DNA from: an uncultured Acidobacteriota bacterium
Lineage (GTDB): Bacteria; Acidobacteriota; UBA6911
Assembly (NCBI GenBank): GCA_963843575.1
Contig: CAWJKZ010000012.1
Coordinates: forward strand, 1-64,000
Reading direction: 5' to 3'
DNA length: 64,000 bases
Shown: positions 1 through 64,000 of the stretch, piece by piece
Layout: the number at the start of each line of letters is the position of its first letter
How positions within the stretch are numbered: position 1 is the stretch's first letter
Translations under genes and position numbers: made by a program
The notes under the pieces: model-generated
Seen by the model: only the letters and a program-made list of their open reading frames with translations
Databases searched by the model: none
What the model was told of the DNA's origin: nothing

Positions 1-2721
1 AGACCCGCTTGAAACCGAGTTTTTCGCAGACCCGCAGCATCTCGCGGTTGTCGGGCAGCACGTCGCCGACGATCCGGGCGAGCTTCTCCTCCTTCCCGAT
101 CTGTACGAGCCGCCGCAGGAGTTCCGTGCCGAGGCCGCAGCCCTGGCAGTTGTCGCTCACCACGATCGCGAATTCGCCTTCGTTGCTGGCGTGCATCTTG
201 ATCAGCCGGCCCACGCCGAGGATCTCGCGCGCGCCGGTCTGCGGGTCGCGGTGGTCGACCACCAGCGCCATCTCGCGGGCGTAATCGATAAAGCACATGC
301 GCTGGAGCCGCTCGTGGGCGACGCGCTGGTTGAGCCGCATGGGGTGGAAATAGCGGAAATAGACGCTGCGGTCCGAAAGGGTCTCGTGGAACCGCACCAT
401 CAGGGGCTCGTCTTCCGGGCGGATCGGCCGGATGGTCACCGCAGTCCCGTTTTTCATGGTCCAGGGGCCGACGTATTGCGCCGGGTAGGGGCGGATGGCG
501 AGTTTGGGAAGGTCTTCCTGGGTCGCGCCGGGTTCGTGCAGCACCACGCGGGCGTCGAGCGCGATCAGGCGCTCGCCGGACACGAGCAGCGGATTGATGT
601 CCATTTCCCTGATCCAGGCCTGCTCGGCCACGATCTGGCTGAACTGGACCAGCAGCTGCTCCAGGGCCGCGAGGTCGGCGGGGGGGCGTCCGCGCGCGCC
701 CTCGAGCGCGGCGAAGATCCGGGTCTGCTCCATCATGCGCCGGGCCAGGGTGGTGTTGAGCGGCGGCAAGGCCAGCGCGCGATCCCGGTAGACCTCGACC
801 AGCCGCCCCCCGGAACCGAACAGCAGCACCGGACCGAACTGGGGATCGAGGCTGCTGCCGACGATGAGCTCGTACCCGTCCAGCTTGACCATCGGCTGGA
901 CCGTGACGCCCAGGAAATGCTTCGCCCCGGCCTTCTGCCTGACGGCCGCCTTGATCGACCTGAAGGCGCGACGCACGGCGGGGGCGTTTCCCACATCGAG
1001 CACGACGCCGCCCACGTCGCTCTTGTGCGTGAGGGTCTCCGAGAGCAGCTTCAGGACCACGGGAAAGCCGATCTCGACGGCCGCCTTCACGGCTTCCGCT
1101 TCGCTCGAAGCGGCGCGCGTTTCCACGGTCGGGATGCCGTAGGCGGACAGCAGCCTCTTGGACTCGAGCTCGGTCAGCAGGGTGCGGCCCGCCCGGCGGG
1201 CCGCCTGGATCGTCTCCGTCGCCAGCGCGCGGTCCAGGGAGACCTCCACCGAATCGGGCAGCATCGGGGTCTCGTACAACCCGCGCAGGTTGTAGCTGTA
1301 ACGCCACATGTAGTGGAATGCCCGCGCGGCGGTGTCGGGGAAGCGAAAGGTCGGGATATTGGCCCGGTTCAGGATGCTCTCGCCCGCCGTGACGTCCGCC
1401 CCGCCCATCCAGCTCGCCAGTATCGGCTTACCTTCCAGCTTGGCGAAGGGCTTGAGTTCTTCCGCGGTGCGTGTCGGGTCGGTCATGGCCTGGGGGGTCA
1501 GGATGACGAGGAGGCCGTCGCTATTTGCGTCGCGGGCCGCGATCTCGACCGCTTTCGCGTAGCGTTCGGGTCCGGCGTCGCCCAGGATGTCTATCGGGTT
1601 GCTGCGGCTCCAGTGGGGGGGAGGAGGGCGTTGAGCGACTCGAAGGTCCCTCCCGAAAGCTCGCACAGTTCGCCGCCGCTCGAAATGAGGGCGTCGGTGG
1701 CCAGCACGCCGGGGCCGCCGGCGTTGGTCAGGATCGTCAGGCGCGGCCCCTTGGGGCGCGGCTGTTTCGAGAGCACCTCGGCCATGTAGAACAGGTCGGC
1801 GATGTTGTTCACCCGCAGCACGCCGCTGCGGCGGAAAGCGGCGTCGAGCACCTCGTCGCTCCCCGTCAGCGCGCCCGTATGCGAGGCGGCGGCGCGCGCC
1901 GCCGCTTCCGTCCGCCCCGCCTTGATGACGATGATGGGCTTGGTGAGCGCCACCTCGCGCGCCGCGGAAAGGAAAAGACGCGCGTCCCCGATGGACTCCA
2001 TGTAGATGACGATGCTGCGCGTCCGCGGATCGTCCCCGAGATAGTCGATCAGGTCGCCCCAGCCCACGTCCACCATCGAGCCGATCGAGATGAAATTGCT
2101 GAACCCAACCATCTCCTGCAGGCTCCAGTCGAGCACTGCCGTGCACAGCGCCCCGCTCTGACTGATGAAGCCGACGTTTCCAGGACGGGCCATCGCACCG
2201 GCGAAGGTGGCGTTGAGCCCCGTCAGCGGGCTCATTACACCCAGGCAGTTGGGGCCGATGACCCGCATCCTGCCCCGGCGCGCCTGCTCCAGGATCTGCG
2301 CCTCGAGCGCTTCCCCGGCATCACCCGTCTCCTTGAAACCGGCCGAGACGACGATCACCCCCTTCACCCCGGCATCGGCGCACTCGGACACGATCGCCGG
2401 CACCGTCTGGGCAGGCGTGCCGATCACGGCAAGATCCACCCGCTCCGGAACCGCGGTGATGCTCGGGTAGGATTTGATCCCAAGCACGCTTGAGCGCCGG
2501 GCGTTCACCGGGAATACGGTGCCGCCGAACGGGTTGCTGATCAGGTTCCAGAGGATCGTCCGCCCGACGCTTCCGGGGCTCTCGGTGGCGCCAATCACCG
2601 CCACGGTACGGGGCGAAAAAAACACCTTCAGCGGCTGCGTCTTGCGCCGCAGGATGTCGGACTGCTGGGTGGCCGCCGTCACATCCCCAAAGGGGCCCTT
2701 CGCGACATCGGTCTCGAGCAT
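1..2721 (-). CDS. Bifunctional acetate--CoA ligase (ADP-forming) family / GNAT acetyltransferase (Pat/YfiQ-like); 3' end runs off the window; frameshifted near 1600
   Basis: ORF 1591..2721 has VAVIGAT, GPNCLG, SQSGAL, SHTGAL and [12 protein letters not shown]. Downstream minus-strand frames give [12 protein letters not shown]-grasp GFPVVLK / [11 protein letters not shown] / DINPL, and GNAT GxGLGTELL. Confidence 0.88.
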
Positions 2722-2797
2722 GGATTCTCCTCTGGCGCAGGCTGCGGGTTTGGGCTGTCTCGGATCAAAGTATTATTCTACCTCACACGGATCGCTG

Positions 2798-2936
2798 TTG
2801 GGAGTGCGGCAGTTCGGCGCCGCCGCGCTTCGACATTGCAGGGGGCACTGCAATCCCGCATCCCGGTATGGCACCGGGGCGGGTGTTTCGACCGTGCGCG
2901 TAAGCACGAAGCAGCGCCGGCGCGCCGCACCCCAAA
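2798..2936. repeat. REP/REPIN-like inverted pair in a divergent intergenic region
   Basis: TTGGGAGTGCGGC...GCCGCGCTT at 2798-2830 and AAGCAGCG...GCCGCACCCCAAA at 2909-2936 are imperfect inverted copies with internal palindromes. Confidence 0.45.
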
Positions 2937-3007
2937 CGTCGTGCGGCGCCCCTGTGTTATACTGCAACTGCTTTCACGCCTTCCAATTCCACGGGGGACA
3001 AAACACC

Positions 3008-3977
3008 ATGCGCGTAGGATTGTTTACCACTCTTTTCGGCAGGGAGAGCCTCGACGACGTCATCCAGCGAGCCGCAAAACTCGGGATATCCGACCTGGAA
3101 ATCGGGACCGGCAACTATCCGGGCGACGCGCACTGCAGTCTCGGACTGTTGAACAACGCCCCCGCCCGGCGCGAGTTCCAGCAGAAGCTTGCCGACAACG
3201 GGATGCGAATCTCGGCCCTCTCCTGCCACGGAAATCCCCTCCACCCCGACAGGACCTTGGCCCGCGCCAACGACGAGGTGAGCCGCAGGACGGTGCAGCT
3301 GGCCGCGAAACTCGGGGTGTCGAGAAGGTGATCGAGTTCTCTGGGTGCCCGGGAGACTCCGAATCGTGCCCGGTATCCGAACTGGGTGACGTGCCCCTGG
3401 CCCGACGAGTATCTGAAGCTCCTGGCGTGGCAGTGGGAAAAGAAGGTGATCCCTTACTGGACGAAACGGAACAAGCACGCCGACGGACTACGGGGTCAAC
3501 ATCGCCCTGGAGATGCACCCGGGCTTCGTCGTCTACTCGCCCGAGACGCTGCTCAAGCTGCGCGCCGCCGCCGGGACGCGCATCGGCGCCAACCTGGACC
3601 CGTCGCACATGTTCTGGCAGGGAATCGATCCGATCCAGTCGGTCCGGCTGCTCGGCCAGGCGTTGTTCCACGTGCACGCGAAGGACACCAAGCTCTACCT
3701 GACCAACATGGCGACCGCCGGAGTCCTGGACCTCAAGCCGTACAGCGACGAGGTCCGGCGCTCGTGGCTGTTCCGGACCGTGGGTTACGGCCACGGCTCG
3801 GAGTGGTGGACCGATTTCGTTTCCACCCTTCAGATGGTCGGCTACAACGACGTGCTCTCGATCGAGCACGAGGACAGCCTCATGGCCGTCGAGGAGGGAC
3901 TCGGCAAGGCCGTCTCCTTCCTGAACTCGGTCCTGATAGGCGAGAAACTCGCCGGGATGTGGTGGGCCCAGGCTTAG
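3008..3977 (+). CDS. Sugar phosphate isomerase/epimerase (xylose isomerase-like TIM barrel, IolE/IolI-like); frameshifted near 3320-3500
   Basis: MRVGLFT...LEIGTGNYPG, SALSCHGNPLHP, EMHPGF, NLDPSH, HVHAKD and SIEHED motifs across ORFs 2474..3331, 3386.. and 3513..3977. Confidence 0.88.
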
Positions 3978-4059
3978 TACTCGTGTTCGGAAATGTGCTG
4001 ACTTCTGCAGGACGCTGATTTATGCGGATTTACGCGGATGCACGCGAGTTTCCGCGTCC
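3975..4059 (+). repeat. Dispersed GCGGAT-periodic repeat, copy 1
   Basis: TAGTACTCGTGTT...CAGGACGCTGATTTATGCGGATTTACGCGGATGCACGCG; begins at the stop codon of the upstream gene. Confidence 0.7.
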
Positions 4060-4127
4060 AGGCTGGATTGAACCTTCGAGAGACGCGGGACATCTATGGG
4101 TAATGCAGTTCCTGGGAGGCTAACTCT

Positions 4128-4937
4128 ATGAGAACGACGAAATCACTGATCTCGTGCCGTCGCGATTTCGCTGCCTGGCGCTTGCGACCACCATGACGCC
4201 GCCGCGCAGGACGTCCGTCCTCCCGTCCAGCCGGATCCCGAGATCGTCGTGCCGGAAGGGACCGTTCTGCCGATCGCCCTGTCGACATTCATGAATTCGC
4301 GCAGCAGCACGGTCGGAGACAGTTTTTATGCGGAGACCGTTTACCCCGTCTGGATCCAGCAGAGGCTGGCCATCCCGCGCGGTTCGCTCGTCAAAGGGAA
4401 CGGTGACACAGGTTTCCCGGCCGGGCAGGGTCCGGGGCAAGGGACGCATGGCGATCCGCATCGACTCGGTCCAGCTGCCCAACGGGGTACGCGGCCCCTG
4501 ATCGCTTCGTTCCGCGGCCTGCACGGGCCGGGCAACGAGAAGATGGACGAGAAGAAGGAAAACATCGAGATGGACTCGTCCAAGGGCACCGACACCGGTC
4601 AGGTCGTCGGCACCGCCGGCGAGGGCGCCATCATCGGTGCGATCGCCGGGGGCGGTTCGGGTGCCGGCATAGGTGCGGGCGCGGGAGCGGCGGCCGGGCT
4701 GGCCCGGTCCTGTTCACCCGCGGGCGTGAGCTCGTCCTGGAACCCGGGACCCAGTTCGACCTCGAACTGAAGCAGCCGCTGCGCTTCGCCTACGGCGAGC
4801 TCGACTTCACGACACAGGAAATGGACGGGGGCCGCAGGATACCGCAACCGAGGCGGACGGACCGCAACCAGGAAAACGGGCCCTTTTCCCCGGGCCGCCG
4901 CGGCATCGGCCTCCCCTGGCCCCTCCTGTGGCCCTGA
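4128..4937 (+). CDS. TrbI/VirB10-like secreted protein with glycine zipper; frameshifted
   Basis: Signal-like start after GGAGG; VPEGTVLPIAL, VGDSFYAETVYPV, IPRGSLVKG, GAIIGAIAGGGSGAGIGAGAGAAAG, then RGRELVLEPGTQFDLEL in a shifted frame. Confidence 0.65.
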
Positions 4938-5022
4938 ACCGCATTCAAGCCTCCGATGTGAGGTCTCGGGCCCGGCGTCACCTGTTCCGGACCCGGCACG
5001 CGATGTGGTAGGCTCTCCATCC

Positions 5023-6293
5023 ATGTCGAACGCCGCTGATATCCGGTTGCTCTATCTCCGTGAACTGCGCTCGGCGTTGCGCGAGCGCAACATCGTCATA
5101 AACAGCATCCTGCTGCCCATCTTCCTCTACCCGCTGCTGCTGTGGCTCGTCTACACAGGCATCTCCTTCGTCGGTGGCCAGACCGAGGGCTTCACCTCGC
5201 GCGTCGCGCTTCGAAATCTCCCGTCCGAACACGCTAAATTCAAGACCGACCTCGAGAAGGACGAGCGCATCGTCCTGAAAGACTCCGCGCGGCCGGTCGA
5301 AGAGATCCGCAACGGGGACCTCGACCTGCTGCTGGAGTTCGAGCCGGCTGCGGGTTCGGGGCTTCGGACGAACTGCGTCGTCCGCATGACGTACGACAAT
5401 TCCAGCGACCGGAGCGAGTTGGCCCAGAACCGGGCCGAGGAGAAGCTCGCGCGCTACCGCATGGGTTTCGTCACCGCGGAAGCGGCGAAACTCGGCCTCT
5501 CCGCTGCAGCAGCTGCAGCTGTTCGTCGTCGAAGGCCGCAACAGGGCTTCGAACCGGGAGATGAGCCAGTTCATCCTCGGCATGATGCTTCCGCTGTTTC
5601 TCGTCATCATGCTCGCGGTCGGATGCATGTTCCCGGCCATCGACAGCACGGCAGGCGAGCGGGAAAAATCCACCTGGGAAACCTTGATGACCCTGGCGAC
5701 GCCCCGCAGCAACATCGTCGTCGCCAAGTACCTTTACGTCGCCACGATGGCATGTCTGGCGGGGCTGCTGAACGTGACGGCGATGATCCTCTCGATGAAG
5801 GCGGTCCTGGCGCCGCTGCTGGGGAGCGACGCGGCGGAACTGACCTTCCGTATCCCCCTGGCCGCCATCCCCGTCATCCTGCTCGTGACGGTACTGCTGG
5901 CCCTGTTCGTGTCGGCCGGCATGATGATCCTGGCGTCGTTCGCCAGGACGTTCAAGGAGGGGCAGTCCCTCGTCAGCCCCTTCTACATCTCGGTGTTCCT
6001 GCCCGTGATGTTCCTGCAGGTGCCGGGGCTGGAGCTCACCCCGGTGCTCGCCACTGGTTCCCATAGTAAACGTGGCCCTGGTCTTCCGCGAAGCTGTTAC
6101 GGGCGTATTCCGCTGGCCGCTGATCGGGTTGACCGTGCTGGTGGAGGCGGTGACGGTGGCACTGGCGCTCTGGCTGGCCGCCACCATTCTGCGCTACGAG
6201 GATTTCGTGGTCGGCAGCTATGGCGGCAAGCTGTCGAAGTTCGTGAAAGAAAGGCTCCTGCGAAGCAGCAAGCCGCCCGGAGGCCCGCGATGA
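5023..6293 (+). CDS. ABC transporter permease (NatB/ABC-2 type); frameshifted near 5510 and 6060
   Basis: LYLRELRSALRER, AIDSTAGEREKSTWETLMT and FARTFKEGQS motifs; several TM segments; stop overlaps the next start (ATGA). Confidence 0.85.
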
Positions 6294-7036
6294 ACGAACC
6301 GGTGGTGGTGCAAAACCTGGCCAAGACCTTCTACGACGAAGGGCGGGGGGAGGTGCGGGCGGTGTGCGGCATCGATTTCGTGTGCCGCTCCGGCGAGATC
6401 TTCGGCCTGCTGGGGGCAAACGGAGCAGGAAAGACCACGACGCTCCGCATGCTGTCCACCATCCTCAAACCGACCGCGGGCACCGCGACCGTGCTCGGGC
6501 ACGAGGTGGGCTCCGACCCGGCATCGGTCCGAAAGTCGATCGGATTCTACTCGGCCTCCACAGCCTTGTATCCGAGGCTCACGGCGCGCGAGACCATCGA
6601 GTTTTTCGCCCTGATCAACCAGTACCCGCGGGAGCGCGTGGCCGCGCGCGTCGAGCAGCTGATCGAACGCTTCGGGATCGCGCGGTACGCTTCGTCCCGG
6701 GTCGAGAAACTCTCGACGGGCATGAAACAGAAGGTGTCGATCGCTCGCACCGTCGCCCACGACCCTCCTGTCCTGATCTTCGACGAACCGACCGTGGGAC
6801 TCGACGTCCTCAACGCCATCGAGATGCAGGACGTCATCCGCGAATTCCGCGCGCAGGGGAAGACGATCATCTTCTCTACCCACGTCATGAGCGAGGCGGA
6901 GAAGCTCTGCGACCGCATCGCGGTCATCCACGACGGGCGCATCCTGGCGTGCGACACGCTCGAGGGGTTGCGCGAGATGACGGGCGCGCACTCGCTCGAA
7001 GACATCTTCGTGCACTTTGTCAGGGGCCGCGGATGA
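6290..7036 (+). CDS. ABC transporter ATP-binding protein (NatA-like)
   Basis: Walker A GANGAGKTT, signature LSTGMKQK, Walker B LIFDEPT, H-loop STH. Confidence 0.93.
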   Translation: MNEPVVVQNLAKTFYDEGRGEVRAVCGIDFVCRSGEIFGLLGANGAGKTTTLRMLSTILKPTAGTATVLGHEVGSDPASVRKSIGFYSASTALYPRLTARETIEFFALINQYPRERVAARVEQLIERFGIARYASSRVEKLSTGMKQKVSIARTVAHDPPVLIFDEPTVGLDVLNAIEMQDVIREFRAQGKTIIFSTHVMSEAEKLCDRIAVIHDGRILACDTLEGLREMTGAHSLEDIFVHFVRGRG

Positions 7037-9206
7037 ACTGGCACACCGTCGGTGTCCTCCTCGCCCACGAACTCCGGATGCTCCTGCGCGACCGGCGCAC
7101 GGTGGTCCTCGCCATCGCGCTGCCGCTCGTGACCATCCCGCTGATCCTGTTCGCCTCCAAGACCATGAGCGAGCGGCAGGGAGCGCACGCTGCGCGAGAC
7201 GACGATACCGCTACGCCGTCACCGGCTCGGACCAGGCACGGCTCCGCGCCATAATCGCCGGGGCGGGACCGATGCTGCAGCGCGAGCCCGGCGCCCGACG
7301 AAGGCGGCTCGGAGGACCTCAGGGACTTCAAATTCAGCGAGGTCCGGGTGCCCGACCCCGCCGCCAGCCTGCGCGACAAGGACATCCACTTCTACCTCGA
7401 GGCGCTGGGCGGCGACGAGGCGGATGCGCTCGCGCGCAACGCGCTCGGCGCCGCCGAAGCCTGCGGGGGGAGCTTCCCGGCCGCAGGAGGAGACGGTGCG
7501 GCTCAAGGGCGTTCCGGTCGTGCGCATCCATTACCGCGGCGACCGCGACCTCTCGCAGGCGGGGCGGGCGAAGATGCGCGCGCTGCTGGAACGGACGCGG
7601 ACGGAGCAGGAGAGGACCCTGCTCGAGTCGCGCGGCTTTGCCGCCGATCCCGGCCAAGTCCTGCCGCTCGAGCGCGACAGGCTGGCCACCCCCAGCCAGG
7701 TCGCGGGCTCGCGCATCGGCCGGCTCCTGACCGTGTTCCTCGTGATGTTCCTGTTGAGCGGAGGGTCCGTCGTCGCCATGGACATCGTCGCCGGGGAGAA
7801 GGAACGCGGCTCGCTGGAGACCCTCCTGACCACTGCCGCGGGAAGAGGCGAGATCGTGGCCGCGAAGCAACTCGCGATCTTCATCGTCGGCCTCGATCAG
7901 CACCCTGATACAGCTGGCCAACATGGCCTTCGCCTTCCGGATCGTGGAGATGCCCCGGGACTACGTGTACCACGCGTCCCCCCTCGCGCTCGCCGACCCT
8001 GTTCGCGCTCTTCATCCCCGTCGCGGCCTTCATAGCCTCCGTGCTCCTCATGATTTCCGCGTATGCAAAGTCCTACAAGGAGGCCCAGCTGTACTTCTTC
8101 CCCGTCTACCTGGTGAGCCTCTTCCCCTCGGTCGCGGGGGTCCTGCCGGGCATCCGGCTGCGCTCGGCCGTGGTGGCGGTGCCGCTGGCGAACGTCAGCG
8201 TCGCGGTGAAGGAGATCATGGTCGACAAGTTCGACTGGCCGATGATCGCCCTGGCGTTCGCGGTGATGTCCGGGGCCGCGCTCTGGACCCTGCGCGGCGT
8301 CGGCCGGGATGCTGGGACAGGAACGGCTGATCACCTCGAGCGAGTCGGACGCGGCAGACCTGGCCGGCGGGGCGGCGCTGTTCCCCAGGCACGTGCTGAG
8401 GTGGTACGCCGTCATGGGGGCGGTCCTCCTCGCGGTCGCGGTGAACGTTCCCCAGCTGGCCGCCTTCCGCGCCCAGATCCTGTTCAACGAACTCGTCGTG
8501 TTCCTCGGCGGGGCCCTGCTCATGATCCGGGTTTACCGGCTCGACGCACGGGAGGCTCTGAGCCTGAGGCACGTCAACCCGGCCGTGTGGCTCGGCAGTC
8601 CTGCTGATCATCCCGTCGGGAAACCTGGTCGGCGTCGCGGTCTTCCGTCTCGCCGACCTGATCATCCCCGTGCCCAGGCAGATGCTCGAGCAGTTCGGCC
8701 GGGAACTCCTCCCGAAGGACATCCCCCTCTGGCAGTTGTTCCTGTTCATCGCGGTGCTGCCGGGCATCTGCGAGGAAATCGCCTTTCGCGGAACGCTTCT
8801 GTACGGGCTGAGGCGCCGTCTGCGCCCGGTCCCGCTGGTGCTGGCCGTGGGCGTGATCTTCGGCCTGTTCCACGTGGCGCTGTTCCGGCTCATCCCGACC
8901 GCCTTCATGGGCGTTTTCCTCACCGTCATCGCCCTCCTGACCGGATCGATCTTCCCGTGCATCGTCGCCCACGCCGGCAACAACGCCCTGGCACTCTGGG
9001 TCAGCCAGGCCAAGGTACCGCTCGACAACCGGCCGTGGTGGGTCTACGCGGCGGCCGCCTGCGCGTTCGCCGCGGGCTTCTGGATTCTGTACCGGACCCG
9101 ACCGAAAAGCCCTCGATCGGAGTACGTTGATCCCGCTCACCCCCTGCGTGACGGGCCGCGGTCTGTTCAGGCCCCCGAACAGGCCGCGAACAGTGGTCCC
9201 GCCTAA
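7033..9206 (+). CDS. ABC permease (NatB-like) fused to a CPBP/Abi (CAAX) intramembrane protease; several frameshifts
   Basis: HELRMLLRDRR, AGEKERGSLETLL and YAKSYKEAQ in the permease part; C-terminal EEIAFRG, FGLFH and HAGNN are the CPBP motifs. Confidence 0.82.
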
Positions 9207-9241
9207 AATGCAGGTTGATTCTGCTGTCTGGCTCGGTAAGA

Positions 9242-11750
9242 ATGACGCCCATGGATTCTGCACTTATCATGCGTATCGCCCAGGACGTGGGCCTGCGTGA
9301 GAACTCGGTTGCCGCCGCCCTCGCGCTCTTCGAACAGGGTGCGACCGGTCCGTTCGTAGCCGCCTACCGCAAGGAAACCACCGGCGGCCTTGACGCGGTC
9401 CAGGTAAGGGCGATACAGGAACGAGCCTCGTACTACAAGGAAGTGCAGGACCGGCGGGCCTCGCTGGTCAAGCTGCTGACCGAGCAGAAGAAGCTCACCG
9501 ACGAGCTGCGCGCCAGGATCGAAGGCTGCTACACGCGGGTGGAACTCGACGACCTGCACAACCTGTTCCGGCCGCGGCGGCGTACGCGGGCCGCCGAGGC
9601 GATCGAGAAGGGCCTCGAGCCCCTCGCCGAATACCTGTGGAACCAGGAGCCCGACGCCTGGAGCCTCGAGGAGCACGCGGACGTATTCATCGATCCCGCG
9701 AAGAACGTGGCATCGCGCGAGCAGGCGTTGCAGGGCGCCTCCGACATCGTGGCGGAGTGGATTTCGGAGAATCTCGACATCCGCAAGTCGCTCCGGGAAA
9801 CGCTCTGGAAAGAGGGCGCGCTGGTTTCGACCGTCGTGCCGGCGAAAACGGGCCAGCGAACCAAGTACAACATGTATTACGACCGGCGCGAACCGGTCGC
9901 GACGGTGCCGTCCCACAGGGTGCTGGCCATCCGGAGGGGCACAAAGGAAGGGGTCCTCACATCGGCCATCGAAGGGGACATCGCCAAGGCGACCGAGTTC
10001 GTTGTCGCCACGGTGGTGCGCGACCGGGAGTCCCCGTTTGCCCCCATCCTGGAAACGGTGGCGCGCGACAGCTACAACCGCATCCTGCGGCCCCTGATCG
10101 AAACCGAGGTCCGCGCCCAGCTCAAGGAGCGCGCGGACCGGGAAGCCATTCGCGTGTTCCAGGAGAACCTGGCCAACCTTCTCCTGTCCCCGCCGGCCGG
10201 CCCGATGGTCGTGCTCGGGATCGATCCCGGGAAAGGGGAAGAGTGCAAGGTGGCCGTGGTGGATGCGGGCGGCAAATTCCTCGAGGAAGCGACCGTCAGC
10301 CCGTTGCCCCCCAAGAGCGACGTCGAGGGGACGCGCACGACGCTGCGCGAGCTGCTCGCGAAACACGCGGTGCAGGCCATTGCGCTGGGGACCGGGGCCG
10401 GCGCGCGCGAAATCGAAACCATCGTGCGCGACTTCCTGGTCGAGGAGAAGCTGGACCAGATACTCATCGCCTCCGTCAACGACGCGGGGATCGCAATCTA
10501 TTCGTCTTCGAGGGTCGCCCGCGAGGAATTCCCGGAACTCTCCATCGCCACCCGCTGCGCCATCAGCCTGGCGCGCCGGCTCCAGGACCCGCTCGGCGAA
10601 CTCGTGAAGATCGACCCGAAGCTGATCGGCGTCGGACAGTACCAGCACGACGTCGATCAGAAGGAACTGCACCGCGGGCTGCTCCACACGGTCCAGTTTT
10701 GCGTCAACAGCGTCGGGGTGGACGTCAACACCGCCGGCCCTTCCCTGCTCCGCTACGTCTCCGGGCTGAACGACAAGCTCGCGCGGCGCATCGTCGGCCA
10801 GCGCGCCGAGGGCCCGTTCAAGACCCGCGAGGCGCTGCGCACCGTCCCCGGCGATCGACGACACGGTCTACCAGCAGGCCGCCGGGTTCATCCGGTTCCG
10901 CGAGGGCGAAAACCCGCTGGACCGCACCGCGGTCCACCCGGAGTCGTACCCCACGGTCGAGAAGATGGCCGCATCGCTCAACGTCGCCGTCGGCGACCTG
11001 ATCGGGAACAAGGAACTGGTCCTGGGCCTGAAGCTCGACGATTTCGTCGCCGACGGGATCGGGCTGCCCACCCTGACCGACATCCGGGAAGAGTTGCTGC
11101 GGCCGGGCCGGGACCCGCGCCGGACGTTTACGCTCCCCAAGTTCCGGTCCGATGTCCGGCAGATCGGCGATCTCAAGGAGGGGATGACTCTCGAAGGGAC
11201 AGTCACGAACGTCACCAACTTCGGAGCGTTCGTCGACGTCGGTGTGCACCAGGACGGTCTGGTCCACCTGAGCCAGATGTCCAACCGCTTCATCCGTGAC
11301 CCGCGTGAAGCCGTCAAGGTGGGCGACGTCGTCCAGGTGAAGGTGATCTCGGTCGAGGCCGAGACCAAGCGCATCGGCCTGTCGATGAAGGCTCTGCTGC
11401 CTGCCGTCCCGCGCCGGCGCAAGAAGCCGCGCCGCGCGACACCCGCGGTCGGACTCGCCGCGGCACCCGCCAATCCCGGCGCACCTGCGGGCGAGCAACT
11501 CGTCACCGCCGCGGAGAACTCCGGAAACCCGGAGCGCCCGCGCGGCCCGCGGCCTCCGCGACGCGACCCGCGCCGGATGCGCGACCCCCGCAGGCCCGCA
11601 CCCGAGCGCCGCCCCGAAAGGCCCATCCCGCAGGAACCGAAGCTCGTCGCCGAAGAGGCGCCGCCCGAAGACACCGGACCCAAGCCCCCCGAACCCACCC
11701 TGCAGGAGAAAATCGCCGCCCTGCAATCCAAGTTTCGCGGCATCAGTTAG
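9242..11750 (+). CDS. tex: Tex family RNA-binding transcriptional accessory protein; frameshift near 10850
   Basis: YRKETTGGLD, SHRVLAIRRG, LGIDPG, ARRLQDPLGELVKIDPKLIGVGQYQHDV, LDRTAVHPESY and S1 domain GTVTNVTNFGAFVDVGVHQDGLVH. Confidence 0.93.
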
Positions 11751-11831
11751 CAGCTTCCGGTTTGCCGAAAGAGCTCTGCCTCGAAACCACAAAATCCCGC
11801 CCGAGCGACCGGCCCCAAAACAAGAATGTAA

Positions 11832-11881
11832 TTGACACTACTTGGTTTATGGTGGCAAATTGTCGAAAGACCCATTTGCCA
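11832..11881 (+). promoter_or_regulatory. Putative sigma70 promoter with an overlapping inverted repeat, upstream of the TonB receptor
   Basis: TTGACA at 11832-11837 in an AT-rich gap; TGGCAAAT-N13-ATTTGCCA (11853-11881) overlaps the expected -10 region. Confidence 0.4.
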
Positions 11882-12010
11882 ATTCGCTGGAAACAGGTTC
11901 CGAATCCGTGATCCCACACGGAGGATGGGATCCTTTCACGACTATCCCAACAGCGTCATTCGTGGCCTCTGTCAAGCTGTAATCCTTGGATCGTTACTGG
12001 AGGCAGCATT

Positions 12011-15000
12011 ATGAGACGCGCACTAGCCTTTATTGGGCTCATCCTCACAGCCATCCTCTTCGTGGCACCGACCGCATCCGCGCAATCCACCGCGACCCTG
12101 TCGGGCATCGTACGAGACGCCAGCGGCGCCGTGATCGCAGGCGCGGACATCACAATAACCAACCAGAGTTCGGGTGACCTGCGCAAGACGGTCACCACCA
12201 ATGAAGGATACTTCAGCCTTTCTTTGCTGCCCGTCGGCATCTACAAGTTGACGGTCACAGCCACGGGTTTCTCCACATATCAGGCAACCGACATCGAGCT
12301 GAACACCCGGGACAGCAAGTCTGTCAACGTCACCATGAAGATGGGCGCTCTCTCGGAGACGATCGAAGTTTCGGCAACGGTCAATGAAGTTGCCGTGGTC
12401 GACTCGGGCGAGAAATCCACACTCATCACGGCGAAAGACCTGCAGGATCTTACGCTGCTCAGCCGCAACGCGGCCGAGGTCGTCAAGCTCATTCCCGGCG
12501 CCCAGATGACGGCCAACCTCGGCAAGAATCAGCCGGGCGTCACGGGCACGATCGGCATTAACGGCTACACGGTCGGCGGCAACGCCGCAGGCTTGGGCGG
12601 AACTGCAGTCAACGGCCAGTCGCTCGACATTACGATGGACGGCGGCCACATCTTCGATCCCGGCGCGTCGGGGACTGCCACCCCCGTCAATCCGAACACC
12701 TCCATGATCTCCGAGGTCAAGATCTTAACCTCAAACTTCTCGGCCGAAGCCGAGCGGGGCCCGGTAGTCGTGAATGTGGTTACAAAATCTGGCGGCAAGG
12801 ATTTTCACGGCGAGGGCTACCTGTATGCCCGTCACTACTCGATGAACGCCAACGACGCCTTCGTAAAGTCGAATGGGCAGCCCCGCCAGGAGGACAAGTA
12901 CTTCTATCCCGGTTTTCAGATTGGAGGGCCGCTGGTCATTCCGGGAACGGGCTTGAACAAGAACCGCGACAAGCTATTCTTCTTTAACGGTTTCGAATAC
13001 TACAAGCAGACCGTGGCCGGCGGCCTGGCGCGCGCGGTCGTGCCGGTGGCCGCAAACTACAACGGCGACTTCTCGCCCGCGGTGATGGCCGGCCTGGGAT
13101 CGGTAGGCAACCTCAACCAGGTTCCCACCTATACCCCGGGCAGCCAGCCCTGGTCAGGCAGCCGCCCCGATTGCACCATCACCAATGGCGTGTTGTCCCC
13201 GGGATGTATCGATCCCAACGGGCTGAAAATCCTGAGGGCCTATCTGCCCGCCCCGAACGCGGACCCGCTGGCCCACAACGGCTACAACTTCGTCTGGGGA
13301 GTCCTGTCGCCGCAGAACAACTGGCAGAACCTGACCCGAGTAGACTGGAACCTCAGCAACAACACCAAAGTCTTCGCCCGCTACAGCGTGCAGCGTGAAA
13401 CGGCGAACCAGCCGCTCGGGCTCTGGGGCGGCACAGGTGGCAGACAGCGTGGTGCCCAGCCCCACCAATATCATCGGCGAATACAGGTCGGATTCGCTTT
13501 CCACCAGTCTGACCCAGGTGTTCTCGCCGACGATGACGAATGAGGCCACCTTCGCCTACACCTTCGAGGGCATGCCAAACCGGCCGGAAGACCTGTCAAA
13601 GCTCATGCGCAAGGAGATGGGGCTCACCCTCACGGGTGTATACGGCAATCCTCAGGCACCTGGCTTCACGGCATGGGGTACCGCATTTCCAAACATCGGG
13701 CCGGGCAATAACCTTGGCGCCGACTTCCACCCCGGCATGATTGCCGACAAGGCAATGCCGAGCGTCTCCGACAACTTCTCGAAAGTCATCGGAACCCACA
13801 GCCTCAAGTTCGGCGCTTTCTACGAGCACATCTACAACAAGCAGGATAACTGGGGGCAGTATCCGGGAATCTTCCAGATGCCGCAGGGATGGGGCACAGG
13901 AGTCAACAACAACTACGCCGACATCCTGATGGGCATCACCAGCGGCCAGATGACCGAGCAGCAGCTCCCGCCCGCCACCCAGATCTCGCAGAACATCATC
14001 TCGGTCTATGCGCAGGACCGCTGGAAGGTTGCCGACCGCGTGACCCTGGAATACGGCTTGCGGTTCGAGCACTACGCGAAACCCTATGCCGCCAGTGACC
14101 TGGGACTGGCCACCTTCTTCCCGGACAAATACAGCAATGACCCGGCGAAGTTGAACGACCACCCTGGAGTCCTGTGGCATGGGATCGACAGCAGTATTAC
14201 GCGTTCCGGAACCGAGAGCCGATTTTTGTACTTCTCTCCCCGATTCGGCGCAGCGTGGGACCTCTTCGGCAATGCCAGGACAGTCCTGCGTGGCGGCTGG
14301 GGCAAGTACCGCACCTATGACTCGTTGCAGAGCAACAGCTACACGGGCCCCGTCCAGACAGCCATGGGCGCCACGAGCTATTACTGCAATGCCTGGTCCT
14401 GTCCGACCTTTGAGGACATAGACAAGGCAGCAACGAATCACCCATTGCCTGCAGGTTTACCGGCGGGATTGGTCCCGATCACCGTCATGGATCCGAGCAA
14501 CGACGAGCAACCCCTGGTGACGACCTATAGCTTCTCCATAGACCAGAAGTTGCCCGGCGATTTCTACCTTGAAGCGTCGTATGTCGGCAACCGGACCCGC
14601 TACCTCCAGGCTCAGATCGATGTAAACGCGATCCCGTCGGGGAAAATCTCCGAGGCAACTTACCTCGCAAAACTCAACAGCGGGGGATGGCAGACCGCGG
14701 ACACGGATGCCGCTCGCCCGCGCACCAATTATCAGGGCATCACCCAGAGCGTAACGGCCGGCAAGGCGCAGTACGATTCGCTCCAGCTCAGTCTCAAACG
14801 CTCCGTGGGCTGGCTGAACCTGATGGCCAACTACACCTGGGGCAAGACTTTCCAGCAACGTGTACCTCAATAACAACGGTGCGCTGCCCGACTATGGGGA
14901 GGATCAGTACTACGGCATCTCTCCCTATGAACCGTGCGCACGTGTTCAGCATGTCCTATGTCCTCAACATGCCGAAAGTCACGAGCGGCAACTCGTTCGT

Positions 15001-15608
15001 CCGCGGCCTCGGTAGCGACTGGCAGGTTTCGGGCATCGTACAGGTTCAGAGCGGGGTCAACCTGATCGCCAATAACGGCAACTACGACCTCCAGTATGGT
15101 CAGGATAACCTGGTCGACAGCAACAACGTAACGCTCAAAGCCAACGACAACTTCGGCAAATTGGGCACCAACGGCCCCACAATTAATGCCGAGGATTACC
15201 TGCAACCCGGTCGTGAATGAAAAGGTAACCTACACGCTCAACGGCAAAACGTTCGAGGGTGTCCGGTACCTGAATCCTTCCTGTTTCGCCCCGGTGGAGG
15301 ATGGCACCGCGGGCACAACCAATATGCCGTATCTCGAGGGGCCGAAGTTCTGGAACGCGGACATATCGCTGGCCAAGACCTTCAACCTGACGGAGCGGCA
15401 GCGTCTGCAATTCAAGTTGCAGATGTTCAACTTCCTCAACCATGCGCTGCGATCGTTCCAAGTGGGCGACAACAACCTGGCTCTCAAATTCAACGCCGAC
15501 GGGACGATGAAAAACCCGAGCAGCGGCGCCTCCATCAACACGTTCGGGGTGGCGAACTACCTGTTCGGACACCGTACGGTCGAGTTGATGGTGAAGTATT
15601 CATTCTAG
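12011..15608 (+). CDS. Oar-like TonB-dependent receptor with N-terminal carboxypeptidase-regulatory-like domain; frameshifts near 13435, 14860 and 15185
   Basis: Signal peptide; LSGIVRDASGAVIAGA; EVKILTSNFSAE; VTKSGGKDFHG; YAQDRWK...GLRFE; SPRFGAAWDLFG; C-terminal VKYSF (terminal Phe). Confidence 0.9.
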
Positions 15609-15644
15609 CCCACAGCGACGGAGGCCTGACCCGGAACCTCCGCA

Positions 15645-15672
15645 ACGGGGTGGCCCGCAAGGGCCACCCCGT
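15645..15672 (+). terminator. GC-rich hairpin with GCAA tetraloop after the TonB receptor
   Basis: ACGGGGTGGCCC-GCAA-GGGCCACCCCGT, perfect 12-bp stem; no clear U-tract, so it may be an mRNA stabiliser instead. Confidence 0.55.
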
Positions 15673-15717
15673 CTATAATGTGGCCCTCTATGATCTGGGT
15701 GCTTTCCTCACTGTTGC

Positions 15718-16851
15718 GTGTTCTCCCAGGCGGGAATCCCTCAAGGCCCAGCCGCGAAGACCAGTTTTGAGCAGATTGCCCGCCGTGCCGACGAGGCCCG
15801 CACGGCCGGCCGCCTCGGCCAGGCGATCGAGCTCTATCGCGAGGGCGTAAAGCTGCGGCCGGAGTGGAGCGAAGGCTGGTGGGGGCTGGGGAGCATCTAC
15901 TACGACCAGGACCGTTTCCCCGATGCCGCCGAGGCGTTCAGGAGCTTCATCGCGACCTCGAAAAAGGATCCGGCGCCCGCATACGCGTTCCTGGGACTCT
16001 GCGAATACGAAATCCGCGACTACCGCCAGGCAGCCGAGCACTTCGGCCTGTGGGTACGGAAGGGTCTCCCCGGAAACGCCCAACTCATCGAGGTGGCGAG
16101 CTTCCACTGGACCCTCGTGCTGACGCTGGAGGGACATTTTGTCCAGGCGCTCTATCTCCTGGAGGAAAAAGCAAAGCGGTACGGCGTATCGCCGGCGCTC
16201 GTCGAGGCCATGGGGCTGGCATCCTTGCGGATGAGGAGCGTCCCCGTCGACTATCCGCCGGAACGGCGTGAGATAGTGTGGCTGGCGGGGGAGGCGGCGG
16301 CGTATGGCTCGCTGCACGACTTTGACCGCGCCCACGAGTACGGGGGCAGGCTGGCGGCGCACTACGGCAATGAACGGAATGTCCATCACCTGCTCGGCAC
16401 AATATACAGTTTCGAGCAGAGAATCGCGGAAGCCGCGGAGGAATTCAGGCGGGAGCTCGAGATCTCCCCCGATCACGCCCCCGCCTTGATCCAGCTCGCC
16501 CTTATAGGCCTGCTGGAATCCAGGTTGGATGAAGCCGAGGCGATGGCCAGAAAGGCGGCCGCCCTGGAGCCGAAAGACCCGCTGGCACACTACGCGCTGG
16601 GACGCATCCTGCTGGCCACGGAAAACTTCCAGGAGAGCGCGCGCGAGCTCGAGACCGCCAAGGAACTGGCGCCGACCAGCGCCAAGGTGCGTTACCAGCT
16701 GGCGAATGCCTACAGGAGGCTCCGGCGCACCGCGGATGCCGAGCGCGAAAATGCGGCATTCGAGGCCATGAAGGACAAAAACGAAGTTCTGGCGGCGATC
16801 CCGGAGGAAATACCCAGACAGGCTCCGAAAGGAAAGGCGCGCCCAAAATGA
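15718..16851 (+). CDS. Exported tetratricopeptide repeat protein (true start possibly ATG 15690 with a frameshift)
   Basis: Repeated TPR motifs (GWWGLGSIYY, AHYALGRIL, VRYQLANAY); paralogous to the next gene. Confidence 0.85.
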   Translation: MFSQAGIPQGPAAKTSFEQIARRADEARTAGRLGQAIELYREGVKLRPEWSEGWWGLGSIYYDQDRFPDAAEAFRSFIATSKKDPAPAYAFLGLCEYEIRDYRQAAEHFGLWVRKGLPGNAQLIEVASFHWTLVLTLEGHFVQALYLLEEKAKRYGVSPALVEAMGLASLRMRSVPVDYPPERREIVWLAGEAAAYGSLHDFDRAHEYGGRLAAHYGNERNVHHLLGTIYSFEQRIAEAAEEFRRELEISPDHAPALIQLALIGLLESRLDEAEAMARKAAALEPKDPLAHYALGRILLATENFQESARELETAKELAPTSAKVRYQLANAYRRLRRTADAERENAAFEAMKDKNEVLAAIPEEIPRQAPKGKARPK

Positions 16852-17951
16852 TCGGAGCCGCCGCAGCAGTTCTGCTCGCACTTCACGTCGCGGCCCAGTC
16901 GCTTGCGGGCCAGGCCCCGTCCGAGTCGTTTGAGCAGGTGTCGCGCGCAGCGGAACAGGCGCGCGATGCCAACCGGGACGAGGATGCCATCCGGCTCTTC
17001 CGGCAGGGGCTGAAGCTGAAGCCGGAATGGAAGGAGGGGTTGTGGTACCTCGGCACGCTGCTCTACGAGAAAGAGTCTTTCGGAGAAGCACGCGACCTGT
17101 TTCGGCAGTTCGTCGCGCAAAGCCCCGAGTTCGGTCCCGGGTGGGCGCTGCTCGGCCTGAGCGAATACCAGGCCCGGGAGTACGCGCGCGCGTTGGCGCA
17201 CCTGAGACGCAGCATGTCACTCGGGTTAGGCGACCGCAAGCATCTCGCCGATTCCGTCTTCTACCACGTGGCGGTGCTGCTGACGCGGTTCGAGCAGTTC
17301 CACGACAGCCTGCAATTGCTGTGGCAGATGCGCGGCGCCGGCCAGGCGGAGAATCTGCTCGAGGAACCTGCCGGGCTGGCGGCCCTCGGCTATCCCCTGC
17401 TGCCCGGCGAGATTCCTTCACAACGGCGGGAATTGGCCCGTCTGGCCGGGGCAGGCACTTTCGCGCTTTTCGACCAGCGGCGGGCGGACGCAGCGAAGCT
17501 TTTCGACAAAATGGCGGCGCAGTATCCGCAGGAACCCGGAGTCCACTACCAGTACGGGGCGCTGTTGATCAACGACAAGCCCGAGGCTGGGATTCAGGAA
17601 TTGCAGAAGGAACTCCAGGTCGCACCTTCTCACGTCCCGGCCCGGCTGCGGCTCGCCGAATATTACCTGGCGCAATCCCAGCCGGAAACAGCTCGGCCCT
17701 TCATTGAAGATGTCCTCAGGCTGGAACCGGGCAACGCCTCGGGCCACATGCTGATGGGAGAGATGCTGGCCGCGCAGGGAGACGGCCCGGGTGCGATCCG
17801 CGAGTTGGAGCTGGCAAGGAGCCAGGAGCCGCAGAGGGTCCGGATCCGGTGGGATCTGCTGCGCGCCTACACGGCGGCGGGCCGGCGGGACGACGCCAGA
17901 CGTGAAAGAGCGGAAATCGAGAAGCTCAGCCGGGAGCAGACCCAAAAGTGA
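16848..17951 (+). CDS. Exported tetratricopeptide repeat protein
   Basis: Signal peptide; TPR motifs; shares SFEQ..R.A..AR and LGL.EY..R.Y..A..H with the upstream gene; ATGA overlap. Confidence 0.87.
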   Translation: MIGAAAAVLLALHVAAQSLAGQAPSESFEQVSRAAEQARDANRDEDAIRLFRQGLKLKPEWKEGLWYLGTLLYEKESFGEARDLFRQFVAQSPEFGPGWALLGLSEYQAREYARALAHLRRSMSLGLGDRKHLADSVFYHVAVLLTRFEQFHDSLQLLWQMRGAGQAENLLEEPAGLAALGYPLLPGEIPSQRRELARLAGAGTFALFDQRRADAAKLFDKMAAQYPQEPGVHYQYGALLINDKPEAGIQELQKELQVAPSHVPARLRLAEYYLAQSQPETARPFIEDVLRLEPGNASGHMLMGEMLAAQGDGPGAIRELELARSQEPQRVRIRWDLLRAYTAAGRRDDARRERAEIEKLSREQTQK

Positions 17952-17964
17952 TGAAGGGTGCGGA

Positions 17965-19623
17965 ATGAGGAATCACCTCGGGTACCTCAGGGCTTGTGCC
18001 TTCGCGCTGCTTTGCGTCTGCGAGATGACATGGCCCGGCCAGGCTCCCATCCACTTTGTCCCACGGCCGATCCCGTTTGCCCTCGACAGCTGTGAAACCC
18101 CGGAGCGGCGCGCACCGGAAACCATGGCGGGCGGCGTGGGCGTTTTTGACTTCGACAGGGACGGCCACCCGGACATCTTCTTCGCGAATGGTGCCGATAT
18201 CACCAGCCTGAAGAAGACCGCGCCGCAATATGCCAACCGTCTCTTTCACAACAACGGCGACGGCACCTTTGCGGATGTGACCGAAAAGGCAGGACTGGCC
18301 GGAACCGGCTACGACACCGGCGTAGCGATCGGAGATTACGACAACGACGGCTGCGAGGACATCTTCCTCGGGGGAGTGCACCGCAACAGCCTGTACCGGA
18401 ACAACTGCGACGGGACCTTCGCCGACGTGACCGAGAAGGCCGGTCTCGCCGGCGTGGACAAGGAGTTTGGCCCGCTCTGGTCGGTGGGGGCGGCGTGGTC
18501 GGATATCAACAACGACGGCAGGCTCGACCTTTTCGTCGTCAACTACCTGAGCTGGGACGAGAAGAAAGAGCCTCCGTGCAGCTTCCAGGGCAAACCGGAG
18601 TACTGCCACCCGAAGTTCTACAAGGAGACCCCGAACCAGCTGTTCCTTAACAACGGCAACGGCACTTTCACGGACATTTCGGCACCGTCGGGAATCCGCG
18701 CGCACCCCGGCAAGGGCATGGGCGTGGGGGTCGCCGACTATGACGGGGACGGTCTGCCGGACATCTTCGTCGCAAACGATAAGCTGTTCAACTTCCTCTT
18801 TCATAACAAGGGCGGCAACCAGTTCGATGAAGTCGCATTCGAGTCCGGGGTTGCCCTCGCGGAGCACGGGAATCTCATTTCCGGCATGGGGGTCGACTTC
18901 AGGGATGTGAACAACGACGGGCTCCCCGACATTGCCGTGGTCGCGCTGGAGAACGAAACGTTCCCGATTTACGAGAATGAAGGCAAGGGCGTGTTCGCGG
19001 AGGTCACCTCCCGAAACGGCATGGTCGCACTGAGCGATCCCATGGCGGGATACAGTCCCAATATCGGCGACTTCGACAACGACGGGTGGAAGGACCTGTT
19101 CGTGTCGAGAGGGCACGTGCAGTCCCCCAACATGGCGGTTCGGACGGCAATTGACCAGCCGAATACGGTCTTCCGCAATCTGGGCAAGGCGAAGTGGGCT
19201 GCCCTGACCGCGGAGGCTGGCTTCACGGCGCTGAAGCCCCGCCGGCATCGGGGAGCCGCTATCGCGGATCTGAACCACGACGGCAAACTCGACGTGGTCG
19301 TGACGGCACTCAGCGCTCCCGCCGAGATCTGGATCAACGACAGCCCCGGCGTGAACCATTGGATCGAACTGGCCCTGGAAGGGACGAGGAGCAACCGCGA
19401 CGGCATCGGCGCGAAGATCCGCGTGTCGGCCGGAGGAGAAACGCAGTACGACCAACTCAGTCACGCGGCGGGATATGCCTCGTCCAGCGCCGGGCCGGCG
19501 CATTTCGGGCTGGGGGCCGCCGCAACCGTGAGCGAGATCGAGATCCGCTGGCCCTCGGGCGTCCGGCAGATGCTTGCGAATGTTCCCGCGGACCAAGTCG
19601 TCCGGGTCAAAGAGGTTCAGTAG
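17965..19623 (+). CDS. CRTAC1 family protein (FG-GAP repeats + ASPIC/UnbV)
   Basis: Many DxDxDG motifs, NRLFHNNGDGTFADVT, GKGMGV; C-terminal SNRDGIGAKI...HFGLG...EIRWPSG. Confidence 0.92.
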   Translation: MRNHLGYLRACAFALLCVCEMTWPGQAPIHFVPRPIPFALDSCETPERRAPETMAGGVGVFDFDRDGHPDIFFANGADITSLKKTAPQYANRLFHNNGDGTFADVTEKAGLAGTGYDTGVAIGDYDNDGCEDIFLGGVHRNSLYRNNCDGTFADVTEKAGLAGVDKEFGPLWSVGAAWSDINNDGRLDLFVVNYLSWDEKKEPPCSFQGKPEYCHPKFYKETPNQLFLNNGNGTFTDISAPSGIRAHPGKGMGVGVADYDGDGLPDIFVANDKLFNFLFHNKGGNQFDEVAFESGVALAEHGNLISGMGVDFRDVNNDGLPDIAVVALENETFPIYENEGKGVFAEVTSRNGMVALSDPMAGYSPNIGDFDNDGWKDLFVSRGHVQSPNMAVRTAIDQPNTVFRNLGKAKWAALTAEAGFTALKPRRHRGAAIADLNHDGKLDVVVTALSAPAEIWINDSPGVNHWIELALEGTRSNRDGIGAKIRVSAGGETQYDQLSHAAGYASSSAGPAHFGLGAAATVSEIEIRWPSGVRQMLANVPADQVVRVKEVQ

Positions 19624-19720
19624 GGAGTCTTAACTCATTTCGGACGCGGATTGATGCGGACCCACGCTGACCAGGAACGAAGACATTGGCGGCGGAGGCT
19701 CGCGTAATCCAGGTCCTGAT
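19621..19720 (+). repeat. Dispersed GCGGAT-periodic repeat, degenerate copy 2
   Basis: TAG...TTTCGGACGCGGATTGATGCGGACCCACGCTGA directly after the CRTAC1 stop. Confidence 0.5.
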
Positions 19721-19738
19721 TACACGTCAAGGGAAAAC

Positions 19739-21964
19739 ATGTCGCATGCCCATTTTTTTCGCAGGCTGCTTTTGCTCTCCTGCGTCGCGGCTCCGCTGGC
19801 GGGCGCGCAGATCAGGGTTCTGGACCAGGAGCACAAGAGCAATGTCTTCGGAGAGACGCGTCACTACCGCATCTTTCTGCCAGCCGATTACGACGCAAGC
19901 CCTGGCAAGCGATATCCCGTCATCTACTTCTTCCACGGCTGGAGCGAACGCTACAACGTGGGTACGCGGGAAGGAGCGGGTGCGTACGATCGCGGCGGCG
20001 ACTACAACGGCGACAACATATCCAATTTCGTCGAGAAGAACGGCGTCATCGTCGTGAAGTGGGATGGATACAATCCGCGCTCCCCGAACGAAGAATACCC
20101 CCGGCCTTATAACATCGGGCCTGTCGAGACCTATCGGCAATTCCCGCTCTACTTCCCCGAGCTTGTGGACTACATCGATGACCATTACCGCACGATTCCA
20201 GATCGCGATCATAGAGGTGTTTCCGGGCTTTCGATGGGTGGATTCATGGCGTTCTGGATCGGCGGGAAGTACCCCCACCTGGTTGGAAGCGTTTCCAACT
20301 TCATGGGATCTCCCGAGTTCATGGTCGGGCCGAAGGGATTCCCCTCCGAATATCTCCATACCGACATGTACCGCAACTACGAAGGAGTGCGCACACGTCT
20401 GGTTATGGGCACGAAGGACTTTATCCGCTGGTACCATGGCCGGATGAACCGGATCTGGGATTTCGCCCGACCCAACTACGAGCATGAAACCTTCGATTGG
20501 GATCACGGGACCCCGGGGATCGCGAAGCAAATGGGGTTTCACATGCGGGCCTTTGCCCAACCCCTGCCAAAGCCCGATTTATGGCACCACATTGACGTCT
20601 ACCCCTCCTTCGACGTATGGGGATATTCCGTCACCAGCGACCGTCATCGGTCCGGGTTCACAGCCCTCGAAAACGTCTCACGCTCGGGATTCCGCAGTTC
20701 CGTCCGTGAGTGGCTGTGGGACGGTCAGACCATGCCGTCCGTGAAAGTGGATGTCACGACGGACGCCAGCTTCAAGGCTGATGGGGAGTACCGCATTGTG
20801 GATGTGAATCCCAGGACACGAACGGTCCGGAACGAAAGGCAAAAAGCGGATGCCAGCGGCCGCCTCCATATCCAGCTCGACGGGGATCTCCACGAAGTCG
20901 GCATCATCGAATCCCCGGGCCCCGTCCTCACCCTGGCACGATTCCACGTCGATAACGGCCCCTGGGCGAAAGCAGGCAGACGCGTCGAGCTGCGCGTGCA
21001 GATTCTGAACAAGGGAATCGCGGCGGCGACTAATATCAGCGCGACCCTCAGCTCCCCCAATCCGGCGGTGGCAATCCCGGTTTCGCAGGGCAGGATAGTG
21101 CGCCTGGCCCCCGGTGAGATCCTGGCGGTCACGCCCGGTTTCACCTTCACCGTGGACGACCCCGATCGCGCAGTCGTCAGGTTTACGCTGCGGTTGAAGG
21201 AAGGAAGCGGGCGCACCTGGAATGTCGCGTTCGAAGTGGGGTTATTTCCCGATGCAGGAGAGCTCCAGAACGTGCAGATAGCCGACGGTCGCCGTGTCCG
21301 CGTCCAGGTGAAGGGGAATAAGGTTGAGGAGAGACTGCTTGGAATTGGTAACGGGGATGGCCAGGTCAATCCGGGAGAATCGGTGGTCGCGCTGGTGAAG
21401 GATCAGGGAGAGCTGCGCATGGCGTCCCTTTATAGCAGCGATGCCTGCGTGAATCCTTCGGGCTTGAATCTGCGTTTTTCCGATGACTGGGGGGAATACG
21501 ACCACGTCGGTGGATCGGCCAAATACTCCATGCCCACCATCGCCTCGCAATGTCCGGCTGACCACGAGCTGCTGTTTTTCGCGGAGTATCTGATACCGCA
21601 GGCCCCGGAGCACATCAGCAAGAGCGGACTGCTGCGGATCCGACTCGATGGGATCGATACAACCGCGCCGAAAGCCCGCGCTGCCGACCTGTTGCCTGGG
21701 AACATACTTGAGGTTCAGGTAGTGGAGGGCGGCGCCGTGAAGGCCGCAACCGCAACCATCGTCCAAACCCGCGATCCATCGTTTGAAGTTGCCGTCGAAC
21801 TGAATGACGAGGGGATCAACGGAGACAGAGTGGCTCGTGACGCCTGTTTCAGTGCCGTGGTGCCGGACCTTCCACCCGGAGACTACCGGGTGAATGTCTC
21901 GATGACCGATGCTGCGGGGAATGCCGGCTCTGACAGCCTCGACCTTGTCCGTGAGCATTGGTGA
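19739..21964 (+). CDS. Secreted alpha/beta-hydrolase esterase (CE1/Fes-like) with C-terminal Ig-like and Ca-binding domains
   Basis: Signal peptide; YRIFLPADY, RYPVIYFFHG, GLSMGG nucleophile elbow; C-terminal LNDEGINGDRVARD. Confidence 0.8.
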   Translation: MSHAHFFRRLLLLSCVAAPLAGAQIRVLDQEHKSNVFGETRHYRIFLPADYDASPGKRYPVIYFFHGWSERYNVGTREGAGAYDRGGDYNGDNISNFVEKNGVIVVKWDGYNPRSPNEEYPRPYNIGPVETYRQFPLYFPELVDYIDDHYRTIPDRDHRGVSGLSMGGFMAFWIGGKYPHLVGSVSNFMGSPEFMVGPKGFPSEYLHTDMYRNYEGVRTRLVMGTKDFIRWYHGRMNRIWDFARPNYEHETFDWDHGTPGIAKQMGFHMRAFAQPLPKPDLWHHIDVYPSFDVWGYSVTSDRHRSGFTALENVSRSGFRSSVREWLWDGQTMPSVKVDVTTDASFKADGEYRIVDVNPRTRTVRNERQKADASGRLHIQLDGDLHEVGIIESPGPVLTLARFHVDNGPWAKAGRRVELRVQILNKGIAAATNISATLSSPNPAVAIPVSQGRIVRLAPGEILAVTPGFTFTVDDPDRAVVRFTLRLKEGSGRTWNVAFEVGLFPDAGELQNVQIADGRRVRVQVKGNKVEERLLGIGNGDGQVNPGESVVALVKDQGELRMASLYSSDACVNPSGLNLRFSDDWGEYDHVGGSAKYSMPTIASQCPADHELLFFAEYLIPQAPEHISKSGLLRIRLDGIDTTAPKARAADLLPGNILEVQVVEGGAVKAATATIVQTRDPSFEVAVELNDEGINGDRVARDACFSAVVPDLPPGDYRVNVSMTDAAGNAGSDSLDLVREHW

Positions 21965-22175
21965 AGAAGTGAAATGACGCTGCCCGGCCTATGCCTGAAG
22001 GCACCGCCGCCGCCTGCCCGCGCCCGGCCGGAGTGTCATTCGAGGTGAAATTCCACGAGTGGAAATACGCGTCGGCTCCGATGGCATAGCCCGTGGCCCA
22101 TTTTCGGGTGCTGTGAGTCGCGCTGGGATTCGGCGTGAAGCCGCGGGAAGGCCTCGTTGAGCTGGAGGCGTGTCC

Positions 22176-24035
22176 TCATCGCGCGACGACCGGCACGGTC
22201 ACGTGGGACGCATGGGCTGTCGACCGATAAATCCTGTGCACGGCACTGCGGAAATCCCCGGCCGTCGCGTTGAAGATGTTCGGTACAAAGGTCTGGGGAT
22301 TCCTGTCGATCAAAGGGAACCAGGTACTCTGCACCTGAACCATGATCCGATGCCCCTTCCTGAACGCGTAGTTCTGCGTATGCAGATCTATCGTGAAGGG
22401 CAGGATCCGGCCGGGGGGGATCGGTTCGGGATGCTCGAAGCTCTTGCGATAGCGCCCACGGAAGACTTCGCAGGCTACCATGAGCTGGTAGCCTGCCATG
22501 TTCCAGTCGTCCGGGTGCTTCTCCGGATAAACATCGATCAGCTTGACGATCCAGTCGGCATCGCTTCCGGTCGTCGAAGCAAAAAGCCTCGCCTCGATTC
22601 CGCCGGCAATGGTGACGTCCTCCGTCAGTATGTCGCTCTCCCAGCCAAGGACGTCGGGACGATCATCAACGAAGCGTTGATCCTCGACCTGCCAGCTTCC
22701 CCAGCCCGACCCAGAGGGGAAATAGGTGGGTTGGATAGGCCGATGGCGGTAGGGTACCGGGTGAGCCGGATCGGAGGTGTAGCTGTCGAAGGCATCGCTT
22801 CCGCTTGACCCGGGCGGATCGAAGCCGAGCTTCTTCCCCGCGTGAAAATAGAGCTTCTTCTCCACCGTGCGCGCCGACGGTGGCCAGCTGTCCCACGACC
22901 GCCAAGCATTGGCACCCGCTTCGAACGTGACGGCCTCCGCCTCCGGCGCCGGTCCCTTGTCCTTAAGGTAGAAGGCGAACCATGGCGCCTGGATCTTCTC
23001 GCGGTAATACCTCGAGGTTGGGCTTCCGAACTTTATGGGTCCGAGACTCTCGCCTCCAGCTTGGTTCCAGCCGCCATGGTTCCAGGGTCCTACGACCAGG
23101 AAGTTCATCTTCCTTCGGTCATGCGGCTCGAGGGCACTGTAAATCCGCATCGGTCCGAAGAAATCCTCCTGGTCCCACCATCCGGCCACATTCAAGGTAG
23201 GCACCTGGACGCTCGTCAGGTACGGAACCAGGGTTTGCCGCTTCCAGAAATCGTCATAGTCCGGGTGTGTCACAAAGTCGTTCCACGTCGGGATCTTGGT
23301 CAGCAGATGCTTCCGGTTCACATTCGAAAGCGGGCCGAGTTCGAGATACCAGTCGAAGGTGTCGTACCGCTCGAATTCGAAATTGGACTGTTCCTTGCTG
23401 GTTTCCATGCGGGCCGCATATTCGAAGCCATAGCTCAACCGAAAGGCGCCGTTGTGATGGAAGTCGTCGCCCAGCCACATGTCGGCGGGGGAAGCCTGAG
23501 GCGAAACCGCCTTCAGGGCGGGATGCGGCTCCAGCATCGCCATCGCCGTAAGCCAGCCCCCGTATGACACACCCAGCATGCCGACCCGGCCGTTGTGACC
23601 GCTCACATTCTTGATAAGCCATTCGACTGAGTCGTAGGCATCTGAAGCCTCATCGATCGAGCGAGGATCTTTGCGTTCCCTCACTGGACGCTGCATCACG
23701 AAGGTGCCTTCGGAGGTATACCGGCCGCGAATGTCCTGGAAGACAAAGATGTAACCGTCGTCGACGAGTTCCTTATAGCTCCCTTCAAAACTCCGGGCCG
23801 CTCCTCCAATGCCGTACGGTGTCCGAATCAGAAGCAGCGGCAGCGGCTCCTTGCGGCCTTTCGGGACGTAGATTACGGTGTGGAGCTTTATTCCGTCCCG
23901 CATCGGAATCATCACGTCGCGGATGTCCCAATGGGCGGCGACGTCAGGTGCCTGAGGAGGAGCGACGGATGCCCCGTCCTGGAAAATGGAATGCATCAGA
24001 AGAAGCAACAACAGAGATACGGCGCCCGCGGGCAT
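22176..24035 (-). CDS. CocE/NonD family hydrolase (alpha-amino acid ester hydrolase / glutaryl-7-ACA acylase-like)
   Basis: IPMRDGIKL, RTPY, QDIRGRYTSEG, GVSYGG, GDDFHHNGA, GWWDQED, GPWNHG and QSTWFPLIDRNPQ. Confidence 0.92.
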   Translation of the reverse strand: MPAGAVSLLLLLLMHSIFQDGASVAPPQAPDVAAHWDIRDVMIPMRDGIKLHTVIYVPKGRKEPLPLLLIRTPYGIGGAARSFEGSYKELVDDGYIFVFQDIRGRYTSEGTFVMQRPVRERKDPRSIDEASDAYDSVEWLIKNVSGHNGRVGMLGVSYGGWLTAMAMLEPHPALKAVSPQASPADMWLGDDFHHNGAFRLSYGFEYAARMETSKEQSNFEFERYDTFDWYLELGPLSNVNRKHLLTKIPTWNDFVTHPDYDDFWKRQTLVPYLTSVQVPTLNVAGWWDQEDFFGPMRIYSALEPHDRRKMNFLVVGPWNHGGWNQAGGESLGPIKFGSPTSRYYREKIQAPWFAFYLKDKGPAPEAEAVTFEAGANAWRSWDSWPPSARTVEKKLYFHAGKKLGFDPPGSSGSDAFDSYTSDPAHPVPYRHRPIQPTYFPSGSGWGSWQVEDQRFVDDRPDVLGWESDILTEDVTIAGGIEARLFASTTGSDADWIVKLIDVYPEKHPDDWNMAGYQLMVACEVFRGRYRKSFEHPEPIPPGRILPFTIDLHTQNYAFRKGHRIMVQVQSTWFPLIDRNPQTFVPNIFNATAGDFRSAVHRIYRSTAHASHVTVPVVAR

Positions 24036-24079
24036 ATCCAAACTCCCTTGCTGCTGGAATCAAAGATAAAAGCCAAAAC

Positions 24080-24199
24080 AGCACGCAGATTCCGCAGATC
24101 CAACGGATTCACGCGGATCGGCCGCGTCCGTCGCCATGTCGATCCGTGGGGATCCGCGCACATCCGCGTCCTGAAAAATGCGTTAGAACATCAGTACTA
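24080..24199 (-). repeat. Dispersed GCGGAT-periodic palindromic repeat, copy 3
   Basis: Reverse complement reads TAGTACTGATGTTCTAACGCATTTTTCAGGACGCGGATGTGCGCGGATCCCCACGGATCGAC...GATCCGCGTGAATCCGTTGGATC; closely matches the copy at 55401. Confidence 0.8.
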
Positions 24200-24589
24200 A
24201 GGCAGAACGTTCACGGTGATACCCGACGGCAAGAGCGACCGGGCGAACTGCTCCGAGGGGCCGAGTTGCCGGGAGTAGTTGTCAGCACCGTAGGGGCCCA
24301 CCGTGTAAGGGGTGCGCATCATCCAGATGGGATACTTCCGGGACGTGTCCTTCGGCGCGTAGACGGCGACGAACAGCTTCACGCCATCCCGCATCGGCAC
24401 CAGTTGCTCCGACTTGGTGTAGGTCGCCTTGATGAAGTCGCGCAGGTCCTCGGCTTTGCGGCGCTCGTCCGCCCTGCGCTGCTCTTCACTGCCGGATTCC
24501 TGCGCGGGCAGGGGCAGAACGAAGACGGCGGCCAGAAGGATGAGAAAAACAGCGATACTCCGAAAGCCTGTGCGCTGCTCGACGGGCAT
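24197..24589 (-). pseudogene. Truncated CocE/NonD hydrolase (N-terminal fragment only)
   Basis: Signal peptide, YTKSEQLVPMRDGVKLF and MMRTPYTVGPYG, then the frame ends at 130 aa at the TAG that starts the repeat; no catalytic motifs follow. Confidence 0.72.
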
Positions 24590-24783
24590 GGTGGTTCTCC
24601 GGCGTGAAGGTAATGGATGCCAGAATGCTCCTTCGAATATACAACGAAAGCGGGCTCCAGACGAGACGCGCGAGCCTCGACTGACTGGGGAGCGGCACGA
24701 AGTACACGTGTCGTGTCGGAGGGGTTCGCCCGGGTTACCCCGGTTTCGACCAGGCCATCCGGGGCGGTGAATTCAGGCAAACT

Positions 24784-25941
24784 TCAGGGTGCGGGCTTAA
24801 CCGCAGCGTCTCGTTCCTTTGCGTTGAGCCTGAGCACGATCTCACGTTCGCGTTGGCTGTCTTCCCTCCTGTTGAGACGCTGATACACCGACGCGAGCTG
24901 AACGTGCACCTGCTGGAAATCGGGGGACTGGCGCGCGACCTGCTCGAGGTGCTTCAGCGCCTCGTCGAGCTCTCCGCGGGCCGCGTGCAGGGATCCGACC
25001 TGGTACCGCGCCTCCACCGACTCCGGCCGCAACTGCAGCGCGTGAGCGAGATATGGAGCGGCGTCCGCCAGCTTGCCGCCGTGACGCAGGAGGCCTCCTA
25101 GATACAGGTTCGCCTCGAAGTCGTTCGGGTCGGCCTCGAGCGCACGCCGCAACGCACCCTCCGCCCCTTGCGCGTCCCCATCGTCGAGCAAGGCGCGCCC
25201 ATAAAGCAACCATGCGCCGGGCAGCGCGGGATTCGACTCGACGGCCTTGCGCAGGGAAATTACCGCTGCCTTGTGGTCGCCGGCTTCGAACTGAACCGAT
25301 CCCAGCAGGAGATTCGCCTCGGGAGTGTTGCCGTCCCTCAGGATGGGATCCACGACTACTTCGCCGCGGCTGACCTGGCCGTCGCGAATGAGCGCCGTGC
25401 CCAACAGATAGGCGACGGTCCGGTCCTCGGGATTGGACCCGTGGACGGTTTCGAGCAATTGCACCATATCCTTGTGACGACCCAGCCGCAGGTAACAGTC
25501 TGCCAGCAAATAGAGAGACTGCCGGTTCTCCGGCTGTTCCCTGCGCAACCGCTCGAGGTCGGCGGCCGCATCCGCGAACCTGGCCTGTTTGTAGCGGGCG
25601 ACGGCGAGATTCATCCGCACGACCGGATTCCGCGGGTCGCGCTTCAGGGCTTCCTGGTACTGTGCGACCGCCTCGTCGAGACGACCGGCGCGAACTAGCG
25701 CCACTGCCAGGTTGGTCCGTGCTTGCACCAGGTCCGGCTCGAGCTTGAGCAGGAGCCCGTAGAGACGGATGGCTTGCGGGATATCCCCACTGTCGTAGGC
25801 AGCTGCAGCATCCCTGTACAGGTCGGAAGGCGGTGGAGCCTGCGCCGGCAAGGGATTCACCAGCATCAACAGCACGGCCAGGGTGAACCAGCCGGCTGCA
25901 GTGGGTTCACGAATCGTCACTGGCAGCTGCTCCGATCTCAT
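24784..25941 (-). CDS. Exported tetratricopeptide repeat protein
   Basis: TPR motifs throughout (ARTNLAVAL, ANLYLGGLL, ARYQVGSL); hydrophobic signal segment; lies downstream of a CRTAC1 gene. Confidence 0.87.
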   Translation of the reverse strand: MRSEQLPVTIREPTAAGWFTLAVLLMLVNPLPAQAPPPSDLYRDAAAAYDSGDIPQAIRLYGLLLKLEPDLVQARTNLAVALVRAGRLDEAVAQYQEALKRDPRNPVVRMNLAVARYKQARFADAAADLERLRREQPENRQSLYLLADCYLRLGRHKDMVQLLETVHGSNPEDRTVAYLLGTALIRDGQVSRGEVVVDPILRDGNTPEANLLLGSVQFEAGDHKAAVISLRKAVESNPALPGAWLLYGRALLDDGDAQGAEGALRRALEADPNDFEANLYLGGLLRHGGKLADAAPYLAHALQLRPESVEARYQVGSLHAARGELDEALKHLEQVARQSPDFQQVHVQLASVYQRLNRREDSQREREIVLRLNAKERDAAVKPAP

Positions 25942-25970
25942 TTCAGGAAACACGGATTGCAGCGGTCCTG

Positions 25971-27800
25971 CTATTTATCCGCGTCGATCCGCGTCGATCC
26001 TCGTTCCGGAATCCTGCCCTGCGTGATCGTCAGGACCTGATCGGCCTTGACGCCGGTCAGGTTCTGGCGGAGCCCGCCCGGCCAGGTCACTTCGAGTTTT
26101 TGGATCACCGACGCATTTCCCAGCCCGAAGTGGACGCGCTTGTCGCTGCTGGAATTGTACCCCACCATCGTGGTGGCATGGTTGTATTGGGTTCCGCCCT
26201 CTGTCGCGATCCGGACCTTGGCTCCAAGCCCGTCCCGGTTATCGCGGGTGCCGACCAGCCTGAGGATGATCCAGTGGTTGTGGTTTCTGCAGCGGTTCAG
26301 CAGCAACCGGGGCCGGGCGTTCAGGACCAAGACGACCACGTCCATCCTGCCGTCATTGTTGAAATCGCCGAAAGCCGCACCGCGGTGCGCGGCGGACACC
26401 GCAAAGTCGGCACCGAGCTGGTCGCTGACATCGGCAAAAGTGAAGTTGCCGTTGTTGCGGAACAGGCTGTTCGGAAGCGTGGCGGGACGGCGTTCGACTT
26501 CCATGGAGTTGTCCAGGATCTCACCGTTCGCAGTAAACAGATCCTTGAAACCGTCGTTGTCGAAATCGAACGCGCCTGTCCCCCAGGCCGTCAGGCGCGC
26601 GGTCAGCAGGCTCAGCCCCGAAGCGTTGGTCACATCCGCGAATTGCCCCCCGCCCAGGTTCCGGTATATGGGGAAGGAGTCGGCGAACATGGCGGTGTGA
26701 AAGACATCGGGAAGGCCGTCGTTGTTCAAATCCCTGAAGTCCGCGCCCATGCCTGCGACCGTGTTGCCATTATCGTCGTAAGCGACGCCGCTCCGCAGGG
26801 CGACCTCGGAAAAAGTCCCGTCCGCGTCGTTGTGCAACAGAAAGTTCTGAAACGTATCGTTCGAGACGAAGATATCGGTGAATCCGTCGCCGTCGTAGTC
26901 GGCAAAAGCCGCTCCCATCCCCTTGCCGACAAACCGAGAAATGCGCGACGGGCGGGATGCGTCCGTGAACGTGCCGTCCCCATTGTTGCGATAGAGGATA
27001 TTCGGCATTCCCCTGAAATTGTTGGGTGCGCAATAGGCAGGGTGACTGCCTATTGCGCAGGGCGGTGCGCTGGCGACGCTGTAGTCGAGATAGTTCACGA
27101 CAAACAGGTCGAGCAGGCCGTCGTTGTTGTAGTCCAGCCAGCCGGAGGCAACAGCCCACGCCTTGCCTTGCTTCGGGACGTCGCCGGCCACCCCGGCCTT
27201 GGCGGTTACATCGGTGAAAGTGCCGTCCCCGTTGTTGTGGCGGAGTTCGTTGCGATTCACCCCGGCAACGTAGAGATCCGTGAAGCCGTCATTGTCGTAA
27301 TCACCGGCGGCGACGCCCATCGCGTACCCATTGCCGCTCAACCCCGATCGCTCCGTCACGTCCGCGAATGTCCCGTCGCCGTTGTTGCGGTACAGACGGT
27401 TGTAGTAACTCGAGTCGGCCTTCTCCAGTGAGGGGATCGCGGCCCCATTGGTGAAAAATACGTCGAGCAGCCCGTCATTGTCGTAGTCGAACAACGCAAC
27501 GCCGCCCATCATGGTTTCGATCGCGTATCGCTGTGGGCTGACGCTGTTCCTGGCGACGAAGTCGATCTGCGACCGCGCGATGACATCCTCAAACGCCATG
27601 TCGGTGATCGCAGCCGCGGGAGGATTGCGCAAGGACCTGGGAACGACGGGCACCCTGGCCTGTCGCCCGCTCTGGGTGGTCGCGGGCGCTTGCGCTCGGG
27701 ATAAAGGACCGGGCCACACGGTGACCGTCGCGACGAAGATAACAACCAGTGCGCCCGACAAGGCTGCACGGACAGTGACCCGGTGCGGACGTGCGGGCAT
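25971..27800 (-). CDS. CRTAC1 family protein (FG-GAP + ASPIC/UnbV)
   Basis: DYDNDG repeats, NRLYRNNGDGTF, GKGMG, NRDGLGAKV and SSSDKRVHFGLG. Confidence 0.92.
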   Translation of the reverse strand: MPARPHRVTVRAALSGALVVIFVATVTVWPGPLSRAQAPATTQSGRQARVPVVPRSLRNPPAAAITDMAFEDVIARSQIDFVARNSVSPQRYAIETMMGGVALFDYDNDGLLDVFFTNGAAIPSLEKADSSYYNRLYRNNGDGTFADVTERSGLSGNGYAMGVAAGDYDNDGFTDLYVAGVNRNELRHNNGDGTFTDVTAKAGVAGDVPKQGKAWAVASGWLDYNNDGLLDLFVVNYLDYSVASAPPCAIGSHPAYCAPNNFRGMPNILYRNNGDGTFTDASRPSRISRFVGKGMGAAFADYDGDGFTDIFVSNDTFQNFLLHNDADGTFSEVALRSGVAYDDNGNTVAGMGADFRDLNNDGLPDVFHTAMFADSFPIYRNLGGGQFADVTNASGLSLLTARLTAWGTGAFDFDNDGFKDLFTANGEILDNSMEVERRPATLPNSLFRNNGNFTFADVSDQLGADFAVSAAHRGAAFGDFNNDGRMDVVVLVLNARPRLLLNRCRNHNHWIILRLVGTRDNRDGLGAKVRIATEGGTQYNHATTMVGYNSSSDKRVHFGLGNASVIQKLEVTWPGGLRQNLTGVKADQVLTITQGRIPERGSTRIDADK

Positions 27801-27924
27801 AAAATCATTTCTCCGGTACCGGCGCCCAGCATAGCACGCGCGGCTTTTTCGCTACAAATCTCCGAGAATTCCGTGGCAAGCTTCGGATGCGGCGCTGCAC
27901 GGACAGCTTCGTCATGGGGACGGC

Positions 27925-29634
27925 ATGGCCTGGTCGAGAACATTCGGGATCGCCCTTCTCCTGTTCGGCGGACTCATGGGCGGGAGAGCCGTCCGCCCCG
28001 CAGCGCAGATCAGGGTCTCGAACGGCGAACGGCCCTCCGGGTGGTTCACCGATGCCGCCAAACGCTGCGACTTCGTCTATCGCACCAACAACGATTTCAC
28101 CGGACGCAAGTACTTTCCCCAGCCGATGTGCGGCGGGATTGCCGTCCTGGATTATGACGACGACGGCTTGCTCGATATTTTTTTCAGCAACGGCGCAAAG
28201 CTCCCCGAACTGAGAAAGACCGGGCCGGAGTACTACAATTGCCTCCTCCGCAACCAGGGAGACGGCACGTTCGCGGATGTCACCGCAAAGGCCGGATTGG
28301 CCGGAGAAACTCTGGGATACAGCTTCGGGGTGGCCGCCGGCGACTTCGACAACGACGGACGCTGCGACCTTTTCATCGCGAATGCCGGGCGAAATGCCCT
28401 GTACCACAACCAAGGCGACGGGAGGTTCGTCGATGTGACCGCCAGGTCCGGCCTTGACCGCAAACCGGAGAACCTGCTGAGTGTGGGTGCTGCGTGGCTC
28501 GACTACGACAACGACGGGCTGCTCGACCTGTTTCTCACGAACTATACCTTCTGGACGCCCGCTACCGACCGCCGCTGCCTTATGGGTGCGGCCACGGACG
28601 TCTACTGCGTACCGACCTTCTACCAAAGCGTCCCTTCGCGCTTATATCACAACCTCGGCCGCGGTCGGTTCGAAGACGTCACCCAGAAGTCGGGTGTCGG
28701 CGGCGCCTTGGGCAAGGGAATGGGTATCTCCATCGCGGACTTCAACCGCGACGGCTGGGCGGACGTTTTCGTCTCCAATGACACGGTGAGGAACTTCCTT
28801 TTTGTCAACCAGCGCAACGGTACTTTCAGGGAAGCGGGCGTGGCGCTAGGAGCCGCCTACAACGAGCTGGGCGACACCGTCTCCGGCATGGGCAGCGACG
28901 CCAGGGACTATACCAACGACGGTTGGGTGGACGTGGTCTACAACGACCTCGTAGGCGAGGTATTCGGCCTCCTGAGAAACAGCGGCGGCGAGTTGTTCGA
29001 AGACGTCACAAGGAAGGCAAACATATTCACGCTGAGCAAACCATTGTCGGGCTGGAGTATAGGCTTCATCGATTACGACAACGACGGCTGGAAAGAAATC
29101 TACTCCGCCAATGGCGACGTGGATAACGTGCGGGCGGGTTCGAGGCAGCGCGACTCCATGTGGGCGAACCTGGAAGGGCAGAAATTCGTCGATGTGAGCG
29201 CGCAGATGGGACAGGATTTCGCTTTCCTCGGATATCAGCGCGGTTCGGCATTCGCGGACCTGAATAATGACGGCTTCATGGACCTGGTCGTCACCTCGCT
29301 GGGGGAGAAACCCCGCATCCTAATGAACAATGCGCTGAACGGCAACCACTGGGTCATGTTCGATCTCAGGGGACGCCGTAGCAATAGGGACGGCATCGGC
29401 GCCAGCCTGCAACTCACGATGGGATCGGGGAGGATGCTTTACAACCACTCATCCACCAGCGTGGGGCTGATGTCCTCGAGTGACAGGCGCGTGCACTTGG
29501 GACTCGGGAAAGAACAGGCCATCGTGAGTGTCGAGATCCGGTGGCCGAGCGGAACCGTGCAACGCCTCGACGCAGTCAACGCCGATCAAATCCTGAGGGT
29601 ACAGGAGCCGGAAGACAGGAACGCTGCCAAGTGA
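27925..29634 (+). CDS. CRTAC1 family protein (FG-GAP + ASPIC/UnbV)
   Basis: DYDDDG/DFDNDG repeats, GKGMGI, SNRDGIGA, SSSDRRVHLGLG and IRWPSG. Confidence 0.92.
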   Translation: MAWSRTFGIALLLFGGLMGGRAVRPAAQIRVSNGERPSGWFTDAAKRCDFVYRTNNDFTGRKYFPQPMCGGIAVLDYDDDGLLDIFFSNGAKLPELRKTGPEYYNCLLRNQGDGTFADVTAKAGLAGETLGYSFGVAAGDFDNDGRCDLFIANAGRNALYHNQGDGRFVDVTARSGLDRKPENLLSVGAAWLDYDNDGLLDLFLTNYTFWTPATDRRCLMGAATDVYCVPTFYQSVPSRLYHNLGRGRFEDVTQKSGVGGALGKGMGISIADFNRDGWADVFVSNDTVRNFLFVNQRNGTFREAGVALGAAYNELGDTVSGMGSDARDYTNDGWVDVVYNDLVGEVFGLLRNSGGELFEDVTRKANIFTLSKPLSGWSIGFIDYDNDGWKEIYSANGDVDNVRAGSRQRDSMWANLEGQKFVDVSAQMGQDFAFLGYQRGSAFADLNNDGFMDLVVTSLGEKPRILMNNALNGNHWVMFDLRGRRSNRDGIGASLQLTMGSGRMLYNHSSTSVGLMSSSDRRVHLGLGKEQAIVSVEIRWPSGTVQRLDAVNADQILRVQEPEDRNAAK

Positions 29635-29652
29635 CGCTCGGCGAGCGAACCG

Positions 29653-31623
29653 CTATTCCACTTCGAACTCGGCGTGACGAACCGCAGAGACGTTTCCCGC
29701 CGAATCGGACGCTTTGAGAACGACGGCATAGCCTCCCGGCGGCAGCGAGTCGAGCGGCACTTTCAAGCCGACCGGGATTACCGGATTGCCGGGCAGAACC
29801 CTGTTGGTCATGTCCAGGCGTCCGGAATCGATCTTGACATCTCCGCTCTGGCGATTGAGCACAACCAGCTGGATCAGGACCTTGGGCGGATCGGGACCGC
29901 GCAGCAGCGGTTCGTAGATCTCGACATACAGCATGGCCGGATCCGTCTTCCTGTAACGGTTGTTGCCTGAGGGTATGAACTGCAGTCCCCGGCTCACGAA
30001 GGGCGTGTGCTCACCCGCCAGCACAGCCCCGGACGACTGTGCCGCGGCCACGTCGCGCGACTCCTTCGACAGCGCGATGGCGCTGAGCGCAAAATGTTCC
30101 CCATCCCAGGGTTCGATGGTCAGCGGTGCCTCCAACTTCCCGAACTTGTCGCGATCCGAGCTGAAGACCATCTTCAGCGTGTAATTGCCTGCGGCTGCAA
30201 CGAGGTCGTTTTCGTAGCGGTACGGTCGTTGCTTGAACTGCTCCACTTCGTTCTTGCCCTGGAAGTCGAATTCCACCGTGTCGCTGAAGCGCGCTCCCAC
30301 CTCTCCCGCAGGGGAGGCTGCAATACCGAGCACATTCAAGCTGGCATGGAATCTGCCGTTCTGCTTCACGAAATTGAAGGCCGCCGCTGGGATCTCAGCG
30401 GTGATGTGGACCCGAGCCCGGTCCGGAGCCGTGTAGAAGAAGGGGGATTGCATCTGGCCGCCTATGCTGCCGGCCTGAGATCCGGCGGCGCGGGCCTCGA
30501 GTTCCCTGCCGGCCGGCGTTCCCGCAAGAGGGTCGCTGAGGTCGATGTTGCAGTATTCGGTTCGGGCCCGAACGACGGCGCCTCCGCGGTCCACCTTCAC
30601 TTTGACCTTGTGGCATCTTTCCCCGCCCGGTGGCGCGGGTGAATAGGCAATGAGGTAATGCTCCTCCTGGTCCTGCGCGATTTTCCGCAGTGCGTTGAGG
30701 GCGTCCTTCGAACTATCGATTGCCAGACCTCCCGTAGCCGCCGCGAGCGGACCCAGTTGATTCTCGACCAGCGCGCGATCGACGCGAACATCAACCAGGT
30801 AAATGGCGACGTTGGCCCGGTTGAAGGCATTGATGGCGCCGTTCATGTCTTCGGGCTGCACATAGTATGAGACAGCGGGAGCAGGCGGAGCCTCTATCGC
30901 GCTGCCAAGCACGCCCGCTCCCACGCTGCCGGGATCCGTGCGGGCACGGACGTCGTAGTTGACGGTCGGGGCGAGCACGACGATCGCCTTGCGCCCTGGC
31001 GTCGAGCCCAGGGACTTGGCCACCTCGACCAACGCTTGCAGCTGACTGCGAACATCGTATGCGACGGATGCTGCGGTCCGTGTCGGGTCGGCGTAGACGG
31101 ACGATGTCACCCCGGACACCCCGGCCGCCGAATCGGACGACAATACTCCGGAAGCCTCCATGTTCTTCGCGGCCTGTGTCAGCCGCTCGGCGTCCGCCGT
31201 GAAATTCTGAATGACTTTGATGCCGCCGCTGCCGAGGTAGTTGAGGATCGCCATCTGACGATGCGGTGCCGAGTAGGCTTCAATAAACCTCGTGGCCGCT
31301 TCCCGCGCATACGGCTGATCCGCCACAGGGATCCTGCCGAACAAAAGGACAGTATGCATCGGGGCCGTGGTTGCAGCCGTCTCGCGGTGAACACTCTGAA
31401 TGGCCTGTTCCTTGTTGCCTTCCCAGAGGTGAAACTCCGTCGGGGCGAGGTCGCGGATGAAGTCTCCCTTCTTGTCGGTAACAATCGCATCGACCAGTAC
31501 CAGTCGAGTCTCCGATCCGACGGTGGTCGCGTCGCCCCGCACGGGCCTGGGCGCCTGTCCTGCATCCGCGAGAGTCGTCAAGCCGAGAGTTGCCAGGAGA
31601 AGCACTTCGCGACGATGACGCAT
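29653..31623 (-). CDS. VWFA-related acidobacterial domain protein
   Basis: Signal peptide; RLVLVDAIVTDKKG...DL...F, PGRKAIV, ANVAIYLVD, LAAATGG, YLIAYSP and KVKVKV; AGGAGG RBS before ATG 31623. Confidence 0.85.
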   Translation of the reverse strand: MRHRREVLLLATLGLTTLADAGQAPRPVRGDATTVGSETRLVLVDAIVTDKKGDFIRDLAPTEFHLWEGNKEQAIQSVHRETAATTAPMHTVLLFGRIPVADQPYAREAATRFIEAYSAPHRQMAILNYLGSGGIKVIQNFTADAERLTQAAKNMEASGVLSSDSAAGVSGVTSSVYADPTRTAASVAYDVRSQLQALVEVAKSLGSTPGRKAIVVLAPTVNYDVRARTDPGSVGAGVLGSAIEAPPAPAVSYYVQPEDMNGAINAFNRANVAIYLVDVRVDRALVENQLGPLAAATGGLAIDSSKDALNALRKIAQDQEEHYLIAYSPAPPGGERCHKVKVKVDRGGAVVRARTEYCNIDLSDPLAGTPAGRELEARAAGSQAGSIGGQMQSPFFYTAPDRARVHITAEIPAAAFNFVKQNGRFHASLNVLGIAASPAGEVGARFSDTVEFDFQGKNEVEQFKQRPYRYENDLVAAAGNYTLKMVFSSDRDKFGKLEAPLTIEPWDGEHFALSAIALSKESRDVAAAQSSGAVLAGEHTPFVSRGLQFIPSGNNRYRKTDPAMLYVEIYEPLLRGPDPPKVLIQLVVLNRQSGDVKIDSGRLDMTNRVLPGNPVIPVGLKVPLDSLPPGGYAVVLKASDSAGNVSAVRHAEFEVE

Positions 31624-31639
31624 TCTCACCTCCTGAAAC

Positions 31640-31799
31640 TAACTACTCGTGTTTTGAACTACGCTAACGTTTCCAGGACGCGGATCTGCGCGGATGCACG
31701 CGGATTGCTGCCTGGTGGCAGGCCGCGCCCGATCCGCGTGAATCCTCAAAATCCGCGAAGATCCGCGTTCATCCGCGTCCGAAAAAACGTCATAGTACT
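31640..31799 (+). repeat. Dispersed GCGGAT-periodic palindromic repeat, copy 4 (most complete)
   Basis: TACTCGTGTT...CAGGACGCGGATCTGCGCGGATGCACGCGGATT...GATCCGCGTGAATCC...ATCCGCGAAGATCCGCGTTCATCCGCGTCC...TAGTACT. Confidence 0.8.
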
Positions 31800-32001
31800 T
31801 ATGCGTTTGGCCACTGAGAACAGGCCGTTCAACTCCCCAGGATCGATGTCGGTGGAGCGGGATGAGGGCAGGTCGCTTGAGGTCGGGGGGCTGGATTTCG
31901 CACATGGCATTGCCGCTGATGCCGCAGGTAAACCACCGGGGCTGCGCGGCCCGAGCTGGCCGCACAGTCACCCTCCCGGCGAAACTGATGACCTCCCTGG
32001 G

Positions 32002-32847
32002 TCAGAATTTCAGGACGACTTCTTCGGGGATGCTCTTCCCTTTCGGGAGTCGCAGGGTGAACCCTTTGACTGTTGCCGGCCGGTCTTTCAGCGAAAAGAA
32101 GAGGAACCTGTCGCGGTTCATCGACGACGGGATCGGGTCGGTCGTGTGCGCCTTGTCGTTGAAGTCCTTCTCCACGAGCTGCTTCTCAAACTGCGACAGA
32201 TCGCCGCCGCCGCCGCCCGGGTTGAGGACGATGGACGGTCCTCCCCAACCGCGCCTCCCATAGCCGCGGTTCCGCGGATCCGACGGGTCGTAGCGGGGGT
32301 CATTGCGCGGGTCGCTCGGGTAGCGCGGGTCATTCCTGGGAAGCCTTGGGTCGTTTGGGTAGCGCGGGTCGATGCGCGGATCGTTGGCGACCGTGGGATC
32401 GTATCGGGGATCGTTGGGGTCGGTTCGCGGGTCGCGGGTTCCCGCCCCCGGTTGCACCGCCACGGGTCCCCCCTGCTTCTTGGCCTCCGCGCTGACCACC
32501 ATCCCCTCGAGCACGGCCCGCGCCACCGTGTCGGGACCTATCAAGGGCACTTCGCCCCCATCGGGCCCAAGCAGCTGCAGATCTCCCGGAAGCTCCACTT
32601 CCACTTTCCCCGCGTTAAAGACGGCGAGGCGCACGGCCACGATATCCGACGGACTGAGCTCCTTGTAGAAAAAGTCTTTCTGGTCCTTCCCATCCAGCAG
32701 CAGGTCGGCGGCATAGACTACACCCCCGACCGTGGTGCGCGCCTGAAACTGCTCGGCTTTTTTCGCCTTGACCAGCTTCACCTTGAAACCGGCGAATGCG
32801 CCCACTGAGAAAAGCAACATCGCTAAAATCACTGCACGGTTTCTCAT
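32002..32847 (-). CDS. Exported hypothetical protein with an internal DPR tandem-repeat tract
   Basis: GGAGG RBS and signal peptide MRNRAVILAMLLFSVGAFA; about 8 DPR units sit between two globular segments. Confidence 0.75.
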   Translation of the reverse strand: MRNRAVILAMLLFSVGAFAGFKVKLVKAKKAEQFQARTTVGGVVYAADLLLDGKDQKDFFYKELSPSDIVAVRLAVFNAGKVEVELPGDLQLLGPDGGEVPLIGPDTVARAVLEGMVVSAEAKKQGGPVAVQPGAGTRDPRTDPNDPRYDPTVANDPRIDPRYPNDPRLPRNDPRYPSDPRNDPRYDPSDPRNRGYGRRGWGGPSIVLNPGGGGGDLSQFEKQLVEKDFNDKAHTTDPIPSSMNRDRFLFFSLKDRPATVKGFTLRLPKGKSIPEEVVLKF

Positions 32848-33006
32848 CAGAACCTCCGCCGGGCTGCTGCGCATATTCTGAACCATTCGCAGATCCTTAT
32901 CTATCACAAACGCGGGCGGGCACATCCCTGCAACCAGGCCGCTTGTGCAAGGTGTTCTGCCTTGAAGTTTGTCCCCCGAACGGTTCTAATCGGCGCGGAG
33001 GCGCAT

Positions 33007-34556
33007 ATGCACTGGATGGGATTGGATGTCGGCACGACCGGCTCGCGGGCGGTCATCGTGGACGAAGCGGGGAGCGTCGTCGCGGCTGCTTCCGCCGACC
33101 ACGCACCCATGGCTCAGCCTCAACCGACATGGGCGGAGCAGGACCCGGAGGACTGGTGGCGCGCGGCCCAGGAGGCGATCCGGGCGGCCCTGACCGAGGC
33201 CGGCCTCTCCGGCAGCGACATCGCCGGACTCGGCATGTCGGGCCAGATGCACGGCGCGGTGCTGCTCGACGGGCAGCACGAGGTCATCCGGCCGGCGATC
33301 ATCTGGTGTGACCAGCGCAGCCAGGAGCAGGCGGACTGGTTTACGGAAAGAATCGGGGCCGAGAGGCTGAAGGAGATCACCTGCAATCCTGCCCTCACCG
33401 GATTCACCGTTCCGAAACTCCTCTGGGTGAGGGACCACGAGCCGGCGAACTTCGAACGGCTCCGCATGCTGCTGCTCCCGAAAGACTACGTCCGGTTCCG
33501 CCTGACGGGCGATTTCGCCACCGAAGTGTCGGACGCCGCGGGCACCCTGCTGCTCGACGTGCCCGGGCGACGGTGGTCGCAGGAAATCCTGTCGGCGCTG
33601 GACCTGACGACCGGCCAGCTCCCGTCGGTGGCGGAATCCCCCGGGACCACGACCCGCATCAGCATGCAGGCGGCCGCGTCGACGGGACTCCGCGCCGGAA
33701 CTCCGGTCGCGGGTGGCGGAGGGGATCAGGCGGCGGGCGGGGTGGGCAACGGCGTCGTCGAGCCCGGGATCGTCAGCTCGACGATCGGCACGAGCGGCGT
33801 CGTGTTCGCCTACACGGACGCACCACACCTCGACCCTCAGGGACGGGTCCACACATTCTGCCACGCCGTTCCGGGGCGCTGGCACGTCATGGGCGTCACC
33901 CAGGGTGCCGGCCTTTCCCTCCGCTGGTTCCGCGACAATCTCGCCACGCGGGAGGCGGAGGAGGCCAGGGCGGCCGGCAAGGACGTCTACGACGCCCTGG
34001 TGCGCGAGGCTGCCATGGCCCCGCCCGGGTGCGAGGGACTGGTGTACTTGCCCTACCTCATGGGCGAACGAACGCCCCACCTGGACCCGTTCGCCCGCGG
34101 CGTGTTCTTCGGCCTGACGGCCCGACACACGCGCGCCCACATGATCCGCGCGATCCTGGAAGGCGTGGCTTACTCGCTGCGCGACTCCCTGGAGATCTTC
34201 GGCGCGATGGGAGTCCCCGTGCGGCAGGTGCGCGCCTCCGGTGGCGGAGGCCGCAGCCTCCTGTGGCGGCAGATCCAGGCCGACGTCTTCAATCGCGAGA
34301 TGGTCACCACCAACTCGACCGAGGGCTCCGCCTACGGCGCGGCGCTGATCGCGGCGACCGGCACCGGCGGGTTTGCGTCGGTCGAGGAAGCCTGCCGGGC
34401 ATGCATCCGGGTCACGGAGCACTGCGAGCCCGCTCCCGCGGCGGCCGCGTCTACGACGAGTACTATCGCGTCTACCGCGACCTGTATCCACGGCTCAAGG
34501 AGAGCTACAGGGCGGTGGCGGATATCGGGCGGGGTCGGGCCGAGGCGTCCGAATAA
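33007..34556 (+). CDS. xylB: Xylulokinase (FGGY family); frameshift near 34440
   Basis: GLDVGTTG, EQDPEDWW, SGQMHG, WCDQRS, LLPKDY, GGGDQAAG, PYLMGERTPH and GGGGRSLLWRQIQAD. Confidence 0.9.
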
Positions 34557-34606
34557 AACGCACCCGCCGCGGGTAGAATCTCAGGCAAAGGTGGAGGGTC
34601 CCATGC

Positions 34607-34828
34607 ATGGGTTTCGGAAGGCAGGAGGAGCCCGAGAGCGTCCGCATTCTCGGCAACGAGCTCGAGTGCGAAATCTGCCACCACAAGAGATTCTGGCAGA
34701 GGAAGGCTCAACTGAACACGGCGGTAGCCACCTTTTTCAACTTCGACTGGGCCAACCGGAGCGCCAGTTGCATCATATGCGAGCGCTGCGGCCACATTTA
34801 CTGGTTCCTCCCACCGAAAGAGGAGTGA
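34607..34828 (+). CDS. Small zinc-ribbon protein
   Basis: CEICHH...CERCGH pairs around LNTAVATFFNFDWAN; GGAGG RBS. Confidence 0.75.
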   Translation: MGFGRQEEPESVRILGNELECEICHHKRFWQRKAQLNTAVATFFNFDWANRSASCIICERCGHIYWFLPPKEE

Positions 34829-34841
34829 CCGGGAGTTTCGC

Positions 34842-35589
34842 TCACAACCGCGCCGTCCAGCTGACGATCTGATAGAAGAGGCGCGCGTACCAGCTTCCGA
34901 CTTCGATAGGGTTGGCGCCGTCGCCGCAGGCCGACACGCGCTCGTCCCCCCAATCGACGAGCCCTCCCACCCAATGGGGGGCGACGTCGCTGGCGAAGGC
35001 GGTGACGCGTCCCCGACCGTGTTCGCCGACCACCAGGAGCGGCGCCCTGATCCCCGGGAGCGAACTCGTACCCTTCGGCTCCGCGGGAGACGCGGAACTG
35101 CCGGGCCGAGAGGACCTCGACGGCGCCCGACTTCGCGGCGAGCCGGTTGTACCCGCCAATCCCCGGGCAGACCGCATCGAACGGCAGGCCGGCCACGGTG
35201 GGGTGCGGCGCCCGCAACTCGACCAGGCAGGGCTGCGGGCAGTTCACGCGGTCGTCGGCAGGTTCGAGCGCGACGGGGAGCACGTCGCGCAGGACGGTCC
35301 GACCGTAGTCCCCTCCCGCGCCCGTGAAGGACTCCCACCCGCCTATCATCAGGAGCCCCAGACCCGAGTCGATCCGCGCGGCCAAGTCCTCCAGTTGCCC
35401 GCCGGTAAACATCCTGGCCGGATAGTCGCTCAAGACCACGGCGCCGTACCCTGCGCGCTCCAGCGACGGGAACGGCTGATCGGAGGCAACATAGTCGAAC
35501 GTGACCCTGAAGTGCTGCATCACCCCCGCCAGGTAGCTCGCCGCTTCCCGCAGTGCGGTGTCGCCCACATAGAGTATTTGTTTTCTCAT
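34842..35589 (-). CDS. Class I glutamine amidotransferase-like (DUF1355-type) protein; frameshift near 35050
   Basis: ILYVGD, VVLSDYPA, GLLMIGGWESFTG, VLPV and GRGRVTAFASDVAPHW. Confidence 0.75.
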
Positions 35590-35634
35590 GGGGGCAGTAT
35601 ATCCGGGTGTGCCGCCCGCGCAAATAAATCGGGT

Positions 35635-35706
35635 GCCGAGCCCGTACGCCGACGCACGCCGAGGAAGCGCCGACCGGACATGCGCGTCGGCGCAAGTCGG
35701 CGTACG
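35635..35706. repeat. GCCGAC-unit periodic palindrome upstream of pfp
   Basis: CGTACGCCGAC (35643-35653) and GTCGGCGTACG (35696-35706) form a perfect IR, with nested GCGCCGAC/GTCGGCGC; four GCCGA units on the left arm. Confidence 0.55.
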
Positions 35707-35800
35707 CGCCCGGACTGCACATTGCAGGGCGTGGGCGGGATTTGCTAGACTGCGCGGGAAATACGTCAGTTTCGAACCAGTTCGTGCGGGAGAAATCCAA

Positions 35801-37028
35801 ATGCTCAAAGGTAATGCCATCATTGGACAGTCAGGTGGGCCGACGTCGGTGATCAACGCCAGCCTCGCCGGAGTCGTCGAGGCGGCCCAGGGGTTCGCGG
35901 GCATCGGCAGCATCCTCGGGATGCGCTGGGGCATCGAGGGCTTCATGGCCGAGAACGTCGTCGACCTCTCCGGGCTTGTCGCCCGAATTCATCGCCACCC
36001 TGAAGAAGACGCCCTCGAGCGCCCTGGGCAGCAGCCGCCACAAGCTGAAAGCGCCCGACCTCCCGGTCGTGTTCGAGGTTCTCGAAGAAGTACGACATCC
36101 GCTACGTGTTCCTGATCGGCGGCAACGACACGATGGACACGATCCACCGGGTCGAGGAATACGCCCGGCAGCAACGGCTACGAGTTGATCGGCATCGGCG
36201 TGCCGAAGACGGTCGACAACGATCTCTTCGGCACCGACCACACGCCGGGGTTCCCCAGCGCCGCCCGCTATGTCGCGATCTCGGTGCAGCAGGCCGGCAT
36301 CCTGGCGCGCGACATGCAGAAGGTGGATCAGTTCGTCATCTTTCAGTCGGTGGGCCGCTCCGCGGGCTGGCTCGCGCCTCGTCGGCGCTCGCCAAGAAGG
36401 CGCCCGAGGAGCCGCCGCACATTCTCTGCCTGCCGGAGCACCCGTTCGACCGCGACCAGTTCCTGGCCCAGCGTGAAGTCCTGCCACGAGAAGTACGGCT
36501 GGGTCAGCATCGTCTGCGGCGAAGGGGTGAGCTATCCCGACGGCACCCCCGTTTCGGCCTCGCGCGTGAAAGACAAGTTCAGCAACGTCGAGTTCGGCGC
36601 CATGGGCGGCACGAGCGCCGCAATGGCGCTGCACCGCATGATCTCCGACGAGTTCGGGTTCCGCGGCGAGTTCCAGGTCACCGAATCGCTGCCCATGTGC
36701 GCGGCCGACCGCGCCTCAGCCATCGACGTCGAAGAGGCGGCCCTGTGCGGCCGGAAGGCCGTCGAACTCGCCGCCGAGGGAGTCACGGGCCTCATGGTCA
36801 CCCTTGTCCGGCAGCCGGGCCCGGGATACCGCTGCACCACCGGCACGGCCGACCTCTCGGAGGTGGCCGTCAAAGCCAAGCCGATGCCGGCCGAATACCT
36901 CACCGAGGACGGAACCTTCGTCACCCAGGCCTTCCTCGATTACGTCAGGCCGTCTGGTCGGGCCCTTGCCCGAATATGCCAACCTGCCCTTTATAAAATT
37001 CAATCCTGTCCGGAGCGCATCCAAATGA
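35801..37028 (+). CDS. pfp: Phosphofructokinase, probably PPi-dependent; several frameshifts
   Basis: GQSGGPTSVINAS, ALGSSR, IGGNDTMD (Asp at the PPi-specificity position), PKTVDNDL (Lys), GRSAGWL; stop overlaps the next start (ATGA). Confidence 0.85.
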
Positions 37029-38041
37029 ACCAACAGCCAAAGTACTCGCAGTTCGCACTCGTTCGGGAGATGCTGGAGACTCCCGGTATTATCCGCAACT
37101 TCAAGACTGCGGGGGGCCGAAGAGACCGCCCGCGCCATCAAGGAAACCGGCAGACTGTTCTTCACGGGCGAAGGCTCGAGCCGCATCTTCCCCGCCAAGA
37201 ACGCCATGACCCAGGCGCTGCGGACCGGCCTCGACCTGCACCTCGCCACCGAGGGCGCCCGCCAGGCGCACGAATACCAACTCGACAAGTTCGTCGTCTT
37301 CGGCGCGTCCAACAGCGGCCAGACCAAGGAAGTCATCTCGCTGTTCGACAAGCTCGGCAAGGCGGGCCACGGAAAGCTTTTCGGGCTCACCGCCAACCAG
37401 AACACCAAGCTGGAGTCGCTGGCCAACAAGACCTTCATCCTGAGCTGCGGCAAGGAAGACGCCGTCGCCGCCACCAAGAGCGTGACCGAACAGGCGCTCT
37501 TCTACGAGTCGCTGCTCGCCCTCGTGCAGGGGCGCAGTCTCGACGCCAAGCTCCCCATGTCTGGCCGACGCCTATGAAGGCGCCCTTACCACCGCCGTCG
37601 CTCCCGCGATAACCGACGCAATCGCGCGCGCAGGCACCATCTACTTTGCCGGACGCAACGACGGCGTGGCCGAGGAACTGACGCTCAAGACCAACGAGAT
37701 CACACGCAAGAAGAGCGACTACCTCGAAGGCACCTACGCCGTGCACGGTATCGAAGAGGTCATGAATCCCGACGACGTCGTGATCCTCATCAACCCCTTC
37801 CCTGCAGAGGTGGAGAAGATCAGGGAGACCCTCGTCAAGGGGGTCGGGTTGAAGGTATTTGCGGTGGCTTCCGGGGAGACCATCTTCCCCACCGTGAAAG
37901 TCCCGGACGCCGGGGAACTCTCCGCCCTACGTCTGCCTGGCGGCCGGCTGGAACCTCCTGATCGAGGTCGGAACGGCCCTTGGGATCAACCTCGACAAGC
38001 CGGTCCGGGCGCGGAAAGTCGGCAACGAGTTTCTTGGCTAA
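37025..38041 (+). CDS. Double SIS-domain protein (GlmS isomerase half / GlmD-like); frameshifted
   Basis: REMLETP, FFTGEGSSR, SNSGQTKE, EDAVAATKS, AEELTLKTNEI, EGTYAVHGIEE and LGINLDKPVRARKV; no glutaminase domain. Confidence 0.82.
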
Positions 38042-38048
38042 CAAACCC

Positions 38049-38132
38049 ACGAGCCTTCGAGATCTTCGAGCCTTCAAGGTAAACTGCAAGAACTTACCTC
38101 GAAGGCTCGAAAAATAAAGGGAATCTCGAAGG
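38049..38132. repeat. CTTCGAG-unit periodic palindrome between the SIS and GlmU-like genes
   Basis: TTCGAGCCTTCAAGGTAA (38065-38082) and TTACCTCGAAGGCTCGAA (38094-38111) match at 17/18; extra CTTCGAG/CTCGAAG units flank them. Confidence 0.6.
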
Positions 38133-38157
38133 ACCTTCTGATTTTTCCTGAGGTAAA

Positions 38158-39369
38158 GTGCGCGCGAGCGAGCTCACGGAACGTGGCGTCGTGATTCCTT
38201 GCGTCGACGCCGTTGAAATCGGGCCCGAAGTCGACCTGGGCCGGATCGCCGCCGGCGTCGTCATCCACGCCGGGTGCCGGCTGTCGGGCGCCGGGACCTC
38301 CATCGGCCCGGGGTGCGAGATCGGATCCGAGGCCCCCGCCACCGTCGAGAACTGCCAGCTCGGCCGGCGGGTCAAGCTGAAGGGGGGGTATTACTCGGGC
38401 TCGACCTTTCTCGACGACTCGACCTTCGGGAGCGGCGCGCACGTGCGCGCCGGCACGTTGCTGGAGGAAGGCGTCATCGCGGCGCACGCGGTCGGGATGA
38501 AGCAGACGGTCTTCCTGCCGTTTGTGGTGGCCGGAAGTCTCATCAACTTCTGCGACGCGCTCGTGGCCGGGGGCACCGGCAACAAGGACCACAGCGAGAT
38601 CGGCTCGTCGTACATCCACTTCAATTTCACCCCACACCAGGACAAGGCCACGGCTTCCCTCGTCGGCGACGTGCCGCGTGGGGTGATGCTCGGAGAACGC
38701 CCCATCTTCCTGGGCGGCCAGGGCGGACTTATCGGCCCCGTGCGCATCGAGTACGGAACGGTAATCCCCGCCGGCACGATCTGCCGCCACGACATCCTCG
38801 TCGGCAACCAGCTGTTTGCGCCCGGGGCCGCCGCGTTCCGGGAGCCGCAGAATTACCTGGGGGGTCTCTACCGCGGGATCGGGCGCATCGTCCGAAACAA
38901 CCGAATCTACATCGGCAACATCTGGGCGCTGCGCACGTGGTACTCCAGGGTCCGGGCGAGTCTCATGAATGGGGACCCCTTTTCGGCCGCCTGCTTGAAA
39001 GGCGCGCTCAACCGACTAGACGAGATCCTGGAAGAACGCGTGAAGCGCCTCCGGGAGCTGGCCGGCAAGATGCCGCGCTCACTGGAGCTCGCGCGTTCCC
39101 AAATGGGCGCCGACCTCGAGGCGGAGCCGTATGCGGGGCAGAAGAAGTTCATCGGCGCGTGGCCGCGGATCGAGGCGGGCCTCAGGGCCGCGCCGCCCGA
39201 GACCACCGGCGCCCAGCCGCGCGACATCTTCCTCGGCGAATGGGAGCGCATCGACAGGGGCGCGAGCTACCCGGAAGCCGTCAGGCGCATCAGCCCGCAG
39301 GCCCGCTCGGCAGCCACGACCTGGCTTCAGTCTATCGTCGATCTGTACAGCGGCGGCCACACAGCCTGA
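38158..39369 (+). CDS. GlmU-like left-handed beta-helix acetyltransferase lacking the N-terminal uridylyltransferase domain
   Basis: Starts at the GlmU linker/LbH region (LTERGVVIP...VEIGPEV); hexapeptide repeats, AHVRAGT, SLINFCD, IHFNF, FLGGQGGLIGPVRI; long helical C-terminal extension; adjacent to glmM. Confidence 0.75.
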   Translation: MRASELTERGVVIPCVDAVEIGPEVDLGRIAAGVVIHAGCRLSGAGTSIGPGCEIGSEAPATVENCQLGRRVKLKGGYYSGSTFLDDSTFGSGAHVRAGTLLEEGVIAAHAVGMKQTVFLPFVVAGSLINFCDALVAGGTGNKDHSEIGSSYIHFNFTPHQDKATASLVGDVPRGVMLGERPIFLGGQGGLIGPVRIEYGTVIPAGTICRHDILVGNQLFAPGAAAFREPQNYLGGLYRGIGRIVRNNRIYIGNIWALRTWYSRVRASLMNGDPFSAACLKGALNRLDEILEERVKRLRELAGKMPRSLELARSQMGADLEAEPYAGQKKFIGAWPRIEAGLRAAPPETTGAQPRDIFLGEWERIDRGASYPEAVRRISPQARSAATTWLQSIVDLYSGGHTA

Positions 39370-39418
39370 CGGCAGGCCCGAATGCCGGCGGAGACCGGGA
39401 AGGCGGCGAGGAGAGATC

Positions 39419-40789
39419 ATGGGGCGATTGTTCGGTACGGACGGTGTCCGGGGTGTGGCGAATGTCCCGCCCATGACGGCCGAGATGGTACTCGATATCG
39501 GCAGGGCTACGGCCTTCGTCTGCAAGAGACACGAAGGCCGACGCCACAACATCGTCATCGGCAAGGACACGCGCATTTCCGGATACATGCTCGAAAGCGC
39601 CCTGACCGCAGGCATCTGCTCCATGGGGGTGGACGTGCTGCTCGTCGGGCCCATGACGACCCCGGGCATCGCCTTCATCACACGGAGCATGCGCGCCGAC
39701 GCCGGGATGGTGATCTCGGCATCCCACAATCCCTACCAAGACAACGGCATCAAGATCTTCTCACGCGACGGCTACAAGCTGCCGGACTCCGTCGAAGACG
39801 AGATCGAAGCCCTGATCACCTCGGGACGGATCAAAGACATCCGCCCCACCGCGGGTGAGATCGGCAAGGCCAGGCGCATCGAAGACGCCCTGGGCCGCTA
39901 CATCGTCTTCTGCAAGGACGCCTTCCCCGAGAACCAGAGCCTCGAGGGGATGAACGTCGTCATCGACTGCGCCAATGGGGCCACGTACAAGGCCGCCCCC
40001 ATCATCTTTTCAGAACTCGGCGCGGACGTGCACGCGATCCACTGCGAACCGAACGGCATGAACATAAACGAAAATTGCGGCTCGCAGCACACCCGCAGTC
40101 TGTCGGATGCGGTACGCAGCCACGGCGCGCACGTCGGCCTCGCGTTTGACGGCGACGGGGACAGGCTGATCGCCATCGACGAGAAGGGCCAGGAAATCAC
40201 GGGCGATCACGTCCTGGCGATCTGCAGCAAGCGGTACAAGGAAAACGGACGCCTGCGGAACAACCTGGTGGTGACGACCGTCATGAGCAACTTCGGGTTT
40301 CTGGCGTTCCTCAGGGAGATGGGGATCGGGCACGCCGCCTGCAAGGTTGGGGACCGGTACGTGCTCGAGATGATGGTGGACAAGGGCGCGGTCATCGGCG
40401 GTGAACCGTCCGGACACATGATCTTCCTCGACCACCACACGACCGGCGACGGGGTCATCTCGGCGCTGCAGCTGCTCTCGGCCCTCCAGGCCTCGGGCAA
40501 ACCGCTATCGGAGCTCGCGGACATCATGCGGCTGTCGCCGCAGAAGACGATCAACGTCGAGGTAAGCCGCAAGCCGCCGTTGGAGGAACTGCCGGAACTG
40601 CAGAGCGCCATCCGGCAGGCGGAGTCGGAGTTGGACGGACGCGGCAGGGTGCTGATCCGCTACTCGGGCACCCAGTCGCTGTGCCGTGTCATGGTCGAAG
40701 GCCCGGACGACGAGGTCACGAACCGGCTCGCGGCCGAGCTCGCCGGAACCGTGCAGCGCCTCGCGGGCAGCATCGAGCCCGGCCAATAG
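39419..40789 (+). CDS. glmM: Phosphoglucosamine mutase
   Basis: LFGTDGVRG, GKDTRISG, ISASHNPYQDNGIK, DGDGDR, VGDRYV, GGEPSGH and RYSGT. Confidence 0.95.
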   Translation: MGRLFGTDGVRGVANVPPMTAEMVLDIGRATAFVCKRHEGRRHNIVIGKDTRISGYMLESALTAGICSMGVDVLLVGPMTTPGIAFITRSMRADAGMVISASHNPYQDNGIKIFSRDGYKLPDSVEDEIEALITSGRIKDIRPTAGEIGKARRIEDALGRYIVFCKDAFPENQSLEGMNVVIDCANGATYKAAPIIFSELGADVHAIHCEPNGMNINENCGSQHTRSLSDAVRSHGAHVGLAFDGDGDRLIAIDEKGQEITGDHVLAICSKRYKENGRLRNNLVVTTVMSNFGFLAFLREMGIGHAACKVGDRYVLEMMVDKGAVIGGEPSGHMIFLDHHTTGDGVISALQLLSALQASGKPLSELADIMRLSPQKTINVEVSRKPPLEELPELQSAIRQAESELDGRGRVLIRYSGTQSLCRVMVEGPDDEVTNRLAAELAGTVQRLAGSIEPGQ

Positions 40790-40801
40790 CACGGGCTCCG
40801 G

Positions 40802-41704
40802 TCAGTAGATCTCCTCCCCCTCCTCCCGCGTGTAAAACAGGTGCAGCGATTCGCCGTCGCTCCCGTCCTGGGTATCGAGCAGCCGGGCCTCGGCCTGCGC
40901 GCGGTGATCCAGCGCCTGTCGCTCCAGCGCCTTGAGCTTCGCGCCAATCCCGTGATCGTCGACCAGCCGCTTGACCCGCTGAAACAGCCCGCGGCCGCCG
41001 CACAGGTACTGGCCCTCCCACAGGATCTTGCAGGCTACCATCGACTCGAACGTGTCGAAGCGCAGCTGGATGCACACCCTGGCTATATCCTTGACGACAT
41101 AATCGATCTCCTCCCGGTAATCCGGGTGCACGAGCAGGAAGTGCTTCCGCTTGTGGATCGCGTTGTCCAGTACGCTCAGAGCGCCGCGGTCGACTTCATC
41201 GACCGCGACTACTATGATGTCGAGGTCGGAGCCGCGCACCATCTGACCGGTGCTCCTCTCCGGCCGGGGCACCGTGTGGGACATGTCATAGGCGATGTCA
41301 CCGGCAATGATGAAGCAGACCTGCTCCATCAGGCCCCCAGGCTCCGGCAGCGTCGCCGCCACCGACTCCATCGTCTCGCGCGCGAGATTCCGCTTGTGCC
41401 GGCTGATCTCCCGGATTTCTTCCCGCAGCGTGCGGGCCTTCTCTTCCACTTCGGGGAACTGCCGCTCAATCCCCAGGACCGTGTATGTAAGAAACTCCCT
41501 CCGGATGGAAGGGGACAGCCGTGCGAAGCCCGGAACCGCCCGGTCGAGGCGCAGGAAGCGGGTCCCGGCGCCCGCAGAGCGGATTTCCGGAGATTTCCGG
41601 CAGCATTGCCAAGCCTGCAACACATCGAGCCGGGTCCGCTCCACCAGCTGCGCACCCGTTTGCGGTCCGTACTGTTGAAGCGTTGAAACAATCGTGGCTT
41701 CCAT
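40802..41704 (-). CDS. Hypothetical protein: N-terminal HTH-like segment plus Pol-beta-type nucleotidyltransferase-like domain
   Basis: IIAGDIAYD...GSDLDIIVV...EEIDYVV resembles the hG[SD]...DhD...D nucleotidyltransferase signature; clean 300-aa ORF. Confidence 0.65.
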   Translation of the reverse strand: MEATIVSTLQQYGPQTGAQLVERTRLDVLQAWQCCRKSPEIRSAGAGTRFLRLDRAVPGFARLSPSIRREFLTYTVLGIERQFPEVEEKARTLREEIREISRHKRNLARETMESVAATLPEPGGLMEQVCFIIAGDIAYDMSHTVPRPERSTGQMVRGSDLDIIVVAVDEVDRGALSVLDNAIHKRKHFLLVHPDYREEIDYVVKDIARVCIQLRFDTFESMVACKILWEGQYLCGGRGLFQRVKRLVDDHGIGAKLKALERQALDHRAQAEARLLDTQDGSDGESLHLFYTREEGEEIY

Positions 41705-41726
41705 GGCTTTCCGTGCCCGAGTGTGA

Positions 41727-41806
41727 GTCCGAGCTTCAGCCCGGACGTTGCTTGCGGTCGCTATATGCTCAGATCAAAAGACGTCCGGGCTGAAGCCCGG
41801 ACCCAC
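41727..41806. repeat. REPIN-like element, copy A
   Basis: GTCCGAGCTTCAGCCCGGAC...GTCCGGGCTGAAGCCCGGACCCAC: two inverted palindromic arms; spacer shared with copy B. Confidence 0.8.
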
Positions 41807-41821
41807 GTGTTTTGCGTCTAA

Positions 41822-42061
41822 GGTTTCGCGCAAGAATAGGTTCACATTTAGGCGCGAGCGCCGGGCGGGCAGATGCAAGGCGCCGCGACGCAGGCGATGT
41901 GGTGACATCGTCGAGGAGCGGCAACGCCGCAGATGCCCGCCCGCCGCCGCGCCCCGGAGGGCTGACGGCTCCGTCAATAACAATCTCCTATCTTTAGTTG
42001 CCGCATGATCTGTTGGCGCGGGAGCCGTCAGCAAAATGTGAAATTATTCTTGCGCGAACCC
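41822..42061. mobile_element. MITE-like non-autonomous element (240 bp)
   Basis: 28-bp terminal inverted repeats (41822-41849 / 42034-42061, 25/28 match), flanked on both sides by TAA; internal perfect IR GCTGACGGCTCC/GGAGCCGTCAGC; no credible ORF. Confidence 0.78.
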
Positions 42062-42134
42062 TAAGAGCATATCACGGTTCGCGGGAGCCTTTTTCTGGCG
42101 ATCGGGCGGTTCTGTTGGTATCCTCAATGCCACT

Positions 42135-44401
42135 ATGAACCATGCACCCCCAAAGCGCGCCCCATGGCGCCCGGCGGGCTTCCGCACGCCGGTGGAGCGG
42201 CTCGTCGAAGCGGTGCTCACCCATTCTTCGGCGCCCAAGTCACCTCCGCCGCGGCTGCGTGAACTCGTGAAACGTGTGCTCGACTTCGATTCGGGGGCGA
42301 CGCGGGTGGTGATACTCGGTGGGGGGACGGGGTTGTCGACGGTCGTCGGCGGCAACTCCCAGATGCCGGACTGGCCGGAGCGCCCCTTCGTCGGCCTCAA
42401 ACAGGAGTTTCCCAGGCTGGACGTGGTCGTGTGCACGACCGACGACGGCGGATCGACGGGCCGCCTGCTCCAGTGCCTTCCGATGATCGGCATCGGCGAC
42501 CTGCGCAAGTCGTGCCTGTCCCTCATAAGGCCGGACAGGCTGCGCGAAACCTACGGCACCGCGGAACACGAGGCGCAGCCGATAGTCCGCGCGGTGCAGC
42601 GGATCTTCAACCACCGTTTCCCCGACAAGGGGAGGCACAAGCGCATTCTCAGGGACCCGCTTGCGCTGCTCCCCGTTGCCCTGCGCCGCAGCTGCCCCGC
42701 ACCGCTGGCCGATACGCTGCGTGCGCTCGCGGCACCGCTGGCCGACCCGGGATCACCGTTGTCCCTCGATCCGGGAGGCCATTGCCTGGGCAACCTGATC
42801 CTGACCTCCGCGGTTTTCCGGGCCGCGGGGGGCGGACCGACCGGGCGCCCGGTCTGGCCGCCGTCGAAGCCGGACTCGACGAGATCGCAGTCCGAATCGG
42901 AGCCCCGCGTCGGCTGCTGCACCCCGCCACCGCCACCCCGGGGCAGCTCAAGTTCCGTTATGCCAATGGAGTCGAGGTCTACGGCCAAAGCAAGTCGTCG
43001 TGGGCGAACCGGCGCTGTCCCGTCGAAAGGGTGACGGCCGAGTTCACCGCACCGCCGGCGGTCAGCACTGCGGTCCTGCGCGCCATCCGCGGTGCGGACC
43101 TCATCATCTACGCCCCTGGAAGCCTGTACACGAGCATCATCCCGATCCTGCAGATCCCCCAGATCGCGGCAGCCATCCGGGAAAACCGGGCCGCGCTGAA
43201 AATCCTCGGCGCGAATTCATGGATTCAGCAGGGGGAAACCGACATTTCGCTGCGGAACGAAGGGCGGGGATTCCTGGTTTCCGAGCTGATCGAGGCCTAC
43301 GACCGCAACGTGCCAGGCGGTGCCCGCGGGCTCTTCGGCGTCGTGCTGAGCGCGAACCTGGAGCAGATCCCCAGCAACATCCTGCGCAACTATGCGCTGG
43401 AGGGCAAGCGGCCCCATCCACCTGGACCGCACCCGGGTCGAGGAGATGGGATTCCAGCCGGTCGAGGCGAGCCTGCTGTCACCCGACCGCATGCAGATGG
43501 CTCTCGTGATCCACCACGACGCGCGGAAATTCGCCCTCGCCGTCCGGACGCTCCTCTGGGCGAGGACCTACATGCCATCCGCCCGGCCGGGCAGGCCTGA
43601 GCACGGACGGCGCAGCACTGCCACGGAAACCGCGGCAGCCCGGAGGGGGCATCCCCCCCTGTGCGCCCAACTGGCCGCGGTGTGCGAAACACTCGGAGGG
43701 AAGAGTATTCAAACCCCGGTCGCTCCGGCAGGTGCTGCTGAAACTGGCCTGGGAAAACCGCGATATCCGGCCCGCGCACCTTTCGGGTTTCCGTGGCGCG
43801 CGGGTCGTTCCTGCGGCGGTATGGAACCGTGAAACGGCATGGGACAACGTCCTGGGCTACTTCGATCCGGCGGACCGCTTTCTCAAGGTTCACGAATGCC
43901 TGCTCGACAACCCAGCCAAGCTGCGCGAAGATCTGCTGGTCGCGCTCGGGGAGTCCTTGCTCGGCAGGTACATCGAAAGCCGTCGCTGGGCCGACGATCA
44001 GGCGTTGCGCAGTTGCGGCGGCCGCTGTTACGAAATCGGGTTGAGGCCTCCCGCCAAGCGGGAGTGTTTCCTGGACGATGCGCGGCTGCGCACGTACCTG
44101 GGGCTTGCGCGCATGAGGCCCGATCCGACCAGACGACAGGGTTTACCGCATCGTGCTCAACGGAAGCGAGAGGTTCCTCCCTTCGGGCATCCTGTTCGGC
44201 CTGATGTTTGCCTGGTACCTGGACAGTGCCTACGGGTCGAAGATGGAATATGAGATGTCGCTCCTGCGCTTTCCGGCCGAGACGCTGATCCCGCACCAGG
44301 TTCAGGAACGCGCACGCAAACAGGCCCTGGTGACCTTTTTCCGCGAGGTGGTTTTCGGACACCCGGAAGAGGAGCCAAGACAGACGAGGATGAATCCATG
44401 A
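42135..44401 (+). CDS. Long YvcK/GlmR (CofD-like, gluconeogenesis factor) family protein with C-terminal extension; several frameshifts
   Basis: VVILGGGTGLS, TTDDGGSTG, GDLRK, HCLGNLIL, ADLIIYAPGSLYTSIIP and HHDARK; about 250 extra aa at the C-terminus. Confidence 0.82.
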
Positions 44402-45320
44402 GAATGATGCCGGTGGCCGCCATTCTGCTGTGCGCCTCCCTGATTGCCGGCTGCGGCCGCAACGCCGGGCAGAAGACGATCGGGGTCTCGCTCCTTACCA
44501 AGGAGCACGTGTTTTACCGGGACATGGAGAAAGCGCTGCGCGACACGGCCGCGAAGCACAACTTCAACCTCATCGTGAACTCCGGCGACTGGGACCTGGC
44601 CAAGCACCAGGCCCAGATCGAAAACTACATCGTGCAGAAGGTCGACGCCATCATCGTGTGCCCTTGCGATTCCAGGGGGATAGGCCCTGCGATACAGAAG
44701 GCGAACTGCCGCCGGCATCCCCGTGTTCACGGCGGACATCCGCGCTGAAGGGGGCGAGATCGTCAGCCAGATCGCGTCCGACAATCTGGCGGGGGGGCGG
44801 CAGGCCGCCGAATACCTGGCCCGGCTGCTCAACGGGAAGGGCGAGGTCGCCATCATCGACCAGCCGATCACGCAGTCGGTCATCGATCGTGTGCGCGGTT
44901 TCATGGAGGTCATGGCCAGGTACCCCGAGATCCGCGTCGTGGCGCGGCCGAGCGGCGAGGGCGTGCGCGACAAATCCATGAAGGCCGCAGAAGATCTGCT
45001 GCAGGGATTTCCCGCGGTTGGCCGGGATCTTCGGCATCAACGACGACAGCGCCCTCGGCGCCCTCGCGGCCGTGGAGGCGGCCGGCCGCAAGGGCATCGT
45101 CATCGTCGGTTTCGACGCGATCCCGGAGGCACGGCAGGCCATCCTGCGCGGGAGCGCCCTGAAGGCGGACGTGGTCCAATACCCGCTCGAGATCGGGCGC
45201 ATCACCATCGAAACCATCGCGCAACACCTCTCCGGGCAGCCCGTTCCCAAGGACATCCCCGTCAAGGTCGGAATCGTGGACGCCTCCAATGCCCGGGAAG
45301 GAGTTCAGACCAACCCATGA
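44398..45320 (+). CDS. RbsB-like sugar-binding lipoprotein; frameshifted
   Basis: Lipobox IAGC; KVDAIIV, GIPVFTAD, IASDNLAGGRQAA, IFGINDDSALG, VGFDA and VQYP. Confidence 0.85.
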
Positions 45321-46157
45321 GCCCAACAATCGACATACGGGTCGCCCACAGCCCGGATTCCGACGACGCCTTCATGTTTTACGGTCTGGCGACCGGCAAG
45401 GTGGCCGTCCGGCGAGTTTCGGTTCACCCACATCCTCGAGGACATCGAGTCGCTCAACCGGAAGGCCCTCAAGGGCGAGTACGAGGTGACGGCGGTGTCC
45501 ATTCACGCCTACGCGTACGTGTCGCCAGCTGTACGCGCTACTGCCCGTCCGGGGCCAGCATGGGTGATCGATACGGCCCGCTCGTCGTGCGCGCCGACCC
45601 TGGAAGCTCGCCGAGCTGAAGGGCAAGACCATCGCCGTTCCCGGGAAGATGACGACCGCCTTTCTAGCGCTGAAACTGCTTGAACCCGAGTTCGAGCCGC
45701 TGGTGATTCCCTTCGACCGAATCATGGCGGCCGTCGATCGACGGCGACCGCCGACGCCGGGCTGCTGATCCATGAGGGACAGCTGACTTACGGGCGAGGA
45801 GGGGCTCCACAAGGTCGTCGACCTCGGGCGAGTGGTGGTTCGAGAAGCACGGGCTGCCGCTGCCGCTGGGCGGCAACGCCATCCGGCGCGACCTCGGGTC
45901 CGGAGCGGATCGACGGTGTCCGCACTCCTGCGCGAGAGCATCCGGTACGGACTCGACCACCGGGAGGCGGCCCTCGAGCACTCGCTCCGGTTCGCGCGCG
46001 GCCTCGAGCCAGCCCAGGCCGACCGGTTCGTTTCGATGTACGTCAACGATCGGACCCTGGACTACGGCCCCGAGGGCCGCGAGCGCGCGCGTACTGCTCG
46101 ATCAGGCGTGGGAACATCGTCTGATCCGTCTCCGGTCAGCCGGATTTCACGGACTGA
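45317..46157 (+). CDS. mqnD: MqnA/MqnD/SBP family protein (1,4-dihydroxy-6-naphthoate synthase-like); heavily frameshifted
   Basis: AHSPDSDDAFMFY, DIESLN, AVSIHAY, GASMGDRYGP, AVPGKMTTA, LIHEGQLT, LPLPLGGN and FVSMYVN. Confidence 0.82.
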
Positions 46158-46176
46158 GGCGGCCGGGAAATCCCAA

Positions 46177-46309
46177 GGGGTCCGGGCTTCAGCCCGGACG
46201 CTGTTTGCGGTCGCTATAACGTGCGCCCGTCGCCACATAGATCAGATCAAAAGACGTCCGGGCTGAAGCCCGGACCCACTTGGACAGCCTCTGAAGCTCG
46301 GACCCACTG
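46177..46309. repeat. REPIN-like element, copy B (plus a partial third arm)
   Basis: GTCCGGGCTTCAGCCCGGAC...TTGCGGTCGCTATA...TCAGATCAAAAGACGTCCGGGCTGAAGCCCGGACCCACT, then CTGAAGCTCGGACCCACT. Confidence 0.8.
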
Positions 46310-46381
46310 ACGGTTGACGGAGCGGTTGACCGATCTTAATTTCCATAGTCAGGTTTTACTCCGAAAGGAGGCCATGCAGCA

Positions 46382-46688
46382 GTGCCCATATACGAGTATC
46401 AGTGCTCTAATTGCGGTGAGGTTTTTGAAGCTTTCCAGAAGATTCACGACAACCCTTGTACGGAGTGCAAGTTCTGCCACGGACGGGTCGAGAAGCTGAT
46501 CAGCCACTCCAGCTTTCAGCTCAAAGGCGAGCGGCTGGTACCTTACGGATTACGCGCGCAAGTCCCAACCCTCTTCTTCCGGCAGCGTGGGGGAATCCAA
46601 ACCGGCGGACAAGAGCGACAAGGGAACCGAGTCGAAACCGGCGGCCGCGCCCCGCCAAAGGGAGCAAAACCGATTGAGGGGGATGTGA
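46382..46688 (+). CDS. FmdB family zinc-ribbon protein; frameshifted near 46527, 3' end approximate
   Basis: AAGGAGG RBS; MPIYEYQCSNCG...CKFCHG...KLIS...FQLKG, then SGWYLTDY in the shifted frame. Confidence 0.85.
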
Positions 46689-47198
46689 ACCCACCCAGTT
46701 CTCGGGGAACAGCGCAAGCTGGTCATCCACGCTGCAGACGAGGCGGAGCAGCACACCTCGAGCTATTACTGTTTTCCGCCCCACCGCTGGCAGATGCTTC
46801 GCTACGACCTGCTTACCAGGCAGGATAACGAGTGGGAACCCCTGCCCGAGCGTATTCTGGCCCGGGTTCAACACATCGAGGCGGTCCAACCGGCACGGCG
46901 CTGCAATTACGACTTCTACCGGATCCAGCTGAACGATCCGGGCATCCTGGGGGCGGCTGAACGGGAGAACATCGCCGCCGATCTCTACCCGTTTCTCGTT
47001 TACATCATCACCCACGAACTGGTGCATCTGGTGCGGCTGAGCAGCATCGTGGACGACCGCCGGCACGTCGAGGCGGCGCCCGAGTGCGAGGAGGCGCGCG
47101 TGCAACAAGTCGCGCGCCAGGTGCTTGCGCGCAGCGGACACCGCGGGTTCGATGCCGTGTTCGACAGGTTCTGCTCCCCGCTGTCCGCCGCCGATTGA
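46685..47198 (+). CDS. Hypothetical protein with HExxH zinc-metallopeptidase-like motif (start approximate)
   Basis: ORF 46794..47198 contains YIITHELVHLVR and a downstream CEEARV; the frame stays open upstream to about 46710. Confidence 0.6.
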
Positions 47199-47223
47199 CT
47201 CCCCACCGGGCTCCTGCAATAAT
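47195..47223 (+). promoter_or_regulatory. Putative sigma70 promoter for the selenoprotein operon
   Basis: TTGACT-N17-AATAAT with an extended -10 TG; AAGGAG RBS at 47265-47270. Confidence 0.55.
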
Positions 47224-47277
47224 CCCCACCGTGTTCGTCCGTCTCCGGGACGCTGTCACCGGCCAAGGAGATAGCCG

Positions 47278-47751
47278 ATGAAGCAGACCAACGAAATCCA
47301 GATCGGTGAGGAAGCGCCCGACTTCACGTTGCCAAGCCACCTGGGCACAAACGTGTCGTTGAGCGACTACCGAGGAAAGAAGAATGTCGTGCTGGCGTTT
47401 TACCCGGCCGCATTCACACCCGTCTGAACGATCCAGATGCCCTCGTACGAAGAAGACCTCTCCGAGTTCGAGCGGCACGATGCCCAGGTTCTGGGCATAA
47501 GCGCAGACAATACCCATTCCAACAAGGCCTGGGCCAACTCGATGGGGGGAATCTCCTACCCCCTGCTGAGCGATTTCTGGCCCCACGGCTACGTAGCGGT
47601 CAAATACAATGTCCTGCGCTCGGAAGGCATCACCGAGCGCGCCCTGTTTGTGGTCGACAAGCAGGGGATCATCAGGTACAAAGACATACACCCGATTGCA
47701 GACCAGCCCAGGAACAACGAGCTGTTCGAGGCATTGAAGCAACTAAGCTGA
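47278..47751 (+). CDS. Selenocysteine-containing peroxiredoxin (AhpC/TSA, AhpE-like), 157 aa, Sec50
   Basis: MKQTNEIQIGEEAPDFTL...VVLAFYPAAFTPV-TGA(47425-47427)-TIQMPSY continues in frame into ORF 47437..47751 (VLGISAD, YPLLSDF, ERALFVVDKQG). The TGA occupies the peroxidatic Cys position of PxxxTxxC. Confidence 0.88.
47438..47477 (+). promoter_or_regulatory. Tentative bacterial SECIS hairpin for the peroxiredoxin UGA
   Basis: By eye TGCCCTCG pairs with CGAG(C)GGCA, with an inner AGA-AGACC-TCT; apical loop G about 28 nt after the UGA; not computed. Confidence 0.4.
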
Positions 47752-47795
47752 GCTTCCCCGGGGCCGCGTCCCGGAACTGGACGGCCGGAGCACCT

Positions 47796-48485
47796 ATGCA
47801 CGATATCGCACGAAACTGCATCCCGTACACGCCCTTCACGGGTAAGCTGGAGCGTAGCAGGATTTGCCTGGTCACCACGGCGGGGGTCCACCTCAAGACG
47901 CAGCCTCCGTTTGTGCTGGCGGGCGACACGTCGATCCGGCTCTTGCCGGCCGCGGCGCAGGCCGGCGAACTCGTCATCAGCCACGAACACTACGACACAA
48001 CCGACGCGTTGAAGGACATCAACTGCATGTTCCCTGTGGGGATACTGCGCGACCTGGCGGCGGAAGGCTGCATAGAGGCGACGACACAGGAACATGTCTC
48101 CATGGGATTCTCCCAGGCGATGCGGGAAATCCGGGAAAAGACTTCGTTCGAGATCGCCGCCGTCGTCCGCAGGCTGAAAGCGGATGCCGTGCTGCTGACC
48201 GCCGGTTGACCACTTTGCCACCGGACGGTCGTCACGTTACAGCGCGCAATCGAGATGGAAGGCATACCGACGGTCCTGGTGACTGTCGATCCCGAACAAT
48301 CCTGGCAGGCGCGGCCGTCGCGCGCCCTGCACCCCGTCGGCTTCAAACTCGGCAACTCGCTCGGAAACCCCGGCGCCGCCGAGTTGCAGAAGGCGGTCGT
48401 GATGGACGCCCTGGGCATCATGCTCGATCCCCCCGAACCGGGCACCATCGTGGACAAAGAGTATCCCGCCTACTCCACTGCCTGA
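47796..48485 (+). CDS. prdB: PrdB/GrdB-family selenoprotein B (D-proline reductase PrdB-like), 229 aa, Sec138
   Basis: LVTTAGVH, F.LAGD, SHEHYD...KDINCMFP, then VLLTAG-TGA(48207-48209)-PLCHRTVVTLQRAIEMEGIPTV in frame with ORF 48255..48485; UxxC motif as in PrdB. Confidence 0.88.
48222..48236 (+). promoter_or_regulatory. Putative bacterial SECIS element for the PrdB-like UGA
   Basis: CG-GAC-GGTC-GTC-(A)-CG hairpin with the GGUC loop starting at +18 after the UGA; same loop and near-identical spacing to the E. coli fdhF SECIS as I recall it. Confidence 0.55.
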
Positions 48486-48641
48486 ATATTGCCTTCGGGA
48501 TGGCAGGGGGCGTCCGGGGACAGTGCGCCCCCGGGCGGATGGTCGTCCCAGGAGTTCTCTCGGGACCTGACCCCGCGTCCCCTTTTTGTGGATAATAGCC
48601 ACGCACGCGATCGCACTTTGTGCAGACGTCGAGAGGCAGGC

Positions 48642-49715
48642 ATGACTCAAGTGGACGGCCACGTACTGGTTGCCGACGTGGGGGGCACACACGTCGGCAT
48701 CGCTATCTTCGCACACAGCCGGAACGGCAGATTTAAACCGGTCCGGCACGAAACCCTGCTCAGCCGCAAAACTAGGAACTTTCCGGATGCGCTCAGGCGT
48801 TTTCTGCGCCGCAACGGGCGGCTCGAACCCAAGGTCACGAGTGCCTGCATCGATTTCGCCGGTCCGATTGGCCCAGACCGGTCGCGTGCGGTGCTCACAA
48901 ACCTCTCCTGGGGCTTCGGTGCCGACGAGATCCGAGACTCGACCGGCCTCGACGAAGTCACGCTGCTCAATGATTTCGAAGCGGTGGGGCACGGGGTGGA
49001 GACTCTGCTCTCCAACCGGCCGGAGGCGTTCACGCGCATTTCCCGGTCAGGGAAGCTCCCTTCCCCGAAGGGTGCGCGCAAGCCGACCCTGGCCGTCATC
49101 GGCGCGGGGACCGGGCTTGGGACGACGGTACTCGTACACGACGCGGGTGCGGGAAAGTACCGGCCTGTACCCGGCGAGGGGGGGCACACCGACTTCACGG
49201 CCGTCGAGGAAGACGAGTTCCGCATCGGCCAGTGGATCCGACGGAATGTGAACCTTTCCCCGGATGCACCCCTGAACCGGGAGAAGGTGGTCAGCGGCCC
49301 GGGGTTGGTCAACGTCTACCGGGCGCTGTCCGAACTCGAACCTGGCCTGGGCGACCGGCGCATCGCCTCCAAAGTCCTGTCGTCAGACCCGTACGACCGG
49401 CCGGCCGTCGTGGCGCAAAACGCGGACAAGGATCCCCTGTGCCGCAAGGCGATGGACACCTGGATCCGGTGCTATGCCGCCGCCGCAAAGAACTGCGCGA
49501 TATTCCCCCTGGCGCCCGGGGGCGTGTTCCTCGCGGGCGGAATCGCCGCCAAGATCCTGCCGGAATTCCAGTCGGGGGCTTTCATGCGGGAATTCACGCG
49601 CTGCGACGTTCCCAATATCCGGGCCATTCTGAAGCGCATCCCGGTCTTCGTCATCACGGACTACAGGATTGGGCTTTACGGGTGTGCGAATGTGGCGGTG
49701 AACGGCTTGCCGTGA
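48642..49715 (+). CDS. glk: Glucokinase
   Basis: ADVGGT, AGP, LTNLSW, LNDFEA, GAGTGLG, EGGHTDF, VSGPGL and GGVFLAGGIA. Confidence 0.92.
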   Translation: MTQVDGHVLVADVGGTHVGIAIFAHSRNGRFKPVRHETLLSRKTRNFPDALRRFLRRNGRLEPKVTSACIDFAGPIGPDRSRAVLTNLSWGFGADEIRDSTGLDEVTLLNDFEAVGHGVETLLSNRPEAFTRISRSGKLPSPKGARKPTLAVIGAGTGLGTTVLVHDAGAGKYRPVPGEGGHTDFTAVEEDEFRIGQWIRRNVNLSPDAPLNREKVVSGPGLVNVYRALSELEPGLGDRRIASKVLSSDPYDRPAVVAQNADKDPLCRKAMDTWIRCYAAAAKNCAIFPLAPGGVFLAGGIAAKILPEFQSGAFMREFTRCDVPNIRAILKRIPVFVITDYRIGLYGCANVAVNGLP

Positions 49716-49748
49716 CAACGGTCGTGCAAGGCGTGCCATCGGCAGGTA

Positions 49749-50921
49749 TCAGGGCCGGTCGCCAACCGCTTCCGACTGCGGCTCGTCCTCGAGCTCCGCG
49801 TGCAGGACCGCCGAAGCTAGTTCCAGGACTCTGGCAAGATCGTCCCCTGCCCCGCAGGTGGCAAACCCGATGTTCATGCGCAGCCCGGCGCAACGCGGAT
49901 CGGGATGGCCCGCCTGCCAGGCCCGGAAAACACGCCTGATGTGGCTTACCCTCGAGGATAGCCGCTCCGGGGTCACGCCGGGAAACAGGAGCAGCAGCTC
50001 GTCGCCCCGGTGCAACGACACGGAATCGCGCCCTTGGAGGCTTCCCGCGAGCACGTTGCGGATCTCGAGCAGCGTCTTGACCGCAGGCGACAGCACCCCC
50101 GGGCGGGGTTCCGGGCTTTCAACCTGCAGGAGCACCACCGACAGCGTATCCGGCTCCTCGATTCCTTCGGGCGGACGCCCGACCTGCGGGGCCGGGCCTT
50201 CTCGGACGGTGGCGGAGGCAAGCAGCCGGACGTGTCCGATGATCCCGGCGAGGACCCGGAGTATCCTCACGTGGTTTTCGCGGAAATAAGACGGGGTGGA
50301 GTGGCCCAGGATCAGCATCCCCACGTCTTCGCCCTGGTGCGTAACCGTTGCGCACACAAGTGAACGGACCACGCTCGGCCAATCGACCGCCTGGAAACGA
50401 GCATCCCGGTACACATCGGGGATATTCAGGCTGTTGTCAGGGCCCTCTTTGGCCAGGTTTGCCACCACTTCGTAGGACCGCGGGCTGCCGGAGAGGCTCC
50501 CCCCGCCGTGGATGCGGAGGAACTCGTGATCCTCGCGCGTGCCTTCCAGACAGAACGGTTGGCCATCGTTTTCCAGCCCGAGGTGGAACACCATCCCGCA
50601 ATACTCGGCCTCGAAATCCTCCAGCACACCGTGCGCGATGTCGACACAGATCTCCTCGACATCTACTTTATACTTTATCTTCTCGATGATCCGGCAGAAT
50701 GCCGACAGGAATTCGATGTTCTCTTCGAGCAGGCCGTTGACCTCGACGATGGCGCTGCGGTAGCTCGCGATAATCCTCTCGAAGAGGGCCCTCTCCTCGG
50801 AGAACGGTTCGACGATCGACGGCTCGTCCTCCGATGCCATGTCCTTCAGCTCGGCGTGCTGCCTCGCATCGTGCAGCAGAATTGCCTCGATGCGTGATCG
50901 TACCCTGCCCTCGATGTCCAT
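49749..50921 (-). CDS. GAF-domain protein with a degenerate GGDEF-like C-terminal domain
   Basis: Coiled coil; GAF motifs IPDVYRDARF, RSLVCA and VGMLILG; C-terminal RGDELLLL and NIGFAT. Confidence 0.72.
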   Translation of the reverse strand: MDIEGRVRSRIEAILLHDARQHAELKDMASEDEPSIVEPFSEERALFERIIASYRSAIVEVNGLLEENIEFLSAFCRIIEKIKYKVDVEEICVDIAHGVLEDFEAEYCGMVFHLGLENDGQPFCLEGTREDHEFLRIHGGGSLSGSPRSYEVVANLAKEGPDNSLNIPDVYRDARFQAVDWPSVVRSLVCATVTHQGEDVGMLILGHSTPSYFRENHVRILRVLAGIIGHVRLLASATVREGPAPQVGRPPEGIEEPDTLSVVLLQVESPEPRPGVLSPAVKTLLEIRNVLAGSLQGRDSVSLHRGDELLLLFPGVTPERLSSRVSHIRRVFRAWQAGHPDPRCAGLRMNIGFATCGAGDDLARVLELASAVLHAELEDEPQSEAVGDRP

Positions 50922-50936
50922 TTGAGCAACTGTCCT

Positions 50937-51767
50937 TCAGGACACGCTGAAGAACTCCTCGATATCGACCCGGCGCTCCTCGGCGAACCGGGAGATCCGT
51001 TCGTATTCTTCCGGGCTCACCGCCAGAATCTTCAGGAGCCGCGGTATTCCATCCACTTTCGAGTCGCCGTCATAACCGATCAGCGCCTGTTTTATGACGA
51101 GGTCGGCGAGGTTGACGGCGCCGACGATCGAAGCCCCGCCGGCGCCGGCGTCGTGATGCTTCAGGACCACATCCGCAAGCTCCGCCGGCAGATGCCAGTG
51201 CGTGGCGAGCATCGCACCGACCACCGCATGGTCGACGCCGTAGCACTCCCGTTCCAGGGTGCTGATGTCGGACTCCCCCTTGTCCCCGGAGAACAGGATG
51301 CTGTATCGGGCGGCGTCTTTCTTGAAGAACACGACCTTTCCAAGGTCGTGCAGCAGACCGCAGAGGAAAGCGAATTCGCCGTCTTTCTCGCTGCTCCTCG
51401 GGGTCCAGATCTGCTGGGCGAGCAGTCCGGTGCCGAATGAATGCATCCAGAGCTTGTGGATTTGGGCCGCTTCGGACCTCATCCCTTTGATGAAGGACTC
51501 GAAGATATTCACCCCGATGGCGAGGCTCTTGACGAGGTTCATGCCCAAGAGCGGGATCGCGTGGGAGATCGTCTTCACCTCGCTCCGGAAGCTGTAGAAG
51601 GCCGAATTGGCAAGCTTCAGTATCCTCGCCGACAGAGAGGGATCATGCAGAATCAACTCCTCGAGGTCCCGCGCCGAGGAGTTGTTGTCATCGAGCACCT
51701 GGATGATCTTGCTCAGGACGAGAGGGATGCTGGGCATCTCGAAGTTTTTGTCGAACCGAATGGACAT
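50937..51767 (-). CDS. HDOD domain protein
   Basis: MPSIP, DPSLSARILKLANSAFY, TISHAI..LG, LWMHS, GLLHDLGK, DHAVVG and WHLP. Confidence 0.9.
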   Translation of the reverse strand: MSIRFDKNFEMPSIPLVLSKIIQVLDDNNSSARDLEELILHDPSLSARILKLANSAFYSFRSEVKTISHAIPLLGMNLVKSLAIGVNIFESFIKGMRSEAAQIHKLWMHSFGTGLLAQQIWTPRSSEKDGEFAFLCGLLHDLGKVVFFKKDAARYSILFSGDKGESDISTLERECYGVDHAVVGAMLATHWHLPAELADVVLKHHDAGAGGASIVGAVNLADLVIKQALIGYDGDSKVDGIPRLLKILAVSPEEYERISRFAEERRVDIEEFFSVS

Positions 51768-51986
51768 GCTCTCGCGCGTTGCTTGCATTGGTGATGTCCT
51801 TGATTTAGGAGTTGCGGCAGCTTGCCAAACCGCTGGATGCCGCCGTACCAAGCCTGCCCTCTACTCTTCGTTCAACTTTTTGAAAACCTTTAGGTTTCCG
51901 CTGCGCGAGCCCTAACGCAACAAGTGGGTCAAATCCGGACGAACAGAGGTAATTCACGGAGGATGCGGCGTGGCGAATGTCGCCCT

Positions 51987-52715
51987 TTAGCGTTGGGTTC
52001 TGCGGAACTCATCAATCCGGCGGTCGACCCGTTCGGCGTCGCGGCCCTTACCCTCCCGCCTCAAACCGTCCCGGATGCTCTCGAGTTTCTGCAGGAGTTG
52101 GTCGACGTCCTTCTCGTGGTCTTTCCAGAACCGCTCGAGGCTTCCGCCCGCCTGGCGGGCACCCTGGGCGGCGAGAGCCTGCAGCTCCGAGAAGATGGCC
52201 GTGATCTCCTCGCCGCGCGGCGAGGACCGGAATTCTTCGATGGCCTGGCTGGTCTCGTCTTTCAGACGGCGCCAGTACTCGGTGGTCCACCGGGCCGACT
52301 CGGTGAGATCGGAGCCCGGCGGCGGCGTCCTGCCCAGGACTGTCTCGCCGTTCCGGAAGGGTGCGCCTGGCGCGTCGGGGGTCACGAGCTCGATGCCGTT
52401 GTCGCCGACCAACCCGAACAATGCCGTGCGCTTGAGTAAGAACTCGGTTCCGCGCGTGATTCTAGGGGCATACTCGTCCTTCAGCCGGATTCTCACTCCG
52501 ATCTTGTTCTCGACCAGGGGCTCGATCTGATCCACTTTCCCCACGGTAAAGGTACGCCAGACGACGAGGTCGTCCTTCTTGAGCCCGCCGACCTCGTCGA
52601 AGAGCACGGTGAGGCGGAAGGGTTCGTTCGTATTCACGAGCCAGATGACCGTGACGGCGAGTGCCCCCACGACCGCAGTTACGAGCCAGAATCCCTTGTT
52701 CGCGTGGAATGGCAT
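51987..52715 (-). CDS. MlaD/MCE domain protein with helical C-terminus
   Basis: N-terminal TM; TVLFDEVGGL, VGKVDQI and GLVGDNGIELVTP. Confidence 0.8.
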   Translation of the reverse strand: MPFHANKGFWLVTAVVGALAVTVIWLVNTNEPFRLTVLFDEVGGLKKDDLVVWRTFTVGKVDQIEPLVENKIGVRIRLKDEYAPRITRGTEFLLKRTALFGLVGDNGIELVTPDAPGAPFRNGETVLGRTPPPGSDLTESARWTTEYWRRLKDETSQAIEEFRSSPRGEEITAIFSELQALAAQGARQAGGSLERFWKDHEKDVDQLLQKLESIRDGLRREGKGRDAERVDRRIDEFRRTQR

Positions 52716-52808
52716 GATCGCCTCTCCCCGTCGCTGGTTTGACGGTATGATAACATCGGTTGAGAATCCGCGATCATCGGTTTCATACGCCCGCGCCCGG
52801 AGGGAACG

Positions 52809-53312
52809 ATGGACCTGAGGGACCGTCTCAGAATTGGGGTGATGGGACCGGCCGTGTGCTCCGACGGCATCGCCGCGGTGGCCCGTGAAGTTGGTGGGCT
52901 TATCGCGCGCGCAGGCGGCATCCTGGTGTGCGGCGGTCGCGGAGGGGTCATGGAGGCTGCGGCAGCCGGAGCCAGGGAAGCGGGCGGGATCACGATCGGG
53001 ATCCTGCCGGGCCACGATCCCGACGATGCCAACCCGTACGTGGACATCCCGGTGGCCACCGGCATGGGAGACGCCCGCAACGCGATTAACGCGCTGACCA
53101 GCGAGGCCGTCATCGCCATCCACGGCGGATTCGGGACCCTGTCCGAGATCGCGCTCGCGCTGAAGTGCCTCCGACCGGTCATCGCCCTGGGCTCGTGGTC
53201 GATCACGACGCCCGACGGGGATGCGCCACCCGGGCTAACCCGGGCGCAATCTGCCGAGGAAGCAGTAACCAGGGCGCTGGAGCTCGCCCGGCTCCGCCGC
53301 CGGCGCAGCTGA
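52809..53312 (+). CDS. TIGR00725 family (LOG/SLOG) protein
   Basis: IGVMG, CGGRGGVMEAA, TIGILP, ATGMGDARN and GGFGTLSEIALA. Confidence 0.9.
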   Translation: MDLRDRLRIGVMGPAVCSDGIAAVAREVGGLIARAGGILVCGGRGGVMEAAAAGAREAGGITIGILPGHDPDDANPYVDIPVATGMGDARNAINALTSEAVIAIHGGFGTLSEIALALKCLRPVIALGSWSITTPDGDAPPGLTRAQSAEEAVTRALELARLRRRRS

Positions 53313-53443
53313 GCGCAGCCGGGGTAAGCAGCGAAACTTTTCCCCGGCGGGCGTGTTCACCTCTTGTGGGGAGGGATGCAGCTCCCCAGTGGGCGCCCTG
53401 CGTGCCCACTCGCAACCCAGGGCGGTGTCGATTGGAAAGCATA

Positions 53444-54070
53444 ATGCGCTGGAACCCGCTGGCGGCTTCGGCCGAAGACGCCCGACTGAACCTGGACGAT
53501 CCCGACGCCGCACTGATGCTTCGGTTCCAGCAGGGAGACCTGGAGGCGTTCGAAGCGCTGTTCGCGCGCCACGTGCGTGCCGTAGTGAATTACGCCTACC
53601 GGTTCGTCCGCAACCGCGACGTCGCCGAGGAACTGGCCCAGGAGGTGTTCCTCCGTATCCACGACGCGGGTGCTACCTACAAGCCCACGGCACGCTTCAC
53701 CACGTGGCTCTATCGGATAGCGACCAACCTCTGTCTCAACGAGATACGGAGGCCCCATTTCCGCGCCCGGCACTCGTCGATTGACGAGTCGCTGGACGGG
53801 GGCACCGCGCAGAATTTCGCCGACACGAACCAGCCCTCGCCCGAGCGGAAGATGGAACGGCAGGAGATCGCCTGTGCGCTGCGCGCAGCGCTGGAGCAAC
53901 TGCCCGAGAAGCAACGGATCGCCTTTGTTTTGAATAAGTACCAGGAATTGTCCTATACCGAGGTCGCCGAGGTGATGCAGGTCAGCGAAAAGGCGGTCAA
54001 ATCCCTGATCCACAGGGCAAAAGAGGGGATGGCAGAACGGCTGCAGCCGCTACTGTCACAATTAGCCTGA
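53444..54070 (+). CDS. ECF RNA polymerase sigma-70 factor
   Basis: DAALMLRFQQGDLEAFEAL, AEELAQEVF, FTTWLYRIATN, LPEKQR, LSYTEVAE and VKSLIHRA. Confidence 0.93.
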   Translation: MRWNPLAASAEDARLNLDDPDAALMLRFQQGDLEAFEALFARHVRAVVNYAYRFVRNRDVAEELAQEVFLRIHDAGATYKPTARFTTWLYRIATNLCLNEIRRPHFRARHSSIDESLDGGTAQNFADTNQPSPERKMERQEIACALRAALEQLPEKQRIAFVLNKYQELSYTEVAEVMQVSEKAVKSLIHRAKEGMAERLQPLLSQLA

Positions 54071-54072
54071 AC

Positions 54073-54576
54073 ATGAAATGCGATCTGAGCAGGACCGAGC
54101 TTGAGCAATTCCTGGCCGGCGCGCTGAGCGGCGCGCCATCGCGCCGGGTGCGCGCGCACCTGGCCCATTGTGCTTCCTGTGCAGCGGAGCTGACGCAGCT
54201 GGAGCGCACCGAACTCCTTCCCGCGCTTGACGAAACGGTTCAGCCCGCCGAGGACGTCGGCGCCCGCTTCCACGCCCGGCTCTGGGCACACCGGGCTTCT
54301 GGGCGGGCCGTGCCCCGTTCACAACCGTGGCGGACCATGCTTGCACCCTTGGGCCTGTCCGGCCGTCTGGCTCTGGGCGGAGGCCTTGCGGCGCTGGCCG
54401 TCGGCGCGGTGCTCCTCCAACACCGGCAACCGGTGGCGACGGTCCCCCAAGTCGATACCGCCATCGCGGAGTACCTCCCGCTCTACGAAGACATGGGGGT
54501 AATCCACTATCTGGACCTGCTGGAAAACTTCGACGACATCGAAGGCATGGCGGACTCTGATGCCGGGAGAAAATAG
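54073..54576 (+). CDS. zf-HC2 membrane anti-sigma factor
   Basis: MKC...AHLAHCASC (HxxxCxxC), one TM helix, short acidic C-terminal tail. Confidence 0.85.
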   Translation: MKCDLSRTELEQFLAGALSGAPSRRVRAHLAHCASCAAELTQLERTELLPALDETVQPAEDVGARFHARLWAHRASGRAVPRSQPWRTMLAPLGLSGRLALGGGLAALAVGAVLLQHRQPVATVPQVDTAIAEYLPLYEDMGVIHYLDLLENFDDIEGMADSDAGRK

Positions 54577-54895
54577 ACAAGGGGCGTTCGACGTCGCCCG
54601 ATGCGTCGTTTCAGCCCTGATCCTGGCCCTCTGGGCCGGCTTGGATTGTCCGGCTCAGCAGAGCCGGGGTGCAAAAACGGCCGGGACGAAGACGGGGCTT
54701 TCAGAAGAAGAGAAGCAGATCCTGCGTGATCGCGAATTGCTGGAGAATATGGAACTACTCGGCAACTTCGAACAAGTGCGATATCTCGAGTTCTTCACCC
54801 TGGGCACACCCATCGACACGGCGTCAAAACCGCCGGACGCAGGCACAGGCAACAAAGACAAGGCAGTCAAAAATGGCACCAAGAAAAAGAGCTAG
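54560..54895 (+). CDS. Small exported hypothetical protein
   Basis: Hydrophobic signal segment and LSEEEKQILRDRELLENMELLGNFEQV; overlaps both neighbours as in an operon. Confidence 0.62.
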   Translation: MPGENRQGAFDVARCVVSALILALWAGLDCPAQQSRGAKTAGTKTGLSEEEKQILRDRELLENMELLGNFEQVRYLEFFTLGTPIDTASKPPDAGTGNKDKAVKNGTKKKS

Positions 54896-55403
54896 GCTGC
54901 GAAATCTTTTCCGAACTGGGGCTGTCGCCGCCCTGCTCGCCTGCGTGGCGCCGGCCGTACCCGCGCAGGAGCCAGATCCCACCCGGGCCGACGACTGGAA
55001 CAGGCTGACGCCGGAGCAGCGCCAGCAGCTGCGCGAGCGTTATCAGTCCTTCAAGTCGCTGTCCCCGGAACAGCAGCAGGAACTCAGGGACAGTCTCGAA
55101 CAGTTGCGGCGCATGTCTCCTGAAGAACGAAGGAGAATCCGGGAAAACTACCAGGCGTTCCAGCGGCTCGACCCCGAGCAGAAACGCGTGCTGCAGCAAA
55201 ATTTTCTCCGTTGGCGGCAGATCGGACCGCAACGGCGGGAACAGCTGCGTAGGAACTACCGGCGCTTCCTCCAGATGAACCCGTCACAGCGCGAACGCTT
55301 TCTCCGGAACTACCGGGCATGGCGCCAGTTGTCACCCGAGGAGCGCACCCGTATACGCCGGGCACGCCGCATGGGCTCCGCCCCCAGCCAGGACAAACCT
55401 TAG
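54873..55403 (+). CDS. DUF3106-like exported helical repeat protein
   Basis: Signal peptide; seven 18-aa repeats of the form W/F-x-x-L-S/T-P-E-Q/E-R. Confidence 0.82.
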   Translation: MAPRKRARLRNLFRTGAVAALLACVAPAVPAQEPDPTRADDWNRLTPEQRQQLRERYQSFKSLSPEQQQELRDSLEQLRRMSPEERRRIRENYQAFQRLDPEQKRVLQQNFLRWRQIGPQRREQLRRNYRRFLQMNPSQRERFLRNYRAWRQLSPEERTRIRRARRMGSAPSQDKP

Positions 55404-55510
55404 TATTTTTCAGGACGCGGATTTGCGCGGATCCACACGGATCGACCTGGCGACAGGCCGCGTCCGGCATTCCGCGTGAATCCGTTGAATCCATGAGTTC
55501 CGCCTGCTGC
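55401..55510 (+). repeat. Dispersed GCGGAT-periodic palindromic repeat, copy 5
   Basis: TAGTATTTTTCAGGACGCGGATTTGCGCGGATCCACACGGATCGACCTGGCGAC...TTCCGCGTGAATCCGTTGAATCC; begins at the stop codon. Confidence 0.8.
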
Positions 55511-55565
55511 TCCTTGCTTCTACCTTCCGAGATTTGCTTTAATGCTCACTTGCCCGAGGAGTGCG

Positions 55566-56090
55566 ATGCCGCGTTCGAGGCTCACCAATCCGGTCAGGGA
55601 TCATAAGGCCGCCGCAACCGCCGTCGCGCGCGTAGCGATCGTCACCCTGTCGAGTACGAGATCCCTGGCAAACGACCAGTCGGGAAACATCCTGCAGGAG
55701 CTGCTGGAAGGGGCCGGACACTCGGTGGCGGTGAGGAAACTGATTCCGGACAGCGCCACCGTCCTCCGCGCCACGCTGCGCGGGCTGATCCGCCAAGACG
55801 ATGTGGATGCAGTACTTACCACGGGAGGAACCGGCCTGGCCGCGTCGGACGTGACGGTGGAGACCGTCCGGGCTATGCTCGAGAAAGAGATGCCAGGATT
55901 CACCGCCCTCTTCATGCTGCTGAGTTATCCTCAGGTGAAGAGCGCGGCCATGCTCTCGCGGGCGGTCGCGGGGACGATCGGAGGAAAGCCGGTTTTCTGC
56001 CTACCGGGAAGCCCCAGGGCCTGCAAGCTGGCCGCCGAGTCACTCATCATTCCCGAACTCGGGCACCTCCTCAAGGTCGCGGGGAGCTGA
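55566..56090 (+). CDS. moaB: MogA/MoaB molybdenum cofactor biosynthesis protein
   Basis: IVTLSST, DQSG, LIPD, TTGGTGLAASDVTVE, MPGF, MLSRA and LPGSP. Confidence 0.9.
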   Translation: MPRSRLTNPVRDHKAAATAVARVAIVTLSSTRSLANDQSGNILQELLEGAGHSVAVRKLIPDSATVLRATLRGLIRQDDVDAVLTTGGTGLAASDVTVETVRAMLEKEMPGFTALFMLLSYPQVKSAAMLSRAVAGTIGGKPVFCLPGSPRACKLAAESLIIPELGHLLKVAGS

Positions 56091-56771
56091 ATGCCATCCC
56101 AACCTTGCTGGTCACGCCGCGTTTTTCTGTTCGATCTCGACGGCACCCTGGTCGATTCCAGGGCGGACATCTCGCGTTCGCTCAACTTAGCCCTGGCCGG
56201 GTTGGGCCTTCCACTCCTGACGGTCGACCGCGCGTGCGATTTCGTGGGCGACGGGGTCCAGATGCTGATCCGGCGGACCCTGCACGAAGTGTTGCGACGA
56301 CCGCCCGAACCAACCGAGACGGAAAGGCTGCGTGAGAATTACCTGCGCGAATACGAAACCCACATGCTCGATGACACGCGCCTCTATCCTGGGGTGAAGG
56401 AACTGCTCGACACCCTGTCCTGGGGAACTTTCGGCGTGGTCAGCAACAAACCGGAACGGTTCTCCCGGCGCATCCTCGACGAGTTGGGAGTGGGAAAACG
56501 GTTCGGTGTGATCATGGGAGGGGACAGCGTACCCCAACGCAAACCGGATCCCGCGCCGCTGCTGGAGGCCCTGAGACGCTGCGGCGGCGTGCCCTCCGAG
56601 GGCGCCATGATTGGGGACAGCCCGGTGGACGTGGTGGCCGGGAAAGCCGCCGGGATGGTCACCTGCGCCTTTACCGGAGGTTTTCGTTCCCGGGAGGAGT
56701 TGAGCGCTGCAGGTGCGGACGTCATGGTCGAAACGATGTCGGAGGTTGCACGGTATTTCCGGGCGCCCTAA
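56091..56771 (+). CDS. HAD-IA phosphatase (phosphoglycolate phosphatase-like)
   Basis: FDLDGTLVDS, YPGV, VSNKP, KPDP and MIGDS..D. Confidence 0.9.
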   Translation: MPSQPCWSRRVFLFDLDGTLVDSRADISRSLNLALAGLGLPLLTVDRACDFVGDGVQMLIRRTLHEVLRRPPEPTETERLRENYLREYETHMLDDTRLYPGVKELLDTLSWGTFGVVSNKPERFSRRILDELGVGKRFGVIMGGDSVPQRKPDPAPLLEALRRCGGVPSEGAMIGDSPVDVVAGKAAGMVTCAFTGGFRSREELSAAGADVMVETMSEVARYFRAP

Positions 56772-56779
56772 CCTCCAGG

Positions 56780-57547
56780 TTACTTCGGCGGTCCGAATTC
56801 TATCGTCGCCTTCGAACCGAAGCGTTTGTAGTTCTCGTACGTGATCGTTTCTTCGATCCTGACCGTCTGCCCCGGGAAACGGAGGTTGCTGTCGGCGTGG
56901 GTCCAGACGGGAAACCAGTACTTCTCGTCGACGATCTGCCGGATCGTTTCGAATTCCGGGGACTGGTTTTCGGCCTTCTGCGGGACGGGCTTGCCGACAG
57001 TGCGCACTATCTGCAGGTCCTGATCGTCGACCCAGATCCTGCCCTGGAAATACTGGAAGGTGTTAGCTCCCCGGGTGCTCTTGGGCTTCACCGAAAAGAC
57101 ATAACAGTCGAGCTCGTCCACCCGCTCCTTCGTCTCGTATTTCAGTTCATAGAGCGGGAGGTCTTTGGCGGTGAGGGCGAAGGGCTGCAGGTTGTTCAGG
57201 ACTTCGGCGTCCTCGGAAGTCCAGCCCACGCTGCGGAGTCCTCCACGTCTCTCCGTGACCCGCACCTCGCGCGTCCCATCATCCCGAAACACCACGTCGG
57301 ACACCATGGTCATGCGTTCCGGCCTTCTGGGCTCGTACCCGTTCACGGAAACGATCCGGATGTCGGCAAACTGCCGGTACGTGTACTGCATCCACGCCTC
57401 GTAGAACTCGCTTTCCTTCTCGGCAAAGGCTTTGATGATTTCCTCGGGCGCGAGCTTCTTCGAGGCCGCATCCCGCGGAGCCTGCGCGCCCGAGACACCG
57501 GCCAACAGCAGAACGGACATGATCGAAGCAAGCAGTCGGGCAGCCAC
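56780..57547 (-). CDS. Exported acidobacterial beta-sheet protein (LolA/MucB-like fold suspected)
   Basis: Signal peptide; YTYRQ, CYVFSVKPK, FQGRIWVDDQDLQIV, YWFP and YENYKRFG. Confidence 0.7.
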   Translation of the reverse strand: MAARLLASIMSVLLLAGVSGAQAPRDAASKKLAPEEIIKAFAEKESEFYEAWMQYTYRQFADIRIVSVNGYEPRRPERMTMVSDVVFRDDGTREVRVTERRGGLRSVGWTSEDAEVLNNLQPFALTAKDLPLYELKYETKERVDELDCYVFSVKPKSTRGANTFQYFQGRIWVDDQDLQIVRTVGKPVPQKAENQSPEFETIRQIVDEKYWFPVWTHADSNLRFPGQTVRIEETITYENYKRFGSKATIEFGPPK

Positions 57548-57688
57548 GTATCCCCCTTCGAGAACATTGGTATAGATCAATCAGTGCAACATTGGTTTCA
57601 TAAATAATCCAATTGATTGTACAGCCCGAACTGCGGCGGTTCGACCTGGATCTTTCACGTTCCGGGTATACCGAAAATCAAAAGGCGT

Positions 57689-57785
57689 GCCACAGAAAAC
57701 ACCGAAGGACACGGAAGACTCGCCAGACAAGTGCCACGGCAAGCCAGCGTACAGGATTCCGTGTTCTTCCGCGTCCCTCCGCGGC
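57689..57785. repeat. CACGGAA-unit periodic palindrome upstream of trmJ
   Basis: GCCACAGAAAACACCGAAGGACACGGAA ... TTCCGTGTTCTTCCGCGTCCCTCCGCGGC: about 10-bp units in inverted arms. Confidence 0.55.
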
Positions 57786-57844
57786 GAGGTTCCGATTTTT
57801 CGGATTCTTTGACCGACTGGTGGCGATGCACTAAAGTAAAACGG

Positions 57845-58606
57845 ATGCGCCGCGCCGCCCTGAGCAACATCGTCATCGTACTCGTCCGCACAAAACACCC
57901 GGGTAACATCGGATCGGCCGCCCGGGCGATGAACAACATGGGGATAGGCGAGCTCCGACTGGCAGCTCCCCAGTGCGAGGTGGCGTCGGGCGAGGCACGC
58001 CGCCTCGCCCGCGCCGGAGAAGGGATTCTCGACCGGGCCAAGGTATACGACTCCGTCGCGTCAGCCATTCGGGATCTGCGGCTGGTCGTCGGCACCTCGG
58101 GCAAGACGGGAGGAAACCGTGAGTTGGTCTACAGCCCGCGCGAGCTTGCCCCCCGCGTGGCAGCCCAGGCAGCCGAGGGCAGAACGGGAATTCTCTTCGG
58201 GCCGGAGGACACGGGTCTGACGGACGAGGATATCCTGCCGTGCCAGCTCCTGCTGCGGATTCCGACCGATCCGAAGGCCCGAAGCATAAACCTCGCCCAG
58301 GCGGTGATGATTGTCTGTTACGAGATCTTCCTCGCCCAACTCAGTCGGGAACCGGCGCGGGTGGTCCGGGGAGCGCCGGCTGAGCAGGTCGAGGCGATGT
58401 ACGCGCAGCTGGAGCATGCCCTGCTGGACATCGGGTTTCTGCACCCGCAAAACGCGCGTCACATGATGTTTGCGCTGCGGCGCATGTTGGGCCGCGCGGG
58501 GCTTGAGAAATCGGACGTCGGCGTGTTGCGCGGCATCGCGCGGCAGATCGGCTGGTATTCGGCCCACGGCGCCGGCCGGAGGCCGGAACCGGCCAACCGG
58601 CGCTGA
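57845..58606 (+). CDS. trmJ: TrmJ/LasT SPOUT tRNA methyltransferase
   Basis: IVLVRTKHPGNIGSAARAMNNMG, LFGPEDTGL, SINLAQAVMIVCYE, IGFL and LRGI. Confidence 0.88.
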   Translation: MRRAALSNIVIVLVRTKHPGNIGSAARAMNNMGIGELRLAAPQCEVASGEARRLARAGEGILDRAKVYDSVASAIRDLRLVVGTSGKTGGNRELVYSPRELAPRVAAQAAEGRTGILFGPEDTGLTDEDILPCQLLLRIPTDPKARSINLAQAVMIVCYEIFLAQLSREPARVVRGAPAEQVEAMYAQLEHALLDIGFLHPQNARHMMFALRRMLGRAGLEKSDVGVLRGIARQIGWYSAHGAGRRPEPANRR

Positions 58607-58674
58607 TGTTCACAAATGCGCTAACGTATTTCTCAGGACGCGGATTTGCGCGGATTTGCGCGGATTCCCACGTC
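58603..58674 (+). repeat. Dispersed GCGGAT-periodic repeat, copy 6 (left arm only)
   Basis: CTGATGTTC...CTAACGTATTTCTCAGGACGCGGATTTGCGCGGATTTGCGCGGATT; overlaps the trmJ stop. Confidence 0.75.
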
Positions 58675-58694
58675 AACCCAAGTGCCGTGCGCTT

Positions 58695-59294
58695 ATGCTC
58701 GAATCCCTGGCTGAGTATGTCGCTTCGCTGACCCCGTTCTGGTTTTATGCGTTCCTATTCGCGAGCGCTTACGTGGAGAACGTGTTTCCACCGGTACCGG
58801 GCGACACGGTGACGATCTTCGCGGCATACCTAGCGGGGAGGGCCCACGGCAGCTTCACCGGGGTGCTCGTTTCCACCACGCTCGGCAGCCTCGCCGGCTT
58901 CATGACATACTACGCGCTCGGCCGGCTGATTCCGCGGGACTATTTCGTCCGCAAGAACTTCCGCTTCCTGCCGGCCTCCGGTTTCACGACCGCCTGGTCC
59001 TGGTTCCAGAAGTACGGGTACTGGGTGGTCCTGTTGAACCGGTTTTTTTCCGGCGTGAGGTCGGCGATCTCCATCGTGTGCGGGTTGTACCGTCTGCCGT
59101 GGCCGCGGGTCCTTGCCCTGGCAGCAATCGGCTGCGGGCTGTGGAACGCAGCCCTAATTTACGCGGGCTACGCGGCGGGAAAGAACTGGCAGGTGGTAGA
59201 CAGGATCGTGCGGGAGTACAGCACCCTGATGCTGGTAGTCCTCGTCGCGGGTGCCGCCGCGTGGTTCGTCCGCCGCCGCTTGCGGCGCGGATAG
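58695..59294 (+). CDS. DedA family membrane protein
   Basis: ENVFPPVPGD, GSLAG, YYALGR, WFQKYG and RFFSGVRS. Confidence 0.9.
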   Translation: MLESLAEYVASLTPFWFYAFLFASAYVENVFPPVPGDTVTIFAAYLAGRAHGSFTGVLVSTTLGSLAGFMTYYALGRLIPRDYFVRKNFRFLPASGFTTAWSWFQKYGYWVVLLNRFFSGVRSAISIVCGLYRLPWPRVLALAAIGCGLWNAALIYAGYAAGKNWQVVDRIVREYSTLMLVVLVAGAAAWFVRRRLRRG

Positions 59295-59344
59295 TCGCGG
59301 GTCCATCTCAGAGGCTCGAGCCGGAAAAACCGCGGCCGCGCGGA

Positions 59345-60037
59345 TTACTTCGAGCGCGGCGGGGCGAGCTTGTCGATCGTCAGGCGGAAGCCAGGCTGTC
59401 CCTGCACCGTCTTCCAGGGCACCCCGAAGGAACCAAGGAGCAGCTTCTCGTTGGCCGATTGAACGTTTCCCGCCGAATCCGTGTACTGGAACACGGTCAA
59501 CCGGTAGGTGTTGGCCGTCGCGAGTCCGCCCGTGCGTTCGTAGGAATACGTACCCGCGAACTTCCCGACCTGCTTCCCCGTCTTGTCGATAACGTCGACA
59601 TCCAGCAGGGAGTCGGCAGGAAGAAACTTCAGCAGTGAATTCGTCAGCGGGAGATACGCTTCGGGCTTCTTCAGGAAGAAGACCTTGTCAAAGGGGAGGG
59701 CCCGGGCGGAAAAAGCGCCGGCGAGGATCGCGTTGAAGTCGTCGGCCGACAGGGTGACGGCGGCGCGGATCGGCTGGAGTTGCGCGGCCAGACCTTGCCA
59801 GTCCACTCTATCCGCTGCTTCGTTGACGCACCGGTCGACATCCTGCCAGCGGATCATGCGGGGCTTGCCTCCGGCTTTCACCTTGCAGGGGAGCCCTGCC
59901 GCCGCACTCTCGTAGGCGGCGGCGATTAGCCCATCCAGCTTTTCCTTGAACTCCCGGGGAAGCTCCTGGGACGGGCCTGGCGCAGCGTTGAGCAGCAGGG
60001 CAAACAGGGCGGCAGGAACGAATCGGTATCGGAGCAT
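59345..60037 (-). CDS. Exported hypothetical protein
   Basis: Signal peptide, clean ORF with coding-like composition; no motif recognised. Confidence 0.65.
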   Translation of the reverse strand: MLRYRFVPAALFALLLNAAPGPSQELPREFKEKLDGLIAAAYESAAAGLPCKVKAGGKPRMIRWQDVDRCVNEAADRVDWQGLAAQLQPIRAAVTLSADDFNAILAGAFSARALPFDKVFFLKKPEAYLPLTNSLLKFLPADSLLDVDVIDKTGKQVGKFAGTYSYERTGGLATANTYRLTVFQYTDSAGNVQSANEKLLLGSFGVPWKTVQGQPGFRLTIDKLAPPRSK

Positions 60038-60088
60038 GGTCACCTTCGGTTGTCTGATGGCGTCGTTTACATTGGGGAAGGGCCGCGT

Positions 60089-60949
60089 CTACGGTCGGCG
60101 CAACGCGAGCTTCTTCACCCCCATCTCGGCGGCCGCAGCGACGCTGGCGTCCTTGTCCCGGGTGAGAGGCTGGAGTTGGCGGATGTTTTCCACGTCGCCC
60201 ATGAGCGCGACTGCCACGGCGGCGCTTTGGCGCACCCCGGGGTGCGGATCCTTGAGCGCAAGGAGTATTTTAGGCAGTGCCGCGTGTACCCCGGTCCCGG
60301 CCAGAGCCTCGATAGCCGCCACCCTCACCTCGGGAGCGGCGTCATCGAGCGCTTTCGTGATCGCCTCCACGAACGCATCCCCTTTCACGGCAGCCAGGAC
60401 CTCGATCGCCTTCTGGCGCACATCGACATCCTCGCTTTCCTCGAGGACCTTCACAGCCTGTTCCGGCGTGTCGACGGTGTCGTCCCCCGTCCGGGTGATG
60501 GTGCCGGACCCGATATAGCGCAGGCTGGCCTGCTGCGGCTTGTTTCCCCGGGGAAAGATCCGGACGAACATGATCCGGCTCTGGCCGGACTCGTCGCGCG
60601 AATAGTAGAAGATCGAGTTGAAGTCGTCGGCCAGTCGCTCGACAGCCTCCTTGATAGATATACGGGAGAAGGTCACCGTTACCGGGGTAGCCTCCTGCGC
60701 CGCGAGCTCAAACACGAGGCCGGTGCGCGCCGCGAGTTCGTCGAGAACCTGCGGCAGGGGCGTCGACACGATCTGGGCGGTCACCTGTTCCTGCTCCACC
60801 CGAATCTTCATGGAGGCAGGAGAGGTCGGAGGCGGTGGGGTCGGCCGCGCATTCGCGAAAGGGTTCTGCTGGCGTACGACCTGGGCCGCCGCACCCCCTG
60901 GAAGCAAGGCGGCAATAACCGACAGGTAGAGGATCGCGCGGGCCATCAT
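60089..60949 (-). CDS. Exported protein with a secretin-N0/STN-like domain and HEAT repeats
   Basis: Signal peptide; PLPQVLDELAARTG...VTVTF..ISIKEAVERL; HEAT repeats DVRQKAIEVL, EVRVAAIEAL and GVRQSAAVAV. Confidence 0.75.
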   Translation of the reverse strand: MMARAILYLSVIAALLPGGAAAQVVRQQNPFANARPTPPPPTSPASMKIRVEQEQVTAQIVSTPLPQVLDELAARTGLVFELAAQEATPVTVTFSRISIKEAVERLADDFNSIFYYSRDESGQSRIMFVRIFPRGNKPQQASLRYIGSGTITRTGDDTVDTPEQAVKVLEESEDVDVRQKAIEVLAAVKGDAFVEAITKALDDAAPEVRVAAIEALAGTGVHAALPKILLALKDPHPGVRQSAAVAVALMGDVENIRQLQPLTRDKDASVAAAAEMGVKKLALRRP

Positions 60950-61275
60950 TACTCCTCGCCCGCCGGCACCTCTTCACGGATCTTCATGAACTTTTCGAAT
61001 CGATACATCGTGAAGAGATTGCGGAGCTTGCGGTTGGGATTGATGAGGACGAGTTCACCGTGGCGGTCGCGCATCATCTTGAAGAGTCGCAGCACCTCGC
61101 CGATACCCGAACTGTCCATGAAAGGAACATCCTTGAAGTCGATGACCACCTCTCGGACGCCGGCTTCCAGCACGGGATCGAGGTTGTGCTGCAACTGCGG
61201 GCAGTGCTCAAATGTGATCTTGTCCCTGATGCGCACGATTCGCCGTTCGCCGCGCGATTCGACTTGGATCTCCAT
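60949..61275 (-). CDS. STAS domain anti-sigma factor antagonist
   Basis: VVIDFKDVPFMDSSGIG with the phosphorylatable Ser; 108 aa. Confidence 0.9.
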   Translation of the reverse strand: MEIQVESRGERRIVRIRDKITFEHCPQLQHNLDPVLEAGVREVVIDFKDVPFMDSSGIGEVLRLFKMMRDRHGELVLINPNRKLRNLFTMYRFEKFMKIREEVPAGEE

Positions 61276-61334
61276 GGTTTTCCGGCGAGAATAGTGTCAC
61301 ATTTCCGGGACTGGAGCAAGCCCACATACCCGTT

Positions 61335-61724
61335 ATGGCATCAAGGTTTATCGTTCACCGCCACAGCACCGGGCGGACACATTTCGACCTCCGGCTCGTC
61401 GAAGGCCCGCGCCTGCGCTGCTGGTCGCTGCTGCGCGAACCTCCTTTGAACACCGGACAGTCGAGGCTGGCGATCGAGAGGGAGAGCTTTGCCCCCGAGG
61501 CCATAGAAGCCAGAAGGTTCGAGGAAGAGGCCTTCGGGCTCGGCAAGGTCCGGACGTGGGACGAGGGGAGCGTCGAGATTTCCGCCGTGTCCCCCCGCCA
61601 CCTCGTGCTCCTGTTCGCCGGCGGGAAGCTATCGGGCCGCTACGACATGCGCAAAATGCGGTGGTACCCGGGCAATCGATGGCTGCTCGAAAAGGCCGGA
61701 TCTTCCACGGGGAATTTGGCTTGA
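61335..61724 (+). CDS. Stand-alone LigD 3'-phosphoesterase domain protein
   Basis: FIVHRH...HFDLRL, LAIE, FGLGKVRTWDEG, KLSGRY and WLL. Confidence 0.78.
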   Translation: MASRFIVHRHSTGRTHFDLRLVEGPRLRCWSLLREPPLNTGQSRLAIERESFAPEAIEARRFEEEAFGLGKVRTWDEGSVEISAVSPRHLVLLFAGGKLSGRYDMRKMRWYPGNRWLLEKAGSSTGNLA

Positions 61725-61879
61725 CAGAAGTTAAATTCCATTAGAACCTAGTCCGCAGTCCCGTTGGGACGAGTGTCGGGCCGTGATTCTGTCTGAGACG
61801 GCGGCATCCGGCGACGCCTCTGTGACTTCAGACTAACAGCCGACCGTGGTTCTCTCGAATCTTTTGCAGGAGTGATGCC

Positions 61880-62975
61880 ATGACCCGTTCTGTCCGTATG
61901 CTTTCCCTGAGCATTTCTCTCGGCGCGGCCGTCCTCGTTGGACTCCTGTGCGCTCCCGCCGCGATGGCGCTACAGGAAAAAATATCCCCGGTTTCCGACT
62001 ACCAGTACAAGAGGGATTACGCCCAGTACGACAACATAAAAAAGGAAACCGACTGCGCAAAGCGGGTCGAAGCGCTGACCGCCTTCATGAAGGAACACCC
62101 TATCTCGCGGATGCTCCCCTATGTCCAGGCGGACTACCTGGGCTGCGTCAAAACGCACATGGACGCCAAGGACTGGAACAAGGTCATCGCCATGGAAGAG
62201 GCCTTCGTGGCCCTCCTCCCCTCCGAGAAGTCCGTCGAGGCGGCCAAGGTCCCCGAACCCGGAGCGGGCGAGTTCATCAAGACACAGCTGAAGCCGGCCC
62301 GGCAGGGGATGCAGCAGGCGCTCATGGCCGCCTATTTCCAGGCCAACAACATGGCGAAGGCCGCGGAACTGGCGGAGAGCATGTACGCCGAGAGCCAGGA
62401 CAAGAACATGGTGCCCGTCCTGATGCAGATCTATCAGAAGGCGAACCAGGCGGACAAGTTCCTGGTCTACGCCGAGAAGTTAGTCGCGGAATTCCCGATC
62501 GAGCAGAGCTACCAGGCCGCCCTGCAGGTGGCGGCGATCAGCGCGCAGAAAGGCGATCTCCCCAAGGCCGTCGACTACTGCCGGCAAGGTCATGACGGCT
62601 TTCGGCGACAAGGTGCCCGAGGGATTACAGGAATCTCAGTGGAACGCCAGCCGTGCTTTCTCGTATGGATTAATGGGCGCCGCCGCGTACGCAAAAAAGG
62701 ACTACCCCGCGGCGATCGCCGAGTACGAGAAGGTGATCAAGTACGCTCCCAAGGCCGATGACACCCCCTACTACTACATCGGCATGTCCAAGTGGAACAG
62801 CAAGGACCCGGAGGGGGCAATCGAGGCATTCGCCAAGGCGTCGGTCATGGGGAAGGCAAACGCCAAGAAAGCGGAGGACTACCTGCAGCAGCTCTACAAG
62901 GCTCGCCACAACGACAGCCTCGACGGACTCGACCAGGTCAAGGCCAAGGCCAAGGCCGATCTCGGCATCAGCTGA
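61880..62975 (+). CDS. Exported TPR-like protein; frameshift near 62585
   Basis: Signal peptide; helical repeats; C-terminal AEDYLQQLYKARHNDSLDGLD. Confidence 0.75.
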
Positions 62976-62988
62976 GTTCACGCCGGCA

Positions 62989-63023
62989 CGGGAGGGCAGG
63001 CCCCACGAACCCCTGCCCTCCCG
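62989..63023 (+). terminator. Stem-loop between the TPR gene and rho
   Basis: CGGGAGGGCAGG-N11-CCTGCCCTCCCG, perfect 12-bp stem; no U-tract. Confidence 0.4.
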
Positions 63024-63122
63024 GAGGCGGACTGGAAAAAGGCCGCTTGCTGCTGTAAACTGAGACTCTACACGCTATTCTATCTCTCAAACTTCCGGCG
63101 CTTATCCCGTTACAGGAGCACT

Positions 63123-64000
63123 ATGGCGGAGAAGGACTCCAGGCTGAACAACGCCTCCGGCGAAAAGAAAATCTCGATCCAGGAGGCCCTCGACAAAGAG
63201 GGCGAGCAGCTCCACATCAGCGAGCTGCAGGGCCTGAACATCAAGGATCTGGCGAAGCTCGGCAAAAAGTACAAACTGCCGGACATCGGCAAGATGAGCA
63301 AGCAGGACCTCATCTTCGCCATCCTGCAGGCCCAGGCCGAAAAACACGGTCTCATTTTTTCCGAGGGCGTCCTGGAAGTCGCTGCCCGAAGGCTACGGCT
63401 TTCTGCGGTCCCCGGACTACAGCTACCTCCCCGGCCCGGACGACATCTACATCTCGCCCTCGCAGATCCGCAAGTTCGACCTGCGCACCGGCGACATCGT
63501 CTCCGGCCAGATCCGGATGCCGAACGAAGGGGAACGCTACCTGGCGCTGGTCAAGGTGGACGCCGTCAACTTCGAGCCGCCCGAGGAGGCGCGGCACGCA
63601 GGATCTTCTACGACAACCTGACGCCGCTCTACCCGCACGAGAGGATCCGGCTGGAGACGGTGAAGGACAACCTCTCCGCGCGCGTGATGGACATCTTCAC
63701 GCCGATCGGCAAGGGACAGCGCGGGTTGATCGTGTCGCCGCCGCGCGCCGGCAAGACGATGCTGCTGCAGAACCTGGCGAACTCGATCAGCACCAACCAC
63801 CCGGAGATCTTACCTGATCGTGCTTGCTGATCGACGAGCGGCCGGAAGAGGTGACCGACATGGAACGGTCCGTCAAGGGCGAGGTGATCAGTTCCACGTT
63901 CGACGAGCCCGCCTCGCGCCACGTCCAGGTCGCCGAGATCGTGATGGAAAAGGCCAAGCGCTGGTCGAGCACAAGAAGGACGTCGTCATCCTGCTCGACA
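63123..64000 (+). CDS. rho: Transcription termination factor Rho (3'-partial, frameshifted)
   Basis: [66 protein letters not shown] and STFDEP. Confidence 0.95.

Follow-up and report, generated by a model that had tools for sequence, protein, structure and literature searches.

The gene row described here lies in a window of 64,000 nucleotides, the whole stretch of DNA that was analysed, at positions 1 to 64,000 of a contig (CAWJKZ010000012.1; C12) from an uncultured Acidobacteriota bacterium (GCA_963843575.1; G000). It starts with a gene for a GATase1_like protein (PF07090; 34842..35589, minus strand), which is divergent from pfp, encoding a PPi-dependent phosphofructokinase (35801..37028, plus strand). 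The same plus strand carries a gene for a 337-aa double-SIS protein of the NagB-II/GlmS-isomerase type (37025..38041), a gene for a 403-aa LbH protein (38158..39369) and glmM, encoding phosphoglucosamine mutase (39419..40789). They are followed by the gene of a 300-aa NTase from a family without a name (40802..41704, minus strand) and by a long CofD/YvcK-family gene of about 730 aa (42135..44401, plus strand). All genes named in a preliminary description of this DNA were confirmed at these positions. The minus-strand location of the NTase gene and its convergence with glmM are absent from that description. The row pfp-SIS-LbH-glmM also occurs in the closest lineage (genomes G001 and G011 and metagenome contigs L152-L154).

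Four of the genes contain frame breaks, which the preliminary description had missed. Frameshift-aware alignment against the intact G011 orthologues located six breaks in pfp (near 35972, 36084, 36172, 36374, 36469 and 36953), three in the SIS gene (near 37112, 37554 and 37922-37927), four in the long YvcK gene (near 42828, 43409, 43707 and 44131) and one in the GATase-like gene (near 35049), and a composition-only frame model based on GC by codon position switches frame at the same places. These 14 breaks are most likely assembly errors in an assembly that is 88% complete and comprises just 27 contigs. Twelve of them could be modelled as one extra base, in-frame stops are absent from the four genes, and the broken genes are 61-73% identical to their G011 orthologues at the amino-acid level, similar to their intact neighbours. 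The pfp and SIS frames are open in G001, a member of the same genus. At site 37922, near-identical contigs from two other studies have one base fewer. Comparably dense patches exist in unrelated parts of the assembly, with a genome median of 3 frame switches per 10 kb, 10-12 at the locus and 12-15 in other parts of C12. That the breaks are real, so that pfp, SIS, long YvcK and GATase-like are pseudogenes in decay while LbH, glmM and NTase alone still work, is quite improbable. Such decay would fit the uneven distribution, since the 3.5 kb of LbH, glmM and NTase are break-free, which is odd under random error, and independent contigs cover just the one site at 37922 among the 14.

The intact pfp orthologue of G011 scores 412 bits against NF010675 (diphosphate-fructose-6-phosphate 1-phosphotransferase; cut-off 273), and in G000 the pfp stop codon overlaps the start codon of the SIS gene (ATGA). 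The SIS protein was described earlier as a GlmS-like protein without a glutaminase domain, and its Pfam domain content, SIS only, bears this out. Its scores against the NagB-II, GlmS and GlmD models (33-38 bits) are far below the cut-offs. The nearest solved structures are the NagB-II glucosamine-6-phosphate (GlcN-6-P) deaminase 8eol and 3hba (E 1.6e-7), with which it has the motifs SxSG, VAATKS, LK..E, HG and DKP..K in common. Like NagB-II of the Shewanella type (8eol/3hba), archaeal GlmD and the isomerase half of GlmS, it has a two-SIS architecture without glutaminase and the phosphate-binding and catalytic motifs; unlike them, it belongs to a separate, tightly conserved 337-aa family that is coupled to a PPi-phosphofructokinase. 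Judged by its sequence, it looks like a GlcN-6-P deaminase.

The genomic context of this family points in the same direction. pfp adjoins the SIS gene in all six relatives that possess one and is present in 34 of 80 metagenome SIS loci. A ROK kinase or PIG-L deacetylase gene lies near SIS in 18 of the 80, together with pfp in 13 of these 18, and this neighbourhood suggests that the pfp-SIS pair serves amino-sugar breakdown. The idea that the SIS protein is a biosynthetic substitute for GlmS fits poorly with such a breakdown-like context. Members of the SIS family are 69-89% identical across phyla, a conservation tighter than is usual for an accessory enzyme of breakdown, and this counts against a breakdown role. 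A kinase, a deacetylase and an obvious amino-sugar transporter, as at other SIS loci, were searched for in the window and none was seen. Elsewhere G000 encodes further possible deaminases, namely two more GlmS-C-like SIS proteins and nagB-like matches. The GATase-like protein matches PF07090 with 58 bits (cut-off 27) and its gene adjoins pfp-SIS in 15 of the 80 metagenome loci. It had been proposed as a nitrogen supplier, a role that is not supported by the alignment, in which Trp and no Cys occupies what we take to be the site of the class-I amidotransferase nucleophile Cys.

The most interesting part of the row is the LbH gene, a widespread stand-alone relative of the GlmU acetyltransferase half beside glmM. 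Of the 452 positions of the glmU model, the protein covers only 241-430 (41 bits, cut-off 367), and the uridylyltransferase half is absent. Residues 1-235 form a left-handed beta-helix, whose homology to the acetyltransferase domain of GlmU has an hhalign probability of 98.8% (E 6e-17); in a Foldseek search with the AF2 model (pLDDT 92), the best 35 PDB matches listed were all GlmU. The LbH-only GlmU-like protein of the preliminary description is hence a real homologue of that half. Compared with the GlmU C-terminal domain (PDB 2oi6, 3d8v, 4fce), it has the same fold and retains the sugar-phosphate binders Arg333, Lys351 and Asn386 as R97, K115 and N156, invariant in 52 sequences. It differs by a 6-residue insert containing an invariant His-Ser-Glu and by a helical domain of about 160 residues (242-398), for which Foldseek found no PDB match, in the place of the short C-terminal arm of GlmU. 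An invariant Ser occupies the position of the catalytic His363, and Glu349, Tyr366 and Asn377 are replaced by Gly, Asn and Glu, respectively. None of 20 family members reached a Pfam cut-off and no assayed member was found in the literature.

Like GlmU, the LbH protein is tied to the UDP-GlcNAc pathway, in this case via glmM. The glmM gene of G000 (603 bits, cut-off 448) is the sole one above cut-off in the genome. Across phyla, 56 of 80 species-level loci have glmM within 10 kb of LbH. The gene follows LbH directly on the same strand in 50 of the 56, and 48 of these 50 show a gap of at most 400 nt; among loci with 1500 nt or more of sequence on each side of LbH, the proportion with glmM is 48 of 66. 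Full-length glmS is near LbH in 11 of the 80 loci. Co-occurrence of the genes elsewhere, which the preliminary description proposed to check, holds for LbH-glmM across phyla and for the row pfp-SIS-LbH-glmM in the closest lineage. In the 80 loci, pfp, SIS and the GATase-like gene were in no case found near LbH.

GlmU above cut-off is absent from all 50 LbH carriers from other phyla; 13 of them have an N-terminal-only GlmU match (255-309 bits) and 33 a UDPGP/NagU-type protein. Of 61 genomes sampled evenly from one Desulfobacterota class, 56 carry LbH and 48 an N-terminal-only GlmU, and none has full GlmU. Among 31 relatives, canonical GlmU is present in 4 of 9 LbH carriers compared to 18 of 22 non-carriers, one of the 18 (G028) being an unpublished genome. 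The association of LbH with glmM and with the absence of full-length GlmU was borne out across phyla, with the restriction that the genomes counted are related and not independent, so that all these phyletic counts overstate the support. Similar patterns appear in the accessible part of a preprint (bioRxiv 10.64898/2026.06.23.733835), in which PVC species have only the C-terminal acetyltransferase piece of GlmU, likely partnered by NagU, and other species encode the two GlmU halves apart, some with full GlmU too. In that part, the preprint contains no family definition, glmM linkage, active-site comparison, Acidobacteriota or Desulfobacterota, and its PVC pieces can be likened to the LbH family by description only. 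Since most carriers lack full-length GlmU and many have an N-terminal-only GlmU or NagU-like enzyme, the LbH protein is probably a monofunctional GlcN-1-P acetyltransferase, despite the Ser in place of the catalytic His.

G000 has a full-length glmS on the same contig as the gene row, 43 kb downstream (C12:84850-86697; 821 bits, cut-off 418; no stops), and an intact full-length glmU (C14:622395-623747; 550 bits, cut-off 367). With these ordinary genes present, the row is not a replacement pathway, and the half enzymes do not fill missing GlmS and GlmU activities as had been proposed; the conserved pairing of LbH and glmM elsewhere stands beside this result, and the earlier interpretation as a whole is partly supported. 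Somewhat better than even, in our judgement, are the chances that the row combines two neighbouring amino-sugar modules, each conserved independently of the other, with GlcN-6-P as common metabolite and without replacing GlmS or GlmU. One module would consist of the GATase1_like gene and then pfp-SIS, a PPi-dependent phosphofructokinase translationally coupled to a NagB-II/GlmS-isomerase type enzyme. We infer that the latter interconverts GlcN-6-P with Fru-6-P and ammonia, most likely in the direction of breakdown. The other module would be LbH-glmM with the convergent wHTH-NTase gene, glmM being the housekeeping mutase and LbH a putative monofunctional GlcN-1-P N-acetyltransferase that shares ancestry with the GlmU C-terminal half. 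In most carrier lineages, LbH would be the sole half of this type, partnered by a uridyltransferase that is either NagU-like or a GlmU with the N-terminal half only. In G000 the uridylyl step can be done by full-length GlmU, which would make LbH a second route to GlcNAc-1-P. If LbH merely duplicates GlmU, its retention in G000 has no explanation.

The preliminary description read the row as a possible complete second route from fructose phosphates to UDP-GlcNAc, independent of GlmS and GlmU. In this route, Fru-6-P from the pfp reaction would be aminated by the SIS protein with free ammonia, isomerised by GlmM and acetylated by LbH, and would finally receive UMP from the long YvcK or the NTase. 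The gene order pfp-SIS-LbH-glmM-(NTase)-YvcK is retained in G001, G011, L152 and L154, and in G007 the long YvcK gene directly follows SIS. In addition, four genomes of the g2 genus (96-99% complete) have LbH and long YvcK (4/4) and NTase (3/4) but no GlmU above cut-off, N-only GlmU or UDPGP protein, and the same combination occurs in G033, G036, G037 and G038. We nevertheless consider this route unlikely in view of the intact glmS and glmU of G000, the breakdown-like context at other SIS loci and the presence of long YvcK in merely 12 of 58 LbH carriers. The uridylyl step could also be performed by a 340-aa NTP-transferase/LbH protein of G000 and the g2 genomes, a candidate by sequence, with 275-285 bits for a mannose-1-phosphate guanylyltransferase model and 174-180 bits for Arch_glmU.

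Doubtful to a similar degree is a function of LbH other than GlcN-1-P acetylation, as a GlmM-associated regulator, a pseudo-enzyme or an acyltransferase whose substrate is a different amino-sugar phosphate, for example GlcN-6-P, as when the steps follow the eukaryote-type order. The replacement of His363 by Ser and the three further active-site substitutions may mean that the chemistry is different or that LbH is not an enzyme; the helical domain, the full GlmU alongside LbH in G000, G001, G007 and G011 and the eukaryote-type UDPGP/NagU enzyme in many carriers are also compatible with this. On the other hand, the best-conserved block of the family (residues 95-200) corresponds to the GlmU active-site coils and retains both phosphate-binding residues, and LbH is the sole recognisable candidate for an essential step in whole lineages that lack the GlmU C-terminal half. 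Some LbH N-acetyltransferases, for example QdtC, function without a catalytic base, and QdtC is among the fold matches of LbH.

The long YvcK protein scores 111 bits against the YvcK model (cut-off 196), and its G011 orthologue has a CofD/YvcK domain (PF01933, 152 bits). It shares this domain and a place beside UDP-GlcNAc pathway genes with GlmR/YvcK of Bacillus, Listeria and Staphylococcus, but is double their length and carries an insert and a C-terminal extension of about 300 aa; judged by eye, it lies outside any yvcJ-yvcK-whiA type row. The uridylyl transfer earlier attributed to YvcK/GlmR agrees with literature titles that report Listeria GlmR as an accessory uridyltransferase, whereas, according to the accessible part of a 2026 preprint, native GlmR is unable to take over from the uridyltransferases in cells of S. 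aureus. A GlmR-like regulator would be our guess for the long YvcK protein. The NTase combines a winged helix (residues 1-82) with a Pol-beta-type nucleotidyltransferase (about residues 95-293), a fold confirmed by structure prediction and structure search; no Pfam or NCBIfam model matched it. Its fold matches are of the protein and antibiotic nucleotidyltransferase type (DrrA, Z 10.8; ANT(4'), 9.9; GlnE, 8.8; VIA-align) and no sugar-1-phosphate nucleotidyltransferase was among the structure matches listed, which argues against the uridylyltransferase once envisaged. The core shares the fold and a GS...DLD motif with GlnE, DrrA and ANT-type enzymes and is distinguished from them by the N-terminal winged helix; at a guess, the NTase may be a modifying enzyme.

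The gene row that the preliminary description read as a UDP-GlcNAc route built from half enzymes was mapped by family scans, either on the window's own frames or on the intact orthologues of a relative (G011, locus L030). The assembly (6.68 Mb, 27 contigs, rated 88% complete) has a G+C content of 59-68% in the window, so that open frames alone mislead. The scans confirm that all named genes are present: a GATase1_like gene (PF07090; 34842-35589, minus strand), the PPi-phosphofructokinase gene pfp (35801-37028, plus), the genes of a 337-aa SIS protein (37025-38041, plus) and of a 403-aa LbH protein with a partial match to the glmU model (38158-39369, plus), glmM (39419-40789, plus), a gene for a 300-aa protein without family match (NTase; 40802-41704, minus) and one for a CofD/YvcK protein of about 730 aa (42135-44401, plus). 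The strand of the NTase gene had to be corrected, as it lies opposite to its glmM neighbor. An Rfam scan of 31000-47000 found no RNA family.

The canonical pathway of this genome lacks nothing, because full-length glmS (C12:84850-86697, 821 bits against a cut-off of 418) and full-length glmU (C14:622395-623747, 550 bits against 367) are both intact elsewhere in it. Its GlmU keeps the catalytic His in a profile alignment, and canonical glmU is also found in the same-genus genome G001 and in the relatives G007 and G011. The glmM of the row matches TIGR01455 with 602.9 bits (cut-off 447.55), with all four PGM/PMM Pfam domains detected; it is the sole copy over the cut-off in the genome and therefore the housekeeping copy. 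The half-enzyme idea is thus valid at the level of the LbH family and falls as a requirement of this organism. In this genome, amino-sugar breakdown and the supply of cell-wall precursors meet in the row, which is no new pathway. The genome also encodes, at C10:117060-118073 (L009), a 340-aa protein with an NTP-transferase and a short LbH part, which recurs in four other genomes (G002, G012, G015 and G024; L122-L125). It occurs with or without GlmU in the same genome and stays under the cut-offs of both the mycobacterial mannose-1-phosphate guanylyltransferase model (191-285 bits) and Arch_glmU (157-180 bits).

The LbH protein belongs to a family of at least 7708 proteins at E<=0.001 (of 8000 candidates scored; the best 120 are 58-100% identical) from Acidobacteriota, Verrucomicrobiota/Kiritimatiellia, Lentisphaerota, Myxococcota, Desulfobacterota and Chloroflexota. 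None of 20 members reached any cut-off in a Pfam search at E up to 1. The match to the GlmU model (TIGR01173) amounts to 41.4 bits against a cut-off of 366.85 and covers only positions 241-430 of 452. Unlike bifunctional GlmU, the protein has no N-terminal sugar-1-phosphate uridylyltransferase domain and starts directly with the beta-helix. In its AF2 model (pLDDT 92, pTM 0.93), residues 1-235 form this beta-helix and residues 242-398 a helical domain; the first 35 Foldseek PDB matches listed are all GlmU, followed by LpxD, LpxA and QdtC. Profile-profile comparison of the family with nine canonical GlmU sequences (hhalign) identifies a left-handed beta-helix homologous to that of the GlmU acetyltransferase domain with a probability of 98.8%, and the residue correspondences agree with those of a separate PDB profile search.

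With residue numbers and roles that we take from the E. coli enzyme, this alignment points to a remodelled active site. The GlcN-1-P phosphate binders Arg333 and Lys351 are kept as R97 and K115, both invariant in 52 sequences, and Asn386 is kept as N156. The catalytic His363 is replaced by the invariant Ser127 in both alignments; Glu349 is changed to Gly, Tyr366 to Asn130 and Asn377 to Glu147. The family has invariant residues of its own in His110, His145 and His154. A predicted GlmM-LbH complex scored 0.00 and weighs neither way. Clusters of DUF4954 were ranked next-nearest to the family in the Atlas (feature score 0.88, a lead only), and hhalign against a DUF4954 protein gave a probability of 18%, by which a relation is not shown. 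In public databases, family members carry the names 'UDP-N-acetylglucosamine pyrophosphorylase', 'UDP-GlcNAc/UDP-GalNAc diphosphorylase' and 'bifunctional GlmU'. These are probably misnomers, since the LbH protein is devoid of any nucleotidyltransferase domain; if so, it is assigned to the wrong step when the metabolism of the carrier groups is reconstructed.

The genomic context of the family was surveyed in 80 species-level loci. The LbH gene has glmM within 10 kb in 56 of them, and in 48 of the 66 loci with enough sequence on both flanks; in 50 of the 56, glmM is directly downstream, and the gap is at most 400 nt in 48 of these 50, with a median of 53 nt. Of the 80 loci, 11 have full-length glmS nearby, 8 the NTase gene and a single one the long YvcK gene; none was found to have pfp, the SIS gene or the GATase-like gene near LbH. 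Fifty of the 80 genomes had been chosen for their longer contigs before the result was seen. No GlmU over the cut-off was found in these 50 carriers; 13 have a match to the N-terminal half only (255-309 bits, open frames of 251-397 aa) and 33 a UDPGP protein (PF01704), at 395 bits or more in 18. An even sample of the Desulfobacterota class around G064 contained LbH in 56 of 61 genomes, the N-terminal half of GlmU alone in 48 (236-284 bits, roughly 250-320 aa) and full, fused GlmU in none, so that separate GlmU halves seem to be the norm there. Among 31 relatives of the genome analyzed here, LbH is present in nine, four of which have canonical GlmU; the other five are 96-99% complete and their best GlmU matches reach 60-107 bits. 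Canonical GlmU is found in 18 of the 22 relatives devoid of LbH (including the unpublished G028). Because related genomes are not independent, these counts serve as description rather than as statistical tests. A phylum-wide even sample contained the family in 0 of 150 other genomes, which precluded a cross-tabulation there and points to a local acquisition or a relic in Acidobacteriota.

GlmU is regarded as universal and essential in bacteria and is considered a drug target. The comparative counts bear on this assumed universality and suggest that there may be exceptions: throughout one Desulfobacterota class, in much of the PVC group and among some Acidobacteriota, a separate protein whose active site is remodelled appears to stand in for the acetyltransferase half. 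The LbH family appears to supply the acetyltransferase half where that half is absent, and in the genome analyzed here LbH is predicted to be a second copy of this function. The family-level result, drawn purely from comparative counts, is partly anticipated by a 2026 preprint on Staphylococcus aureus NagU, according to which PVC species encode only a C-terminal piece of GlmU, other species encode the two halves separately, and some retain full GlmU in addition (10.64898/2026.06.23.733835). The identity of the proteins in this preprint with the LbH family is unproven. A full-text literature search found no assay of an LbH-type protein.

Several neighbors had been proposed to supply the missing half-activities. 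The GATase-like protein is a member of PF07090. Its motif GGWES, invariant in 10 of 10 sequences, places Trp after the central strand at what we take to be the position of the nucleophile Cys of class-I glutamine amidotransferases; this makes it a poor glutaminase candidate, and the half-enzyme idea fails for it. The NTase represents an unnamed 302-aa family with 2631 matches, several of which lie on contigs equal in size to those of LbH matches, a hint at shared contigs. Its predicted model (pLDDT 89) combines a winged helix with a Pol-beta nucleotidyltransferase domain, and its best structural matches are DrrA (Z 10.8), ANT(4') (9.9) and GlnE (8.8 and 8.0). These matches suggest a putative protein- or small-molecule-modifying enzyme and lend no support to the proposed uridylyltransferase; among the Foldseek/VIA-align matches listed there is no chain of GlmU-N, RmlA or UAP1 type, though the NTase may have that fold all the same. 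The long YvcK protein scores 110.8 bits against the YvcK/GlmR model (TIGR01826; cut-off 196) and 152 bits against the CofD Pfam domain (cut-off 30). Its orthologues are present in 12 of 58 LbH carriers, and long forms also occur in Kiritimatiellota and Thermodesulfobacteriota clusters. An Atlas search with its C-terminal extension returned peptidase-like models only, at TM 0.4-0.5, and assigned no fold. GlmR is reportedly a UDP-GlcNAc-binding partner of GlmS and is also said to act as an accessory uridyltransferase. The NagU preprint reports that GlmR fails to compensate in S. aureus cells (10.64898/2026.06.23.733835).

It is conceivable, if unlikely, that around this genome LbH and the long YvcK protein, perhaps with the winged-helix NTase, form a route to UDP-GlcNAc independent of GlmU and NagU, in which YvcK or the NTase is the missing GlcNAc-1-P uridylyltransferase and on which a sister genus (g2) relies alone. 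The proposal arises from eight LbH carriers, the four g2 genomes (96-99% complete) and G033, G036, G037 and G038, in which the long YvcK gene is present and neither GlmU, its N-terminal half nor a UDPGP protein was found; most also have the NTase gene. If true, the sister genus would depend solely on this route for UDP-GlcNAc. However, the 340-aa NTP-transferase/LbH protein of the carriers, also encoded in the genome analyzed here, could perform the uridylyl step. 

The SIS protein had been proposed as a biosynthetic half enzyme. Unlike GlmS (TIGR01135), this 337-aa protein has no N-terminal glutaminase domain, and it matches the isomerase part of the GlmS model only (337-550 in the G011 orthologue, 288-416 in the window copy). 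It scores 37.9 bits against NagB-II (cut-off 430) and 34.7 bits against GlmD (cut-off 580). Among solved structures, the NagB-II GlcN-6-P deaminases 8eol and 3hba are closest to it (E 1.6e-7). It shares with them two SIS domains, the conserved catalytic Glu, His and Lys and a C-terminal Lys (roles as in GlmS), and 13 aligned sequences show no variation in the phosphate-binding and catalytic motifs. The biosynthetic role is unsupported. The neighbors of SIS elsewhere include a deacetylase, a kinase and pfp, by which the deaminase direction is favored. Against it stand the reversibility of the reaction, the absence of accessory breakdown genes from the window and the other candidate deaminases of the genome. 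In this genome nagA is present and there are nagB-like matches under the cut-off, neither of which settles the direction.

The SIS family (337 aa; best 120 matches 69-89% identical, including Planctomycetota) is linked to pfp, which lies directly upstream in six of six relatives carrying the SIS gene. The pfp assignment was made on the G011 orthologue (NF010675; 412 bits against 273), which is 73% identical to the interrupted window copy; the motifs GGNDT and PKTVDND, which we take as the signature of PPi-type phosphofructokinases, are present in the frames of the latter. At 37025-37028, an ATGA joins the pfp stop to the SIS start, which suggests translational coupling. GATase-like, pfp, SIS and long YvcK follow one another in this order in G007, and LbH-glmM lies elsewhere in that genome. 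Among 80 metagenome loci of SIS orthologues, pfp is a neighbor in 34, the GATase-like gene in 15, a PIG-L deacetylase in 13, an ROK kinase in 11 (either of the last two in 18, of which 13 also have pfp) and LbH-glmM in 3. Deacetylase, kinase, deaminase and phosphofructokinase together make up a breakdown route for N-acetylglucosamine. Such a set resembles the archaeal chitin pathway, which uses GlmD. In 24 of the 80 loci, only one of them with pfp, the neighbor is a protein of about 740 aa that joins a hexapeptide-like DUF4954 to DUF6819 and is encoded directly upstream of the SIS gene (L210:4751-6976 and 23 others among L152-L231).

A custom frameshift-aware dynamic programme, used to align the window DNA with the proteins of G011, places 14 frame breaks in the row, six in pfp, three in the SIS gene, four in the YvcK gene and one in the GATase-like gene; none was placed in LbH, glmM or the NTase gene. 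One extra base accounts for 12 of the 14 in this model, and at 61-73% identity the alignment contains no in-frame stops in the broken genes. A model using only G+C by codon position switches frame at the same places. Same-strand frame switches, counted with a 6-state model over strand and phase, run at a median of 3 per 10 kb across the genome, with a 90th percentile of 9. In contig C12 the count rises to 12 in the first 10 kb, to 10-12 per 10 kb between 30 and 50 kb and to 15 between 60 and 70 kb, and it is 1-3 per 10 kb between these dense patches. Near-identical public contigs cover one of the 14 break sites, and the uncovered parts are uninformative. Short contigs from two other studies, with 0 and 1 mismatches to the window over about 257 nt, both lack one base at 37922, adjoining the break placed at 37927. 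Five public sequencing runs share 5-9% of sampled words, and four of them were aligned to the stretch. The 14 breaks are thus very probably patchy assembly error, although it is odd on this view that a central 3.5 kb of the row is free of them. The assembly seems unevenly polished, and many genes elsewhere in it may therefore look broken. A nagB-like gene outside the window (C12:207515-208205) is matched in two pieces split across two frames, with 142 bits for model positions 80-235 and 39 bits for 1-78, probably by another frame break.

Two further open frames lie upstream of the row. A lipoprotein-like one with runs of DPRYDP-type repeats (32002-32925, minus) is kept beside the GATase-like gene in G011 (L030:10903-11862, 55% identity). 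The other, from 32962 to about 34540 (plus), resembles a sugar kinase by eye. Close to the C-terminal end, at about 34430-34450, it shifts into another frame; it is a single frame in G001.

Follow-up and report, generated by a model that had tools for sequence, protein, structure and literature searches.

A selenocysteine peroxiredoxin gene and its PrdB-like neighbour in an uncultured Acidobacteriota bacterium: a candidate peroxiredoxin and reductant pair

One-Cys peroxiredoxins depend on an outside reductant, which to our knowledge has been identified in only a minority of bacteria. The locus described here raises the question of whether a peroxiredoxin (Prx) gene and the gene that follows it, each broken by an in-frame TGA, encode two selenoproteins, and whether the second protein serves the first. 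The window, by which we mean the whole stretch of 64,000 nucleotides that was analysed, comprises positions 1-64,000 of the forward strand of contig CAWJKZ010000012.1 (assembly GCA_963843575.1) from an uncultured Acidobacteriota bacterium (UBA6911). The table 11 list of open reading frames (ORFs) splits the first gene at its TGA into 49 and 104 aa and the second into 137 and 76 aa. An initial annotation of this DNA had reported both breaks, and its coordinates, motifs and reading frames agree with what we found. The neighbours of the pair in the window are an FmdB zinc ribbon gene, a 134-aa ORF without a family and a glucokinase gene. The features of the locus are as follows.

47195..47223, + strand: sigma-70-like promoter match, TTGACT and AATAAT spaced by 17 nt, a TG preceding the -10, called from its match to the consensus at 10/12 positions
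47265..47270, + strand: AAGGAG ribosome-binding site, 7 nt 5' of the Prx ATG, read directly from the sequence
47278..47751, + strand: one-Sec peroxiredoxin gene of the AhpE type with U50, 157 codons and then a TGA stop (ORF, Pfam, PDB relatives)
47425..47427, + strand: predicted Prx Sec codon TGA in the PxxxTxxU motif, FYPAAFTPV-U (aligned TGA in orthologues; contigs of three runs)
47438..47477, + strand: SECIS-like hairpin, 13 nt 3' of the Prx TGA (consensus hairpin, alignment columns 14-53)
47787..47790, + strand: GGAG ribosome-binding site, 5 nt 5' of the PrdB-like ATG, read directly from the sequence
47796..48485, + strand: PrdB-like (GRDB-family) selenoprotein gene, 229 codons plus TGA stop, U138-P-L-C141, invariant Cys8 (ORF, profiles, alignment)
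48207..48209, + strand: predicted PrdB-like Sec codon TGA in the UxxC motif, LLTAG-U-PLC (TGA in 30/30 Sec-type loci)
48222..48236, + strand: small hairpin with a GGUC apical loop at 48227-48230, 15 nt after the PrdB-like TGA, a candidate SECIS by fold prediction

The Prx ORF runs from an ATG at 47278 to a terminal stop at 47749-47751 and the PrdB-like ORF from an ATG at 47796 to a terminal stop at 48483-48485, which leaves a gap of 44 nt (47752-47795). This gap, the TTGACT-N17-AATAAT element and the AAGGAG site are all present as initially described. Promoter-like sites in the region numbered 2, against 0.4 expected from shuffles. The two genes form a unit that is probably co-transcribed, probably from a promoter of its own.

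In-frame TGA codons of the two genes

We found both TGAs at the same aligned codon in 27/27 of the Sec-type loci that cover both sites in the first survey set. At the PrdB-like site TGA was present in all 30 Sec-type loci of the survey, which hold 23 distinct downstream sequences, and at the Prx site it was present in 10/11 loci of a phylum sample and in 29/29 Prx neighbours from a scan of Myxococcota. PrdB-like homologues of 37-54% identity carry TGC or TGT at the Sec position. The terminal stops vary among orthologues (TGA, TAG and TAA) whereas the in-frame TGAs are invariant. Purifying selection acts downstream of both TGAs: between this genome and a congener, dN/dS was 0.06 for the Prx gene and 0.088 for the PrdB-like gene.

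Single-sequence folds downstream of the Prx and PrdB-like TGAs were unremarkable when compared with dinucleotide shuffles (z -0.61 and +0.49), and this test was replaced by synonymous-codon randomisation across orthologues. Downstream of the Prx TGA, Sec-type sequences then gave a median z of -3.28, with 14/15 below -1.5, against a median of +0.35 and 0/22 below -1.5 for Cys-type Prx homologues. The consensus hairpin at this site has 14 pairs, one of them compensatory; the window's own hairpin is the weakest of the set (z about -1.3). After the PrdB-like TGA a GGUC-capped hairpin is predicted in 17/23 distinct Sec-type sequences, the window's included (-3.4 kcal/mol), and GGTC lies at +18..+30 in 23/23 Sec-type versus 13/54 Cys-type sequences. 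This hairpin occupies two registers, +21 and +24. RNAalifold gave no consensus fold after the PrdB-like TGA, and the window's own region scored z +1.0 by synonymous-codon randomisation. An Rfam search up to E 5 returned no family, with a single match at chance level (pRNA, 17 bits). Stem length from a loose hairpin finder was dropped as a measure of SECIS elements because it did not separate Sec-type from Cys-type genes.

The initial annotation had proposed a search for the Sec machinery. The genome contains a tRNA-Sec (74.6 bits; called SeC with anticodon tca by ARAGORN), selB (373 bits) and selD (192 + 134 bits over two frames, with an in-frame TGA of its own). The gene selA is also present, with residues 1-458 covered, but it lies in at least four frame segments in this indel-prone assembly. 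It is intact in the relatives G009 and G025 (562 and 560 bits), both many-contig and likely short-read assemblies, and among the relatives it is fragmented only in few-contig assemblies. Confirmation of both TGAs in raw reads had likewise been proposed. Independent short-read contigs from three public soil runs, belonging to three studies, span the Prx TGA with no difference; none of them covers 48102-48485, where the PrdB-like TGA lies. None of the 18 runs listed is an RNA data set.

A reading of the two genes as mere fragments, with TGAs that are true stops, lesions of pseudogenes or errors of assembly, is very improbable and already largely refuted: indels do occur in this assembly (a frameshift in the FmdB gene near 46527-46532, and breaks in selA and selD) and a truly dead selA would mean that no Sec is made, but the aligned codon is TGA in orthologues of four phyla, the Prx TGA is identical in the contigs of all three studies, the downstream codons are under selection, candidate SECIS hairpins are predicted, and selA is broken only in few-contig assemblies and intact in the two many-contig relatives. 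As far as sequence can tell, both genes are genuine read-through selenoprotein genes. The initial reading of the TGAs as Sec codons is borne out by their conservation, their alignment with Cys in homologues, a predicted SECIS-like hairpin after each and selection downstream. Its expectation that gene callers would yield fragments is also matched by the public databases, which store both genes as fragments (137-aa P0003 and 104-aa P0126) or with W at the TGA.

The two proteins and their pairing

The product of the first gene matches Pfam AhpC-TSA (E 2.1e-38) and carries the active-site motif of the Prx family as P43-A-A-F-T47-P-V-U50; R121 is invariant across 51 sequences. Its best solved relative is AhpE of M. 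tuberculosis (E 5e-32), and U50 aligns with the peroxidatic Cys of that protein. We placed it in the AhpE subfamily by PDB sequence ranking, not by a subfamily-specific profile: the top seven entries are all M. tuberculosis AhpE (114 bits) and a BCP-type Prx comes next (92 bits). The window Prx contains 0 Cys in the whole protein, just as first noted. Among paired loci, Cys-type Prx proteins have exactly one Cys in 24/24, and Sec-type Prx proteins have none in 15/24 and one non-conserved Cys in 9/24. Only two Prx matches with E < 1e-20 were found in the window's own genome. In a neighbouring clade of the subfamily to which this Prx belongs, the Prx carries a fused glutaredoxin domain (CPDC motif), which sets a precedent, by fusion, for a CxxC reductant dedicated to one Prx.

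The product of the second gene matches the NCBIfam PrdB model TIGR04483 over model positions 20-229 of 238 (E 2.2e-45), with a score of 155 bits that lies below the curated cut-off of 300. It also matches Pfam GRDB PF07355 at profile positions 220-346 of 347 (E 2.5e-5; 24.2 bits against a gathering threshold of 22), a domain present in 112/120 database homologues among the matches listed. Across 83 sequences C8, C141, H142 and R143 never vary, and position 138 almost never does. Besides UxxC, the motifs HxHYD, D.N.VFP and MG(F/Y)(S/T)Q are conserved in the PrdB-like family. In its AF2 model (pLDDT 95.6) the protein is a single 229-aa domain with U138 between strand 131-135 and helix 139-154. 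The model has a generic Rossmann-like alpha/beta fold, and its best matches in a VIA wide search were LacI/periplasmic-binding-type chains (Z 9.1). Foldseek gave no match at E 1e-3 or better, a PDB sequence search gave 0 matches at E up to 1, and structure comparisons showed no resemblance of the model to known Prx reductases. Since the fold matches are generic and neither PDB nor Foldseek yielded a match, we draw no function from the fold.

The PrdB-like gene is the sole GRDB-family match in its own genome. No match to PF09338 (PrdA/GrdE) was found genome-wide in this genome, which is 88% complete, by a search that also gave no match in the control genomes. Given that the genome yielded no homologue of PrdA/GrdE, we do not regard the module as a D-proline reductase. 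The low TIGR04483 score and the occurrence of Cys homologues in the aerobic Ktedonobacteria point the same way, and the database name 'D-proline reductase PrdB' on these PrdB-like proteins is probably wrong.

We found that the two genes stay together well beyond related genomes, the comparison that the initial annotation had proposed for the coupling. Among 41 genomes (the window's own and 40 relatives) the pair was present in 5/5 orthologues, and it was present in 8/8 genome-contig loci from Acidobacteriota, Armatimonadota and Myxococcaceae. A Prx gene lies directly upstream in 29/30 Sec-type loci; for the thirtieth, no more than 55 nt of upstream sequence exists. Sampling the phylum evenly added a further 11/11 Acidobacteriota genomes with the pair. 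The pair is rare, occurring in 12/301 of the sampled Acidobacteriota genomes. In the Myxococcota scan, at an identity of at least 40%, 29/30 testable loci had the pair, five cultured Anaeromyxobacter strains included. As a negative control we used 49 PrdB-family genes below 40% identity, and 0/49 had an AhpE-like neighbour. Marine-type Gammaproteobacteria were among the sources of these distant PrdB-family genes. The pairing is evolutionarily conserved and specific to this clade. Marine surveys counted 43 Prx and 42 PrdB selenoproteins (PMC1088965) and 253 and 235 (PMC2398784). Near-equal marine counts as a trace of the pair were considered and found to be unsupported, given that the distant PrdB-family genes had a Prx neighbour in 0/49 cases.

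Pairs of Cys-type genes show two arrangements: a co-oriented Prx gene upstream, or a convergent one downstream. Where the flanks were long enough, Cys/Cys linkage was found at 14/17 loci in one count and at 43/53 in another, the latter in Ktedonobacteria. The other 10/53 well-flanked Ktedonobacteria loci have no Prx gene inside their 4 kb flanks, and the PrdB-like genes of Dictyobacter kobayashii and Ktedonospora formicarum are likewise without one inside 4 kb. In three cultured species the two genes are 1.4-3.2 kb apart, and the intervening genes of two loci are unlike each other. One species has a response-regulator/histidine-kinase gene between the two, an arrangement that is not conserved. 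Clustering of the ORFs of 89 loci yielded no third gene common across lineages, and the flanking genes differ.

The residue states of the two genes do not always agree. In five genomes a Sec-Prx is paired with a Cys partner, and for the first survey set the PrdB-like tree divides into Sec and Cys forms at a single branch. Strict co-switching between Sec and Cys was therefore rejected, as one switch suffices for the PrdB-like tree and five genomes are mixed, and we do not count co-switching as independent evidence for the pair. Among cultured carriers, Anaeromyxobacter species (A. oryzae Red232 is one carrier) are Sec/Sec, and Ktedonosporobacter rubrisoli, Tengunoibacter tsumagoiensis and Dictyobacter aurantiacus are Cys/Cys. 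The existence of Cys/Cys pairs and of the mixed state indicates that selenium is optional to the module. The window had been described at first as holding a selenium-based redox module; the Sec/Sec pair is real, but selenium is not intrinsic to it.

A candidate reductant and its alternatives

That the pair stays adjacent in many soil bacteria suggests that the PrdB-like protein is a helper that recharges the Prx. Adjacency or fusion of a Prx with a CxxC or UxxC protein is the genomic-context mark of a dedicated reductant, and adjacency of this kind is what we observed. We lean modestly towards the view that the PrdB-like protein is the dedicated resolving and reducing partner of the one-Sec/one-Cys Prx, a redox relay that we infer, with its direction, from gene context and chemistry. 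The first protein would be an AhpE-subfamily Prx with a peroxidatic Sec and no resolving Cys, and the second an orphan GrdB/PrdB member with a redox-active U-x-x-C and no PrdA/GrdE partner. The selenolate of the Prx would reduce peroxide and become a selenenic acid, which Sec138 of the partner would attack to form an intermolecular Se-Se bond (Se-S or S-S in the Cys variants). Cys141 would then resolve the mixed bond, so that reduced Prx is freed and the partner keeps an internal selenenyl-sulfide, which a general disulfide reductase, probably the thioredoxin system, would reduce. It is also conceivable, though we put this forward tentatively, that orphan PrdB-like proteins make up an unrecognised class of Prx reductases or resolving proteins with a non-thioredoxin fold, working through Se-Se, Se-S or S-S bonds with Sec on either or both sides.

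The PrdB-like protein might instead be the catalytic selenoprotein of some other small-molecule reductase, like protein B of the glycine or proline reductases, with the Prx, co-expressed, only guarding its oxidation-prone Sec. Homology to PrdB does extend over the full length (E 2.2e-45), conservation of HxHYD, D.N.VFP and MG(F/Y)(S/T)Q suggests more than a simple redox centre, and the selenoproteins found further out in the family have no Prx beside them. We nevertheless consider this unlikely. The genome gave no PF09338 match and no second GRDB-family gene, a third gene conserved across lineages was not found, and the family extends to Ktedonobacteria, which are aerobic and harbour Cys homologues of the PrdB-like protein. 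Furthermore, a guardian role would leave the constant absence of a resolving Cys in the Prx unexplained.

Alternatively, the Prx could serve to sense peroxide and to oxidise its PrdB-like partner in a signalling or regulatory relay, with the same chemistry as in the proposed reductant cycle but without bulk removal of peroxide as its purpose. Prx-based redox relays are established, as described in PMC8113037, and both the rarity of the pair (12/301 sampled Acidobacteriota genomes) and the presence of other Prx genes in the same genome would suit such a role. The partner, with its one domain of 229 aa, has no DNA-binding or output domain, and the response-regulator/histidine-kinase gene seen between the pair in one species is not conserved; a sensor is an improbable reading in our judgement.

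Rather more doubtful is the idea of a metal- or selenium/sulfur-binding site made up of Cys8, Sec/Cys138, Cys141 and His142, which would make the PrdB-like protein a carrier or metalloprotein and not a dithiol or selenol-thiol reductant. It draws on the invariance of C8, C141, H142 and R143 and the near invariance of position 138 in the 83 sequences, and on the resemblance of C/U-x-x-C-H to metal or haem ligand motifs. Against it, the UxxC of characterised GrdB and PrdB is described as redox-active in PMC13188914.

In at least five phyla the gene of an AhpE-type Prx has a specific reductant candidate as its neighbour, and both selenium and sulfur versions of it occur. If the PrdB-like protein does reduce the Prx, it would be a new kind of electron donor to Prx and would give a function to a widespread protein mislabelled as proline reductase. 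Genes called 'D-proline reductase PrdB' outside Stickland fermenters would be misnamed, and the UxxC chemistry of GrdB/PrdB would gain a second, antioxidant use. The Sec/Sec, Sec/Cys and Cys/Cys pairs would offer a natural series in which to ask what a redox relay of two proteins gains from selenium. A practical annotation fault would be exposed as well, both genes being stored truncated or with W at the TGA.

Comparison with known systems

Both selenoprotein families have long been known, and we found no description of their pairing in the open-access literature searched. The initial annotation knew of no account either. Known pairs of selenoprotein genes (grdA-grdB, prdB-prdC, Prx/SelW and Prx-like/AhpD-like) place two selenoproteins in one transcription unit, as is probable here, and the members of such pairs are believed to serve a single redox process (PMC13188914, PMC2398784). 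The Prx/PrdB-like pair differs in that it is absent from the lists given in section 9 of PMC13188914 and in PMC2398784.

PrdB of D-proline reductase (Clostridium sticklandii type; TIGR04483) is homologous to the second protein over its full length of about 230 aa and has Sec at the equivalent place in a UxxC motif, as the motif is given in PMC13188914. In contrast to PrdB, the window protein scores at half the family cut-off, adjoins a peroxiredoxin, has Cys homologues in Ktedonobacteria and is encoded in a genome in which the pyruvoyl subunit PrdA/GrdE was not found.

The Prx shares with the Sec-Prx family (TxxU; PrxU of Eubacterium acidaminophilum) the replacement of the peroxidatic Cys by Sec in PxxxTxxU. 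That family has been known for more than 20 years (PMC1088965, PMC2398784). The window Prx belongs to another Prx subfamily, its match to NF040737 reaching 73 bits against a cut-off of 270. No report of an AhpE-subfamily Prx with Sec was found in the literature searched.

The closest solved relative of the Prx, AhpE of M. tuberculosis (Rv2238c), aligns with it over residues 6-139, and both contain the PLLSDFWPHG block. AhpE, itself a small Prx, has a single catalytic residue, lacks a resolving Cys and needs an external reductant, namely mycothiol/mycoredoxin-1 (PMC8113037). The window Prx is similar in these respects, with a candidate as its external reductant, and differs in that its catalytic residue is Sec.

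The proposed arrangement can be compared with peroxiredoxins that have dedicated reductants, namely the Prx5-Grx hybrid of Haemophilus influenzae (structure 1NM3; PMC8113037), AhpC/AhpF and AhpC/AhpD. In each of these the Prx is adjacent or fused to its own CxxC-type donor, as the window Prx may be. The window partner differs in that, according to its model matches, it has neither a thioredoxin nor an AhpD fold, and in that it may carry Sec.

Layout of the locus and its two products

Re-reading 47195-48485 gave the layout described in the initial annotation, namely a promoter-like site, a ribosome binding site and two TGA-cut ORFs separated by a 44-nt gap:

47195-47223, forward strand: promoter-like TTGACT-17-AATAAT, 10/12 consensus positions (consensus match only)
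47265-47270, forward strand: AAGGAG, 5' of the peroxiredoxin (Prx) ATG
47278 (ATG) to 47749-47751 (stop), forward strand: Prx ORF, read-through product of 157 residues with U50
47425-47427, forward strand: in-frame TGA, sole cut in the Prx ORF under table 11
44-nt spacer from Prx to the PrdB-like gene, with GGAG at 47787-47790
47796 (ATG) to 48483-48485 (stop), forward strand: PrdB-like ORF, read-through product of 229 residues with U138
48207-48209, forward strand: in-frame TGA, sole cut in the PrdB-like ORF under table 11

A GC-rich hairpin without a T-run (48511-48537) lies 3' of the PrdB-like stop, and a second promoter-like site (CTGACC-18-GATAAT, 9/12; 48567-48596) precedes a glucokinase gene (48642-49715). 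These sequence features suggest that the pair forms its own transcription unit. An ORF of 134 aa (46794-47198), which contains HELVH and had no Pfam or NCBIfam match, lies upstream of the pair. Homologues of this ORF occupy the same position in 11 acidobacterial-lineage loci (185 aa in locus L061), and the window copy seems to be without its proper start.

The Prx product matched AhpC-TSA (E 2.1e-38), and its best solved relatives were all Mycobacterium tuberculosis AhpE (E about 5e-32). We found that U50 aligned with the peroxidatic Cys of AhpE and that a PLLSDFWPHG block is common to both. The translated product contains zero Cys, as had been claimed from the sequence. The second product matched TIGR04483, the PrdB model, along almost its full length (E 2.2e-45; 155 bits, cut-off 300) and Pfam GRDB weakly; U138-P-L-C141 is present, as is an invariant Cys8 within CIPYTPF. 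In its AlphaFold2 model (83 sequences; pLDDT 95.6, pTM 0.93), U138 follows strand 131-135 and precedes helix 139-154. The modelled fold is like generic Rossmann-like alpha/beta proteins only (best VIA Z 9.1); Foldseek returned no match at E 1e-3 or better, and sequence searches returned no solved relatives. Taken singly, each gene adds a member to a selenoprotein family already known.

The TGA codons and the selenocysteine machinery

The first survey set held 30 Sec-type loci, drawn from the window itself, from 8 species genomes and from 21 metagenome contigs. All loci covering the sites had TGA at both aligned codons (27/27 at the Prx site), and terminal stops across Sec-type loci were a mixture of TGA, TAG and TAA. 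Later locus sets agree, each '*' having been verified as TGA. When this genome was compared with its congener G001 (dS about 0.5), dN/dS 3' of the TGA was 0.06 for Prx and 0.088 for the partner, in both genes equal to or below the upstream value. The Prx TGA was also the same in independent data: contigs of three public soil runs from three studies spanned 47425-47427 with zero differences, 48207 lying outside their reach. Both genes almost certainly encode real selenoproteins.

The Sec machinery presumed by the initial annotation was recovered with some damage from the window's genome (88% complete, 27 contigs). tRNA-Sec (74.6 bits; ARAGORN call SeC, anticodon tca) and selB (373 bits) are present. 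The selD gene (G000 C13:704799-705723) has its own in-frame TGA and is present but split over two frames, and selA (G000 C8:2341-3716) can be followed over residues 1-458, broken into at least 4 frame segments. Two many-contig relatives with the pair, G009 and G025, have an intact selA (562 and 560 bits), and the few-contig assemblies G001 and G008 a fragmented one. An FmdB-type zinc-ribbon gene in the window (46382-46828) has a one-base frameshift near 46527-46532, its N-terminal part stopping at ...FQLKG with the expected continuation SGWYLTDYARKS... in the +1 frame, so single-base indels are present in the assembly. Given this frameshift and the intact selA of many-contig relatives, we read the broken selA as a probable assembly error.

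SECIS-like structures were assessed by folding against synonymous-codon randomisations that kept the protein sequence. After the Prx TGA, 14 of 15 distinct Sec-type sequences gave z < -1.5 (median -3.28), whereas 0/22 Cys-type homologues folded better than expected in the same region (median +0.35). The hairpin, in which one pair is compensatory, spans alignment columns 14-53; the window's own sequence scores weakest in the Sec-type set (z about -1.3). Support is thinner at the PrdB-like TGA. Of 23 distinct Sec-type sequences, 17 form a small GGUC-capped hairpin at +21 or +24 (-3.4 kcal/mol in the window), and GGTC stands at the hairpin position in 23/23 Sec-type versus 13/54 Cys-type sequences. 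We take this loop to resemble that of the E. coli fdhF SECIS. No consensus fold was found after this TGA across Sec-type sequences, and the window sequence had no stability excess over its randomisations.

Conservation of the pair

The main result is the conserved pairing. PrdB-like orthologues of about 40% identity or more nearly always adjoin an AhpE-type Prx. The genes, which the initial annotation expected to be neighbours in related genomes, were paired in 5/5 orthologues among 41 genomes (the window's own and 40 relatives), in 8/8 genome-contig loci of Acidobacteriota, Armatimonadota and Myxococcaceae, and in 29/30 Sec-type loci of the pooled set, the thirtieth locus extending only 55 nt upstream. 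An even sample of 301 Acidobacteriota genomes held the gene in 12, with the pair in 11/11 additional genomes. A Myxococcota-centred scan found the Prx neighbour in 29/30 testable loci, carriers including Anaeromyxobacter oryzae, A. terrae, A. soli, A. oryzisoli and strain PSR-1. Some contigs appear in more than one of these sets (e.g. L055/L256, L057/L147/L260, L052/L261, L056/L234), which are thus not entirely independent.

Cys/Cys versions are common in Ktedonobacteria. Among the best 80 of 389 detected loci, Prx was linked in 62, either upstream on the same strand (34) or downstream and convergent (28), with a median gap of 104 nt; where at least 3.5 kb was available on both sides, it was found in 43/53. 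Prx was likewise present in 14 of the 17 metagenome Cys-type loci with enough flank. The genes inserted between separated Ktedonobacteria pairs differ, being a 142-aa protein in L082 (3757-4185) and a response-regulator/histidine-kinase hybrid in L189 (4905-6173).

As a negative control we used 49 distant PrdB-family genes (28-39% identity; L265-L313) from Nitrospirota, Deltaproteobacteria, Planctomycetota, Spirochaetales, Gammaproteobacteria and others, mostly with TGA at the aligned site. None had an AhpE-like Prx within about 2.5 kb; one had a neighbour with a 47-bit match to some other Prx. Flanking genes vary from lineage to lineage, leaving the pair as the sole conserved element. These varying flanks, and the presence of only two Prx matches at E < 1e-20 in the window's genome, support a specific pairing. 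The pair is very probably a functional unit. In genome G100, a second, Cys-type Prx (L146 5169-5594), with 39% identity to that of the window, stands some 0.8 kb away from the Sec-Prx/PrdB-like pair.

The initial annotation described the module as selenium-based; selenium is not obligate. An obligately selenium-based module is ruled out by the Cys/Cys pairs and by five genomes of one acidobacterial family (L149-L153; G248, G078, G093, G106, G118) in which the Prx has TGA and the adjoining PrdB-like gene TGC/TGT (CxxC). In a quick PrdB-like tree, Sec and Cys forms part at one branch (support 99).

Relation to known systems and a proposed role

A D-proline reductase identity is rejected on the TIGR04483 score below cut-off, the lack of a PrdA/GrdE match in the 88%-complete genome, the failure to find a conserved third gene alongside the pair and the homologues in Ktedonobacteria. 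PrdA/GrdE (PF09338) gave no match in the window's genome, and control genomes were also silent; the PrdB-like gene is the only GRDB-family match there. Ktedonobacteria are known as aerobes, and their homologues are nonetheless named 'D-proline reductase PrdB' in databases. Both genes are mis-stored as fragments, as the initial annotation expected. Two database copies of the Sec-peroxiredoxin, P0123 and P0125, keep their full length but show W in place of the catalytic residue (TPVW, TKVW), gene callers having evidently taken TGA as Trp.

In the parts of the papers covered, the selenoprotein families listed from the Sargasso Sea and GOS surveys onward include Sec-peroxiredoxin (TxxU) and 'proline reductase PrdB' (UxxC) (PMC1088965, PMC2398784), and three peroxiredoxin and one proline-reductase selenoproteins are tabulated for Anaeromyxobacter dehalogenans (PMC1794560). 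The operon section of a 2026 review gives grdA-grdB, prdB-prdC, frhA-frhD-hdrA, SAO and Tso (PMC13188914). Neither that section nor the covered parts of the other three mention Prx with PrdB. In the main texts of openly accessible papers, literature searches for PrdB-like/GrdB-like proteins by name gave unrelated papers only, and no report of a Sec form of AhpE or description of the pairing, new to the author of the initial annotation, was found. The clade-specific coupling of a one-Sec/one-Cys AhpE-type Prx with an orphan PrdB-like UxxC/CxxC protein appears to be undescribed.

One-Cys peroxiredoxins require an external resolving thiol. The paired Prx never has a second conserved Cys: Cys-type loci have exactly one Cys (24/24), and Sec-type loci have none (15/24) or one at varying positions (9/24). 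We consider the chances about even that the PrdB-like partner directly resolves or reduces Prx. In such a relay, Sec138 of the partner would attack Prx-SeOH, Cys141 would resolve the resulting bond, and a general system would reduce the partner's Se-S.

For AhpE the external thiol is mycothiol with mycoredoxin-1, according to the part of PMC8113037 covered. A C-terminal glutaredoxin (Grx) domain with CPDC is fused to many of the closest Cys relatives of the window's Prx (fusions of ~248 aa: P0132, P0136, P0148 and others). In a quick Prx tree with weak deep nodes, Grx-fused (support 95), PrdB-like-paired Cys (99) and PrdB-like-paired Sec (92) forms fall in separate clades. In our reading, the Grx domain and the PrdB-like protein would be alternative dedicated donors to Prx, and the conserved coupling suggests a peroxiredoxin partner of a new kind.
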